DNA from: Eledone cirrhosa
Taxonomy: Eukaryota
Assembly: GCA_964016885.1 (NCBI GenBank)
Contig: OZ024746.1
Span: 3,596,001-3,660,000, forward strand
Length of the DNA stretch: 64,000 nucleotides
Direction: 5' to 3'
Positions 1-64,000 of the stretch are shown in pieces; positions within the stretch are counted from its first letter, which is position 1, and each line of letters begins with the position of its first letter. Both the position numbers and the translations under genes were made by a program. The notes beneath the pieces are model-generated. The model did not search any database and was not told where the DNA came from. It was given only the letters and a program-made list of their open reading frames with translations.

Positions 1-1236
1 GCTTGAAACTCTAACTTTCAATGGAGTCAACTGATTCTTAAATATATATATGTTCTACACCATGTATTGAGTACTCTTTTCTTTCATTTGTAAACACACA
101 AACATATACATATAAATATACATACATACATTCATTCATATATACATACATATATACATACACACAGACACAGACACATACTTACATATATACATACACG
201 CAGACACACGCACACACAATACATATATACATATATACATACATACATATTTTTTGAGAGTCATTTGTATCCATTTTTCCAATAAATCTAGAAAATATAT
301 AAAGTAGGAGCCATGAAGTCTGTCTAACAAATATTAATCAATTATATGAGAGCTATTAATGTCTTTAGGGATACCTTTTGGTGTTTTTATTGACATAATG
401 TCATATAAGAACTTGTAATGTTGCCTAATTATACCCAACTCGAACAGACAGAATTTAGGGAAGTTACACTATCTTACAGCAATCTACATTGACATTTGTA
501 ACAAGGCACGACCATGTGGTTATGAAATTTGCTTCTTAATAGTGTGATCCTGAATTCGTTTCCATCTCGTGGCACCTTAGAGTCAGTTCAAAGAAAAGAT
601 AGACGAGGAGTAAGGTGATATACCCCTGTTTTCCCCCCAAATGATAGAGGTTGTATGCTCTATCGACCAGGACAAGTCTGTGTCTGGTCTTTAAGACCCA
701 CAATCCAACATTACATTGATACAGGTAGAATTGGTGATCTGCTTGTCTGTCCATAATATATTGGTTTCAGGAATACGAGGCTTATGACTAGTGACATGTG
801 ATAAGAGCGTAGGAGACACAATAACATGTAGGTTGGGTCTTCATGAACCTCTAAGTCTTGAAGATTTTCTATAACCATGAGGTTATCTCGGAGCTCTAAA
901 CTATCGTGAGAGGAAAGGGATACTGGCGGTGTGGAACAGAAGGTTTAGTTGTTGTTGTTTTGCTGTTCAATCTAGTACTGGAATGGAGGTTTTGTGTCTA
1001 TGTAAAAAAATATCACAAGGACAGAGTGCCAAACAAAATACCTTGCATCATATGTCCTGAACTTTATGTTCTGGGCTTAAATCCCCCTGAGGTCGATTTT
1101 GCTTTTTATTCTTCCTAGATCGATAAAATAGTTAGATGTAAAGTATCGGGATCGATATATTCGACATTTCCCTTCCCACAAGATTTCTGGCTTTGTATCT
1201 CTATGTAAATAATCAATATTATTAAGTATTGTGGAG

Positions 1237-1410
1237 GGCGGTAGATTGGCAGTATCGTAGAGGGTCGGACGCCATGCTTTTCAGCATAGAGTTACCTCCT
1301 TTTATGGTTTGAGTTCAAATCCAGACGAGGTTAACTTTGCTTTTCATCCTTACAGGGTCGATAAAATAAAGAACCATAATTGCTGACCTTGTGCTAAAAG
1401 TAGAAACAAT
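1237..1410 (+). mobile_element. SINE, same family
   Basis: A/B boxes and core present. Flanking direct repeat TTATTAAGTATTGTG. Confidence 0.85.
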
Positions 1411-2054
1411 TATTAAGTATTGTGAGGGAGATGGATTGGCAGTTACTGGATTGTGGTGCCCCAGCATGGCCACAGTCTAATGACCGAAACCAATAAAGAA
1501 ATAACAGATAATCTAATATAATAATTATAATGATTAGAAGTATAAACATTGTTTGAGGTTCTAGATCTAATCATTTATAATTATTATAATGTCACAATGC
1601 TTTCAAAAAACTGACCGAAACTCCTTTCACAATCCATTATCTAAAACTCTCGAGAATCTTCCCAGACAAGGAAACTGTATTCGTGTCAGTCAGAAAAAAT
1701 AAATTTTCAGGAAACACATGGTTGGAAAAGTTGTTCTCTTTCATAAGTAGACGAAGTCATTCAAATAGTTCTGTTTCCTGAGCCGTGTAAGATATTTACA
1801 ATGTACATACTGTGTATGAGAACATGAGAACTAGGAGCGGAATTATGTAATCTTCTATGTATACATGTATGTATGTATCTATCGTGATGGGGTCGTATGG
1901 GTGCCATGGTGACGTACGGTGTATTGGGAATTTTAACTCTGTCGAAGTCCAATCTTTCCCCAGGTCTGAACACAGTCAATTTTGTTATCGAGAGAGAGGG
2001 GAGAGAGTAAGAAAAAAGAGTGAGTGATAGAGAGAGGGAGGGTGGAGAGAGAGA

Positions 2055-2168
<114 letters not shown>

Positions 2169-2726
2169 GAAAAAAAGATACTCTGTAGAGAAAGAATCGA
2201 TCCTTATACTTGGCTGATTAATTTTAAAAGAATGAAAGGTAAAGTTGACCTGAGCGGGTTTGGAGCCCAGATCATAGAGAGCCAGAACAGATACTGTCAG
2301 ACATTCTCTCAGACATTCTCTCAAACATTCTATCAGACATTTTAAGAACTATGTCGCCTTAAACGTATATCTTAATTGATCTATTTTCTCTCTGAGCGGT
2401 TTTTGTTAAATTGATAGCGTTAAACAATTTCCGAGTATCTTCTATCTTTCTTGATCAAAATTAATTATTAATCTAGTTATCTTTTCTTCTTACTACGAGT
2501 CTAATATTAATTAATTAAAATATGTTTGAGTTACTATATTAAGTACGGTAGTGTCTAGTTTATTACCTGACTGTTGTGACTGGACTAATTTCTTTCGGTG
2601 TCGAAGATATTAAAACGAAGCTTCCATTAAAATTAGCTACAGTCACAGCCCAGTTATCTTGATAACAAAATATATATTTTTGTAGAATTAAGAGCAAATT
2701 GAGAACCACTATGTTGTCACATGATC

Positions 2727-2757
<31 letters not shown>

Positions 2758-3460
2758 CGATAACATGAGAACTAGGAGCGGAGTTATGTAATCTTGTATG
2801 TATGGATCAACAACCCCTGATGGAGTCGTATGGGTACCATAGTGACAAGAACGATAACAACAACAACAACACCTCCATCCTTAGAGATGGCACGAATCAA
2901 TTTCCATATTGATGTCCGTATTGGTGGTCAATACCATTCAATAACAGCCAGTAATGAAATAAAGTCAACACTGTGTCATAGTACGTCGGTGGTAATCTAC
3001 ACGAGTGAAGATTTTCATTTAGACGCCATTTTGCCTCCACCCAACCTGACTAAGGAAGAAGTCACTAACCTTATTTCTTGAAATAACAACGTCAGTTAAT
3101 CACTTGTTAATAGATATCTATCATCATGTAATATTCAAATGGTCGACTCTGTATTACTAGTCAGGTACAATGAATAATTATTTTATCTAAACAGATAATA
3201 GAATACTAAAGATCATACACCACCTGTATTATATTACCTGTAGAAAAATATTTTAAATGAACTACATTTGTCGCAGAACTAAAGTGAAATGTTCAGAAAT
3301 TTCTAGAATTTTCAGAGAAATAACTGATACAATACAATGAGATGAAATCTAACTGATTATGTTTGTATATTTGGAATATATTCATATCATTCTGTCGATC
3401 TGTCTACTTTTCTCTCTATCTATTTACACATCTGTGTATTTTTTCATTATATATATTCTT

Positions 3461-3601
3461 TATTATGGTCAAGTGATGAGTCTTGTTACTCTGGAGTTTC
3501 ACGTGTGTACTCACAAGAATCATCAGATAATTCTTGTCTATGATACTGTGAGTACACACGTGAAACTCCAGAATAACAAGACTCATCATTTGGCCATAAT
3601 A
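3461..3601. repeat. Fold-back inverted repeat with a degenerate hammerhead (probable PLE pLTR)
   Basis: ~54-bp arms. Plus strand reads CTTGT-CT(-)ATGA...GAAACTC.CA.GAAT-A-ACAAG. Confidence 0.6.
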
Positions 3602-3626
3602 TAGAATATCATTAATCTCTACACCG

Positions 3627-3811
3627 GGCGGTGGATTGGCAGTATCGGTAGAGGGTCGGGACGCCATGCTTTCCAGCATAGTTACGTCCCTTTAAGATCT
3701 GAGTTCAAATCCCACCGAGGTTGACTTTGCCTTTCATCCTTACGGGGTCGATAAAATAAAGTACCAGTAATGCACTGGGAAATTGCTGGCCTTGTGCCTA
3801 AAGTAGAAACA
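3627..3811 (+). mobile_element. tRNA-derived SINE with Nin-type core and a ~16-bp TSD
   Basis: A box TGGCAGTATCGG, B box GAGTTCAAATCC, core GCCTTTCATCCTTACGGGGTCGATAAA. TSD ATTAATCTCTACAYCG at 3611 and 3812. Confidence 0.88.
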
Positions 3812-3930
3812 ATTAATCTCTACATCGGTCAAAATCACATTGATATATATATATATATATATATACTGAACTTCTTATATACCAACACTGGATTTGAGTT
3901 CTCTAAGAGATGATAACGTGAACAGTCCTG

Positions 3931-4007
<77 letters not shown>

Positions 4008-4172
4008 TATGTTAAGGCATCAATACATATTAAAATGTATGGTGAACATGTTTCTCAATAAAAAAGCTCAATGGACCTTAGTTCAGAATATCAATTATTT
4101 TTATTTAAATTTAATAGATATATGAAGAGAGAAAGAAGCATATATCGTTTAAGAAACTCATACCATTTTGAA

Positions 4173-4316
<144 letters not shown>

Positions 4317-4646
4317 ATATGGAATAAATGACATTCTTTTCAATCCTCAGATGTTTTTAATTATTCTATAGTAATATAAATTCATTCTCGATTGCGAGGT
4401 TTAAAATTCGCTACTTGGCAGTAATCTTTCTTTATTCTATTCCCGATGACTACTGTTTGAACTAGTTCAGTAGTTATATAGCTACACAGGGGCTGTAGTG
4501 ATGCAGACCTCTTGTGTCAGTCTGCCGATCGACTAAGCTTAACCCACACAAATGTTGGTAGTATTGAAAATGTCTTGAATTGCCGTAAGATTAACAGTCA
4601 TCATAACACTAATGTTTTTAAAGGTGGTTACTGCCTTTTTTTTATA

Positions 4647-4790
4647 TGGCGGTGAAACGGGAGAGTTGTTAGAACGCCGGATAAATTGCTTTGCAGTTCA
4701 GGCTTTCTGAGTTCAAATCCCGCCGAAGACAACTTTGCCTTTCTTCTTTTCGAGGTCGATAAAAAAAGTAACAGTTTAGTACTGAGGTTT
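4647..4790 (+). mobile_element. SINE, related subfamily; similar copy at ~15660-15850
   Basis: GAGTTCAAATCCCGCCGAAG...TCGAGGTCGATAAAA. Confidence 0.7.
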
Positions 4791-6420
4791 TAGTACTGAG
4801 GTTTTAGTACTGAGGTTTTAATACTGTGGTTTTAGTACTGTGGTTTATTCTTCCTCTATATCTCTTTCTCACTTCCATTCTTTCACTTTCTATTCTTCCC
4901 TGGAAGAAGTCTGCTTTATTGAGGCCTGGAGAGGGATGGGCTCCATCTGGCCTTAAAACATTCCCTAGAAGCGCCCACACAACTCTCTCAGGAGTTACGG
5001 GACCATGCAAGAACTGTCTCTTTTCTGTAAGGTGACTGACAAAGAAAAGTGTTTTATTTGCTGACATAAGACCTGTCCTATAGCAGAGAACATGTAATTT
5101 CGAACATGTTTGTTTGATATAATATTTTTCAATTCTTAAAATTCATAATGTCGACTATTGTTGCAGCTCTTTTCAAACATTATTACCATAAATTAATATT
5201 TTAGTTTTTCTGTATTTAATGCAAGGATAATTATGCAATGAATTGATTTTCTCTACTCACAGAATTATTTCTTTTTGTAAAATATAATTTCTATATTAAG
5301 CCTGAGCTTAACATTACAAATACAACAAAAATATGTGATAGAATACTAAAAAATTGCTACTCCAATAATATGGACTCAGATGGTGTGGAAGATCGCGTGC
5401 AGAACTCCAGGCACAAGTCGTTTCGTGGTCCACGTGAGCAGAATAGAGAAAGCGTTGCTCCGAAAGATGGCGAGGTAGACGCCTCGAACCCTTCCAACTT
5501 GCAGGGCTTCACTTCAGCAGGTGAGTTAAGTGGTGGTCCGGGAACCAAGATCGCTGGAAGTTTCCACTGCTACAGAAACAGATTAAGATTCAGTAATCCA
5601 GAGACACTATCCACATGAAAAAATGTACATTATTTTGCTGGGTATTAACATATTTAAAGAATTAGAAAGTTACCTAGAAATGATTTTGAAAGGGCGATAT
5701 AACAGATTAGTCAGTGACCAGTATTGGTGGATTGGCAGTATCGGTAGAGGGTTGGACGCCATGCTCTGCAACACAGTTACGTCCCTTTACGGACTGAGGT
5801 CAAATATTGAATGCCTGGTGGTTAGGGTGTTGGCCTCACGAACATGGGGTTAAGGGCTCGATTCCTTGATCGGTTGACGTATTGATTTCTTGAGCAAGAT
5901 GCTTAATTTTACGGCACTTTTCATGATAGGAATAAGGATTAAAAGACCGTAGATACAACTTTGAAGGAGGTCAGCTACACCTACATAGTCGTGATCTGAA
6001 AACATTCCCCCTTTTTTCAAACAATATGGCAAAACATTATCTGGTAATAAACAGATTTAAAACATTGATTAAAAGAAAGTATTCTTGCAATAGACCTAAG
6101 CGTAAATTAAATAGTTGCAGATTATTAAAATACGAGATATATGGTTGACACTATTGAAAAGAAAATGATTGAAAATTATTTCTTTAAATAGATCTTTACT
6201 CATACTGATTATATTTAGTGTCTAATATATCTGCCTATATCTCTATATAGTTGACATTTCTATTTCTCTCTCTCTCTCTCTCTCCTCTCTCTTTCTCTCC
6301 CTCTCTATCTCTGTGCACTCGTGCATATAGACACTAAAAATAATAGTACGAAAACAAAACGAAATAAAACTAGTGTTGTTAGATTTACCGTCGGTAAATA
6401 TTAAGACGTAAGTCATTGAG

Positions 6421-6675
6421 GTGGGTTTCTTCTCTGAAGACTTGCTGTCCAGCTCTCCTGACAGTTTCTTCTCAAAGACCTTCTGTTTTCCAGCACTTCT
6501 GAGAGTTTCTTCTCTGAAGACCTTCTTGCTGACCAGCTCTCCTGAGAGTTTCTTCTCTGAAGACCTGCTGTCTAGCTCTCCTGAGAGTTTCTTCTCTGAA
6601 GACCTTCTGTTGTCCAGCACTCCTGAGAGTTTCTTCTCAGAAGACCTGTTGTCCAGTACTCCTAAGAGTTTCTTC
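6421..6675. repeat. 36-39-bp minisatellite, ~7 units; a single unit recurs at ~63115-63162
   Basis: GAGAGTTTCTTCTCTGAAGACCT(TCT)GCTGTCCAGCTCTCCT units. Confidence 0.9.
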
Positions 6676-6992
6676 ATTTCCTTCCTGCGTGTATAGATGC
6701 CACATCTTCGTATGTAGCTTCATGTGTATATGTGTGTCAGCCTCACACTAAATTTGGTGTTCTTTATTTGATTTATGGAAACGCTACTAAAAACCACTTG
6801 TGAAACCTGTAATTTTCTTTTTTTGCGTATACATTTCTGGTAGTTTTTGGTCGTTGTTTCCGAAAAACCACCGAAAGTTAATGTAGTGAGTCCTTATTCA
6901 GCGAAATTTGACTTGACTTAGATCCATCATTCACAGAAATATGTTAGATTTATGTTGATAAATAATAGTGACATTGGAAGCTGCGAGCAGAA

Positions 6993-7520
6993 ATGCCACC
7001 AAAGAATAGACCTTCATTTGGAAGAAAGTCTGATAAAGTTATGGCAAAGCAGCTACAAAGGGAGGATGAAAAGGACAAGAAAGACTCCCAAAACAAAGAA
7101 AAACAACAGCGTAATATAGGCAAAATGAATGAAAAGAACAAAAATGAAAAAGAATATTGATGATAGGATAAGGAAAGCAAGTATACATCAAGAGGAATTA
7201 GATGTAAGAAAATCATCGAAACAGCAAATGGAGAGAAATAGAGCAGCTGAAAGGTAGCTCAAGCAACTCAAGGCTATGTGAACAGAAGATTTACGATTTT
7301 AAAAGGTTGTCGGATGGAACATTGCTGCTTTTAGTTACAATCCACATCAAGACTATGCCCCAGAACTTTTAATTCGAATTTTCTCAACGAACAAAATTTG
7401 TCCAAACTGTGGAGTTAAGTCAACTAATGGTGAGTCAACTGGATTGTGCTGTTTAAATGGAAAGATTAAGTTTAAACAATTACCTGAACCACCAGAACCC
7501 TTGAAGGGACTGCTGATTGT
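6993..7520 (+). pseudogene. Helitron RepHel N-terminal remnant
   Basis: MPPKNRPSFGRK start and CPNC...GESTGLCCLNGKIKFKQLPEPPEPLKGLL (7398-7518), which is the Cys motif that precedes the Helitron Rep domain. Contains stops and frameshifts. Confidence 0.7.
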
Positions 7521-8006
7521 ATGCATATACAGATAAGACATATGTTGACTCAAGGCTATTGAAATTTACATTTGCCCAAGAAACTACAGAGAGGGATCTA
7601 CGTATTGCTTCGGGTAGAAGCTTTTTCACCGTTTTTTAATCCATAAGATTTGGGTCAAAGTAGAGAACGATAGGAAATGACAGAGAGCTATGAGTGGCGG
7701 CGCATGTGTGGGATAGAGTGTTTGGCCTGAGAACAGGAGTGTGAGTGAAGAAGACAATTTAGGAGGGCTCAGTTGTGAGTGAATGTAATTAAAGATTATA
7801 ATGAGATGGAATGATCAATTTAATTGACATGGTCAATCACCGCAACAAAGTGTTTGTCAATAGCAGTTTTCCCACACACGTCAGTATACACATAAACGTA
7901 CATACGAATAGTATAAGTACAAACATATACATATACGTAGTGTTATATATACACCCAGACAGTAGGAAATGTGACACCAAGCTGTATGTTCTCATTTACA
8001 TATAAT

Positions 8007-8211
8007 TGTTTCTAGTGTTAGCACAAGGCCAGCAATTTGAAGGGACGGGGAAAGTCGCTTAAATCCACCCCAGTACATTACCGGTACTTTATTTTATAGT
8101 CTCCGTAAGGATGAAAGACAAAGCTAACCTCGACGGGATTTGAACTCAGAACGCAAAGGGCCGTAACTCTATTCCCTTGTCCGAAGCTCTACCGATACTG
8201 CCCATCCACGG
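8007..8211 (-). mobile_element. SINE, same family
   Basis: Reverse-complement B box and core. TSD CTCATTTACATATAAT at 7991 and 8213. Confidence 0.85.
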
Positions 8212-9351
8212 CTCATTTACATATAATAGTAATAATAAAAATAAGACACAATGAATGTTAAAATGGCAGAAATAGAATAGAAATAAATATTATTGCATTT
8301 TTATAAAATAATTCTACATAACGAACATTAACATATTCAGGTGGTTTTTTAGTAAGAGACGAATGAAGACCAATCGTTAAGACCAATTGGAGATGATGTA
8401 CTAAGGGCGAATATGAAGGGTTGTTCATAGCTAACTAACATAGCTAACTGATCATGTGTAATAGCTAACTAATCTGACATTTCCGGTCATTTTCTACGCT
8501 TTATAAACTCTCATGAAATATTGCGAAGAAAGGATTTCTCTCTGCCCAGAAGAAAGACTTTAAACGAAACGTCTAACTTCCTCTCCTAAAGGTATACACA
8601 TTTAAGAAACTTTCTCTATCTGTATAGATACAAGTGTGTGTATACGCACATATACACGTACGCACACGCACACACTACACACACAAATATAAATATATAG
8701 TTAGTCACAGCAAACACCGCTTTCACCGCCATCTATCTGAAGCAATATTCAACGATGCAAATGAGCCATTTACAACTAATCCAGGTTCTCATTTCTTCAG
8801 TCATGTTTATCTTGCCCCTGAAAGAGAGCTAAACTATAAACAATCTACATCACCAATTATAAAAGGCAACAAATCACCACCAAGACACCGAGAACTAAAA
8901 TAAATAGAAAAAAGTCAAACGAACATTAATAAAACAAACAAAACAAAGAACAAAAGAAATAAAGTCGAACAGCAAACATTAGAAAACAACTCGGGGATCA
9001 GCAATTAGACTTTTTGTTGGCTGAACATCTCTGTTGACCTTTGGATTACATTTCACGAAAGTGAACCCAGTTGAAACTGGTTTGTCTACACACACACTCA
9101 CACACACACACACACAGAAACACACACACACAGACACACACATACAGAGACACACACACGCGCGCGCATAGACACACAGACACACACACACACACACACA
9201 CATACACATAAACACATACACATACACACACACAGACACTCACAGACACATATGTATATATGTATATACGCATATATCTGTATATGCTCATGGATACATA
9301 CATACATACATTCATATATATATATATATATTTATCAGCCCACAACATATG

Positions 9352-9395
<44 letters not shown>

Positions 9396-9411
9396 CACAC
9401 ACACACATATA

Positions 9412-9533
<122 letters not shown>

Positions 9534-9985
9534 GAAGAGAGAAGAAACATTTAGATATAATTAGTAATAAAATGTATCATACCTAAACTGCTCCTAGATT
9601 CCTCGACTACGTAGTTTCGTGGCATAAACAAAAACAATACATCATAAAGATATAGAGTCCTTGCGAGGTCTGCCGACTTATCAAGAGGATACCTCATTTT
9701 ACTAGCTTCAAGAACGCGTCTACACGACGTGAGAAAGAATCCCAAAAGGCGGAGGGGGAGATAGTCACGCGATATTACGGTCGAGAAACAGAGCTAAGCC
9801 TCTTATAACCCCTTATAATGTATTTTTAACTCTGATACTGGTTCAGTCTAATTCAACCGGATTGGTCTGTCCCAGTCATTTATTGAGCAACATCGGTAAG
9901 GTTGGCACCATTAACTCACGGTTGGGTGTGGATGCATTCATGTATATGTGTGTGTCCGCATGTATATGTGTGTTTCTAAATATAT

Positions 9986-10022
<37 letters not shown>

Positions 10023-10060
10023 CATATATATACATATATATATAGATAAGTTGTGGGCTG

Positions 10061-10105
<45 letters not shown>

Positions 10106-10187
10106 GAAATTATTGTGTACAGTGCTCAGGTGCACTAACACTCATCAAAAGTGCATATATAGTACATAGAGTAATGTCAGTAAAATG

Positions 10188-10252
<65 letters not shown>

Positions 10253-10303
10253 CTGTTTCTACTTTAGGCACAAGGCCAGCAATTACCCAGTGCATATATA
10301 TAA

Positions 10304-10492
10304 CGAAGGAAATGTGGTAAGGAACCAGGTGGACCATAACGCACCAAAGTACTCAACACTTAGGGTAGTAGAGTGGGTAATAGAAACGAGTAGGACCCCG
10401 ACGGCTGAGCTCAAGCTGTTTCGACGGCTAATTCTGGACTCAGAATTAGCCGTCGAAACGGCTTGAGCTCAGCCGTCGGGGTCCTACTCGTT

Positions 10493-10495
<3 letters not shown>
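10304..10495. mobile_element. PLE pLTR family P1 with fold-back; other copies at ~16948, 17771, 35908, 36688, 39683, 40692, 48460, 50238 and 58795
   Basis: Recurrent GTCGAAACGGCTTGAGCTCAGCCGTCGGGGTC...TACCCACTCTACTACCCTAAGTATTGAGTAC block. It is physically joined to PLE RT at 17 kb and usually flanked by (TA)n. Confidence 0.75.
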
Positions 10496-10547
<52 letters not shown>

Positions 10548-10735
10548 ATAATAATAAATGTGAAGACTAAAATCCAAAGAGGGCTCGATAAGGATAAATA
10601 TATATCAAATATATAAGAACCGTAGAGCAAATATTTATTAAAATAACAGATTAAAGTTTAAGCAAAGAATCGCTGCTTTCACCCTTAACGGGATCTTCTG
10701 AAATTAAAGAAACCAATCTGTTGACGCAGAAGTAA

Positions 10736-10781
<46 letters not shown>

Positions 10782-11225
10782 ATCTGAGGAAGAGGGTGAG
10801 ATGGATCTAGGATATCACAATAGTAATATGTGGTTACATAACCATTACATATTAGTCAATATGGCGATTTATCATGATCAATCACCCCTTAGAAACGATC
10901 GTAAAATAATGAAATAATTAAGATCCTTTCTTGACTTTGGTTTTGTTTTCATTGTTCAATACACACACATACACACACACACACACACATACACACACAT
11001 ACACGTACGCATACACACATATACACACAAATACACACACACATACACATGCACACACCCATAGACACACACATGCACACATACACACATACACATGCAC
11101 ACACCCATACACACACACGCACACATACACACACACCCTCTCTCCCTGAGAAAACCGGTTTCACCTCATCAAAACAGCTGACATAACGACCAATCCAATG
11201 TTAATTTGAATTTCAGTTCATTATG

Positions 11226-13123
11226 TGGTTATGGTGATGGTGGTGGTGGTCGTGATGGTGGTGGTGGGGGGGGGGGGGGGTCGTGATGGTGGGGGTGGTG
11301 ATGGTGGTGGTGGTCGTGATGGTGGTGGTGGTGGTGGTGGTGGTGGTGGAGGTGGTGGTCGTGATGGTGGTGGTGGTGGTGGTGGTGGTGATGGTGGTGG
11401 TGGAGGTGGTGGTCGTGATGGTGGTGGTGGTGGTGGTGGTGGTGGTATGGTGGTGATGGTGGTGGTGGTGGTGATGGTGGTGGTGGTGGTGGTGGTGGTG
11501 GTGATGGTGGGGGTGATGGTGGTGGTGGTGGTGGTAGTGGTGGTGGTGGTGACGGTGGTGGTGATGATGGTGATGGCGGTGATGATGGTGGTGGTGGTGA
11601 TGGTGGTGGTGATGGTGGTGGTGGTGGTGATGATGGTGGTGGTGGTGGTGGTGATGGTGATGGTGGTGGTGGTGGTGGTGGTGGTGGTGGTTATGGTGGT
11701 GATGGTGGTGGTGGTGGTGGTTATGGTGGTGGTGGTGATGGTCGTGATGGTGGTGATGGTCGTGATGGTGGTGGTGGTGGTGATAGTCGTGATGGTGGTG
11801 GTGGTGGTGATGGTTGAGGTGGTGGTGGTGGTGGTGGTGGTGGTGGTGGTGATGGTGGTGGTGGTGATGGTGGTGGTGATGGTGGTGGTGGTGGTGGTGG
11901 TGATGGTGGTGGTGGTGGTGGTGGTGGTGGTGGTGGTGGTGGTAGTGGTGGTGATGGTGGTGATGGTGGTGGTGGTGGTGATGGTGGTGGTGTTGGTGGT
12001 GGTGGTGGTGGTGATGGTGGTGGTGGTGGTGGTGGTGATGGTGGTGATGGTGGTGGTGGTGGTGGTGGTGGTGATGGTGGTGATGGTGGTGGTGGTGGTG
12101 ATGGTGATGGTGGTGATGGTGGTGGTGGTGGTGGTGGTGGTGATGGTGGTGGTGGTGGTGGTGGTGGTGGTGGTGATGGTGGTGGTGGTGGTGGTGGTGG
12201 TGGTGGTGGTGATGGTGGTGGTGGTGGTGGTGGTGGTGGTGATGGTGGTGGTGGTGGTGGTGGTGGTGGTGGTGATGGTGGTGGTGGTGGTGGTGGTGGT
12301 GGTGGTGATGGTGGTGGTGGTGGTGGTGGTGGTGGTGGTGATGGTGGTGGTGGTGGTGGTGATGGTGGTGGTGGTGGTGGTGGTGGTGATGGTGGTGGTG
12401 GTGGTGGTGATGGTGGTGGTGGTGGTGGTGGTGGTGGTGGTGATGGTGGTGGTGGTGGTGGTGGTGGTGGTGATGGTGGTGGTGGTGGTGGTGATGGTGG
12501 TGATGGTGGTGGTGTGGTGATGGTGGTGGTGGTGGTGGTGGTGGTGATGATGGTGGTGGTGGTGGTGGTGGTGGTGATGGTGGTGATGGTGGTGGTGGTG
12601 GTGATGGTGGTGGTGATGGTGGTGATGGTGGTGGTGGTGGTGGTGGTGGTGGTGGTGATGGTGGTGGTGGTGGTGGTGGTGGTGATGGTGGTGATGGTGG
12701 TGGTGGTGGTGATGGTGGTGGTGGTGGTGGTGGTGATGGTGGTGGTGGTGGTGGTGGTGGTGGTGATGGTGGTGATGGTGGTGGTGGTGGTGATGGTGGT
12801 GGTGATGGTGGTGATGGTGGTGGTGGTGGTGATGGTGGTGGTGATGGTGGTGATGGTGGTGGTGGTGGTGGTGGTGGTGGTGATGGTGGTGGTGGTGGTG
12901 GTGGTGGTGATGGTGGTGATGGTGGTGGTGGTGGTGGTGGTGGTGATGGTGGTGATGGTGGTAGTGGTGGTGATGGTGGTGGTGGTGGTGGTGATGGTGG
13001 TGATGGTGGTGGTGGTGGTGATGGTGGTGGTGATGGTGGTGATGGTGGTGGTGGTGGTGATGGTGGTGATGGTGGTGATGGTGGTGATGGTGGTGGTGGT
13101 GGTGGTGGTGGTGATGATGGTGA
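11226..13123. repeat. ~1.9-kb (GGT)n/(GAT) trinucleotide array
   Basis: Direct reading of the sequence. Confidence 0.98.
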
Positions 13124-14042
13124 TCGTAATATTTGTGAAGTTTGTCATCATTACTATTTCCATTACAGACCCCCCACCCCCCGCACTCGTTATCGATATT
13201 ACAACAATCACTATCGTCATCTCCCCCTCCCCATCATAGTAGTCACCCTCCACCTACTCCCACTTAACATAACCGACCCAGTCTCACCATCAATACACAA
13301 TTGCAAAAATCTCTTTCCTTTCACACCCTATTCTCTCGGGTCTCAAATAATAGGGGGTGGAGGCTGGAATAAGCGGGTGTGGGGGCTGGAATAAGCGGGG
13401 TGTGGGAGTGGAGGTAAGCGGGGGTGGTTGGAAAATCAGTAACTTTTCTAGGTTTATTATTCGAGACTCGAGAATAGACAGAAAGGAAAAGATTGACAAA
13501 TGTGGTTTTGCATAGTATAACATAAGAGGACAATCATAGTCGGGGGATATGTTTGATTATATGGCAACTTGGTTAGGGTTAGCTAGGATTTTAGGGGAAA
13601 CAAATTCCATCACTTTTATCACACTCTATCACCACCACCACCACCTCCCACCACCAGCCACACCTCCCACCACCACCAGCACCACCTCTCACCACCAGCC
13701 ACACCTCCCCCCCCCCACCCCCCCACCCACCAGCCCCCCACACCACCCACCCAGCAACACCACCACCCTCCAACAACTCCCACCTCCACACGCCAACACC
13801 CTCACCGCTAACAACATCTACATCACTATCATCATTACCATTGTGAAGGCGGAGAAAAAGAGAGAGAGAGAGAGAGAGAGTAAGAGAGAGAGAAATAGAG
13901 AAAGAGAGAGAGAGTAAGAGAGTAAGAGAGAGAGAGAGAAATAGAGAGAGAAAACGAGAGATGGAGAAAGAAAGAGGGGGAGAGAAAGAAAGAGAGAGAG
14001 AGAGAAAGGGAGAGAGAGAAAGAAAGAGAGCGAGAGAGAAAG

Positions 14043-14083
<41 letters not shown>

Positions 14084-14382
14084 AAGAGAGAGTGTGATGC
14101 TGTGTTGAACAATGGCGAATGAACGACTTGAGGGTGGCATTTAAATCAAACTCCAAACGATTGTCCCTCCCCGTTTGAAAAGGTTATAAGTCCCTGGAAA
14201 GGTGTGAAGTAGGGGGTAGCTTTTGATGGCAGGGGGTGGTTTTTGATGGCAGGGGGTGGTTTTTGATGGCAGGGGGTATAGACATTGAAACAGCAGCTGC
14301 CACATCACATGTAACATTGCAAGATAGCATAGAACATCAACACAGAAAGTTTAGCCGCCATTCAAATACACAGTAGAGCGAA

Positions 14383-14459
<77 letters not shown>

Positions 14460-14543
14460 TTGTGTTTGGGAAGTATGTGTGTATGTGTGTCTTTGGGGAG
14501 TATGTGTGTGTGTGTGTGTTTGTGTGTGTCTTTGGGGAGTATG

Positions 14544-14576
<33 letters not shown>

Positions 14577-15142
14577 CTTTGGGGTGTATGTGTGTGTGCG
14601 GGTATGTATGTAATGGTGGTATGCGTATACAACAATCTAAATTGCTGGCTGAGAATATATATAACAAGTTATCGTTATAGGTAATCCAGTTAGAGGCTGT
14701 CAGTACTCTGTGTCTTGGACAGTTAACGTACGGCTTTGTTTGACTCAACAAGATGTTTCCATAGTTAGGTAGTGAGTTCCCGAGAATTCCTAGGTAGGTT
14801 ATACTTGGAGTAATAATAGTGAAAGAATGAAGAGTAACATGGTTGGCTGAACAACAAGGGGCTTTATTTCATGTACTGACAATTGTTTCATTGATCAGGT
14901 GAGTCTAGCTAATCGCTCGAAGTTGCGTCACTCGATCTCCATTACATCTGTTCAAATCCTCGGAATATATATATATATATATATATATATAAAGGTAGAA
15001 CACTGGAAGGTAATATCCGTAGTGGTAGAGCACTCAGTCCATGGGACGAGTTTGGTAGATGTAGTAACACAACAGTTAGTTCACCATACCGAGAACAATT
15101 GTTAATTGTTCTCTGTATTTTGAACTAACTGTTGTGTTACTA

Positions 15143-15173
<31 letters not shown>

Positions 15174-15176
<3 letters not shown>

Positions 15177-15431
15177 TCCAAAGAATCATTAGATAAAATA
15201 TATACAGTATTTTCTCTCCCAATCAGTATAAATTAACCACACAAAAAATTATTTAAACGAGGCTATAAGTTTAAAATGTACTTATGAAGAAATAATAGAC
15301 AAATGATACAGATTCTTTTCCGCGTACATTTTAAACTTATAGCCTCGTTTAAATAATTTTCTGTGTGGTTGATTTATACTGATTGGGAGAGGAAATACTG
15401 TATATATTTTATCTAATGATTCTTTGGACTT
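15174..15431. repeat. Inverted repeat with ~108-bp arms and a ~42-bp spacer
   Basis: AAGTCCAAAGAATC...AAAATGTAC and its reverse complement. Confidence 0.85.
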
Positions 15432-15559
15432 ACATTTTTATAAATTGCTCTGATAAATAATTATTTAATTAATTCTTCATTGAGCCACACCGTGAATGGT
15501 TGCCAAACGCATATATGTATTTGTGACTTTGTCTAATTTATATATATATACCCTTTGAA

Positions 15560-15658
<99 letters not shown>

Positions 15659-16099
15659 GGTTAGTCGGCGCACTGGAGGAGTCGTTACAACGTCGGATAA
15701 AATCTTTGCTTTTCCTCTTTTCGAGGTCGATAAAAAAAGTACCAGTTTAATACTGGGGTCGATTCTTCCTCTATATCTCTTTCTCGTTTCCTCTCTCTCA
15801 CTTTCTATCTTTCTCTGGAAGAAATCCTCTGTACTCAGGCCTGGAGAGGCTTAAAATGGCCAAGAAACGTTATGTCAATACGGCGCCCCTACGACTCTAG
15901 CAGGAGTTACTGGATCATACATATAATACATATATAATGTAAAAGACCAATCATTTTCAACCAACCGATACAATGCGGTAGAGAAATACGAAGGGCAAAT
16001 GATTTATGCAATGTATTTAAATATGATATTTCAGGGCTAAAACACTCTTTTCAGATGTGAAGCGGAAACAGCTCAAAACAATGCATCATATTAACAACA

Positions 16100-16145
<46 letters not shown>

Positions 16146-16531
16146 ACTATCTGTATATAGTGTATATATATATACTGTATATATATATTTAAATCGAATA
16201 AACCAAAGTTTTAAAATCAAAACTATGTTTAATCTCACCAATTGTTTCTATACAGCTGAGAGTTGTGTAAATACATGTCAACAATGAAGCAATCTGTTAC
16301 AATTAATAACCATTCACATGGTATTAATCTTCATTTGGTCAGGAGAAAGAAAGAGTTAATTTATCACATCAAGTAGTAAGGATATTGGCAAACAATGAAA
16401 GAACTCAGAACTGATAAATGACAGGCTGAAGTAGTATTGGGAGGTTTCTGATGTATAGATATACAGTTTTTAGTGTGAGCATTAGTTATATACCTTACCA
16501 GAAATAATAGTGAACTCGTCCACTATAATTA

Positions 16532-16619
<88 letters not shown>

Positions 16620-16701
16620 CATCCCGGGTTCAATCGGGGGTAACAACAGTAAGGTAGTTTAATACTTCAATATATATGTACGTTAATATATATATATGTA
16701 T

Positions 16702-16775
<74 letters not shown>

Positions 16776-17097
16776 ATAATAATAAATATGAAGACTAAAA
16801 TCCGAAGAGGGCCCGACAAGGATAATATATATATATCAAAATATATAAAACTATATTTATTAAACAATATTTATTAAAATAACAGATTAAAGTTTAAGCA
16901 AAGGATCGCTGCTTTCTTCTCAGAAGATCCCGATATATATATATATATAACAAAGGAAATGTGGTAAGGGACCAGATGGACCATAACACACCAGAGTACT
17001 CAATACTTAGGGTAGTAGAGTGGGAATAGGAAAAAGTATGACCCCGACGGCAACGCTCAAGCCGTTTCGACGGCTCTTTCTGGACTATTGATTTTAG

Positions 17098-17770
17098 ATC
17101 CCCAGTCCCGGAAGAAGTTGATTAGTTGTTTACGGGCCCGGTCTGTACTACTGGGGTTGTATCCTTTGAGGGTGAGGAGCCCATCATCCCGGTACAATCC
17201 ACCGCCGAATGCAGGAAACATTTCGGTGAGTTTAAATAGTAGGAATAATCCTATAAATCTGTGACCTCGGCCGAATCCGTCGCGCCCATACTGACGTCGA
17301 AGGGGGAGTCGAGAGCTCTCTTTATCTACTTGGAGTTGTCGAAAAGTAGGACTGTCTTCCTGGCGTGGAGAATGATATTTCTTTCCTGGTCAGTGATGAG
17401 CGTGAGTGTTTCGGCAAAGTCAAAGGCGGCCGTAAGGAGCGGTAAGGTAATAGATGCATAGTAACTCTCTATGTCAAACTGGATGAATTTTGTGTCTCGT
17501 TTGTCCTCCATATTCCTGAACCATGAGATTACTTCCTGGGTGTTGACCCATAGGCTAAGTCTCACGTTTGCTTAACTTTTGGTATAACTCGGTCTAGGAT
17601 CTTTTTACTGATTCTCCCTATGTCCGACTTCGTTGGGTTTATAAGCCTAATGGATGGTTTGCGGTCGAAGTCGGATTTGCGGTCCTTCAGCGTGAAGTAG
17701 GGAGTCCGTGGGTCTAGGGGTTCAGTGCGGTCGGCGACCCCGAGGCGGGAGGTAATTTGATCTCCATCTC
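17098..17770 (-). pseudogene. Penelope-like element reverse transcriptase fragment (Naiad/Chlamys-type)
   Basis: TLKD...RLINPTKSDIGRISKKIL, FIQFDIESYYASI, FDVSMGATDSAEV and GLYRDDGL (~17180-17200), with stops and frameshifts. Flanked by inverted pLTR pieces at 16948-17097 and 17771-17812. Confidence 0.85.
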
Positions 17771-17811
17771 GTCGAAACGGCTTGAGCTCTGCCGTCGGGG
17801 TCATACTTTTT

Positions 17812-17862
<51 letters not shown>

Positions 17863-17867
<5 letters not shown>

Positions 17868-19600
17868 ACCCTCTTGCAGTGTATCGATGTATGAGGGTTC
17901 AACAGGTTTCTCAGTTCTTTATTTTATGGTTATACCGTAAATGGCACTTCAGTCAAGCTGCATTTAGTGCTGATGACAGGATTTTGAGCAGGATGGAATG
18001 TTTGATCGAATCTTGGTGTTAGATCTTAGATCATGAAGATGGACCAGACTATATTTTAAAAAGTTCTTTATACCTTCATGGCAGACAGGTCTCCACTCTC
18101 CACGGTCTAGGACTTCAAAGAAGTAAGAGGTATGTTCACAGATTTAAGATTGTACTTCAGTTTGTTTTTATATATGAGTAATGGTCTGCTTATATTACGT
18201 GCACCATTCTGAAGTTGACTGTATGTTGGGTGTGCGTTCTTCAGTCATCCGTAGGACATGACCAGACCATCTGAGTTGGGATTTCATCAGAATTGACTCA
18301 ATCTCACCGATGCTGCAGCTCATGAACACATTGGTATCGGAGACTCTATCAGAAAGAGCATAACACCAGACAGAGCGAACAGAATGTTTGTGGAAGACAT
18401 CAAGCTTATAAATGTGGGTGCAATAAAGTGTCCATGACTCCGATTAATATAAAGTGTTGTCAGTATCACTGCACGATAAACTGCAACCCTTCGTTTTCAG
18501 GGCGATACCTCTGACACCCTCCAGACGATGATGAAATATACCAAAGATGCAATTGATGATCTCATCATCCAGGGATGCAGAGCGGTTCACTTTGCTGCCA
18601 AGGTAAGTAAAGGAGTTAACATACTTCAGATACTTTCCATCAACAGTTATGGGAACATGAGGATGCCCCTGTCCTGGGGGTGATTGGTCTTTGTAGATGT
18701 ACCACCTCAGTTTTCTTAACACTGAAAACCAAAATGCCTTACAGACAACGAGAAGTAGTTCCTCAATTCTTGTCTCTTCGAGGGATATTGTAACAAGTCC
18801 AGCAGGATCAATAAACAGTAAATCACGAATAACATTTGTTCGTGTAAGTGTTTTAGCCATAAAATCTTGATGGTTGAATAACCCACCTGGTGCAGGGAAT
18901 ACAAATCTGACACCAGTGTCTAAATCACCAAATGTATACTGGAGTATTACAGAGAAGAACAAACCAAAGACAACAGGATCATGACAAATTATTGCTTCGT
19001 ACTGTTTGTGATACCAAAGGGGTCAGAGAATTCGCTTCATGAAAAGACATAATAGTATTCAGCATATTGTCAGGTGTGCCAAGCTTTTGGTGGATTTTCC
19101 AGAGATCTTTGCGACTGACAGTGCCAAAGGCTTTGGTCAAGTCGACAAACACCATAAACAGTTTCTGTTTCTTTTTACGAACCTTCTCTGCAACCTAGAA
19201 AAGGTAGATACTCATGTCAATAGTACCTCGACCTGTGTGGAATCTACATTGTTTTTCAGAGTAGATATCATCAACAAGTGTGGATATAATTCTGTTGGGA
19301 ATGACAAGTACTTTACTGGCAACACAGAGAAAGGACATTCAGTAAGAGTTGTCACAGATAAACTTTTACCTTTGTTCCTGAAGAGATGGATTATATATGC
19401 ATCTCTGAAGTCTTGAGAGACAAATTCGATCTTCCAGATTTCCAGAAATAGCCAAACAAGGTTTGATCACCACATTTGAAAATTTCTTTACCTGGAGGTT
19501 TATTGGATGACCGTTGCTTGACAGCGGCTTGTACTTCATTTAAGCTTGGGTTGAATACAAATTCGAGTATCTTAAATTCGAGCTTTTACGACCTTTGATC
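17863..19600 (-). mobile_element. Degenerate RTE-clade (BovB-like) LINE, 3' half
   Basis: Remnants include VFVDLTKAFGTV, IRDLLF, FTYLGS...SLDDEI and a QLRWSGH-like motif, with many frameshifts. Confidence 0.8.
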
Positions 19601-19919
19601 AGCTTTGTTTGTCTATAGTGTTGTACCACCAAAGGATAGAACAAGATTTATATAAATATATAAATATATATATATATATAATATATGTCTGATAATGTTG
19701 GTGTACATACATGTATATATATATATATATATAGATATATAGATATAGATATAGATATAGATAAATATACACGGGTGTGTATGATTGTGTATAGAAGATT
19801 ATATTAATAAAAGGAATTCCAACTTTGTCTGATTTACTCGTTTTATTTACAATCCTTTAAAATTTATAATAGTATTATAATGAAATAGTATGGTAGAATA
19901 TTAAATGTTAAGTGTTAAT

Positions 19920-19958
19920 TGAACAAGTACTTTCATGCTTTCGCAATCTTCAGGTTCA
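19920..19958 (-). ncRNA. Minimal type I hammerhead ribozyme in a PLE pLTR
   Basis: TGAAC-CTGAAGA-T.TGC.GAAA.GCA.T-GAA-AGTACT-T-GTTCA. Helix I is 5 bp, the core is complete, helix II has a GNRA loop and helix III is palindromic. Confidence 0.85.
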
Positions 19959-20096
19959 TATTGTGTGGTGACAGTCAAGTTTGCAATTTTCAACAGTTGA
20001 AAATTGCAAACTTGACTGTCACCACACAATATGAATTCCTCTTATTAATATAATCTTCTATACACAATCATACACACCCGTGTATATTTATCTATA

Positions 20097-20287
<191 letters not shown>

Positions 20288-20289
20288 TT

Positions 20290-20427
20290 GATATTTGACA
20301 ATATTTGCGATGCATGGTATTGCTGACCACAGGCAAGTCCCTAGCTGGAGCAAACCCCACGTCTGTGATGCTCATGCTTAAGTATCAAGCGATGGCATTA
20401 CACGAAATCGTGTTGCAGCTATCACCA
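20290..20427 (+). mobile_element. 3' end of another RTE-like family; related copy at ~59486-59625 on the minus strand
   Basis: Shared ATGCTCATGCTTAAGTATCAAGC...GTTGCAGC end, KSLAG-like zinc-finger remnant and CAT-repeat tail. Confidence 0.55.
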
Positions 20428-20848
20428 TATATGATATATATGATACACACACACACACACACATACACACATGTACGCATATATATATATATGTATGCAT
20501 ACATATACAGACAGCCAGACAGATACACACACATACATAACAATAGAAATAAAATGTATATACGAAGAATGAAATTGGTAACAAAATAATCAAGAATGGA
20601 CACGCTTGTCTTTTTAAAACACACACATATTCACACACACAATGACCTAAACACATACACACACACTTTTAAAAATACACACATACATGTACTTACACAG
20701 ACATAGACATACACACACATGCACTTACCAACACACAGACACACACAACATGATCGCATGAAACATTTAGATGTGATATCATATTCTCTTATAACAAGCT
20801 GCACACGCACCTCTACAAAATGTTTAACAAAGTCTCGAGTTTTTTGAC

Positions 20849-21023
20849 AAAAAGAAAAGAAAAGAAAAGAAAAGAAAAGAAAAGAAAAGAAAAGAAAAGA
20901 AAAGAAAAGAAAAGAAAAGAAAAGAAAAGAAAAGAAAAGAAAAGAAAAGAAAAGAAAAGAAAAGAAAAGAAAAGAAAAGAAAAGAAAAGAAAAGAAAAGA
21001 AAAGAAAAGAAAAGAAAAGAAAA
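20849..21023. repeat. (AAAAG)n pentanucleotide array
   Basis: Direct reading of the sequence. Confidence 0.97.
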
Positions 21024-21191
21024 AATCTAGCAAAAAAGCAACAACAAAAATAAAAACAGTAGCAAAAACAACAAATAAGTCACACACACACATGTATTTA
21101 TATTTACATGTATAAACATATCAATCATTGAGGTTAAAAACGTTTGAATATTTATATATGGCATATATGATATATATGATATATATGTATG

Positions 21192-21746
21192 TTATCTCTT
21201 TCTCTTAATTTCGAGTATATTTTTTTGACCGGCCACCTTCCTGGTGGCAAGGTTGTAAAAGAAAAGACATTGTCATCCCTTGAATCGCAAGAATATTTTG
21301 CTATCGCAAGAATATTTTGCTATCGCAGCCATTTGTAGACTATGAATTAGGGAGCTGCGCTCTTGTTCGCAAATCCAAGTTCAGTCATACTTTGGTCCAA
21401 GCGGGTTGGTATATAACTCGTAGCTCCAATAATGATGGGTATGAAGCTAAAGGTGTATCTTGGATACTGGATTTGTAAACTCCTCATCAATGGTCCGTAG
21501 CTGTCCTTCCCCTGTATTTTTCTGACAATGTTTACATCAAGTGGGCAGCTGATATCCACAACAGAACACGTTTTCAATGTGTGGTCCCAAACAACAATAT
21601 CAGGCCGGTTGTGCTTTAATTTGGTGGCAGTTTTTAATTTCAGGTTCCACCAGTATTCCTTAGTGCCATCTGTCTCAATATATTCTTCCTCGTTTGTTGT
21701 TAATTTTGTTGTCCGAAGTGCGTTCCAGATGGTTCTAGCTATCCCA
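21192..21746 (-). mobile_element. RLE family A 3' fragment
   Basis: Near-identical to 61845-62401 apart from a deletion/duplication near 21300. Flanked by (CATA)n on the element strand. Confidence 0.9.
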
Positions 21747-21804
21747 TGTATGTATGTATGTATGTATGTATGTATGTATGTATGTATGTATGTATGTATG
21801 TATG

Positions 21805-21855
<51 letters not shown>

Positions 21856-21862
<7 letters not shown>

Positions 21863-22362
21863 TAATTTCAGCGAGGTCGGATTTCGGTATACAAGGATGC
21901 AATTCACTTCTAGCACTCAACGCCATATTCCCAATGACAGGGGTGGCAGAGTATATTAATAGAGATGAAAATGCGAAGTTGAAGGTGTTAGAGTCCTGTA
22001 TTATTTGAGCTGTTATATATATATTTCAATGACGATAAACATGACGATAAACATTTCAATGACTTAAAAAAAATGTTTTTGCTTTGGTGGAATGGGGCGG
22101 ACGACCAAATCAAAAACATTTTTTTTTAGTCCGCTCCCTTCCAAATAAAATTGCCTCAGAACTGTTACTTCTGAAGAGATCACCATGTCTATCGTCATTG
22201 AAATATATATAACAGCTCAAATAATAAAGGACTCTAACACCTCCAACTTCGCATTTTTATCTCTATTAATATACTCTGCCACCCCTGTCATTGGGAATAT
22301 GGCGTTGAGTGCTAGAAGTGAATTGCATCCTTGTATACCGAAATCCGACCTCGCTGAAATTA

Positions 22363-22367
<5 letters not shown>
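21856..22367. repeat. Inverted repeat with ~190-bp arms and an inner hairpin (probable PLE pLTR)
   Basis: 21856-22050 is the reverse complement of ~22188-22367. A CTGAAGA...GAAATATAT motif lies at 22171-22215. Confidence 0.75.
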
Positions 22368-22442
<75 letters not shown>

Positions 22443-22496
22443 CATACATACATACATACATACATACATACATACATACATACATACATACATACA

Positions 22497-22945
22497 TGGT
22501 GGCTGCCAACTCGTTTTCGAGTATGGCCACTACTTTATATCCATGTAGGAGAACTCCTACCGATGCGCTGAACGAATGTGACTTTAGTCCAGCCAGCGAC
22601 TTGAAAACTCTGGTACAAACACTACACTTGTGACAATTATTGACCCATAGTGCTAGGCCCATGGTACCATGTGACGACAAGTGCAGAGAGATCTCCAGAT
22701 ATAAAGCAATGCCTGTGCCGTGAAGCTTTTATAGTGAGCAAAGGCACTGCACAAAGCCAGTCCCACTCTCTTAACCAAGATGATATTTACCAAAAAGAAG
22801 AACAAGTCAACATCATTGGATACCATTAGAGTTGCAGGTGTTATATCAGAGTTTTCCTTCTCCTAGAATTCTGCCTTGACAAAGGCTAAGGGGTCATCTC
22901 TCCCGGTGATTTTGGATGGCCATTGACTCTTAAGAGCTCCTTTGC
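22497..22945 (-). mobile_element. 5'-truncated copy of the RTE-derived element
   Basis: Reverse complement of ~55373-55823. (CATA)n on both sides. Confidence 0.7.
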
Positions 22946-23000
22946 CCATACATACATACATACATACATACATACATACATACATACATACATACATACA

Positions 23001-23207
23001 TGGGATAGCTAGAACCATCTGGAACGCACTTCGGACAACAAAATTAACAACAAACGAGGAAGAATATATTGAGACAGATGGCACTAAGGAATACTGGTGG
23101 AACCTGAAATTAAAAACTGCCACCAAATTAAAGCACAACCGGCCTGATATTGTTGTTTGGGACCACACATTGAAAACGTGTTCTGTTGTGGATATCAGCT
23201 GCCCACT
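23001..23207 (+). mobile_element. RLE family A fragment, inverted duplicate of 21540-21746
   Basis: Same 5' breakpoint (TGGGATAGC) and same private variants as the 21 kb copy. Confidence 0.88.
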
Positions 23208-23633
23208 ATATATATATATACTTGTGTATAATGGTAGCTATGGTGCTTCCATAGGCGGTATGCCAAAATTAGCACTCGATATTCAGCAGAGTAGAGTGTA
23301 GATAGTATAGAGAAAACGAAAAATCAGTGATGCTTCTGGACTCAATTTATTGCGTGTTACAATTGTTTCGCCGGCAGGTAGCTCGAGACATGGTCCCTGT
23401 ATGGATCTGGCTGATTCTACGGCTGCAGGTTCCTTCAGACACGGGTAATTCGTTCGGAGCAAATTTTCCGAACGAAATACCCGTGGCCCTTGAAATATGT
23501 ATAATGAAATAAATATGGTTTTATAAATATAGTTTCCATTTGTTAATATATTGTATTTACTCCAATAATTTATTGAGTGCTCAGTTATAAAAATATTTTG
23601 CTTGTTGTATCCCAACAAATTAAATATAACCTC

Positions 23634-23681
<48 letters not shown>

Positions 23682-23685
<4 letters not shown>

Positions 23686-24095
23686 CTGACCTCTTCCTCA
23701 CACTTCCACTCACCCACTCTCTGTTTCTCCCCTTCTCACTTCCTCCCGTTTGGCTTGTAGTGGGTCTCTTCTTGCTTACATCTCACTCACAGCGGACGGT
23801 CTGTACCTCTCTCGCTCATGAAATCCACCCAGTTTATGCTGACCGGACAACCATGTTGCTTGTTTATTTTCCTATCTTTGGTTTGCTTTTATCCTTCTAT
23901 GTTGTTTACTTGTCCCCCTCGCTTTACGCGAATTACTGGTCCCAATAACTTTTTTTAGTTATTGATCGCACCAACCTGAGGTATCTGATTTTTAATGCGA
24001 TGAAATACCAATGATGGTTGGAAAATCACTGACGAAGGACTATTTTTACCATATGTAACCCATGTGCAAACCACGCAGTATTCTTCTTTCTTCTC

Positions 24096-24098
<3 letters not shown>
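23682..24098 (+). mobile_element. Dispersed repeat family P4 (probable PLE pLTR); minus-strand copies at ~38362-38815, 40925-41470 and 43230-43320
   Basis: Shared GCACCAACCTGAGGTAT...GAAATACCAATGATGGTTGG...CTGAYGA...GTAACCCATGTGCAACCACGCAG. All copies abut (TA)n. Confidence 0.6.
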
Positions 24099-24662
<564 letters not shown>

Positions 24663-25149
24663 TGTCTGTTGACACCTAGAATATAGCTTAAGAGAAATAT
24701 GACAATAATTGTTTCTACTTTTGGCACAAGGCCAGCAATTACCCAGTGCATTACTGGTATTTTATTTTATCGACCCCGTAAGGATGAAAGGCAAAGTCAA
24801 CCTCGGCGGAGAAATAGAATTCTCTTGGCCTGTGTCACTCTAAGTAGAGCTTTAAAGAATTAGCTTTTAAAGAATTCCCCTTTTCTTTAAATCCATCAAC
24901 GATGGACACCTGAAATATAGGCATTGTTAGCTTAAGAGAAACTTAAAAATAAGGAGTGGCACCCCAATCTGAACTTGTTTATAGAATCCTTTCTGCCTTT
25001 GTCACTCTAAATATAAATTATAGCTTTGAAGAATTAGCTTTTAATGAATTCCCTTTTCTTTCAACCAATGACCTCCACCCATCCCACTCCCCACCCTCAC
25101 CTACCACCTGAAAAGATATAAATACCACAACATTTATTTTTGGACAGCC

Positions 25150-25200
25150 AGATTCCTGATGATTTCTAAAGAATGAAACAGTTCTAATCCTGTAGAATCT
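25150..25200 (+). ncRNA. Type I hammerhead ribozyme in a PLE pLTR
   Basis: AGATTC-CTGATGA-T.TTC.TAAA.GAA.T-GAA-ACAG.TTCTAATC.CTGT-A-GAATCT. All three helices pair, with a GUA cleavage triplet. Confidence 0.87.
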
Positions 25201-25354
25201 CATCTATATTAAAACTTTTATACTCTACTATGTATTGAGTACCTTACTTACTGTGGTTACCTCCGATTCAACCCGGAATAACTTACCTATATATATATGT
25301 ATATAGAGTGCTCAAACGGCATACCGCTTATGGACGCATCCAAGCAACCTTACT

Positions 25355-25424
<70 letters not shown>

Positions 25425-25472
25425 GACCAATAATAACCTTACTATATAACAACTATATAACAACTATATAAC

Positions 25473-25564
<92 letters not shown>

Positions 25565-25623
25565 CATCATATACTCACATTCTTTCGTGTACAACAATGG
25601 ATAAAATCTACCTCCACCCAGCT

Positions 25624-25705
<82 letters not shown>

Positions 25706-26003
25706 TTATATACACATATGTATATACAGGTCTGTACAAAAAGGTTAAAAGGACCAGGCCGAACGTAGGATGAAAGCCTTAAAGGATGTTGATTCACTCA
25801 GGGTAGTTGTGATAGGTGGGCCCTCATTAACTATTTAAGACACCAGAGCTAAATATATATGGTTACAGGTATACAGATTACAGGTATTTTCAAGTACATA
25901 TAGTGTATGGAATATACAAGAACTAGATTGGATCCCCTCAAAGTCGCAGGCTCATGTCCACTCACCCGTATATCCCTCCACACTCGTTTGGCATGTGATT
26001 GTG

Positions 26004-26060
<57 letters not shown>

Positions 26061-26284
26061 CTCTATCAGTCGTGTGTCACTTCGCGGAGAAGTTTCCGTT
26101 AATTTATGTAAGGAAAAAACGTGAGTTTTTAGTTCAATTTTATATCATTGTGTAACTTGACCACCCGTCTGGACCTTCAGGTGGTGGGTCAACTCATTTT
26201 CGCCCCTTCAGGGGCGGAATATCCATTTAAAAAATTTTTCTCCATCGAATCTTGGAAAAAATATTGTAAAATTTTGATTACGTT

Positions 26285-28201
26285 ATGAACGCTGCGTCCA
26301 ACGATAATGGTGGTGGAGAGGCGGTAAGACTACAAAGCTCGCAGTCAACAACGTCTTCTTCACTAGATACTATAGAGATGGAAAGACAAAATGAAAATAA
26401 AAAAACGAATTCACATCCAAACAACACAAATGACACCAAACAGCTCAATGACAACAAAAATAACAGCAAAACCAATAATGATGATAAAAGCAACAATGAT
26501 AACAACAACAAAGAAAAAAATAATGACAACGCCAATAACACCAGCATCAAAGACAACAACAACACCAAGGAAAATACGGATGATACCAACATCGGTGACA
26601 ACAAGAATAACAACAAGAATAACAACAATAATGACAACACCACCAATACGGATTCCACAAAGAAACCAAAAATCTCCTTTGCGGAGAAAGTTCAAAAGAA
26701 AGAACAATTGATATATCTCGACATAACAAATGCTGAACACCTTTTAAAGGACGCTAAGAGATATGTCACCTTCGAAAAAAATGGTGCTTTCAGCATCAAT
26801 TCTCCGGTAGAAATTCGCAAGGAAACTGCTCTCAAAACGATAGTTTTTAGGACAGTTTCCAATTCTACCCGAAAACCAGTCCAATTGTCACAGAAAGATA
26901 TTGAACTGGTTTTCAAAGATTCAATGAATGATATTGCATTCATTCAAAGAAGCAAACTTTTTGGGAGTATTTCGGTACTGATGAAGGATCAATTGACGGC
27001 CCAAAATTACTCTGTGTCGCCAATTGTATCCAACCTGTACACCTTTTTCCCTACATACATGGGAAAAAGGACACAAAAGATCAGAATCACAAGTGTCACA
27101 CCAAAGGTGAACATATGGTGGATACTGTGCGGCTTCATCAATTTTGATGAAGACAGAATACTGTCAGTAGGCAAGTCCCCCAGAGATGTATTCAATGGGA
27201 CTAGCATTGAAGTTCTGGTGCAAATGAGCCCAGAGCGAATAGCTATGATCCCACAGCGTGTACTCCTGGACGGACTTACCTACATAAACCTTTCGGTTGA
27301 GGGTAGGCGGCCTTCATGTTACCATTGCTTTAGCAGGGGTCACCTGAGGGCTTCCTGTCCTAAACTAATGAACCAAAAAAAGGCTCTTCTGCCAACACCC
27401 ATCAAAACAACACAACCACCAACACCACCACTACAACAACAACACCAACACACAAAAATAACCACAACAAACACAGTCCCACCCAACCTCACTCCACCTA
27501 AAACCACTGCAAAATCACATACAGACACAACAGCTCCCCAAGACATACCCCTCCCCAATCACACAGACGATACAACAGATGAGGCTATCTCGCCATCACC
27601 CAGTGAAGACGAGGGAGAACCCCATCGCTCGAAAAGAAAGAAAAGACATCACAAAAGCAAAAAACCAGTAAACACTACCACAAACATACAACCACCAACA
27701 CAAACAACAAAAATATCACAAACAAAACCCCCACTTCCTGAAAACAAAATACCTACAACAAAACGAAAGCACACACAAGAACTACAGACAAAAACAAACA
27801 CAACACAAGAAAATTACACTTACACTTACATAAACACTGAAAACAAAACACTAATGGAGACCATTACGAACGACCCTTCGGTTTTCACCGAAGGGAAAAC
27901 TTTCGCCCACTCTATAAAAAATAGCAAAAAAATGAACCTAAAACTGATTAGGGTCCCTATACAAACTTATAGGTCCCTAAAAGAAACATTTGAGAAGGAT
28001 GTGGGGAATTCCTGCGTGAAACCACTCAACCGCGTCCTTCTCAAATGCCTCCCCACCCCAGACACCCCCATCCCACCAGACCCCACCCCACCAAACATCT
28101 GCGTCCCCACCCCACCGGAAACCACCACCCATCCAGACAACCCCTCCAACACCCCCATGGAAATCGTGCGGCCTGGTCCCCAGGAGGCGAAGGGTGAGTG
28201 A
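26285..28201 (+). CDS. Tx1 ORF1 (gag-like nucleic-acid-binding protein, 638 aa)
   Basis: Asn-rich N-terminus, SFAEKV motif, CX2CX4HX4C zinc knuckle (CYHCFSRGHLRASC) and Thr/Pro-rich C-terminus. Stop codon lies 33 nt before ORF2. Confidence 0.88.
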   Translation: MNAASNDNGGGEAVRLQSSQSTTSSSLDTIEMERQNENKKTNSHPNNTNDTKQLNDNKNNSKTNNDDKSNNDNNNKEKNNDNANNTSIKDNNNTKENTDDTNIGDNKNNNKNNNNNDNTTNTDSTKKPKISFAEKVQKKEQLIYLDITNAEHLLKDAKRYVTFEKNGAFSINSPVEIRKETALKTIVFRTVSNSTRKPVQLSQKDIELVFKDSMNDIAFIQRSKLFGSISVLMKDQLTAQNYSVSPIVSNLYTFFPTYMGKRTQKIRITSVTPKVNIWWILCGFINFDEDRILSVGKSPRDVFNGTSIEVLVQMSPERIAMIPQRVLLDGLTYINLSVEGRRPSCYHCFSRGHLRASCPKLMNQKKALLPTPIKTTQPPTPPLQQQHQHTKITTTNTVPPNLTPPKTTAKSHTDTTAPQDIPLPNHTDDTTDEAISPSPSEDEGEPHRSKRKKRHHKSKKPVNTTTNIQPPTQTTKISQTKPPLPENKIPTTKRKHTQELQTKTNTTQENYTYTYINTENKTLMETITNDPSVFTEGKTFAHSIKNSKKMNLKLIRVPIQTYRSLKETFEKDVGNSCVKPLNRVLLKCLPTPDTPIPPDPTPPNICVPTPPETTTHPDNPSNTPMEIVRPGPQEAKGE

Positions 28202-28234
28202 TCTCTTTTCCTCTTTTAACTTTTCAGCACCAAC

Positions 28235-31200
28235 ATGGCCAATATAAGAGTTGGATGTGTGAATGTACGCGGCCTGGGGATGCCCTGGAAACAGGGCAAA
28301 CTCTTAAACGACCTCAGGTCGCACAGTTTGGATGTGGTAGCCATTTGCGAGTCCAGGATCCACGGCGAGCGACAGCTGGCCCCCATCTTCGATGACTTTG
28401 AGATCTACGCATCTCTCTGTCAACCGGGGGGTGGGGGCGGAGTTGCCGTTTTGCTGCGGAAACACCTGGGCCTCGTAACACAGACGGTACATCTGGACCC
28501 GGAGGGTCGACTGGTGGTCCTAGACGTTGACGGTAGTGAAGGTGGAGCGTTCAGGCTGGTGGCCGCATATGCCCCATCCGGGACACCGCGGCCAGACTTC
28601 TTCAAACGTCTAGAGACTTTTCTGGGAACGTCCCGCTCCTTGCTTTTAGTGGGGGACTGGAATGGAATCCTAGATGCACGTTGGGACTATGTGGGAGCAT
28701 GTCCCGATAAAGGGGGGTGTAACAGCCTCAAACAGTTAATCGACCGATTTGACCTGGCCGATAGATATCGACTAGATTTTCCGACTGCGCCACTGTGGAC
28801 GTGGAGTAATCGTAGCGGAACATCTAGATCGTACCTAGATAGGGTTCTAGTTAGAAATAAGGATAGGGACATGTTAAGCTGTCCACAAATGTTCATGGTT
28901 GCCTATTCAGATCACAAACTAGTGACCTGCATGGCCAACCTTGATAGAACCCATAGACAAGGACCCGGCTACTGGAAGCTGAACTTGTCGTTACCGACAA
29001 GCAAAGCCTACAGTAGACGGATTAGCACTTTAGTTAAACAGCACTTGACAGGGGCCATTGTCAACAACAGATGGTGGTACTCTCTCAAGAGGGCAGTTAG
29101 ATTAGACTCGATAGTTTTTAGTAAAGAATTAGCGTTAGATAGAAATAGAACCGAGAAGGAACTGGTAGATAAAGTAGAAGAGGCAATTAGAAGTGGCAAC
29201 GTAGCCAGCGTGCTAGCAACGAGAACGGCCTTGGACCAGTTCTTCGACGCAAAGCACGAGGGCTGCGTTGTCAGAAGCAAAATACGTGCTCTGGGAAACG
29301 AGGGAGCCAAAGCTGTTAGCTGGGCCCGAGTGACGGAGGCAAAAAGTGGCAACAAGTCCACGATTCGGTCTTTGAAGGACCAAAACGGACGCGTGATACG
29401 TGAGCCGAAGCAGATGTGTGCGGCTTTTCAGCGGCACTTTGCTCGGCTGTTCGGGGGGAGCGGCGCGCCGGGAGAGGCTATGGATTTCGGTCCATACCTC
29501 GACGGCCTACCGCGACTCTCGGACAGCGAGGCGAAGTTCTGCGAAAAGCCGATTTCAGCCACTGAGATAGGGGACGCGCTGAGCCAATGCGGCAAACGCA
29601 AATCTCCAGGTCTCGACGGTCTACCCTACGAATTTTACGTAGCAATGCCGGACTTATTCTCCGGTCTCCTGGAAGCGGTCTACTGCAACTGGCAACAGAA
29701 CGGGAGAATTCCCAGTTCTGTAACCGGGGGCGTGGTCACACTAATCAGGAAGGACGAGAATAAGGGGGATGACATAGGCAACTTCCGGCCCATAACTCTG
29801 CTAAACACAGAGTTACAGATTTTGGCCAAGGTGTTGGCAAAGAGGCTGGCGCTTGTCGTCGAGAACCTGGTGGGAGAAGCGCAGACATGCGCGATCCCGA
29901 CCAGGTCCATACACGACAACCTCCACCTCATGCGATACATCATAGAGAGGGTAGGGTGTAAACCCGGCTTCGGTGGGGCCCTGATCAACTTGGATCAGTC
30001 TAAGGCTTTCGATAGGGTTGACCATCGTTACCTGGATGCGGTGCTCGAGGCGGCAGGCTTCGGACCCGTGTTCAGGGGCTGGATTGCTGCAATGCACAAC
30101 AGCAACATCTGCTCAAGGGTCAAGGTGAACGGTTACCTCTCGGAGCCGTTCCATATTACGCGATCCATTCGACAGGGATGCCCTCTCTCCTCCCTTCTGT
30201 ACGTACTGACTCTCGAGCCACTACTGCGGAAGCTGGAGCTATTGCAGGGCATCCCTCTGGAACCGGGACTGCGGAAAGCGGCGTCGGCCTACGCCGACGA
30301 CGTGACAGTAATGGTGTCGAGCGCCTCGCAAATCGAGGAAGTCGGCACCTTACTAAAGGAATACGAAAGTCTCACAGGAGCGAAGCTGAACCGGGACAAG
30401 TCCATCGGTTTGCAACTCGGATCGTGGAGAGGCAGACCGATGCCTTCCGATGGCGTCGTCGGACGCTGGACGGAAGGACCGGTAAAGCTGCTCGGGGTCT
30501 GGTTTGGTCCGGACCTCCAGGTGGAGAAGAACTGGAACGAAGTGACGGCCAAGGTGTTTGCACTCACCCAGAAGTGGGCCGAGTGCAAACTATCCTTGAA
30601 AGGTCGAGCGGAGGTGGCGAACACTTTTATAGCGTCCGCCATCTACTACCGCTTGACCGTCGTGCCTTGTCCAGCCAAAACGCTCGCCAAAATGGAGCGC
30701 GCCCTCTTCCGATTCCTTTGGAAGAGGCGGGCTCCTTTGGTAAGAAGATCCATCTGCTGCCAACACCCTTCTAACGGAGGGCTGGGGATGCCGTGGTTGA
30801 CGATGCGCAAACACGCGCTCAGGCTGCGGCATCTCTACGTATTCCTCACCGGACAACCGGTGTGGGCCCCGTTCGTGAGGCGAGCCTTCCCACGACTCGT
30901 CTCGCTGACCGAGCTGCAGTCCTGGGTCAAGCAGAGACCGAGGAAAATGGGCGACTGGCACATCGAATGTGCTCAGGCGCTCACAGCCCTCTGGCAGGCG
31001 GACCCGGCGATCAGTGGAGACTCCACTTCGTCATTCTATAGAGGGTTGGTCCGCAGCAAGTGCGACGACGCGCTCGGTGAAACTCTAGGCGTGGAGGAAG
31101 ATGAACTGGCCAGTCTGTTCGGTAGGACCTTCCGCCCGGGACCGATGGACAACTTCCAAAAGTCCCTGGCCTGGCAGTGCTACCGAGGAGCTCTACCAGT

Positions 31201-31672
31201 TCGAGACAAGCTCTACAGACATGGGCGCCCGGGCAGGGACCCTGCAAAAAAGATCTGTCCGAGGTGCGTGCGAGACGAAGAAACCGTCGCGCACGCATTC
31301 ATACACTGCCCGGGCGTCACTGACCTGTGGGGCTATGTAGAACGACTATTGTCGCGGGTGGGACCAATCCAGTTGACCACCGAGTCCATTGTCATGATCA
31401 AACCGCCACCCTCCTTCAAAAACGAAGGAGAGGCGGTTTTCCTTTGTGTGATAGCTATGGCGAAAGAGGTTGTATGGTGGACAAGGTTGAAAGGGCTGAG
31501 GTCAGACACCTTTCTCTCCGGCCAACAACTGATTCTTTTTTTCAAATACCACTTTGGAAGAAGAATCAGGATGGAGAGAGAGGTGCTGTACCCCAGCAAG
31601 TTTTATGAAAGGTGGGTGAAAGTGGCGAGAATGGCCCGAGTGAATGGGCCTTCTCTCTATATCAGCCTGTAG
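28235..31672 (+). CDS. Tx1 ORF2: AP-endonuclease, reverse transcriptase and C-terminal zinc finger (1145 aa)
   Basis: APE motifs NVRGL, CESR, GDWN, YLDR, SDH. RT motifs KSPGLDG, FRPITLLN, DQSKAFDRVDH, RQGCPLS, YADD. C-terminal CPRC-X8-H-X4-C. Confidence 0.96.
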   Translation: MANIRVGCVNVRGLGMPWKQGKLLNDLRSHSLDVVAICESRIHGERQLAPIFDDFEIYASLCQPGGGGGVAVLLRKHLGLVTQTVHLDPEGRLVVLDVDGSEGGAFRLVAAYAPSGTPRPDFFKRLETFLGTSRSLLLVGDWNGILDARWDYVGACPDKGGCNSLKQLIDRFDLADRYRLDFPTAPLWTWSNRSGTSRSYLDRVLVRNKDRDMLSCPQMFMVAYSDHKLVTCMANLDRTHRQGPGYWKLNLSLPTSKAYSRRISTLVKQHLTGAIVNNRWWYSLKRAVRLDSIVFSKELALDRNRTEKELVDKVEEAIRSGNVASVLATRTALDQFFDAKHEGCVVRSKIRALGNEGAKAVSWARVTEAKSGNKSTIRSLKDQNGRVIREPKQMCAAFQRHFARLFGGSGAPGEAMDFGPYLDGLPRLSDSEAKFCEKPISATEIGDALSQCGKRKSPGLDGLPYEFYVAMPDLFSGLLEAVYCNWQQNGRIPSSVTGGVVTLIRKDENKGDDIGNFRPITLLNTELQILAKVLAKRLALVVENLVGEAQTCAIPTRSIHDNLHLMRYIIERVGCKPGFGGALINLDQSKAFDRVDHRYLDAVLEAAGFGPVFRGWIAAMHNSNICSRVKVNGYLSEPFHITRSIRQGCPLSSLLYVLTLEPLLRKLELLQGIPLEPGLRKAASAYADDVTVMVSSASQIEEVGTLLKEYESLTGAKLNRDKSIGLQLGSWRGRPMPSDGVVGRWTEGPVKLLGVWFGPDLQVEKNWNEVTAKVFALTQKWAECKLSLKGRAEVANTFIASAIYYRLTVVPCPAKTLAKMERALFRFLWKRRAPLVRRSICCQHPSNGGLGMPWLTMRKHALRLRHLYVFLTGQPVWAPFVRRAFPRLVSLTELQSWVKQRPRKMGDWHIECAQALTALWQADPAISGDSTSSFYRGLVRSKCDDALGETLGVEEDELASLFGRTFRPGPMDNFQKSLAWQCYRGALPVRDKLYRHGRPGRDPAKKICPRCVRDEETVAHAFIHCPGVTDLWGYVERLLSRVGPIQLTTESIVMIKPPPSFKNEGEAVFLCVIAMAKEVVWWTRLKGLRSDTFLSGQQLILFFKYHFGRRIRMEREVLYPSKFYERWVKVARMARVNGPSLYISL

Positions 31673-31937
31673 GTTGAGGAAAAGGAGGAGGAGAGGAAAG
31701 GAGTACAAGCTCTTCGTACTCCTGGAGATGAGGGTTGCACATTTTTTTCGGGGGTCTGTGTTACCCATATAAACTGTCTCCCTCTATTGGGGAAAATCGA
31801 CTAACTTTTAAATTCCATCTGTGATAACATTTTACACGTTTTTATTGTATGTAAACTTCCCCCTTTGTATTTGTCCCCTTCTTTTGTGCCCCTGTGGCTA
31901 ATAAAGAAATATATCTATCTATCTATCTATCTATCTA

Positions 31938-32929
31938 GCAGTCCTGGGTCAAGCAAAGACCGAGGAAAATGGGCGACTGGCACATCGAATGTGCTCAGGC
32001 GCTCACAGCCCTCTGGCAGGCGGACCCGGCGATCAGTGGAGACTCCACTTCGTCATTCTATAGAGGGTTGATCCGCAGCAAGTGCGACGACGTGCTCGGT
32101 GAAACTCTAGGCGTAGAGGAAGACGAACTGGCCAGTCTGTTCGGTAGGACCTTCCGCCCGGGACCGATGGACAACTTCCAAAAGTCCCTGGCCTGGCAGT
32201 GCTACCGAGGAGCTCTACCAGTTCGAGACAAGCTCTACAGACATGGGCGCCCGGGAAGGGACCCTGCAAAAAAGATCTGTCCGAGGTGCGTGCGAGGCGA
32301 AGAAACCGTCGCGCACGCATTCATACACTGCCCGGGCATCACCGACCTGTGGGGCTATGTAGAACGACTATTGTCGCGGGTGGGACCAATCCGGTTGACC
32401 ACCGAGTCCATTGTCATGATCAAACCGCCACCCTCCTTCAAAAACGAAGGAGAGGCGGTTTTCCTTTGTGTGATAGCTATGGCGAAAGGGGTTGCATGGT
32501 GGACAAGGTTGAAAGGGCTGAGGTCAGACACCTTTCTCTCCGGCTAACAACTGATTCTTTTTTTCAAATACCACTTTGGAAGAAGAATCAGGATGGAGAG
32601 AGAGGTGCTGTACCCCAGTAAGTTTTATGAAAGGTGGGTGAAAGTGGCGAGAATGGCCCGAGTGAATGGGCCTTCTCTCTATATCAGCCTGTAGGTTGAG
32701 GAAAAAGAGGAAGAGAGGAAAAGGGTACAAACTCTTCGTACTCCTGGAGATGAGGGTTGCACATTTTTTCGGGGGTATGTGTTACCCATATGAACTGTCT
32801 CCCCCTATTGGGGAAAATCGACTAATTTTTAAATTGCATTTGTGATAATATTTTACACATTTTTATTGTATGTAAACTTCCCCCTTTGTATTGTCCCCTT
32901 CTTTTGTGCCCCTGTGGCTAATAAAGAAA
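31938..32929 (+). mobile_element. 5'-truncated second copy of the same Tx1 family, head-to-tail with the first
   Basis: Matches ~30916-31909 with a few percent substitutions, including CAA>TAA at 32545. Same AATAAAGAAA end, followed by ATCTATCT. Confidence 0.93.
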
Positions 32930-33050
32930 CATATCTATCTAGTTAAATAGTTAATTAGTTCATTGTTACATATATATATAAATAAATTTACACCACATGT
33001 ATATATATATATATATATATACTCCACATGTATATATATATATACCCCAC

Positions 33051-33101
<51 letters not shown>

Positions 33102-33199
33102 GAACATGCGAAGAACTACCCCCCAGAAACGAGAGTAAAATAATGAGTTTTACTAGGAATTACCCGTATTTTGTTTAATTTCATTGTTTTCACTATTTG

Positions 33200-33314
<115 letters not shown>

Positions 33315-33358
33315 TGTTTAAACGTAATATAACTTCTGCGTATTTGTTGTCGCTATAT

Positions 33359-33418
<60 letters not shown>

Positions 33419-33456
33419 CAATTAGTAGTGTTAAGACTCGATATCAGAAACTTTAC

Positions 33457-33523
<67 letters not shown>

Positions 33524-33797
33524 TATGTAGGTAAAAGTAATAACAAAAATAACGAAACATAACAAAAGAAACAGCACAGTACATGGGAGAAATATATGTA
33601 TGTGTGTGTGTATGTATATATATATGTATATGTATGTATATATAGATGTATATATACTTGGGGAGGGTCATATTTGTGTAATAATATTGCCAGAATTAAT
33701 AATAGAACACACTCACTGTTGGTTGGTTTTCGCTTCTGTATCTTTTAAATCAGTTAATTTAATTTACTCGGTCCCCCCTCAATGGTTAACATTGATG

Positions 33798-33877
<80 letters not shown>

Positions 33878-33886
33878 GAGAGAGAG

Positions 33887-33937
33887 AGTTTCCTGATGAT
33901 TTCTCATGAATGAAACAGTTCTAGTCCCGTAGAAGCT
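33887..33937 (+). ncRNA. Hammerhead ribozyme, tandem copy 1
   Basis: AGTTTC-CTGATGA-TTTC.TCAT.GAAT-GAA-ACAG...CCGT-A-GAAGCT. Confidence 0.75.
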
Positions 33938-33945
33938 TTGCTATA

Positions 33946-34081
<136 letters not shown>

Positions 34082-34108
34082 CATATATATATATATATAG
34101 AGAGAGAG

Positions 34109-34159
34109 AGCCTCCTGATGATTTCTCATGAATGAAACAGTTCTAGTCCCGTAGAAGTT
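34109..34159 (+). ncRNA. Hammerhead ribozyme, tandem copy 2
   Basis: Same motif as copy 1, with an imperfect helix I. Confidence 0.65.
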
Positions 34160-34167
34160 TTGCTATA

Positions 34168-34275
<108 letters not shown>

Positions 34276-34286
34276 GAGAGAGAGAG

Positions 34287-34337
34287 AGCTTCCTGATGAT
34301 TTCTCATGAATGAAAGAGTTCTAGTCCCGTAGAAGCT
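34287..34337 (+). ncRNA. Hammerhead ribozyme, tandem copy 3
   Basis: Perfect helix I AGCTTC/GAAGCT. The GAAAG variant weakens helix III. Confidence 0.65.
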
Positions 34338-34365
34338 TTGCTATATATATGTATATATATATATA

Positions 34366-34522
<157 letters not shown>

Positions 34523-36174
34523 AAGTTCGTATATTTGTATAAAATAAAAATCCAAGTATATAAAAAGCAATATTAATAAACTTACCTGTCTGTTGTAGGC
34601 ATCAATAGGTATATGGTAAATCCAAAATTCCTATATAACGTTCTCAATATTGACCGAACATTATCTGGCTTTACTCAATATATTTATTGATCAAACCCAG
34701 ACGGCAACTTCTATCGATACTCGCACAAGAGAGCCCTTACTATTCTAGTTGTAAGAATGAACTAAACTTCAACACATCTTTGGTGTAGGTGGGAGTCGAA
34801 ACATAGGAACATGGTCTTGGGAAGGGAAGACGACGCTTGGGCGTAAGTCGATGACTATATATATATATTAGTTTGTCTATAGTATATATAACTATCCAGT
34901 ATCCCAGGACTTTGTTTTAACTTTGTTAAACGTATGTGTGTATGTGTGGCTGAGTGAGGTAGTGTGTGTGTGTGAGTATGAGCGAGTGAGTGTGTGTGTG
35001 AGAGGGAGTGTGTGTGTATGTGTGTGCGTATGAGAACGAATCAGAGTGTGTATGTTTGTGTGTGTGTGTGTGTGTGTGAGTGAGGAAGTGTGTGTGTGTG
35101 TGTGAGTATGATCGAGTGAGTGTGTGTGTTTGTGAGGGAATGTGTGTGAGTTAGTGAAGGTGTGTGTATGAGAACGAGTGTGTATATATAAATAAACTGA
35201 TCGTTGTGATAGAGGAGTGGGAGTTAAGCAGACGACAACGACGCAGACGACAGCTAGAGCAGAAGGTATATAACAATTATGAATGGCAACAATAATCGCC
35301 GTTACAAAGTGACGACGGAAGAGGCGAGAGAGAGGATTTCCCATACGTTGTCATATAGTCAGTGACAATAGGGGACGATATCTGGATGATGGTTGTGGTT
35401 GTGGTTGTGGTTGTGGTAGCTGTGGTGTGGTGGTAGTACTGCTGCTCCGGAGGTGGTGGTGGTGCTAAAGGTGGTGGTGGTGGTTTTAGTAGAGCGTCAT
35501 AATAGCACAGTAGAAACTACCTTACCATTCCACTTATAATGTTCTATATATACCCCTCATACCCACACCTACACACATACACTCGCTCACACACACACTA
35601 CACACTCCCTTTCACCCACACTACATAAGAACCACATTTCCTCTTAGTCTATCCGATGGTATAATAACATTAAGTCCATAACGATTTTAAAACCTGGATA
35701 TCTAACATAAAAGCACCTAGCCTTTTTTCCGCGTAGCCACACACAGACATACAAATATATATTATTACGTCCCTTTACGGTGTGAGTTCAAATCCCGCTG
35801 AGGTTGACTTTGCCTTTCATCCTTACGGGGTCGATAAAATAAAGTACCAGTAATGTACTGGGTAATTGCTGGCCTTGTGCCAAAAAGTAGAAACAATTAT
35901 TACTATATATAGGAAAAAGTATGACCCCGACGGCTGAGCTCAAGCCGTTTCGACTAAGTATTGAGTAATAATAATAAATGTGAAGATTAAAATCCAAAGA
36001 AGGCTCGATAAGGATAAATATATATCAAATATATAAGAACTCTAGAGCAAATATTTATTAAAATAACAGATTAAAGTTTTAGCAAATAATCGCTGCTTTC
36101 ACCCTTAACGGGATCTTCTGAAACTAGTTAAGGGTGAAAGCAGCGATTCTTTGCTTAAACTTTAATCTGTTATT

Positions 36175-36177
<3 letters not shown>

Positions 36178-36247
<70 letters not shown>

Positions 36248-36686
36248 ATGCATGCATGTATGTATGTATGTATGTATGTATGTATGTATGTATGTATGTA
36301 TGTATGTATGTATGTGTGTATGTGTGTATGTATGTATGTATGTATGTATGTATGTGTGTATGTATGTATGTATGTATGTATGTATGTATGTATGTATGTA
36401 TGTGTGTATGTATGTATGTATGTATGTATGTATGTATGTGTGTATGTGTGTATGTATGTATGTATGTATGTATGTATGTATGTATGTATGTATGTGTGTA
36501 TGTATGTATGTATGTATGTATGTATGTATGTATGTATGTATGTGTGTATGTATGTATGTATGTATGTATGTATGTATGTATGTATGTGTGTATGTATGTA
36601 TGTATGTATGTATGTATGTATGTATGTATGTATGTATGTATGTGTGTATGTATGTATGTATGTATGTATGTATGTATGTATGTATG
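36178..36686. repeat. (TA)n(TG)n(TATG)n array
   Basis: Direct reading of the sequence. Confidence 0.97.
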
Positions 36687-36831
36687 TAGGAAGAGAGCCA
36701 GGACGCCGACGGCTGAGCTCCGGCCGTTTCGACAGCTAAATCCGAACGCATTACCCACTCTACTACCCCAAGTATTGAGTACTCTGGTGCGTTATGGTCC
36801 ACCTGGTTTCTTACCACACTTTCTTTGTTTA

Positions 36832-36966
<135 letters not shown>

Positions 36967-37039
36967 GTGGCCCCAAAAGTGTATACACACTTTGATTAGA
37001 ATGCTGTTGATATCCTGTATATATACATATGCACACATT

Positions 37040-37321
37040 AAGTATTCGGTTTACTATAACATAATTAAAACACTCTAAACACATCCACCCCACTTCTTCC
37101 AGCGGGTCAGAAGCAACCGTCTCCAACCGACCCGGATGGTTCCCTAAGCGAGACAAGCCAAGCTCATGGATGTTATCTAAGTATTTTGCTCGGGGTGTAC
37201 CTCTAGGTCTCCTGCCAGTTGGTTTTGTTCGTAAACTCTGTCCAGCGATTCATTCTGGAGACATTCTAACCGCATGTCCATTATATCGGAGCTGTGATCT
37301 CTCAAGTTGGAGAAGTAGCGG
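37040..37321 (-). mobile_element. RTE (Rex3/Expander-like) LINE 3' fragment
   Basis: EPLLLQLERSQLRYNGHAVRM...[11 protein letters not shown]...LSRLG. Confidence 0.75.
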
Positions 37322-37722
37322 CTCTACCCTGGAGTGATTCTATGATCTCCCAGCTAGGCACCCTATCAAGTAACGGTACTCTAAAGACCCCATCTCTACC
37401 CTGGAGTGATTCTATGATCTCCCAGCTAGGCACCCTATCAAGTAACGGTACTCTAAAGACCCCATCTCTACCCTGGAGTGATTCTATGATCTCCCAGCTA
37501 GGCACCCTATCAAGTAACGGTACTCTAAAGACCTCATCTCTACCCTGGAGTGACTCTCTTATCTCCTAACTAGGCATCCTATCAAGTAACTGTACTCCAT
37601 AGACCCCATCTCTACCCTGGAGTGACTCTCTGATCTCCCAGCTAGGCACCCTATCAAGTAACTGTACTCCATAGACCCCATCTCTACCCTGGAGTGACTC
37701 TCTGATCTCCCAGCTAGGCACT
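37322..37722. repeat. 72-bp minisatellite, ~5.5 copies
   Basis: Unit starts (CTCTACCCTGGAGTGA) at 37322, 37394, 37466 and onward. Confidence 0.95.
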
Positions 37723-38019
37723 CTCTCATGTCCAATTTCTGTTATGGTACTGTACCCGATTTTCTCAACTATTGTCTATAGTTATGGACTGTTTATCAAA
37801 GTCATTTGCATTGGGGTGACTGCAATAAATTTTTTTATTTTTTATTTTTATTTTCTTTGGGCTTTTCTTTTTTGTTTTCCCGATGAAGGGCAAATACCCG
37901 CTATGTTGACAATGTAACTCACTCTTGTTCCTCCAAGCGTGAAACTAATATAACTTTTCGTTATTGCATTCTCTTGTTCGTTTGTTTGTTGTTTCATTGA
38001 TATATATATATATATATAT

Positions 38020-38250
38020 AATAATAATAAAATTGAAGACTAAAATCCAAAGAAGGCTCGATAAGGAAAATATATATCAAATATATAAGAACCGTAGAGC
38101 AAATATTTATTAAAATAACAGATTAAAGTTTAAGCAAAGAATCGCTGCTTTCACCCTTAACGGGATCTTCTGAGTTTCAGAAGATCCCGTTAAGGGTGAA
38201 AGCAGCGATTCTTTGCTTAAACTTTAATCTGTTATTTTAATAAATATATA
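38020..38250. mobile_element. Probable PLE pLTR family P2 with fold-back; other copies at ~10545-10710, 16770-16932, 35965-36180 and 59235-59458
   Basis: Shared ~150-bp block ending CAGAAGATCCCGTTAAGGGTGAAAGCAGCG (hammerhead-like with an altered core), in (TA)n. Confidence 0.65.
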
Positions 38251-38300
38251 TAAATATATATATATATATTTATATATATACATACATATATATATATATG

Positions 38301-38367
<67 letters not shown>

Positions 38368-38816
38368 CAGGGGAAGAAAGAGGAAAACTGCGTGGTTGCA
38401 CATGGGTTACATATTATAAAATTAGTCCCTCATCAGTGATTTGCCAACCATCATTGGTATTTCATCGCATTAAAAATCATATACCTCAGGTTGGTGCGAG
38501 CAATAACTAAATTAAGCTATTGGGACAAGTGAATCGCGTAAAGCGAGTGAGACAAGTAAACAACATAGAGGGAAAAGCAAACCGAAGGTAGGAAAAAAAG
38601 CAAGCAACATGATGGTTATCCGGTCAGCATAAGCTGGGTGAATTTCATGAGCGGCCAGAAAACAGACCGTCCGACGTAAATGAGATGTGAGAAAGAAAGA
38701 ATCCCACTACTAACGAACGGGGGGAAGTGAGAAGGGGAGAAACAGAGAGTGAGTGAGTGGAAGTGCGAGGAAGAAGTCAGTCGAGAGAAAGTGTAACTGA
38801 CAGAGGGGGCGATAGA

Positions 38817-38853
<37 letters not shown>

Positions 38854-38854
38854 A

Positions 38855-38999
38855 TAATTAGAAAGTGAACAACACAAAATATATAACTACTCCATTACCA
38901 AAGGTTTCTGGATCCTAGACAATAATAATATACGTCTGTGATCCAGAAACCTTTGGTAATGGAGTAGTTATATATTTTGTGTTGTTCACTTTCTAATTA
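38855..38999. repeat. Inverted repeat with ~60-bp arms
   Basis: TAATTAGAAAGTG...TCTGGATC / GATCCAGA...TTCTAATTA. Confidence 0.85.
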
Positions 39000-39060
39000 A
39001 ACAGCTCTGTTCTATACATAGAGCACTATTTTTCCTTTGCTTTTCCTTCGGAATTACCTA

Positions 39061-39115
<55 letters not shown>

Positions 39116-39119
39116 ACAT

Positions 39120-39186
<67 letters not shown>

Positions 39187-39190
39187 ACAT

Positions 39191-39283
<93 letters not shown>

Positions 39284-39646
39284 TCAAATCAAAATGTCGA
39301 GTTACAAACTCTCAATAGTCCCCTACAATCAAACGAGCTCAACTTCAATCTCTGTATTATGGAATCAAAAAGAAAGAAAAAAAATGTCTTCCAACTCTCT
39401 GTTTCCTACTTTAATACCTGTCTTCTTTCTCATCTATTTCCTCCACTTTCTCTTACTCCATCTCTCCACACCCCTCTCTTCTTTCTCTTCTATTTCCTCC
39501 ACTTTCTCTCACTCCATCTCTCCACACCCCTCTCTTCTTTCTCTTCTATTATGTTTATCTTTACGTCCCTCCTTCTTTTTCCTCAATCACTCAAACTTTC
39601 CGATTCTTCCTATTACATATATATAAATATATATATATAATCTGAC

Positions 39647-39685
<39 letters not shown>

Positions 39686-40540
39686 CAAAGGAATTGTGGC
39701 AAGGAACCAGATGGACCATAACGCACCAGAGTACTCAATACTTAGGGTAGTAGAGTGGGCAATAGGAAAAAGTATGACCCCGACGGCAGAGCTCAAGCCG
39801 TTTCGACGGCTATTTCTGGACGAAATTAGAATTTTTAGCCTGGTGAATAAATAGCCGAACTTTTCAAGGGGGGTACTTCCTTATATGGGAAGATTGTAGT
39901 TGCCGAGAGGATTGGTTAAAATTTATTGTAAACACAAATAAGTCTATCATGGCATTTGGTGGGAGGTAGGGGTGGCTGAACTTGCCTGTAGAACAATAGG
40001 GGAGTGAGTGGAACGGTCAAGCGTTGAAAGTGATATGTATACAGCAGATTCTAAGGATAGTGTATGAAGTGGGGGAGGGAGGATATAGAATAGGTAAATC
40101 GAATGAGAGTTGGAGACAATAAAAGATACTAGAAAGAAATAAAAAATATATAAAATTAGATAGTGAGAAAAAAATAAAAAAATCACAATGCTATCTTACA
40201 ATTACAGGTTAATAAGTTGAGAATAGAAAAAACTTGTAGAATGAGTAGTACCAGAACTGATACAAAATTAAAGGGGTTTAACACGTCTGCTATAAGTAGT
40301 TAGTAAAACATATTAGGCCAATTCTATCTTAAAATTACAGGGGTGGGGGAACTGATGCTACAGAGGCCCGATGGGCTGCATCGGGGTAGGCGAAGGGGAA
40401 AAGCAGACGAGGAAGAAAATAGGGGGTGGAAGAAAGTGATAAGATGAGACAGGGGGAAGAAGAAAACAAAGAGGAAAAGAAAAGAAAAGAAAAGAAAAGA
40501 GATACATCTACCTAAGTAAGCTGGGGTTTCCCCTAACTTA

Positions 40541-40682
40541 TGCAGACACAGACACATTCGTGCATACACACACGTACGCCTACATGCGTGTATATATATA
40601 CATATATCTATGTATGTGGGTGTGTGTGTGTCTACGCATGTAGGCGTACATGTGTGTATGCACGAATGTGTCTGTGTCTGCA
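40541..40682. repeat. Inverted repeat with ~48-bp arms
   Basis: TGCAGACACAGACACATTCGTGCATAC... and its reverse complement. Confidence 0.85.
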
Positions 40683-40773
40683 TGGCACACTCTACTATTA
40701 CCCACTCTACTACCCTAAGTATTGAGTACTTTGGTGCGTTATGGTCCATCTGGTTCTTACCACATTTCCTTCG

Positions 40774-40930
<157 letters not shown>

Positions 40931-41534
40931 GTTAGTCCTTCATCAGTGATCTTCCAACCATCATTGGTATTTCATCGCTTTAAAAACCATATACCTCCGG
41001 TTGGTGCGAGCAACGGCTAAAAAAAGTCGTTGGGACACGTAAATAAAGGGAACACGAAAGTGTAAACAAACAAAGATGGTGAAGCAACGAAAAGTGAGGA
41101 AGAAGGAGTCAAGTCCCAAATTTCCATGAATATAAGTTCGGTGAAATCGTGAACGAGAGAGAATAAAGACCATCAAACCTGGTTGGAATGTAAGCAAGGA
41201 AGGAATTCCGCACAGGTCTAACGGGAGGAAGAAGGGATCTAGTCTGTGAAATCGTAGACGAGAGAGAGAAAAAAAGCGAACCTGCCAGACCAAGGGTGCG
41301 AAAGAAAAGAATTACGCACAGGTCAAACGGGAAGAAGGAGGAGGAGGAGAGGTAGTAACAGAGAGTGAGTGAGTGAAGGGTGAGGAAGAGGCTAACAGAA
41401 AGAGTGACTGTTAGAGAGAGTAAAGATACAGAGAAAGAGGAAGCAGTAAGAACGAAATAGACGGGTCATATATATATATATATATATAATCTCACTATAT
41501 ATATAACCCACTATATATATATATATATATAATC

Positions 41535-41579
<45 letters not shown>

Positions 41580-41748
41580 CCTCACCGTATCTTTCCCAAC
41601 AGTCTGTCCTCTCTCGACATTCCCTCTATATTTCCGTAATTACTTCCTCCACTCTTACTTCCCTTTCACCGTCTTTCCCCCCACTCTCTCCAACACTCTC
41701 TCTAATTTCCCACACTTTTGTGTCACTGCAGTGTAAGTGTCTGTGAGA

Positions 41749-42121
41749 CATATACACCAGGTCCCGACACAAAGGAACCAAACTCCCACTTCCTCGGTCT
41801 CACCCACTCTCTCCCTATCTCTCATATACACCAGGTCCCGACACAAAGGAACCAAACTCCCACTGTCACTTCCTCCGTCTCACCCACTCTCTCCCTATCT
41901 CTCATATACACCAGGTCCCGACACAAAGGAACCAAACTCCCACTGTCACTTCCTCCGTCTCACCCACTCTCTCCCTATCTCTCATATACACCAGGTCCCG
42001 ACACAAAGGAACCAAACTCCCACTGTCACTGCCTCCGTCTCACCCACTCTCTCCCTATCTCTCATATACACCAGGTCCCGACACAAAGGAACCAAACTCC
42101 CACTGTCACTGCCTCCGTCTC
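41749..42121. repeat. 80-bp minisatellite, ~4.7 copies
   Basis: Unit starts at 41749, 41823, 41903, 41983 and 42063. Confidence 0.95.
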
Positions 42122-42191
42122 TCCCGCTTTCGCAAATTCTCACAATTATGAACAAATGGGGTCCACGATATGGCCGATCCGTTGCCCCGTT

Positions 42192-42550
42192 AGACTGGCC
42201 ACCCCCACTGGTGGACTGGCCTCCCCCACTGGCGGACTGGCCTCCCCCACTGGCGGACTGACCACCTCACTGTCTCGTCGGACTGGCCTCCCCCACTGGT
42301 GGACTGGCCTCCCCCACTGGCGGACTGACCACCTCACTGTCTCGTCGGACTGGCCTCCCCCACTGGCGGACTGACCACCTCACTGTCTCGTCGGACTGGC
42401 CTCCTCCACTGGTGGACTGGCCTCCCCCACTGGTGGACTGGCCACCTCACTGTCTCGTCGGACTGGCCTCCCCCACTGGTGGACTGGCCTCCCCCACTGG
42501 TGGACTGGCCTCCCCCACTGGTGGACTGGCCACCCCACCACCCTGGTGGA
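42192..42550. repeat. GC-rich 21-bp repeat with a higher-order interspersed unit
   Basis: GGACTGGCCTCCCCCACTGGY units punctuated by CCACCTCACTGTCTCGTC. Confidence 0.9.
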
Positions 42551-43187
42551 CAGACTAGAGCTGAAACAAATACCAGAAATCCTTCTATCCAACAACGACC
42601 AACTCTACACTGGGACAGTATCATCTTCAATGGTGTCAGCCGTTCTAGCCTTACACAACCCCTTCCACTCTACTTTATCTCATACCACTCCTTCTCTTTC
42701 TAGTTTTCTGACAAAGCCACTACCACCACCACCACCACCACCACCACCACCACCACCACCACCATCAACAACACCAACACTACTACAACAACCACCACCA
42801 TCCATACAACCACCACCACCACCACCATCAACAACACCACCACCACCACCACCACCACCACCACCACTACTTCTATATAATTCAGTAAGGAGTGTATAGT
42901 GATGACATCATGTCAGTACGTCAGTGTAGAGCAGGAGACAGAAGCCCCACTGGACCGCCAACCGCCCCCACACCACATTAATTAGACGCTACCAACATTA
43001 AACTCGGGAATAGCCCCCTTCTATCATAACACAAGTTGACACGTGAAACTAGGAAAAGTAGGCCATGTATCTAGGTTTATACACTCACACACACACATAT
43101 ATGTATATAAATATATATATATATATATATACATATATATACTCACACACACACACACATATATATATACATATATATATACACATA

Positions 43188-43235
<48 letters not shown>

Positions 43236-43320
43236 AAAATGGAGCGCTGCGTGGTTGCACATGGGTTACATATGAATAAAATTAGTCCTTCATCAGTGAT
43301 CTTCCAACTTTCATTGGTAT

Positions 43321-43395
<75 letters not shown>

Positions 43396-43442
43396 TATAT
43401 ATATATACACACACACATACACACACATATATATATATATAT

Positions 43443-43494
<52 letters not shown>

Positions 43495-43543
43495 ATATGT
43501 GTGTGTGTGTCTGTGTGTGTGTATATATATATATATGTATGTA

Positions 43544-43615
<72 letters not shown>

Positions 43616-43625
43616 CGCGTGTGTT

Positions 43626-43703
<78 letters not shown>

Positions 43704-43774
43704 CATACATATATATATATATACACACACACACATATATACACACACACACATATATATATGTGCGCGTGTGT

Positions 43775-46700
43775 TTGCGCCTCCACCACCCGGGCCCATT
43801 GAACGGCTTTCGTCCCCTCGTGTCTTAGAGCACACGTTCTAGCTCTGACAACGCAGCCTTCATGCTTTGCATTGAAGAATTGGTCGAGTGCCAATCTCGC
43901 CGCAAGCACGTCAGTTGTGATGCCTGTCCTAAACGCCTCTTCTAGCTTTCTAACTAACTCTCCCTCTATCACTACTCCTTTGCTAAACCTTATCGATTCT
44001 ACTCTAATAGCCCTTTTCAGGGTAAACCACCACCTGTTGTTGACGATCCCACCCGTCAACGCACGCTTAACTAATCGCTAATCCGGTCTCTAAGCATTGC
44101 GCGCCGGGAACGACGCGTTCAGCTTCCAGTAGCCGGGCCCTTGCCTATGGAGTCTATCTAAGTCAACTTCACAAATCACAAATTTGTGGTCCGTGTACTC
44201 GACTACTTTAAATTGTGGACAACCTACACTTATTTGTTTCCCTACAGAATACCCTATCTAAATACGATCTGGATGACCCGATGCGGTTTTCCCATGTCCA
44301 CATTGGCACATTCGAATAATCCAGTCTATACGTGTCAGACAGTTTAAAACGTCTGAGCAGGTTGTTGAGGCTTTTACACCCTCCTGCCCTGTCTACTAGC
44401 CCCACATAACCCCAGCGTGCATCTAAGATACCGTGCCAGTCGCCCACTAACACTAAAGAGCGGGACGTTCCAAGAAAGGTCTATAGACGTCTGAAGAAAT
44501 CTGGCCGTCCAGCCCCTGTTGAGGCTTAGACGGCTACTAGCCTGAAAGCATTGCCTTCGCTGCCGGTCACGTCCAGCACCACCGACTTACCTTCTGGGTC
44601 CAGGAAGATGGCCCGTATGGCGATCCAAGCCTCTCCGAAAAAGCACGGCAACTCCTACCCCCGATCCTGGACGGCTGGGAGATGCGTATACATCGTAGCC
44701 GTTCAAGATCGGTGCGAAGGCTCGTGCTTCGGAGATTCTGGTTTCGCTGATGGCCACTACATCTATGTTTAGTGACCTGAGGTCTTTGAACAGGTGACCC
44801 TGCTTCCAAGACCCCAAGCCACGTACATTCATACTGCCTATTCTAAGTACGGCCATGTTGGATGAGAAACGGGGTAAGTGAGAAAGGATCACTTACCTTG
44901 ATCGTGTGGTGAAGGGACAGTAGAACCGTCCCTTTGGCTGGTCATGGGTGTTTCCAAGAGGATGTCGGTGTATATCCTCTTGGTAACCGACCCTCTGAAG
45001 TCTCCAACTGTGTTGGGGAATTTTTCTTTTAAAAGTTTGTAATGTTCTATTTTGATTTCAATGATATTTATGTTTTTCGGGAGAGTTCTTGGTGTTGGTG
45101 GGGTGTAGTAGTTTTTTTCTGTGATGTCTGTGTGCTGCTTTATATCTTGTAAGAGTTCTTTATTTGCCATGTTTATGGCTGTGTATTTTGGGGTGGAGGG
45201 GTGATTTTGTTGCTGTTTTCTTGTTGTTGCTGTTGTGTGTGTGTGTTTTGTTGTGTTTGCGATGTTGGTGTTTTTGGTGATGCTGGTGGTGGTGTGGTTG
45301 TTGTTGGTGTGATGCTTGTGGTGGTGATGGTGGTGGTGTTGCTGCAAGTCTCCTTGCAGCCTTTACCCCTCTGTGTTTGCCTTCGCTTTTGGACGGTGAA
45401 GCTAAGGGTTTTTTTCTTTTTTCTTTTTTTTTTTGTGGTAGACCGTTTGCCACTTCCCTCCCGCCTCATACTCCATGTCGGATTCCGTGGCGTCTGGGAG
45501 GGGGATGAGCTTCACTGCTGTTGGTGGTGGTAATGGAGCCCGCTCCGGCGATTTTGCCGCCGGTGTAGCTACTGCGACTATTAGTGTTGCCGCCACTGCT
45601 GCCGCTGCTTTAGTTGTCCGTGGCCTTGGTATGGGTGCCACGGACGTTGCCCTCCTACTCACCATGGAAGGGTCTTCTGCCTATGTTGCCTGCACTGCTC
45701 TTGGTAGCAGCAGATCAAGCATCGGAAGGAGGGGGCCCCTCTTCTTGGCTGTCTTCTGCGGGCAGAAGGGTTACCGTAGGGCGCCTTCCTTCCACGCTTA
45801 TAGGGAGTTGGAGTCCTTCCTCGAGGTCTATGATGTCTGGAATGGCCTCGATGCACTCCTGGTCTGTTTGTATTAGCATTTGCATGCCTATTCCTGACCA
45901 GTTCTCTCTTCCTATTCTCTGTATTTGAAGTATGGTGGGTCTTCTCCCCGAGTGCAGCAAGTACAGACGCGGCCAGCCAAGGTATGGGAACGTCGGGCGG
46001 GACCTGGGTCACTTTGACCCTCACAATTTTCTGCCCGCAGTAGGAGGGCAGCAAGACTATCCCCCCACTCTTTAGGGTTTCCAAAGAGTGAGACTTCGCC
46101 TCTTGGGATGTGGCGAAAAGTACGTCTACTGTGGCGTACTTTTTGCCTCGGGTGATGTGGTTTTTGCGCGTCCAGACGCATCCCAAGGTCTTTTGGATTT
46201 GAGCCTTCGTGGTTCTCTCCACCCGATGTGACATTTTGCTTACGGTGGTCTTTGCTGCTGGTATTTGAAGAAATCGAGTGGAGGTTTCAGGGAAACTCTA
46301 TTATCATTTCTAGTCACCATGGCTCTTGCGACTGCCATCTTCTCCTCCGTGACTAGCACTGTCTCTATATTTCGGGCCATATCTGCGAAAGAAGTGGCCC
46401 CTTTTTCAGCGGCACCATTATTGCTGCCGCTACTGCTGCTACTGGTCTTGTTGGTGCTGTTGCTACTGCTACAAACGGTGTTGTTGGTGTTGTTGCTGTT
46501 ATCACTGTTGTAGTTGTGTTTTTGGTGCCACCGTTGTTGTTGTTTTCGGTGAAATTTGTATTGTTGCTGTTGGTGTTGTTGTTTATTTTCTTGTTAGTGG
46601 TGTTAATATCGTTGTTGCATTTGTTGTCATTTTTTTCTGTTGTCTGTATTTTGGTTGTCGCTGTTGTAGTTGGTGGGGTAATTTTTAAAAAATTAGTGTT

Positions 46701-47008
46701 CTCAGTGTTGTTGTCTTTGTTCACGTTGTTTGTGGTGGTGTTTGTTGTATTAATTTCTGTGAGATCCTCCTTTCAACTTTTTCGCCATTGTCACACGACG
46801 GCAGACATATTGCTAGGGGGGGGGGGGCGTGGTTCAGCAATGTTTTTATTTTTTTATTTTTAAAAGTAAAATGTTCAAATATTTGGGCTAAAAGGCCCAA
46901 ATATTATACTTTCCTCTTGACAGGGCAAAGTCCAAGGGCTTATATCCCTTACACAACAGGTAGATAAAGCGACTTACTGGGAGCGAGCAAGAGACGTCCG
47001 AACAGACC
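43775..47008 (-). mobile_element. Decayed Tx1 LINE of a second family (5' UTR, frameshifted ORF1, N-terminal third of ORF2)
   Basis: Fragments MAVLRIGSMNVRGLG, GDWHGILDARW, SRSYLDRV, GYWKLN, IVNNRWW and [11 protein letters not shown] are colinear with ORF2 of the intact element. ORF1 remnants are Asn/Thr-rich with SFAD and VEGRRP. The element ends abruptly in a microsatellite. Confidence 0.9.
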
Positions 47009-47009
47009 A

Positions 47010-47290
47010 ATAATAATAATAATAATTGTTTCTACTTTTGGCACAAGGCCAGCAATTACCCAGTGTATCACTGGTACTATAATGGTGATGGTTTCTGATT
47101 TAGGCACAAAACCAACAATTTGGGAGGAGGGGAAAGTGGATTAAATCGACCTCTGTACGTTACTGGTACTTTATTTATCGATCCTCTAAGGATGAAAGAC
47201 AAAGCTAACCTCGGCGGGATTTGAACTCAGAACATAAAAGGCCATAACTCTATGCCGCTAAGCATGTTGTCAGACGCTCTACCGATTCAC
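47010..47290 (-). mobile_element. SINE plus an additional SINE 3' fragment
   Basis: GGGATTTGAACTCAG, core, and tail with (TAA)n. Confidence 0.8.
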
Positions 47291-47640
47291 TAATAGTAAT
47301 AGGTATTTTAACTCATTACAGTTCAGTTCCAGTTTTAGTAATAAGTAATACTAATAATAAAAACATTAAAAATGCCATTGTCTTTTATTACGATAATGGC
47401 GACGTTTGGGAGGACATGAGGAATTGTTGTGGACAGACGGCAATTTTACATTGACTATAAGAAGAAGAATGGAAAGCAAACAAATGAAATGATATTAAAA
47501 AAGAATGTCTGTTGTTTTATTCTGGTTTCCGTTATTGAAACAATGTTTTCAAATGATTTTAGTCGGTTATATGACCTACAGTACATATTATATGTGTGGT
47601 ACTTAATTTACCGCGCTTTAATCGTCGACTGTTAAGTTGA

Positions 47641-47672
<32 letters not shown>

Positions 47673-47766
47673 GTAGAACACTGGAAGGTAATATCCGTAG
47701 TGGTAGAGCACTCAGTCCATGGGACAAGTTTGGTAGAAGTAGTAATACAACAGTTAGTTCACCATA

Positions 47767-47807
47767 CTGAGAACAATTGTTTCACCTTATGCGGATCTTC
47801 AGCTCAG
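47767..47807 (-). ncRNA. Minimal type I hammerhead ribozyme (left arm of the same fold-back)
   Basis: CTGAG-CTGAAGA-TCC.GCATAA.GGT-GAA-ACAATTGT-T-CTCAG. Confidence 0.82.
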
Positions 47808-47816
47808 ACTCAGAGT

Positions 47817-47857
47817 CCGAGCTGAAGATCCGCATAAGGTGAAACAATTGTTCTCGG
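47817..47857 (+). ncRNA. Minimal type I hammerhead ribozyme (right arm of a fold-back)
   Basis: CCGAG-CTGAAGA-T.CC.GCATAA.GG.T-GAA-ACAATTGT-T-CTCGG. Confidence 0.82.
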
Positions 47858-48348
47858 TATGGTGAACTAACTGTTGTGTTACTACTTCTGTATAGATATA
47901 TATTTAAAAAATAGAGGTGTGACACACGAGTTGTGATATATTAGTAAAAAGGAAAAGAAAATGCTGACAAATTTTTCCCAGTGAAAAATAGTTTAATTAG
48001 GAATAAGTATAAATAAGTATTAGTTAGTATTCAGTTTTAGTTTTAAGTTTTTACCGGTTGCGCATTTTAATGCTTTTCAAAAATAATTTTGAGATAGAGC
48101 GCTCGTGATGTTTGCTCTAATCTGATTAGTTTTGGAAATTCTTCCTGTTTTATGTGGAAAAAGTGGCTCCAGAGGTATTAAGATTTGGTTGGTTGTTGAA
48201 TGTCACGTGAATAAGCACTATAAATTTCGCGCCAATTCGTGTTGCAAAAATTCTTGTAGTCAAAACAATTTTGATTGGTCGGTAGAAGTCACGTGAATGT
48301 TTAAATTGATTTTAGCGCGAACTGGTTTCGCACCAAATGTAGGCTTGA

Positions 48349-48408
<60 letters not shown>

Positions 48409-49777
48409 TTTTTTACTCTTTTACTTGTTCTAGCCATCCGGCTGAGGTCATGTATATATGAAGGATTTGGGGCCTCGACGGCTGAGCTCCTGCCGTTTCA
48501 ACAGCTAGTGCAGAACTAGCTGTTGAATTCAGAATGTAAAGGACCTCAATTAAATGCCGCTAAGCATTTTGTCGGCCACTCTAATGACCCTACCAATCCA
48601 CGACCCCCATGGAACAGTAAATAAGATGTCACCAAATGTAGAGTGCTGGCTAAAACACCTTGGTCCTTCATATTCTGAATTAAAAACTTCACAGTACTAC
48701 TTTGTCTTTAGTCCTTCACTCTCAGTAAATATTATCTCTTCCATAAAATATGGAGTATTGTCTAGTAGGAAATCATTATAATTATTGCTAGATGTGAATT
48801 CAAACGCCGCCGAGGTTAATTTTGCCTTTCATCCTTACGGGGTCAATAAAATAAAGTACCAGTAATGCACTGGGGTAATTGCTGGCCTTGTGCTAAAAGT
48901 AGAAACAATTATTATTATTGCTAGATGTAAGGTGATATTAACAAAGCTGTTTTGATTCCTGTCGAAGCCATTTTATTTTACTTGCACTGCTCTTAATAAA
49001 GATATTTTAATTAGGATAGCTTAATTTCATATATAAGGTAATATAAAAGTTTCTCAAGTCCCGTGAAACCACCGTAAGCAATATCTCCGGCTCAGTGGAG
49101 AGAAGAAGAGAAATATAGATTTCTTTCGGGATAGAACGCCAGTCCACAACAGTTAATTGTTATTTGGATAATCTAATAATTCCTCTATTATTTATGGAAA
49201 AACTGTGTGGCCTTGAGAAATCTAATATGCAGTTAGGGAAACCGAGGTGATGTAAAATAAATGGTTCTGTCCAGAAAGAACGAAATGCTAAGCAGTACGT
49301 TTGAACTCCCGACATTATCTGTTGTGGTATTTAGCCTCTACAGTTTTTTTAAAAATTCTCAGATGAATTACAAATGGTGGTCTTATATACCTAAATAAGA
49401 AAACAGTTTAATCAGTAGAGCAGAAATAAAGGTCTAGATTGGAAATTGTTAAGGAATTCCCCAAACAACAAAGGTGTAGTGAATCAAGTTGTTTTGTTCA
49501 ATCTCAACCTCTCGTTAAGTTAAAGGAGGTAGGTGGGGAGAGAGGATAGAAGTAAACTACATTTCAAGGTGGAAGAATGTAAAGTATGTTGTGAAGAGAG
49601 GAGAATATCTTAATAGGAATATAATAGATAAAGAGGAGGATATGGGAAGTTCTACTAATTAAACTAACAGCTTTCATTTGTAAAGTGTCAAAAATACGAA
49701 AAGATAAACCAATGTTGGAACAAGGACTATTTTAAACAAGAGTAACAGATGGAATCCTTTTATAATATGCGTTCATT

Positions 49778-49948
49778 TGGATTGGCAGTATCGGTAGAGG
49801 GTCGGACGGCATGCTTTGATGCATAGAGTTACGGCCCTTGCCATTCTGCGTTCAAATCCCGCTGAGGTTAATTTTGCCTTTCATCGATAATATAAAGTAC
49901 CAGTAATGCACTGGGTTATTACTGTGCCAAAAGTAGAAACAATTACTA
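49778..49948 (+). mobile_element. SINE; further partial copies at ~24705-24812(-), 35765-35900(+), 48796-48912(+) and 51770-51978(-)
   Basis: A/B boxes, core and AAAGTAGAAACAATTA tail. Confidence 0.8.
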
Positions 49949-52119
49949 TTGCTTCCTCATCCCCCGCTTTTCATCAACCTAATTCCATCACTAGGATAAA
50001 AATAATCCTATGCATGGTCATTTGACTTGTTAGAAACGTTAGTCAAATATCCCTCAAATGACACTACCGTTTTAAAAAAGGAAGTCCACACTGGATAATG
50101 TAATGTGAGGGCCCTTATGTCTGACAAAGAAAAGAAAAAGGGACAGCATATTCATGACTGAAATACTTTTGATTACATGCCTATGCCTACTCGATAAGGA
50201 GTGACCTGGGGCTAAATAAAAAGAACAGCTTGGTGAAGTGAGCTCTTGTCGTTTCAACAGCTAGTTTCAGGTCTAGAACTAGCTGTTGAAACGACAAGAG
50301 CTCTGGAGTATTGTTATGTTAAACATTGGTCTTGGGTATTGGTGGGGTGGGACTCTTCATGGAAGCTAATCTGAGAAGTTTCCTACGTAGTATGTAATAT
50401 ATGCTGGAACATATACCCAGACTTAAAGTATCAAGAGATCCTAAAAAATTTCTTCTTCCTATCTGAACAATTTTATTGTGATTAGATCTTATCTTCAGTA
50501 GGGTTTGAATTCAACACTGCAAACTAGCAAAACAAGCACGAGTTACAGAGTTTCAACATTTCTTCTCCAAAGCTTAAGCTGTTCCTCTCTCGATGTCGAA
50601 GTTTTTTCAACTTAAGTATCTTTGACCAATTCATAGCACAGTTCCAGCAAATGGACAACAATTTGACCGAAGAGCAGCCAATATATAAACGGACTAATCA
50701 GATGTCGTTCAATTGGGTGTCTAGAAGTTAAACCCTATGATTTTCCGTTAGTAACTGGTAACGAGCTACTTTTGTGTCGTGATAGGAAATGAAATACATA
50801 TTATTCGAGTGATTCACTGTAATATAGATATTTAGAATTTCAGAAAGACATTTATGGTCTATATAAAGCGGTTAAGAAGCACTAGAAACTCATATAACCA
50901 GAGACTTCCCGTGGATAGGGGTCTATTTAGGTAAAGACAGATTTACGTATTAACTCTAAAGGATGTTTTCATTTCTCTTCCCACATCACAGAAAACCCGC
51001 CAGAAGCTTTAATAAAACGGAAATAATCTTTACGTGTGGGAACAGATTTTAATAGCTGAAACGAGACGACATTATTTCACATTATGGTGACATTTCAAAC
51101 AGAAAATAGATACTAAATATTTGAACACAAGAAAGTATTGGTAATACATTAATGTGAATGAAAAGCTTTCTTTAGTTTCTGGGTCACAACATTAATAACA
51201 ACTGGTATCTTCCTTATAATTTCAAATTAGATGAATGAATATTCTAGCATTGACGAAGGTATATTCTTAGGTTCAGGTTAAAGAAAGTAAACATGTCTCT
51301 AAATAAAATTACCCAATAAAATAAAACTGTCACTGTGATAAATTATCACTGTGAATTGTTTTCGTGGGTGTGATAGTATTTGGCACGAAAATGCTTTTGT
51401 ATTTCGCTAAAATAACAATAGGAGGTGTTTCCCACATAAATTTTAATGCGCCTTTTTTTTGCACGTGTAACCAAAAATATTCTGAATTTTATCAAACCTT
51501 TATTTATATTCTGGCTTTTTGTTATGGGTTAGGCTTGTCAAATCTATTCAAAAGAAACGTGTGGAAATATACTTATTATAGCAACAATATACTAATTTCA
51601 TAGACAAGCAAAGCAATTCAGATTTGTTGTGCAGAGGAAATGAAATTGTGGCATTCATGCATTTCTGAAGGACATGGCTGCAACCAAGAATCAAAACTAT
51701 GAAGTGGATTAGTTTCACTAAGAAACTAACTCATCCTAAAAGAAACTGTCTAGGTTCTCGTAATAGTGACTTCTAATTTAGTACAAAGCCAACAAATTTA
51801 AAGGAAGGGTAATGTTAATTACATCAACCCCAGTGCATTACTGGTATTTTATTTTATCGATCTCGGAAGGATGGAAGACAAAGTTGACCTTGGTGGGATT
51901 TGAACTCAGAATATATAGAGGCAGAACAAATAACATAACGGCATTTTATCCGATGCTCTACCAACTCTGCCAACCACCTACCCTAGACCTTCTCAATATT
52001 CATTTCTTTTGATAAAGTACAAAAACCTTGCAATGAAAGTTATATGAATATTGTGGGGTTTCTATGGCTTTAATCACTTAAGCAGAGCAGTTTAACTACA
52101 GCCCCCAAATCAAACTTGA

Positions 52120-52346
52120 GTGAGGAGCCGAGTTCACCGGAAGCTAGCATCCATTCCAGGACTCATCAGCGAGGTATCCCTAATATTAAATGATTAAAGG
52201 GAGCCAGACGACTGAATGTACAACTCCCTACGTATGTGAGGAGCCGAGTTTACCGGAAGCTAGCATCCATTCCAGGACTCATCAGCGAGGTATCTCTAAT
52301 ATTAAATGATTAAAGGGGGCCAGACGACTGACTCCCTACGTATGTG
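52120..52346. repeat. ~116-bp direct repeat, 2 copies
   Basis: GTGAGGAGCCGAG starts at 52120 and 52236. Confidence 0.9.
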
Positions 52347-52501
52347 AATGTTTTGTTCTGTTGATATATTGTATACACAGCAGTTGCGATGGCGTCATGT
52401 TGAATTACTGCCGATGTTTAAGGACAGAAACACAACTTATTTCTTACACATAATCTCACTTGTTTATTTAATATAACATTTTACTTATTGTAGTTTCACT
52501 G

Positions 52502-52538
52502 TACTACCACCACCACCACCACCACTACAACTACTACA

Positions 52539-52570
<32 letters not shown>

Positions 52571-52635
52571 TACCACCACTACTACTACCACTACTACCAC
52601 TACCACCACTACAACTACTACTACTACTACTACTA

Positions 52636-52681
<46 letters not shown>

Positions 52682-52712
52682 TACTACTACCACCACCACC
52701 ACCACCACTACA

Positions 52713-52744
<32 letters not shown>

Positions 52745-52788
52745 CACTACCACCACTACTACTACTACTACCACCACTACTACTACCA

Positions 52789-52840
<52 letters not shown>

Positions 52841-52925
52841 CACTACTACCACCACCACCACCACCACTACTACAACTACTACTACCACTACTACCACTAC
52901 TACCACCACCACTACTACTACTACG

Positions 52926-52994
<69 letters not shown>

Positions 52995-53552
52995 GCTGCT
53001 GTTGCTACTACTACCTCTGTTGCTACTACTACCACTACTTCTTGCTGCTGCTGTTGTTGCTGCTACTACTGTTGCTGCTGCTACTACTGCTGGTGTTGTT
53101 GCTTCTACTACCACTGCTGCTACTACTACTACTACTGCTGCTGCTGTTTCTACTACTACCACTGCTGCTACTACTACCATTACTACTGCTGCTACAACTG
53201 CTGCTGCTGCTGCTACTACTGCTACTACTATTATTATTGCTACTACTACTACTGCTACTGCTGCTACTACTACTACTATCACTACTGCTACTACTACTGC
53301 TGCTGCTGCTACTACTACTGCTGCTGCTACTATACTGCTGCTACTGCTACTACTACTATTATTACTGCTGCTACTACTACTACTATTACTGCTGCTACTA
53401 CTACTACTACTGCTGCTACTACTACTATTACTGCTACTACTACTACTACTACTACTACTGCCACTACTACCACCAGCACCACAACTACCACTACCACCAG
53501 CACCACAACTACTACTACTACCACCACAACTATTACTACCACTACCACCACA

Positions 53553-53593
<41 letters not shown>

Positions 53594-53701
53594 CACTACA
53601 ACTACTACTACCACTACCACCACAACTACTACTACCACTACCACCACAACTACTACTACTACCACTACCACCACGACCACTACAACCACCACCACCACCA
53701 C
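52502..53701. repeat. ~1.2-kb (CTA/CCA/CTG)n trinucleotide array
   Basis: Direct reading of the sequence. Confidence 0.97.
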
Positions 53702-54156
53702 CTGATAATCTAGAAGAAGTGGAGGCAAGGTTATATGTTACAACCTCAAGCCTGGTCGCTGTTCTAAACATATGTTTACAAAATGGCGATAAAAAATAAG
53801 CAAGTCTAACATTAGGGAGGTTTGTTATAAAGGTTGATGTCGAGGATGACGATGGCAGTTAGAGCTTTCATCTTTCTAGAACTCATTAATTCCAACAAAA
53901 TGCTTACAGACATATAAATACGTATCAGTATGGCTGAATTATCAAATTTTACCCGCAACCATACCCCTCACCCACATAACCGAACAACTCTTTAGAATGA
54001 TATTTCACAGCTGGAGATGATGATAGAGTCGTCTTGGTAAAATACACGAGTACCCTCTTTGTAAAAATACCCAAGTTTTCAGAAAAAAAAAAAAATTAAC
54101 GAGTTCCTCAGTGTGTAACTGACTTTTTGTACAATGAATTTATGAGAATTTCTCAC

Positions 54157-54185
<29 letters not shown>

Positions 54186-54190
<5 letters not shown>

Positions 54191-54478
54191 TCATCTTGGT
54201 TAAGAGAGTGGGACTGGCTTTGTGCAGTGCCTTTGCTCACTATAAAAGCTTCACGGCACAGGCATTGCTTTATATCTGGAGATCTCTCTGCACTTGTCGT
54301 CACATGGTACCATGGGCCCAGCACTATGTGTCAATAATTGTCACAAGTGTAGTGTTTGTACCAGAGTTTTCAAGTCGCTGGCTGGACTAAAAAGTCACAC
54401 TCGTTCAGCGCATCGGTAGGGGTTCTCCTACATGGATATAAAGTAGTGGCCGTACTCGAAAACGAGTTGGCAGCCACC
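54186..54478 (+). mobile_element. 5'-truncated copy of the RTE-derived element
   Basis: Matches the 3' half of 55218-55823. (TATG)n on both sides. Confidence 0.7.
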
Positions 54479-54505
54479 ATGTATGTATGTATGTATTTAT
54501 GTATG

Positions 54506-54650
54506 TTTTCTCTTTCTCTTAATTTCGAGTATATTTTTTTGACCGGCCACCTTCCTGGTGGCAAGGTTGTAAAAGAAAAGAAATTGTCATCCCTTGAATC
54601 GCAAGAATGTTTTGCATATTTTGAAGGTGCCAGCTATCGCAGCCATTTGT
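54506..54650 (-). mobile_element. RLE family A extreme 3' end
   Basis: Matches ~62258-62401. (TATG)n on both sides. Confidence 0.88.
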
Positions 54651-54715
54651 GTATGTATGTATGTATGTATGTATGTATGTATGTATGTATGTATGTATGT
54701 ATGTATGTATGTATG

Positions 54716-55192
54716 TTCTTCTGGTTTTATAATTCACAAATTGTTTCCCAATAGAGAGAGAGAGTCGGTTTCTAACATAGACACAAGATTCTCTCATTGG
54801 AATTTACACAACATCAACTAGGTAGATATGTATGTATGCATGCATGTGTAGATATGGATGTTATTGTATGAGTGGATGTGTATGTTTTGAGTTGTATGTG
54901 TGCATGTGTATATGCTTTCTATCTGTACATGTGTATATGCAGTTATTAGATGCAAAATTTTTGGTATGTTTTACATATCTTTACTGTTCCATTAATGGAT
55001 TGTACTTGTAATTTCCTAACTAGTTGTGTTCTTTCTGTTCATGTGAAGCCCAGCTTCTCAAGATTTGTATTGAGGCAGTTACTAACATACCCTAGTGCCC
55101 CAATAATCACAGGCATAAATCTGAAGATATAATCAGGGTGGAGTATCTGCAGATTTCTCATTAGTTCTGCATAAATAGTCTCCTTTTTGCTA
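54716..55192 (-). mobile_element. RLE family B 3' fragment
   Basis: Matches ~59878-60355. (TATG)n on both sides. Confidence 0.87.
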
Positions 55193-55217
55193 GTATGTAT
55201 GTATGTATGTATGTATG

Positions 55218-55823
55218 CAGAGCATCAGTTGGTGCTACTGGTAACATGTATCCCAGTACAACCTGTCTCATGGTCGGGTCGTTGGCGACTAAACTGGCAA
55301 CCCCACCAAGGTTTCTTGGTGAGGAGGGTGACTTTGGACATCCTGCAGGACTAAAAACAAAACCTGTCAAAGGGCAAAGGAGCTCTTAAGAGTCAATGGC
55401 CATCCAAAATCACTGGGAGAGATGACCCCTTAGCCTTTGTCAAGGCAGAATTCTAGGAGAAGGAAAACTCTGATATAACACCTGCAACCCTGATGGTATC
55501 CAATGATGTTGACTTGTTCTTCTTTTTGGTAAATATCATCTTGGGTAAGAGAGTGGGACTGGCTTTGTGCAGTGCCTTTGCTCACTATAAAAGCTTCACG
55601 GCACAGGCATTGCTTTATATCTGGAGATCTCTCTGCACTTGTCATCACATGGTACCATGGGCCCAGCACTATGTGTCAATAATTGTCACAAGTGTAGTGT
55701 TTGTACCAGAGTTTTCAAGTCGCTGGCTGGACTAAAAAGTCACACTCGTTCAGCGCATCGGTAGGGGTTCTCCTACATGGATATAAAGTAGTGGCCGTAC
55801 TCGAAAACGAGTTGGCAGCCACC
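55218..55823 (+). mobile_element. ~600-bp non-autonomous RTE-derived (bipartite) retroelement
   Basis: RTE-like 5' UTR, C-terminal C2H2 remnant [17 protein letters not shown], and an end at GGCAGCCACC followed by (TATG)n. Four copies in the window. Confidence 0.7.
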
Positions 55824-56314
55824 ATATATGTATGTATATGTATGTATGTATGTATGTATGTGTATGTATGTATGTATATGTATGTATGTATGTATGTGTA
55901 TGTATGTATATGTGTATGTATGTATATATATGTATGTATGTATCTGTGTATATATGTGTATATGTATGTATCTGTGTATATGTATATATATGTATGTATG
56001 TATCTATGGAGATATGTGTATGTATGTATATATATATGTATGTGTGTATATATGTATGTGTGTATGTTTGTATATGTATGTATGTATATATATGTATGTA
56101 TGTATGTATATATATGTATGTGTGTATGTATGTATATGTATATGTGTATGAATGTATATGTGTATATGTATGTATGTATATGTATGTATGTGTATATGTA
56201 TGTATGTATATGTATGTATATGTGTATGTATGTATATGTATATGTATATGTATATCTATATGTATATGAATGTGTATATGTATGTATGTATATGTATATA
56301 TGTATGTATATGTG

Positions 56315-56345
<31 letters not shown>

Positions 56346-56943
56346 GTGTATGTATATGTATGTATGTATGTATATGTATATGTATGTATGTGTATGTATA
56401 TATATGTATATGTGTATGTATGTATGTATATATCTGTATATATATGTGTGTATATGTATGTGTGTATGTATATGTATATGTATGTATATGTATATATGTG
56501 TGTGTATGTATATGTGTGTATGTATATGTATATATGTGTGTATGTATGTATATATGTATGTATATGTATATGTGTGTGTATGTATATGTGTATGTATGTA
56601 TGTATGTGTATATGTTTGTATATGTATATATGTGTGTGTGTATGTATATATATGTGTATGTGTGTATGTATATATGTATGTATGTGTATATATATGTATG
56701 TATATATATGTATATGTGTATGTATATGTATGTGTGTATGTATGTGTATATATGTATATATGTATGTATGTGTATGTATGTATATGTATATATATGTATG
56801 TATGTGTATATATGTATGTATATATATATGTGTATATGTATATGTGTATATGTGTGTATGTATGTATATGTATGTGTTTGTATATGTGTATATATGTATG
56901 TATATGTATATATGTATGTATATATATCTATATATATATATGT
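55824..56943. repeat. ~1.1-kb degenerate (TATG/TA/TG)n array between two RTE-derived elements
   Basis: Direct reading of the sequence. Confidence 0.97.
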
Positions 56944-57548
56944 CAGGTCACCAGTTGGTGCTACTGGTAACATGTATCCCAGTACAACCTGTCTCATGGT
57001 CGGGTCGTTGGCGAATAAACTGGCAACCCCACCAAGATTTCTTGGTGAGGAGGGTGGCTTTGGACATCCTGCAGGACTAAAAACAAAACCTGTCAAAAGG
57101 CAAAGGGGCTCTTAAGAGGCAATAGCCATCCAAAATCACCGGGAGAGATGACCCCTTAGCCTTTGTCAAGGCAGAATTCTAGGAGAAGGAAAACTCTGAT
57201 ATAACACCTGCAACCCTGATGGTATCCAATGATGTTGAATTGTTCTTCTTTTTGGTAAATATCATCTTGGTTAAGAGAGTGGAATGGCTTTGTGCAGTGC
57301 CTTTGCTCACTAAAAAAGCTTCACAGCACAGGCATTGCTTTATATCTGGATATCTCTCTGCACTTGTCGTCACATGGTACCATGGGCCCAGCACTATGTG
57401 TCAATGATTGTCACAGGTGTAGTGTTTGTACCAGAGTTTTCAAGTCGCTAGCTGGACTAAAAAGTCACATTCGTTCAGCGCATTGGTAGGGGTTCTCCTA
57501 CATGGATATAAAGTAGTGGCCGTACTCGAAAACGAGTTGGCAGCCACC
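56944..57548 (+). mobile_element. Second full copy of the ~600-bp RTE-derived element
   Basis: Colinear with 55218-55823. Confidence 0.7.
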
Positions 57549-57600
57549 ATATATGTATGTATGTATGTTGTTCGGTTTTATGTATATATATTTAATTGAT

Positions 57601-57660
57601 TTACAAACGTTTCTATCAATACAGTAAGAAAATATATATCGCCTGTATTGATTTCTTCAG
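57601..57660 (-). ncRNA. Hammerhead-like motif lacking a paired helix I
   Basis: CTGAAGA, a 10-bp helix II (ATCAATACAG/CTGTATTGAT), then GAA-ACGT-T. Confidence 0.5.
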
Positions 57661-58713
57661 AACATAAATATAAATAACATAATTATATAAATAACATAAT
57701 TATATCACAACATAAATAACATAATTATATAACAACATAAATAGCATAATTATATAACAACATAAATGACATAAATTATTTACCAGCAACAAAGTCAAAC
57801 AAATTAATATCTTTATAACTAATATATTTTAATTGCGTCTTTAGTCTTCCATAAGTTTTAACGTTTCCCCAGCTTTATTTTAAATTTGTTTATTTTTCGG
57901 AATGGAGATGTAGCAAATACGTGTTGATAGTAATTGTTTACAAATGGTACTTGATATATTGACAATATTTGTTATTTAGGAATCAATATAATAGATTGCC
58001 GTTTGTCTCAAAGACGGAAATTGACAAATTAAATTAATTATACACACAATCTATTTTATTTTAACAACCATACTTGTTCTTTCCCTCCCTCCCCTCTTTT
58101 TCACATTTCTTTTCACAAAAGACTGTATTGTTGGAATAAATATAATTACTTTTTTTTTTATTTCCGTAGCTTATTCATAAATAGAAAAATAATAAAGTCA
58201 TATAAAAACCAAAGAGAAAAGTATATTTTAGCTTAATTAGCAACTCAAAGAAAATTATTAGAAATGTATTATGTAAAGTTAGGACATTGAAGGAGAAAGA
58301 CAATTTGAGAGAGACAGAGTAGATAAAGGAAGAGAAGGAATAAGAGACGCCGTTCTGAACACATACACACACACATACATATACATACATAGGTACTCAC
58401 ACATATACATACCAACACATACCCACATATTCATACTCGTATATATACACACATTTTCAGAAAATTCGACAACGTCTTTTGAAATACGAAGTAGAATAAA
58501 CCTGCTGCTGCACAACATGGTAAACATCCGGTTCCTTTATATTCTTTAACATCACCAGAAAAGGAATATTTTCTTGAAAGATTTGTGTGAGATTGAAATT
58601 TCGATGAATTTGGGTCGAATATGCTGTGTTGTTTATCCGTTTACTTTTCGTACATATCATCATCATCATCATCATCGTTCAACGGCCATCTTCCACGCTA
58701 GCATGGGTTCGAC

Positions 58714-58794
<81 letters not shown>

Positions 58795-59122
58795 GAAAAG
58801 ATTCAGGACCTCAACGGCTGAGCTCCGGTCGTTTCGACAGCTAGATCCGAACTCAGTTCGGATCTGAATCTTTTCCTATTACCCACTCTACTCACCAACT
58901 ATTGAGTACTCTGGTGCGTTATGGTCCACCTTGTATCTTACCACACCCTCTTTGTTATAAGTATATATATATATATATGTGTGTGTGTATATATATGTAC
59001 ATGCATGTACATATGCATATAACACACACACACACACACACATATATTATACACATACACACACACACACATCTATATATTCATATACGTATATATGTAT
59101 ATATGCTATATGTCTATCCAGC

Positions 59123-59237
<115 letters not shown>

Positions 59238-59726
59238 TAGTAATAATAAATGTGAAGACTAAAATCCAAAGAGGGCTCGATAAGGATAAATATATATCAA
59301 ATATATAAAAACCGTAGAGCAAATATTTATTAAAATAACAGATTAAAGTTTAAGCAAAGAATCGCTGCTTTCACCCTTAACGGGATCTTCAGAAGATCCC
59401 GTTAAGGTTGAAAGCAGCGATTCTTTGCTCAAACTTTAATCTGTTATTTTAATAAATATATATATATATTTCATACATACATACATGATGATGATGGCTG
59501 CAACTCGATTTAGAGTAATGCCATTGCTTGATACTTAAGCATGAGCATTACAGACGTGGCTGTTTAGACCTGCTAGGGGCTTGCCCATGGCCGGCAATAC
59601 CACATATCAAGCGATGCCTGGGCTTGACATTTTTTTAAAGTGAAGAAAGCTATTTTTGCACGGAGCCAATCCCACTTTCTAAACATCGAATGCATTTACC
59701 CACATACATACATCATACATATACAT

Positions 59727-60355
59727 AATATGAAAGAGTACTGGTGGAATGTTCCAGTAAAAACCTCAATAAAATGCAGGCATAACAGACCAAATATAAT
59801 GATATGGCACAGGGAAAAGAAGGCATGCACAGTAGTGGAAGTTAACTGCCCAACAGATGCCAATATAATATCAAAGATTAGCGAAAAGGAGAATATTTAT
59901 GCAGAACTAATGAGAAATCTACAGATACTCCACCCTGACTATACCTTCAGATCTATGCCTGTGATTATTGGGGCACTAGGGTATGTTAGTAACTGCCTCA
60001 ATACAAATCTTGAGAAGCTGGGCTTCACATGAACAGAAAGAACACAACTAGTTAGGAAATTACAAGTACAATCCATTAATGGAACAGTAAAAATATGTAA
60101 AACATTCCAAACATTTTGCATCTAATAACTGCATATACACATGTACAGATACAAAGCATATACACATACACACATACAACTCAAAACATACACATCCACA
60201 AATACAATAACATCCATATCTACACATACAGACATACATACATATCTACCTAGTTGATGTTGTGTAAATTCCAATGAGAGAGTCTTGTGTCTATGTTAGA
60301 AACCGACTCTCTCTCTCTATTGGGAAAACTTTGTGAAATTATAAAACCAGAAGAA
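59727..60355 (+). mobile_element. RLE LINE family B 3' portion (endonuclease domain and 3' UTR)
   Basis: EYWWNVPVKTSIKCRHNRPNIMIW...VEVNCP...KENIY...CKTF is homologous to family A, but the nucleotide sequence and 3' UTR differ. Flanked by CATA repeats. Confidence 0.87.
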
Positions 60356-60438
60356 CATACATACATACACACATACATACATACATATATACATACATAC
60401 ATACATACATACATACATACATACATACATACATACAT

Positions 60439-62401
60439 CAGGAAAAAACAACAAAGAATCGCAGAAACATGACTGTCGTGTGGCTGGACTATCAAAAAGC
60501 ATTTGATAGTGTACCTCATGGGTGGATTGTTAAGGCTTTACAGTTAGCTAAAGTCCCACAACCATTGGTAGCTGCTGTTGAACGCCTAACCAAGGACTGG
60601 TACACCAGTTTGATCCTTAGAGGTGAGAAGGAGCAGGTTAAGACTGATAAGATACATTACCAGAAGGGCATCTTTCAGGGTGATAGCTTGTCAGTGCTAC
60701 TCTTCGTTCTCTCACTGAATCCACTATCTTACCTACTCAGGAAACAAGGTGGACAAAGAAGTGGGACCAGAAGTATCTCCCATCTTTTCTTTGTTGATGA
60801 CCTGAAGTTGTATGGGCCAAATATCAATGACATCAAGAAACAATTGGACCTCATTACACAATTTTCAACCGACATCAAAATGAAATTTGGTGAGTCCAAG
60901 TGTGCATATTTGGCAGTAAAACGTGGAAGAGCTGTGCCCTCCTCTAGAAATCTAGAGATGAACGGCCTGACAATACAACCTCTGCAGTCAGGTGACAACT
61001 ACAGATATCTTGGACAGGATGAGAATGTCAGATATGATGGACCCATAAATAAGGAGAGAACCAGAACTGAATACCTCAGAAGAGTAAAGAAAATATGGTC
61101 ATCAGAACTGTCAGCATACAACAAATACATTGCCCACAATACTTATGCTGTGCCAATTCTAACGCCAACATTTGGCCTACTGAACTGGTCATTGCAAGAA
61201 CTAAGTGAGATGGATGTTAGAACTCGAAAACTTCTCAGTGTTACTGGGAACTTTAACATCAATGGTGATGTGGATAGGCTATACTTCTCACGCAAGGAAG
61301 ATGGCCGGGGTCTAAAATCAATATTAACAACATATGAGACCCGGATAGTGACACTGAAGCAACACCTTCAACAGAGGAAAAAGGTTGGCAACCATCTTGC
61401 CCAGGTTTATGACCATGAAAAAAGAAATATCATTAGAATAGCGACTGATCTGGAGGAGAGATATGGAATAAAGCCTGATATAAATCTCTCACCCAGAGAA
61501 ATCGGAAGATCCTATTCAATGTTCAAACAAGATAAAAAAATTGACCAATTTACAGAAAAAGTTGTGCATGGATACTTGAGGCGTAAAACACAGACCATAG
61601 AGGGGATAAACCACTCAAAAAGCCTGGCATGGAGTTCCGACAAGTTTATGACATCACACCTTGAGGGATATCTCTATGCAATACAGGAACAAGAACTCCC
61701 TACCAAATATCTGCTGCACAAAAGAGGAGGGCCAGCAGCTGACAATAAATGTAGGCTATGTAAAACATAGATCGAGGATGTAAGCCACATTGTTGCCAGC
61801 TGCGAAAGAATGTCATCTCGCTACTACCTCCCCATGAGACACGATGGGATAGCTAGAACCATCTGGAACGCACTTCGGAAAACAAAATTAACAACAAACG
61901 AGGAAGAATATATTGAGACAGATGGCACTAAGGAATACTGGTGGAACCTGAAAATAAAAACTGCCACCAAATTAAAGCACAACCGGCCTGATATTGTAGT
62001 TTGGGACCACACATTGAAAACGTGTTCTGTTGTGGAGATCAGCTGCCCACTTGATGTAAACGTTGTCAGAAAAATACAGGAGAAGGAGGACATCTACGGA
62101 CCATTGATGAGGAGTTTACAAATCCAGTATCCAAGATACACCTTTAGCTTCATACCCATCATTATTGGTGCTACGGGTTATATACCAACCCGCTTGGACC
62201 AAAGTATGACTGAACTTGGATTTGTGGACAAAAAGCGCAGCTCCCTAATTCATAGTCTACAAATGGCTGCGATAGCTGGCACCTTCAAAATTTGCAAAAC
62301 ATTCTTGCGATTCAAGGGATGACAATTTCTTTTCTTTTACAACCTTGCCACCAGGAAGGTGGCCGGTCAAAAAAATATACTCGAAATTAAGAGAAAGAGA
62401 A
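60439..62401 (+). mobile_element. 5'-truncated R4/Dong-clade RLE non-LTR retrotransposon (family A) in (CATA)n
   Basis: RT, CCHC and PD-(D/E)xK domains with an ~80-nt 3' UTR. (CATA)n lies immediately on both sides. Confidence 0.9.
60469..62322 (+). pseudogene. RT-CCHC-RLE ORF of family A, interrupted by one in-frame TAG (61768-61770)
   Basis: RT motifs DYQKAFDSVPH, GIFQGDSLS, SHLFFVDDLKLY, YRYLG. CRLC-X8-H-X4-C spans the stop, followed by RHD and HNRPDIVVWD...EISCP...K. ORFs 60469-61770 and 61810-62322 share one frame. Confidence 0.92.
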
Positions 62402-62728
62402 CACATACATACATACATACATACATTCACGCATACATACATACATACATGCATACATACATACATACATACATACATACATACATACATACATACACAC
62501 ATACATACATACATACTGCGTTATTATATCCAAACTATCTGACGTTTTAGGCGTCTGTGAAACTTTAATAATGCATACCTCAGTCAAACTGTTAATAATA
62601 CTATTTAACATCCACATCATGTTGAATGATCTAATCTTTCATGTATACATCCTATTCACTCATCCACTTATTCGCTCTGTCTCCGGACACACACATATGT
62701 ATTATGTGTGTATATACATATATATATG

Positions 62729-62797
<69 letters not shown>

Positions 62798-63585
62798 GCA
62801 TATACATGTATATACACACATACATATGTGTGTGTGTGTAGGTGGGATGCCTTTTAGTCAGTTTTAATTTTAACTCTTTCATTCCTAAATCTTATGTATT
62901 TCCTGTTAACTACATAATTTCCAGAATTTTTTTCTCACATAACCAAACGTTATGTTATTTACAGTGTATATTCAAGATATTATACTATATTTTATTCAAT
63001 TACTACATTAAAATGAACTAAAGTATAAGTTTGTGCTACCAGTAGCAATTATTCTGTTTGTACAATGTGCCACCCGGCACAAATTAATAGCCGACACACT
63101 CGCTTGTGGTGGTGTTTCCTCTCTGAAGACCTTCTGCTGTCTAACTCCCCTGAGAGTTTCTTAGTACCAAGTTTGTGCTAGCGATGTATTTGATATCAGA
63201 AGTAATCACTCAGTTTGTTCAATCTGTCACAGTTTCAATTTCTAGTTGAAGCCATTTTAACTGACTTTCAACAACAATGTCCCTTCCGGAAGAAATTTAC
63301 TGTGGTCAGACTTGGTATGATGGATCTACAAAATAGATTATCAAGAATTAGATATTCAAGGCGCTCTGTAATTTACAAAGGAGTTGAAAGTCCAAGCTGT
63401 CGTCGTATTGGTTTCCATATGAATAAATTATATAAAAAATTATGTAAATAATTATATAAATTATATAATTATATAAATTGCGATCCACTTTATTGATTAT
63501 GCAATCCAACACTTGGGGTTACTGCAATATTGTTAGCCCAGAATTTCCAAAATATAGACTTCCCACGATGAAAATTTAATGAGGA

Positions 63586-63620
63586 ACTAGCGGAATGGCC
63601 CGGCGTTGCTCGGGATTTGC
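63586..63620 (-). mobile_element. Helitron 3' terminus
   Basis: Minus strand shows a CCCGAGCAACGCCGGG hairpin, 8 nt, then CTAG followed by T. Confidence 0.7.
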
Positions 63621-63757
63621 TCTAGGGTTCTTATATATTTGATATATATTTATCCTTATCGAGCCTCGTGAAATAAATACGTTTGTTTATATTTTGTTAT
63701 TGTGTATGCAAAAATATCTGTACACGATTATATAATTATATATATATATATATATAT

Positions 63758-63958
63758 ATTATTAGAAATGTAAGCTATCACCGTATTTTGACTAAAGAAA
63801 TTAAAGAAATTATTTAGCCTAATAGTGGGGTTAAGAACCCTCGGAGAAATGGAAATTTCACAAATGTTTCTCCGAGGGTTCTTAACCCCACTATCAGGCT
63901 AAATAATTTCTTTAATTTCTTTAGTCAAAATACGGGGATAGCTTACATTTCTAATAAT
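63758..63958. repeat. Inverted repeat with ~92-bp arms next to (TA)n
   Basis: ATTATTAGAAATGTAAGC...CTCGGAGAAA / TTTCTCCGAG...TTCTAATAAT. Confidence 0.85.
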
Positions 63959-64000
63959 TTCAAACCCACTCGCTGTTTCGAAAATATTCTTACTTGATAT

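What the first reader, a model, noticed from the sequence alone, without database searches (positions are those of the whole stretch)
26005..32940. Intact Tx1 LINE and a tandem truncated copy both inside an (ATCT)n tract
Seen: (ATCT)~15 - full-length element - (ATCT)6 - 5'-truncated copy - (ATCT)2. The copies differ by a few percent, which fits two separate insertions into one tract better than a recent duplication. This is the only substantial ATCT array in the window. Known: Tx1-clade APE elements include microsatellite-specific families (Kibi on TC, Koshi on TTC). Inference: this is a young, possibly active GATA/ATCT-repeat-specific LINE with both ORFs open.
Basis: partly seen in the sequence, partly recalled or inferred. 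Interest (0 to 1): 0.75.

Follow-up and report, generated by a model that had tools for sequence, protein, structure and literature searches.

The report
Young LINE that targets ATCT microsatellites
This is a complete, very young LINE retrotransposon, present in many near-identical copies that almost always sit inside (ATCT)n microsatellites in one orientation, so it likely targets that repeat when it copies itself, which would be a new target for a known kind of site-specific mobile element.

Summary
The layout is (TATC)16, a 5,844-bp element with both ORFs open, (TATC)6.5, a 994-bp 5'-truncated copy 97.1% identical to it, then (TATC)2.5. This is the only ATCT array in the window.

ORF2 has endonuclease, reverse transcriptase and zinc-binding domains. 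Its best solved relative is human L1 ORF2p. ORF1 carries a conserved CCHC knuckle.

Genome-wide flanks support ATCT specificity:
- 30 of 30 full-length 5' ends abut TATC-type repeats; 15 of these tracts lie in unrelated DNA.
- 30 of 30 3' ends are followed by TATC units.
- 18 of 20 copies truncated at different points abut ATCT.
- 15 of 22 positionally sampled (ATCT)>=8 tracts carry this lineage, always in the same orientation.

The family is very young. Twenty-one full-length copies differ by 0.36% on average, and 11 of 20 others keep both ORFs.

An older related family in the same genome follows the same rule with (ATT)n.

Tx1-clade membership could not be tested, because no named reference sequence was obtainable. 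I found no ATCT/GATA-specific LINE in the literature searches. Verdict: a new member of a known kind (microsatellite-specific LINEs), of moderate interest.

The parts
26004..26067 (+). Upstream (TATC)16 tract, the remainder of the target microsatellite. The last 12 nt (26056-26067, TATCTCTCTATC) are probably the element's own 5' end.
   Evidence: TRF; sequence. TCTCTATC directly before AGTCG is shared by 27 of 30 copies, including two with no longer tract upstream.
26068..31911 (+). Full-length LINE, 5,844 bp, with both ORFs open.
   Evidence: At least 40 copies are 100% identical over the first 333 bp and at least 40 over the last 222 bp.
26068..26284 (+). 5' UTR (217 nt) with two hairpins whose loops both read CUUCAG.
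   Evidence: MFE -56.2 kcal/mol, z = -2.4. No Rfam family matched.
26285..28201 (+). ORF1, 638 aa: Asn-rich N-terminus, conserved core, CCHC zinc knuckle (CYHCFSRGHLRASC, residues 345-358), Pro/Thr-rich tail.
   Evidence: Pfam zf-CCHC is below threshold (E 0.24). The knuckle is conserved at the same position in diverged relatives.
28235..31672 (+). ORF2, 1,145 aa. The endonuclease spans residues 22-227 (28298-28915), the reverse transcriptase 511-755 (29765-30499, YADD box present) and zf-RVT 976-1032 (31160-31330).
   Evidence: (Exo_endo_phos 2e-12, RVT_1 6.3e-27, zf-RVT 4.1e-06), (human L1 ORF2p, 3.3e-51).
31673..31911 (+). 3' UTR ending in ...GCCCCTGTGGCTAATAAAGAAATA (AATAAA at 31900-31905). 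There is no poly(A). The terminal motif is conserved across related families.
31912..31937 (+). (TATC)6.5: the full copy's microsatellite tail and/or the rest of the target tract.
   Evidence: All 30 of 30 other 3' ends are followed by TATC units.
31938..32929 (+). Older 5'-truncated copy (element positions 4849-5842), 97.08% identical, with a premature stop at 32545-32547.
32932..32941 (+). (TATC)2.5: the tail of the truncated copy and the end of the tract.

Best explanation
The locus holds a full-length two-ORF LINE of the L1/Tx1 group and an older 5'-truncated copy, both lying in one orientation inside an (ATCT)n microsatellite, and the family likely inserts there specifically by target-primed reverse transcription.

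Shown:
- The architecture is a CCHC-type ORF1 followed by an ORF2 with endonuclease, reverse transcriptase and zinc-binding domains.
- The 3' end has AATAAA, no poly(A), and a (TATC)n tail.
- ATCT repeats lie on both flanks of full-length copies and of differently truncated copies, on many chromosomes.
- The orientation is strictly the same throughout.
- Tandem arrays are common.
- Copies are near-identical and about half of those sampled keep open ORFs.

Inferred:
- The endonuclease would nick the (AGAT)n bottom strand.
- The RNA would end in (UAUC)n, because transcription reads into the downstream tract past the AATAAA. That tail would pair with the nicked strand to prime cDNA synthesis in variable register.
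- The cDNA's other end, which carries TATCTCTCTATC, would join within the upstream repeat.
- Each insertion would thus leave a usable ATCT tract on both sides. This would explain the tandem arrays and the window's pair: the young full-length copy landed in the tract 5' of the older truncated one.
- The family was likely active very recently and may still be active.
For: Domains.

5' junctions: 40 of 40 scored heads are 100% identical. In 30 of 30 loci read (29 others plus this one), 3 to 36 TATC-type units lie directly 5', and 28 of 30 have at least 5. In 15 of 30 the tract is preceded by unrelated DNA; in the other 15 it is preceded by another LINE 3' end.

3' junctions: 30 of 30 are followed by at least 1 perfect TATC unit, 26 of 30 by at least 2 and 13 of 30 by at least 5 (median 3.5, maximum 17). 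Of the 20 further full-length copies, 19 have a TATC tail.

Truncated copies: 18 of 20 distinct 5'-truncated copies, at 17 different truncation points, abut ATCT repeats.

Unbiased tract sample: the first 22 (ATCT)>=8 tracts on contig C1 span 22.2 Mb, about one per Mb. Of these, 15 carry this lineage within 1.5 kb, and all hits run in the same direction relative to the ATCT reading. The other 7 are LINE-free, so free targets exist.

Window background: there is no other ATCT tract in 64 kb.

Youth: 21 full-length copies have a mean pairwise divergence of 0.355% (range 0.034-0.895). Of 20 others, 11 keep both ORFs at 638 and 1,145 aa and 3 more keep ORF2. All 150 scored ORF1-core matches are at least 97% identical, and 76 of 150 keep the 643-codon open frame by my count.

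Register: the junction of the unique 3' end with the repeat varies within the family (GAAATA-TATC versus GAAAT-CTATC).

Sister family: its ORF2 is 55-69% identical. It has a related 3' terminal motif, (ATT)n directly 5' of 11 of 11 heads found, and an (ATT)n tail on 3 of 3 copies with a complete 3' end. The tail matches the target in both families.
Against: - No nicking, RNA or de novo insertion data exist. No run on record as RNA held the stretch.
- The samples are biased. The tools scored only the best, 100%-identical matches, so older copies are under-sampled.
- There are exceptions. L049 is a truncated copy with no ATCT upstream. L070 has a 3' end that runs into (TC)n. L012 and L029 have only 12 nt of ATCT-like sequence 5'.
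- Because target and tail are the same repeat, neither the nick site nor any target-site duplication can be read from the junctions.
- The sequence data cannot separate endonuclease specificity from RNA-tail pairing.
- Identical tandem truncated units (L034/35, L042/43, L053/54) show that some arrays grow by local duplication, not by insertion.
- Clade placement was not tested.
Confidence: 0.85

Rival explanations
1. The LINE is not target-specific. It only carries a microsatellite 3' tail (tail 'seeding', as recalled for some CR1/L2-type LINEs), and the upstream ATCT tracts are tails of earlier copies.
For: Every copy ends in (TATC)n. Of 30 heads, 15 lie directly behind another LINE's 3' end. 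Of 22 long ATCT tracts, 15 are LINE-associated, so many tracts may derive from tails.
Against: In 15 of 30 heads the 5' ATCT tract is preceded by unrelated sequence. Of 20 copies truncated at different points, 18 still abut ATCT. LINE-free tracts with no 3'-end motif exist (7 of 22). A random inserter would show random 5' flanks, given about one long tract per Mb.
Confidence: 0.04
2. Insertion is random, but only copies inside ATCT tracts survive or accumulate (passive accumulation in harmless or low-recombination DNA, as proposed for Drosophila Waldo-A/B near CA repeats; passages of PMC3812793).
For: Microsatellites are harmless landing sites. The window is extremely rich in simple repeats.
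Against: The copies are too young for selection to have sorted them (0.36% divergence). Junctions lie exactly within the repeat and always in one orientation (30 of 30 heads, all hits at 15 of 15 occupied tracts). The far commoner (TA)n, (AC)n and (TC)n tracts nearby are not used.
Confidence: 0.04
3. The window's pair arose by local duplication or unequal crossing-over between ATCT tracts, not by two insertions.
For: Identical tandem truncated units exist elsewhere (L034/35, L042/43, L053/54).
Against: Here the two copies differ by 2.9% over 994 bp and have different 5' ends. The full copy is within 0.07-0.58% of 20 other dispersed copies.
Confidence: 0.03
4. Classification rival: the element belongs to the L1 group but not to the Tx1 clade as defined by RT phylogeny (an L1-clade or unnamed lineage). 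It would then have evolved microsatellite specificity independently of Kibi and Koshi.
For: The only named relatives obtained are human L1 ORF2p, an L1 endonuclease variant and auto-named plant and fish proteins at 22-27% identity.
Against: Among endonuclease-type LINEs, reported target specificity is concentrated in the Tx1 and R1 clades (passages of PMC4640811). ORF1 proteins of the RRM/CCHC type in non-mammalian animals are described as consistent with Tx1 (passages of PMC5203782). No R1-clade endonuclease structure matched at E up to 10.
Confidence: 0.3

Closest known systems
Kibi and Koshi (Tx1 clade, teleost fishes)
   Same: Two-ORF endonuclease-type LINEs inserted specifically into microsatellites, (TC)n and (TTC)n (passages of PMC4494074 and PMC3812793). 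They work like this element.
   Different: The target here is the tetranucleotide (ATCT)n. ORF2 has no named close relative, so relatedness to Kibi/Koshi was not tested. The host is an unnamed animal genome of 3.0 Gb. The commonest taxon among ORF1 look-alikes is Arthropoda, which is a lead only.
Crocodilian Tx1 families preferring (TTCC)n/(TTTC)n (Tx1-1_Crp and others)
   Same: Tetranucleotide microsatellite preference in L1/Tx1-group LINEs. The paper's criterion is that more than 20% of flanks are of one repeat type (sections 6 and 15 of PMC4494074). That criterion is far exceeded here.
   Different: The motif differs. Here specificity is near-total in the samples, and the family is very young and abundant.
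Waldo (ACAY)n and Mino (AC)n (R1 clade, insects)
   Same: Endonuclease-type LINEs that are microsatellite-specific (passages of PMC3812793).
   Different: They belong to another group. This ORF2's best solved relatives are L1 proteins, and no R1Bm or TRAS1 endonuclease matched at E up to 10 (that these are in the PDB is recalled).
Dong (R4 clade), (TAA)n-specific
   Same: Microsatellite-specific. Its target is the same repeat type as that of the sister (ATT)n family seen here (passages of PMC3812793).
   Different: By recall, Dong has a restriction-like endonuclease rather than an AP-type one. The families here are AP-endonuclease-type.
Human L1
   Same: The ORF2p domain order is the same (endonuclease, reverse transcriptase, C-terminal Cys motif), and L1 ORF2p is the best solved relative (3.3e-51 over residues 4-856).
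   Different: This element has no poly(A) tail and a microsatellite tail instead, a CCHC-type rather than a Transposase_22-type ORF1, and strict target choice.

Membership tests
AP-endonuclease-type LINE of the L1 group (L1 + Tx1) | ORF2 with an N-terminal AP-like endonuclease, a reverse transcriptase and a C-terminal Cys/His motif | tested here: met
   Exo_endo_phos 2e-12, RVT_1 6.3e-27, zf-RVT 4.1e-06 (27.8 bits against a cut-off of 27.5). Best PDB match is human L1 ORF2p at 3.3e-51. Catalytic-type columns are invariant in a 14-sequence alignment.
Tx1 clade | RT-domain phylogeny placing the element within Tx1 (the clade is defined by RT phylogeny; PMC4494074) | not testable with these tools
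   No named Tx1 reference could be obtained. Two homologue searches, a cluster look-up and an atlas search gave only unnamed or auto-named proteins.
Tx1 clade | ORF1 protein of the RNA-binding-domain plus CCHC-knuckle type (described as consistent with Tx1 in non-mammalian animals; PMC5203782) | tested here: inconclusive
   A CX2CX4HX4C knuckle is present and conserved in relatives. Pfam zf-CCHC is below threshold in all (E 0.24 here; 6e-4 to 0.54 in 5 of 6 relatives). The RNA-binding fold is not shown: the single-sequence model has pLDDT 29.9 and hhalign to a ZCCHC3-like ORF1 aligns only the knuckle. Atlas look-alikes are CCHC/RRM clusters, a lead only.
Target-specific LINE (criterion of PMC4494074: more than 20% of flanks of one repeat type) | The same repeat type at the flanks of many independent copies | tested here: met
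   30 of 30 5' flanks, 30 of 30 3' flanks and 18 of 20 truncated copies.
Kibi / Koshi | Target is (TC)n or (TTC)n | tested here: not met
   The target is (ATCT)n. One of 20 full-length copies ends against (TC)n (L070).
Poly(A)-type L1 | 3' poly(A) tail | tested here: not met
   The 3' end is AATAAAGAAATA followed by (TATC)n in 30 of 30 loci.
R1 clade (Waldo, Mino) | RT/endonuclease relatedness to R1-clade elements | tested here: inconclusive
   With the endonuclease domain alone, the only endonuclease-family PDB matches are an L1 endonuclease variant (2.7e-4) and bacterial exonuclease III-type enzymes. No R1Bm or TRAS1 endonuclease matched at E up to 10. No phylogeny was run.
LINE with a 5' self-cleaving (HDV-like) ribozyme, as in R2 | A ribozyme at the 5' junction | tested here: not met
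   No Rfam ribozyme matched at E up to 1 in 25900-33000.

The most novel reading that the evidence does not exclude
Target choice in this LINE lineage is set largely by base-pairing between the microsatellite tail of its RNA and the nicked target, not by the endonuclease alone. Two related families in one genome share a related 3' terminal motif but carry different tails, (TATC)n and (ATT)n, and each sits in the matching microsatellite. If this reading is right, the lineage is a naturally retargetable, RNA-guided integrator. It would also make and maintain its own genomic niche: 15 of 22 long ATCT tracts sampled are tied to it.
Probability: 0.3. Interest if true: 0.75.

Novelty: new member of a known kind. 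Interest (0 to 1): 0.5.

Why it matters
Microsatellite-specific endonuclease-type LINEs are known for (TC)n, (TTC)n, (TTCC)n/(TTTC)n, (AC)n and (ACAY)n. How they recognise their targets is described as not well understood (passages of PMC3812793).

This family would add a new tetranucleotide target. It comes with unusually good material: many near-identical full-length copies with open ORFs, and an older sister family that uses (ATT)n. That pair sets up a direct test of endonuclease specificity against RNA-tail pairing.

It also matters for genome biology. This lineage appears to occupy most long ATCT tracts in a 3-Gb genome and to build tandem arrays. It therefore shapes which microsatellite loci exist and whether they are usable as markers.

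Tried and rejected
- **Named Tx1 reference.** Two homologue searches (with the single protein, with a 14-sequence profile), a cluster look-up and an atlas search gave no usable names, so no clade tree was built.
- **Relative in another species.** A metagenome scan for the 40%-identical relative P0007, meant to read its flanks, found nothing.
- **Earlier notes of this scan.** None by place, sequence or words.
- **Sequencing runs.** No RNA holder was listed. Contigs of four runs were laid on 25730-32965. The unique 5' flank bin had no cover in any run, so insertion polymorphism at this locus could not be tested. The element itself is covered at very high summed word depth.
- **Rfam.** No ribozyme or other family was found in the element. 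The four hits at E 0.03-0.19 are far below their gathering scores and are treated as chance.
- **ORF1 fold.** The single-sequence AlphaFold model was useless (mean pLDDT 29.9), so no fold search was run. BLASTP and hhalign against a fish ORF1-like region with ZCCHC3-type RNA-binding domains aligned only the zinc knuckle.
- **Literature.** Searches for an ATCT/GATA-specific LINE showed none in their listings. I opened one candidate, PMC3272025, and found it irrelevant. Kojima and Fujiwara 2004 is not held. Figure 3 and the supplements of PMC4494074, and Repbase itself, were not seen and could list such a family.


Full report
**What is there**

Tandem Repeats Finder reports (TATC)16 at 26004-26067 and (TATC)6.5 at 31912-31937. 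Between them lies a 5,844-bp element (26068-31911). ORF1 is at 26285-28201 (638 aa) and ORF2 at 28235-31672 (1,145 aa), in the same frame and separated by TGA and TAA stops.

After the second tract comes a 994-bp copy (31938-32929). It matches element positions 4849-5842 at 97.08% identity and has a premature stop. It is followed by TATCTATCTA. No other ATCT-type array exists in the 64 kb: 16 of 16 pattern matches fall in these tracts, against 0.01 expected.

**What the element is**

ORF2 carries an AP-type endonuclease (2e-12), a reverse transcriptase (6.3e-27, YADD present) and a zf-RVT motif (4.1e-06). Its best solved relative is human L1 ORF2p (3.3e-51 over residues 4-856), with R2 proteins far behind (1e-22 or weaker). 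The endonuclease domain alone matches an L1 endonuclease variant (2.7e-4). It matches no R1-clade endonuclease at E up to 10.

ORF1 has no Pfam family above threshold. It does carry a CX2CX4HX4C knuckle, which is conserved at the same position in relatives 28-57% identical. The 3' UTR ends in GCCCCTGTGGCTAATAAAGAAATA and runs straight into (TATC)n, with no poly(A). No Rfam family, ribozymes included, matches the element.

This makes it an endonuclease-type LINE of the L1/Tx1 group with a CCHC-type ORF1. Passages of PMC5203782 describe such ORF1 proteins in non-mammalian animals as consistent with Tx1. Passages of PMC4640811 state that target-specific endonuclease-type LINEs fall in the Tx1 and R1 clades.

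I could not obtain a named Tx1 sequence. Clade membership therefore stays untested.

**Is it ATCT-specific?**

The window's genome (3.0 Gb) was searched.

- *5' ends.* The first 333 bp gave 1,153 first-look candidates. All 40 scored are 100% identical.
  - In 30 of 30 loci read (29 others plus this one), the head AGTCGTG... is directly preceded by 3-36 TATC-type units, and 28 of 30 have at least 5.
  - In 27 of 30 the last units read TCTCTATC.
  - In 15 of 30 the tract follows unrelated sequence. In the other 15 it follows the 3' end of another LINE of this lineage.
- *3' ends.* The last 222 bp gave 717 candidates, and 40 of 40 scored are 100% identical. All 30 of 30 loci continue with at least 1 perfect TATC unit, 26 with at least 2 and 13 with at least 5 (median 3.5, maximum 17).
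- *Truncated copies.* This is the decisive point against 'the repeat is just part of the element'. Of 20 distinct 5'-truncated copies with 17 different truncation points, 18 abut ATCT repeats. The exceptions are a rearranged copy, whose extra 45-bp piece itself follows an ATCT tract, and one copy (L049) with no ATCT.
- *The converse sample.* I took the first 22 (ATCT)>=8 tracts along contig C1, which span 22.2 Mb, or about one per Mb. Of these, 15 carry this LINE or relatives (ORF identities 46-100%) within 1.5 kb. Every hit runs in the same direction relative to the ATCT reading. The other 7 are free of it and lack its 3' motif.

Chance, a tail-only model and passive accumulation do not fit these numbers.

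**Age and activity**

Twenty further full-length copies measure 5,813-5,845 bp. Of these, 11 keep both ORFs at full length, 3 keep ORF2 with a shortened ORF1, and 6 have a broken or shortened ORF2. Across the 21 copies, mean pairwise divergence is 0.355% (minimum 0.034, maximum 0.895).

The ORF1 core gave 24,558 first-look candidates, relatives included. All 150 scored are at least 97% identical, and by my count 76 of 150 keep the 643-codon open frame.

These samples are the best-scoring matches and so lean towards the youngest copies. Recent activity is an inference. No RNA holder was listed, and the locus's unique flank was not covered in the runs laid.

The window's truncated copy is 2.9% diverged, so it is older. 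The two copies are separate insertions.

**How it likely works**

What is shown is the one orientation, repeats on both sides, and a variable register where the unique 3' end meets the repeat (GAAATA-TATC versus GAAAT-CTATC within one family). Tandem full-length pairs about 5.86 kb apart are also shown, for example C11:44087598 and 44093459. So is a shared TATCTCTCTATC in front of the head, even where no longer tract is present (L012, L029).

The rest is inferred:
- The endonuclease would nick the (AGAT)n strand.
- The RNA, reading past AATAAA into the tract, would end in (UAUC)n and pair with the nicked strand to prime reverse transcription.
- The far end of the cDNA, itself ATCT-like, would join in the upstream repeat.
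- Each insertion would leave a tract on both sides, inviting the next insertion.

Some arrays also grow by local duplication. Identical truncated units in tandem appear at three loci.

**A sister family**

The window also holds a degraded relative on the minus strand (43772 to about 47008). Its ORF2 residues 1-371 are 55-62% identical to this element's. Its head is preceded by (ATT)6.

Genome copies of this family match the window copy at 81-88% identity. The head was found in 11 of 20 loci, and all 11 are preceded by (ATT)n, mostly the tail of a tRNA-like SINE. Six longer stretches were fetched. The 3 that have a complete 3' end finish in ...GCCCTTGTGGCCAATAAAGAAACC followed by (ATT)n.

So two related families share a related 3' terminal motif, and in each the tail matches the target.

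**Comparison and novelty**

In function it is like Kibi (TC)n, Koshi (TTC)n and the crocodilian (TTCC)n/(TTTC)n Tx1 families (sections and passages of PMC4494074). It is also like Waldo and Mino of the R1 clade (passages of PMC3812793).

Seven literature searches listed no ATCT/GATA-specific LINE. Repbase and the figure and supplements of PMC4494074 were not seen.

I rate it a new member of a known kind, with moderate interest (0.5). The tail-equals-target pair is the part worth an experiment.

Noticed in passing
window 43772-47008, minus strand: A degraded, 3'-cut relative of the LINE (ORF2 residues 1-371 at 55-62% identity, ORF1 at 26-34%). Its family sits behind (ATT)n (11 of 11 heads found) and ends in (ATT)n (3 of 3 complete 3' ends). 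It is an older, second microsatellite-associated family.
   Followed up: partly
window about 47009-47290, minus strand: A tRNA-like SINE (...GGTAGAGCG...GTTCAAATCCCGCC...) ending in (ATT)n lies directly upstream of that relative. The same SINE tail precedes most other copies of the (ATT)n family. It may be that family's partner SINE as well as its landing site.
   Followed up: no
L034/L035, L042/L043, L053/L054 (contig C1): Identical 5'-truncated units with their ATCT tracts are repeated head to tail 2-3 times. This points to local tandem duplication between tracts rather than repeated insertion.
   Followed up: no
G000 C1:22191511-22208576; also C11:44087598/44093459: Long ATCT tracts spaced about 5.8 kb apart mark tandem arrays of full-length elements from different subfamilies.
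   Followed up: partly
window 26160-26225: Two adjacent hairpins in the 5' UTR both have the loop CUUCAG (z = -2.4). No Rfam match. Function unknown.
   Followed up: partly
runs X4, X5, X8 laid on window 25730-32965: Pieces of the element at about 98-100% identity occur in contigs of runs labelled as other organisms (B, C, E). In run X5 the summed word depth is as high as in the likely source species. This could reflect close relatives or shared ancestry. Horizontal transfer was not examined.
   Followed up: no
window 24000-35000 and 39000-49000: Simple-repeat density is very high: (TA)n, (AC)n, (TC)n and (TGTA)n every few hundred bases. There is also an 80-bp tandem repeat x4.8 at 41749-42125, a 21/113-bp repeat at 42193-42536 and (CCA)50 at 42717-42867.
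   Followed up: no
L031, L040, L047, L061, L062 (3' flanks): Other subfamilies with different 5' heads (AGCTGTCGTCTGTTC..., AGACGTGTGTAAC...) and different 3' ends (GGTAAATAAAGAAAT, GGCAAATAAATAGAAA) also sit in ATCT tracts. The ATCT habit is therefore shared by a diversified lineage.
   Followed up: partly

What the first reader, a model, noticed from the sequence alone, without database searches (positions are those of the whole stretch)
59727..62515. Two R4/Dong-type RLE retrotransposon families appear to target (CATA)n with fixed orientation and phase
Seen: all six RLE pieces (21192-21746, 23001-23207, 54506-54650, 54716-55192, 59727-60355, 60439-62401; five independent insertions) have CATA repeats at the 5' junction on the element strand. 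The five with intact 3' ends read ...AA|CA(CA)TAC. None sits in the more abundant (TA)n, (CA)n or (AG)n tracts. Known: RLE-encoding R4-clade elements can be sequence-specific (R4 in rDNA, Dong in TAA repeats). Inference: this is a (CATA)n-specific lineage with two diverged families. I do not recall such a target being described. The family A ORF is intact from mid-RT to the end except for one stop, so a working site-specific integrase may be reconstructable.
Basis: partly seen in the sequence, partly recalled or inferred. Interest (0 to 1): 0.8.

Follow-up and report, generated by a model that had tools for sequence, protein, structure and literature searches.

The report
CATA-repeat-targeting Dong retrotransposons
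Two families of R4/Dong retrotransposons in this octopus-like genome sit almost only inside (CATA)n microsatellites, in one orientation, and so likely target that repeat instead of the (TAA)n used by known Dong elements; one family is young and has intact copies that could be tested.

Summary
In copies from 21-22 contigs, (CATA)n lies directly upstream of 50/62 5'-truncated and 20/22 full-length family A copies and 49/65 and 13/15 family B copies. It follows 82/90 and 57/60 3' ends. Background is 0.54%, and the reverse orientation occurs at 1 of 314 junctions. The arrays look pre-existing rather than tails: truncation points are scattered, 5' junctions show excess microhomology, array purity correlates across an insertion, and 3' arrays can be very short. 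No orthologous empty site was found. Family A is 4.2 kb with one 1169-aa ORF (Myb-like N-terminus, RT, CCHC, restriction-like nuclease). Intact natural copies exist, so nothing needs reconstructing. A and B form a distinct branch among TAA-flanked R4/Dong proteins. Novelty is limited: Dong-R4 is an annotated octopus family and ACAY repeats are a published target of the unrelated Waldo (R1) elements. I found no report of CATA as an R4/Dong target in ten library searches; Repbase could not be checked. Also seen: the window's Tx1-like LINE is (TATC)n-specific. Verdict: new target variant of a known kind.

The parts
60438..62401 (+). Family A copy, 5'-truncated (nt 2259-4222 of the 4224-nt element): RT from mid-domain, CCHC knuckle, RLE, 3' UTR; one in-frame stop at 61768-61770; ORF ends 62322
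   Evidence: 99.6% to full-length copy L066; Pfam RVT_1; ORFs
59714..60355 (+). Family B copy, 5'-truncated (nt 3457-4088 of 4088): RLE-coding end and 3' UTR, ends ...CCAGAAGAA|CATAC
60355..60438 (+). (CATA)n array between the B and A copies
62401..62516 (+). (CATA)n array downstream of the A copy
59701..59713 (+). Short CATA array (about 13 nt) upstream of the B copy
21192..21747 (-). Family A 3' fragment (nt 3665-4224), older variant ending GAGATAA|CATAC
   Evidence: 93.8% to L066
21746..21857 (-). (CATA)n/(TA)n array upstream of that fragment
23000..23207 (+). Family A fragment (nt 3665-3872); inverted duplicate of the 21.7-kb copy, 3' end lost
22498..22947 (-). Element X (609-nt non-autonomous repeat, likely RTE-type), 5'-truncated, inside the CATA array of this arm only, opposite orientation
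54506..54650 (-). Family A 3' tip (nt 4080-4224)
   Evidence: 98.6%
54716..55192 (-). Family B 3' fragment, stacked upstream of the A tip in the same array and orientation
55223..55823 (+). Element X, near full length, bordering the array upstream of the B fragment
54184..54478 (+). Element X, 5'-truncated, bordering the array downstream of the A tip

Best explanation
Families A and B are R4/Dong-clade non-LTR retrotransposons that lie inside (CATA)n microsatellites in one orientation and likely insert site-specifically into arrays that were already there. Shown: single-ORF anatomy, junction statistics, orientation, 3' phase, stacking of A and B in the same arrays. Inferred from R2-type target-primed reverse transcription: the protein binds the array (the Myb-like N-terminal domain is the likely reader); the restriction-like nuclease nicks the (TATG)n strand in a fixed register; the freed 3' end primes reverse transcription at the RNA 3' end (...GAGAAAA or ...AGAAGAA, perhaps helped by a few CAUA bases); and the cDNA end, full or truncated, anneals by 1-4 nt of microhomology to the upstream CATA strand. 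Each insertion splits an array and leaves two usable targets, hence the stacks. The target is likely derived from the (TAA)n target of classical Dong elements.
For: CATA upstream of 44 of 55 distinct A truncation points (nt 595-4087) and 42 of 55 B points; an RNA tail cannot supply sequence there. Reverse orientation at 1 of 314 junctions; background 0.54%. 5' microhomology averages 1.9 nt (A, n=37) and 3.0 nt (B, n=36) against 0.42 expected. TA-richness of the 5' and 3' arrays correlates (Spearman 0.53, p=1e-4, n=47). In A the 5' array is longer than the 3' array (median 95 vs 39 nt, n=69, p=3e-4); 8 of 69 have 12 nt or less downstream and all 8 have 40 nt or more upstream. Control: a Tx1-like LINE of the same genome has CATA at 0 of 25 5' and 0 of 32 3' junctions. 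The same 3' junction is seen in a run of another organism label (X3: 48 contigs continue CATACATAC). Domains: RVT_1 and zf-RVT; best structural matches are R2 proteins; the N-terminal three-helix domain matches mostly Myb/SANT folds at Z 5-6. Relatives outside the A/B branch end in (TAA)n rotations in 16 of 43 loci and never in CATA.
Against: No orthologous empty allele was seen, so pre-existence is inferred. 12 of 62 A and 16 of 65 B truncated junctions lack the 8-mer; some are gaps, internal deletions or degenerate arrays, others are plain sequence. The array-length asymmetry is absent in B (60 vs 51 nt, n=53, p=0.35). Samples are the best-scoring copies, so they are biased to young ones, and include tandem duplicates. 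The few upstream loose ends listed for other organisms did not show CATA (1508 rows not shown). The Myb match is below Z 8 and has no sequence-level support. No biochemical test.
Confidence: 0.85

Rival explanations
1. Targeting is real but set by RNA-DNA pairing, not by the protein: transcripts run into the downstream array, and the (CAUA)n tail anneals to any nick in a (TATG)n strand.
For: The 3' junction begins with C in 86 of 90 A copies even where the array is TA-rich, as a templated CATA would give. Element X has a comparable pattern in (TA)n/(TATG)n.
Against: The end of the unique sequence is very constant (GAGAAAA 76, GAGATAA 8 of 90) and some 3' flanks hold 6-12 nt of repeat only. RLE elements are mostly protein-targeted (PMC4640811 passage).
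Confidence: 0.25
2. The elements make the arrays themselves: insertion at a short CATA seed, a tail at the 3' end, slippage or template jumps to tail RNA at the 5' end, then expansion.
For: At L069 a full-length A copy sits in another A copy next to an internal TATACA with only 18 nt of repeat upstream. No empty site was seen.
Against: 5' and 3' arrays share their local impurity; copies over 99% identical already have long, degenerate upstream arrays of up to several hundred nt; arrays between the same mobile-element ends occur with and without a Dong copy inside.
Confidence: 0.1
3. Insertion is unspecific and copies merely survive or accumulate in microsatellite-rich regions.
For: The genome is microsatellite-rich (about 8% of background 20-mers).
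Against: Strict orientation and phase; the commoner (TA)n is almost unused; the Tx1-like control uses a different repeat.
Confidence: 0.02

Closest known systems
Dong elements of the R4 clade (Dong of Bombyx mori, DongAg, DongBg, Darwinula Dong1/2)
   Same: Single ORF with N-terminal Myb/SANT-like domain, RT and C-terminal RLE; insertion into a microsatellite; 33-41% RT identity to Bombyx, Pediculus and Sitophilus proteins, species used in a published R4/Dong alignment.
   Different: Published target is (TAA)n in insects, molluscs and cnidarians; here (CATA)n. A and B lie on a separate long branch (SH-aLRT 100). No clear HDV-like 5' ribozyme was found.
Octopus 'Dong-R4' LINE families (O. vulgaris and O. 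bimaculoides repeat annotations)
   Same: Same superfamily label. Recently active O. vulgaris copies average 4.19 kb (1129 insertions, 4,732,901 bp), matching the 4.22 and 4.09 kb of A and B.
   Different: No target site in the passages and supplement searched. Sequence identity with those library entries could not be tested.
Waldo elements (WaldoAg1, WaldoAg2, WaldoFs1; R1 clade)
   Same: Published target ACAY includes (ACAT)n, the same repeat as (CATA)n.
   Different: APE-type endonuclease, arthropod hosts, unrelated clade; the shared target would be convergent.
R2 retrotransposons
   Same: RT-CCHC-RLE fold; top Foldseek matches (E 1e-36 to 1e-28).
   Different: Only 16-20% identity; rDNA target; N-terminal zinc fingers, which A lacks.

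Membership tests
R4/Dong clade | Single ORF: RT followed by CCHC knuckle and restriction-like endonuclease, no APE | tested here: met
   1169-aa ORF; RVT_1 475-726 and zf-RVT 934-999; conserved C-x2-C...H...C and (R/K)PD...(E/D) columns in alignment A2 (their reading as RLE motifs is recalled); fold matches R2
R4/Dong clade | N-terminal Myb/SANT-like domain without zinc fingers | tested here: inconclusive
   Three-helix model, pLDDT 89; best VIA match Zeste DNA-binding domain Z 6.1, rmsd 2.5, 63 aligned, list dominated by Myb/SANT domains but all under Z 8; no Pfam or PDB sequence hit; no N-terminal C2H2 motif seen
R4/Dong clade | RT phylogeny groups with R4/Dong | tested here: met
   A and B fall among insect Dong-like and TAA-flanked proteins at 33-41% RT identity, against 16-20% for R2. 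Caveat: named R4, Dong, Rex6, Hero and NeSL references were not available and the only outgroup is a distant Tx1
Dong subgroup in the strict sense | Insertion into (TAA)n | tested here: not met
   Junctions are (CATA)n
R4/Dong clade | HDV-like self-cleaving ribozyme at the 5' end | tested here: inconclusive
   No Rfam match; own descriptor gave one weak fit in A (2 of 40 shuffles as good) and none in B; full-length 5' ends are nevertheless fixed
Target-specific retrotransposon (more than 20% of flanks of one type, criterion in PMC4494074) | One sequence type at the flanks of over 20% of copies | tested here: met
   75-95% at both ends
Target-specific retrotransposon | Sequence-specific cleavage and target-primed reverse transcription by the protein | not testable with these tools
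   Needs purified protein
Waldo / R1 clade | N-terminal APE endonuclease | tested here: not met
   No Exo_endo_phos hit in the full A protein

The most novel reading that the evidence does not exclude
A and B belong to an undescribed branch of R4/Dong that switched from 3-nt (TAA)n to 4-nt targets: (CATA)n in octopods and possibly (CTTA)n in another host (one contig, L172). In this genome three unrelated retroelement lineages divide the microsatellites among them by sequence and strand: Dong in (CATA)n, a Tx1-like LINE in (TATC)n, and an RTE-like repeat in (TA)n/(TATG)n. Intact young copies make the period switch testable by swapping the Myb and RLE domains.
Probability: 0.4. Interest if true: 0.62.

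Novelty: new variant of a known kind. Interest (0 to 1): 0.45.

Why it matters
It gives a natural pair, TAA-Dong and CATA-Dong, for asking how an RLE retrotransposon changes its target; this has been studied mainly in R2. Intact 99%-identical copies make the test direct. For cephalopod genomics, a very abundant LINE class (92.7 Mb labelled Dong-R4 in O. vulgaris) would be confined to microsatellites. That keeps it out of coding sequence and would make short-read insertion callers miss it, which may explain the published null result for Dong activity in O. bimaculoides (my inference). CATA markers in these animals would be unreliable. It is not a new mechanism.

Tried and rejected
Empty alleles: flank-versus-flank comparison in about 1 Mb of fetched loci and two flank searches of the genome found no paralogous empty site; read-level testing of the window locus was not obtained. 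Targets of close relatives: scans of prokaryote and viral contigs found no relative; the metagenome scan gave only 3 loci of the A/B branch, 2 reaching the 3' end. Runs X1, X8 and X9 did not show the 3' flank. DNA search with the Tx1 3' end returned nothing; a protein query worked. The Tx1 element was meant as a neutral control and proved to be target-specific itself. ESM Atlas on residues 1-340: best score 0.89, unnamed. Foldseek on the N-terminal domain: nothing at E<=0.001. HDV ribozyme: inconclusive. Target-site duplication length cannot be read inside perfect repeats; short 3' flanks limit it to about 6-9 nt in a few copies. Literature: ten searches; (CATA/TATG/ATAC/ACAT repeats with non-LTR retrotransposon) returned 0 papers. 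Not held: the 2025 STITCHR survey, Biedler 2015 and Xiong and Eickbush 1993. Repbase Reports and the Kojima and Fujiwara 2003/2004 texts were not seen, so an existing annotation cannot be excluded. Earlier scan notes: none.

Full report
Setting. The window is G000:C6:3596001-3660000 in a 3.0-Gb animal genome. The closest named protein relatives of the element are from Argonauta hians (65-66% RT identity), so the host is likely an octopod; this is inference.

Observation. BLAST of the two pieces against the window recovers exactly the six fragments named, on the strands named, each with CATA repeats upstream on the element strand. The pieces at 21.2-21.7 kb and 23.0-23.2 kb are arms of one inverted duplication, which leaves five insertions. 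The B piece starts about 13 nt earlier than stated and its upstream array is short.

Genome-wide test. I searched the genome with tail-free parts of A and B (1112-2507 candidates each, best 40 scored). I used the 60 loci returned, stretches around 39 of the 40 matches and 20 of the 40, and three longer B stretches. Junctions were defined by alignment to natural full-length copies (A: L066, 4224 nt; B: L137, 4088 nt) and counted once per genomic place. A perfect 8-nt CATA rotation within 16 nt was found upstream of 50/62 truncated and 20/22 full-length A copies and of 49/65 and 13/15 B copies, and downstream of 82/90 and 57/60 3' ends. The reverse orientation occurred once in 314 junctions. Background is 0.54% of 99,840 16-mers. 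Counting each truncation point once gives 44/55 and 42/55; for A copies at 98% identity or more it is 40/46. Pure (TA)8 is 3.4 times commoner in the background and appears at 1 of 314 junctions. The first base after the element is C in 86/90 A and 51/60 B copies. Of the 12 A misses, one is an assembly gap, two abut element-derived sequence and three are degenerate CATA arrays; the other six have no CATA array. The sample favours young copies and contains some tandem duplicates.

Target or tail. The fixed 3' phase alone would also fit a templated tail. Four results favour a pre-existing array. Truncation points spread over 3.5 kb abut CATA. The element's first bases continue the array more often than chance (mean 1.9 nt in 37 A and 3.0 nt in 36 B junctions with a perfect upstream phase, 0.42 expected). 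TA-richness upstream predicts TA-richness downstream (rho 0.53, n=47 insertions with 40 nt or more on both sides). In A the upstream array is longer, and 8 of 69 copies have 12 nt or less downstream (all); B shows no such asymmetry. A true empty allele was not found. In run X3, of another organism label, 48 contigs continue the 3' end with CATACATAC; three other runs were uninformative and upstream junctions were not confirmed there.

The elements. A has a 633-nt 5' UTR and one 1169-aa ORF. Five of 37 fetched loci and 14 of 150 listed matches have the full open frame, and most copies are 98-99.7% identical, so A is young. B is older (about 96% between copies) with no whole ORF in 20 loci. The proteins are 46-51% identical. 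Pfam gives RVT_1 and zf-RVT. The model (pLDDT 87) matches R2 proteins best. The N-terminal 68 residues form three helices whose best matches are Myb/SANT-type domains at Z 5-6, which is suggestive only but agrees with the Myb-like domain reported for R4/Dong (PMC7998251, passages).

Relatives. In RT trees of 70 rows, A and B lie in a 37-row branch (SH-aLRT 100) of mostly unnamed proteins, joined to Bombyx, Euphydryas, Pediculus, Sitophilus, Tribolium and TAA-flanked metagenome elements. A groups with Argonauta and B lies elsewhere in the branch. The root rests on one distant Tx1 row. Of the 80 metagenome loci, 45 reach the ORF end: among 43 outside the A/B branch the first downstream repeat is a TAA rotation in 16, another repeat in 13, none in 14, never CATA; of 2 inside it, one ends in (CTTA)n and one shows no repeat. 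(TAA)n is therefore the likely ancestral target.

Neighbours. Of 122 insertions with both flanks, 32 have another A or B copy directly upstream and 36 downstream, always on the same strand; 35 and 23 have element X, always on the opposite strand. X is a 609-nt repeat with a C2H2 remnant (RTE-type by recalled features, not tested). Sampled on its own it sits in (TA)n and (TATG)n arrays (TATG 8-mer at 11/41 5' and 15/38 3' junctions). The window's Tx1-like LINE has (CTAT)n at 23/25 5' and 29/32 3' junctions and CATA at none. Repeat adjacency is thus family-specific and not a general property of this assembly.

Mechanism. See Best explanation. Binding by the Myb-like domain, nicking by the RLE and priming are inferred from R2 biology. 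Whether protein or RNA tail sets the specificity is open.

Known work (passages only unless stated). Dong targets TAA; Waldo targets ACAY; Mino AC; Kibi TC; Koshi TTC (PMC3812793). Togen targets (TG)n and some HERO families target microsatellites (PMC4640811). Crocodilian Tx1 families prefer (TTCC)n or (TTTC)n (PMC4494074). Dong has a 5' HDV-like ribozyme (PMC3774820). Octopus Dong-R4 is annotated as abundant and recently active; 'target' has 0 occurrences in that paper's main text and supplement (PMC13282606). PMC9115989 and PMC8967140 mention Dong without a target. PMC13708176 and PMC13580325 gave background on RLE clades and the STITCHR survey only. Ten searches found no CATA-targeting R4/Dong, but the library lacks Repbase Reports and several key papers, whose supplements may list such a family.

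Verdict. Real and well supported. A new target variant of a known clade, convergent with Waldo. Interest 0.45.

Noticed in passing
window 26004-31937 (+); loci L251-L280: Full-length two-ORF Tx1/L1-type LINE (APE, RT, zf-RVT; intact 1150-codon ORF2) between (CTAT)n arrays. Genomic copies have (CTAT)n at 23 of 25 5' and 29 of 32 3' junctions, 3' end ...AAAGAAA|TATATCTA. A (TATC)n/(GATA)n-specific Tx1 was not among the targets in the papers I read; 50,705 first-look candidates. Deserves its own follow-up.
   Followed up: partly
window 22498-22947, 54184-54478, 55223-55823, 56942-57548; loci L141-L170: Element X, a 609-nt non-autonomous repeat with a C2H2 finger remnant, inserts in (TA)n/(TATG)n with junctions TAT|GTCAGG...GCCACC|ATRT. 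Several related 3' ends occur. Its autonomous partner was not found.
   Followed up: partly
L172:4651-4694: A metagenome relative inside the A/B branch has a 1.06-kb 3' UTR ending ...AAAAG|(CTTA)n: possibly a second tetranucleotide target; one contig, 3' end only.
   Followed up: partly
L075, L076 (G000:C2:248.45-248.47 Mb): Head-to-tail run of family A copies, three of them truncated at the same point (nt 1168) and spaced 3.09 kb apart, separated by short CATA arrays: likely tandem amplification after insertion.
   Followed up: no
L005, L061 (G000:C14:37.85 Mb): Short pieces of the B 5' UTR and the A 3' tip repeated in tandem with CATA spacers, satellite-like.
   Followed up: no
window 59326-59460: Near-perfect palindrome of about 130 nt (hairpin) upstream of the finding.
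   Followed up: no
window 21192-23207: Inverted duplication that includes the A fragment and its array; element X is present in one arm only, a filled/empty pair for X.
   Followed up: yes
window 11232-13122 and about 52490-53710: Very long trinucleotide-based arrays: (TGG/TGA)n of 1.9 kb and (CTA/CCA)n of about 1.2 kb.
   Followed up: no
L208, L211, L213, L222, L229, L236, L247: Dong-like relatives in metagenome contigs whose first downstream repeat is (GAT)n, (CAA)n, (AAG)n or (AGG)n, often grading into (TAA)n: looser trinucleotide targets.
   Followed up: no
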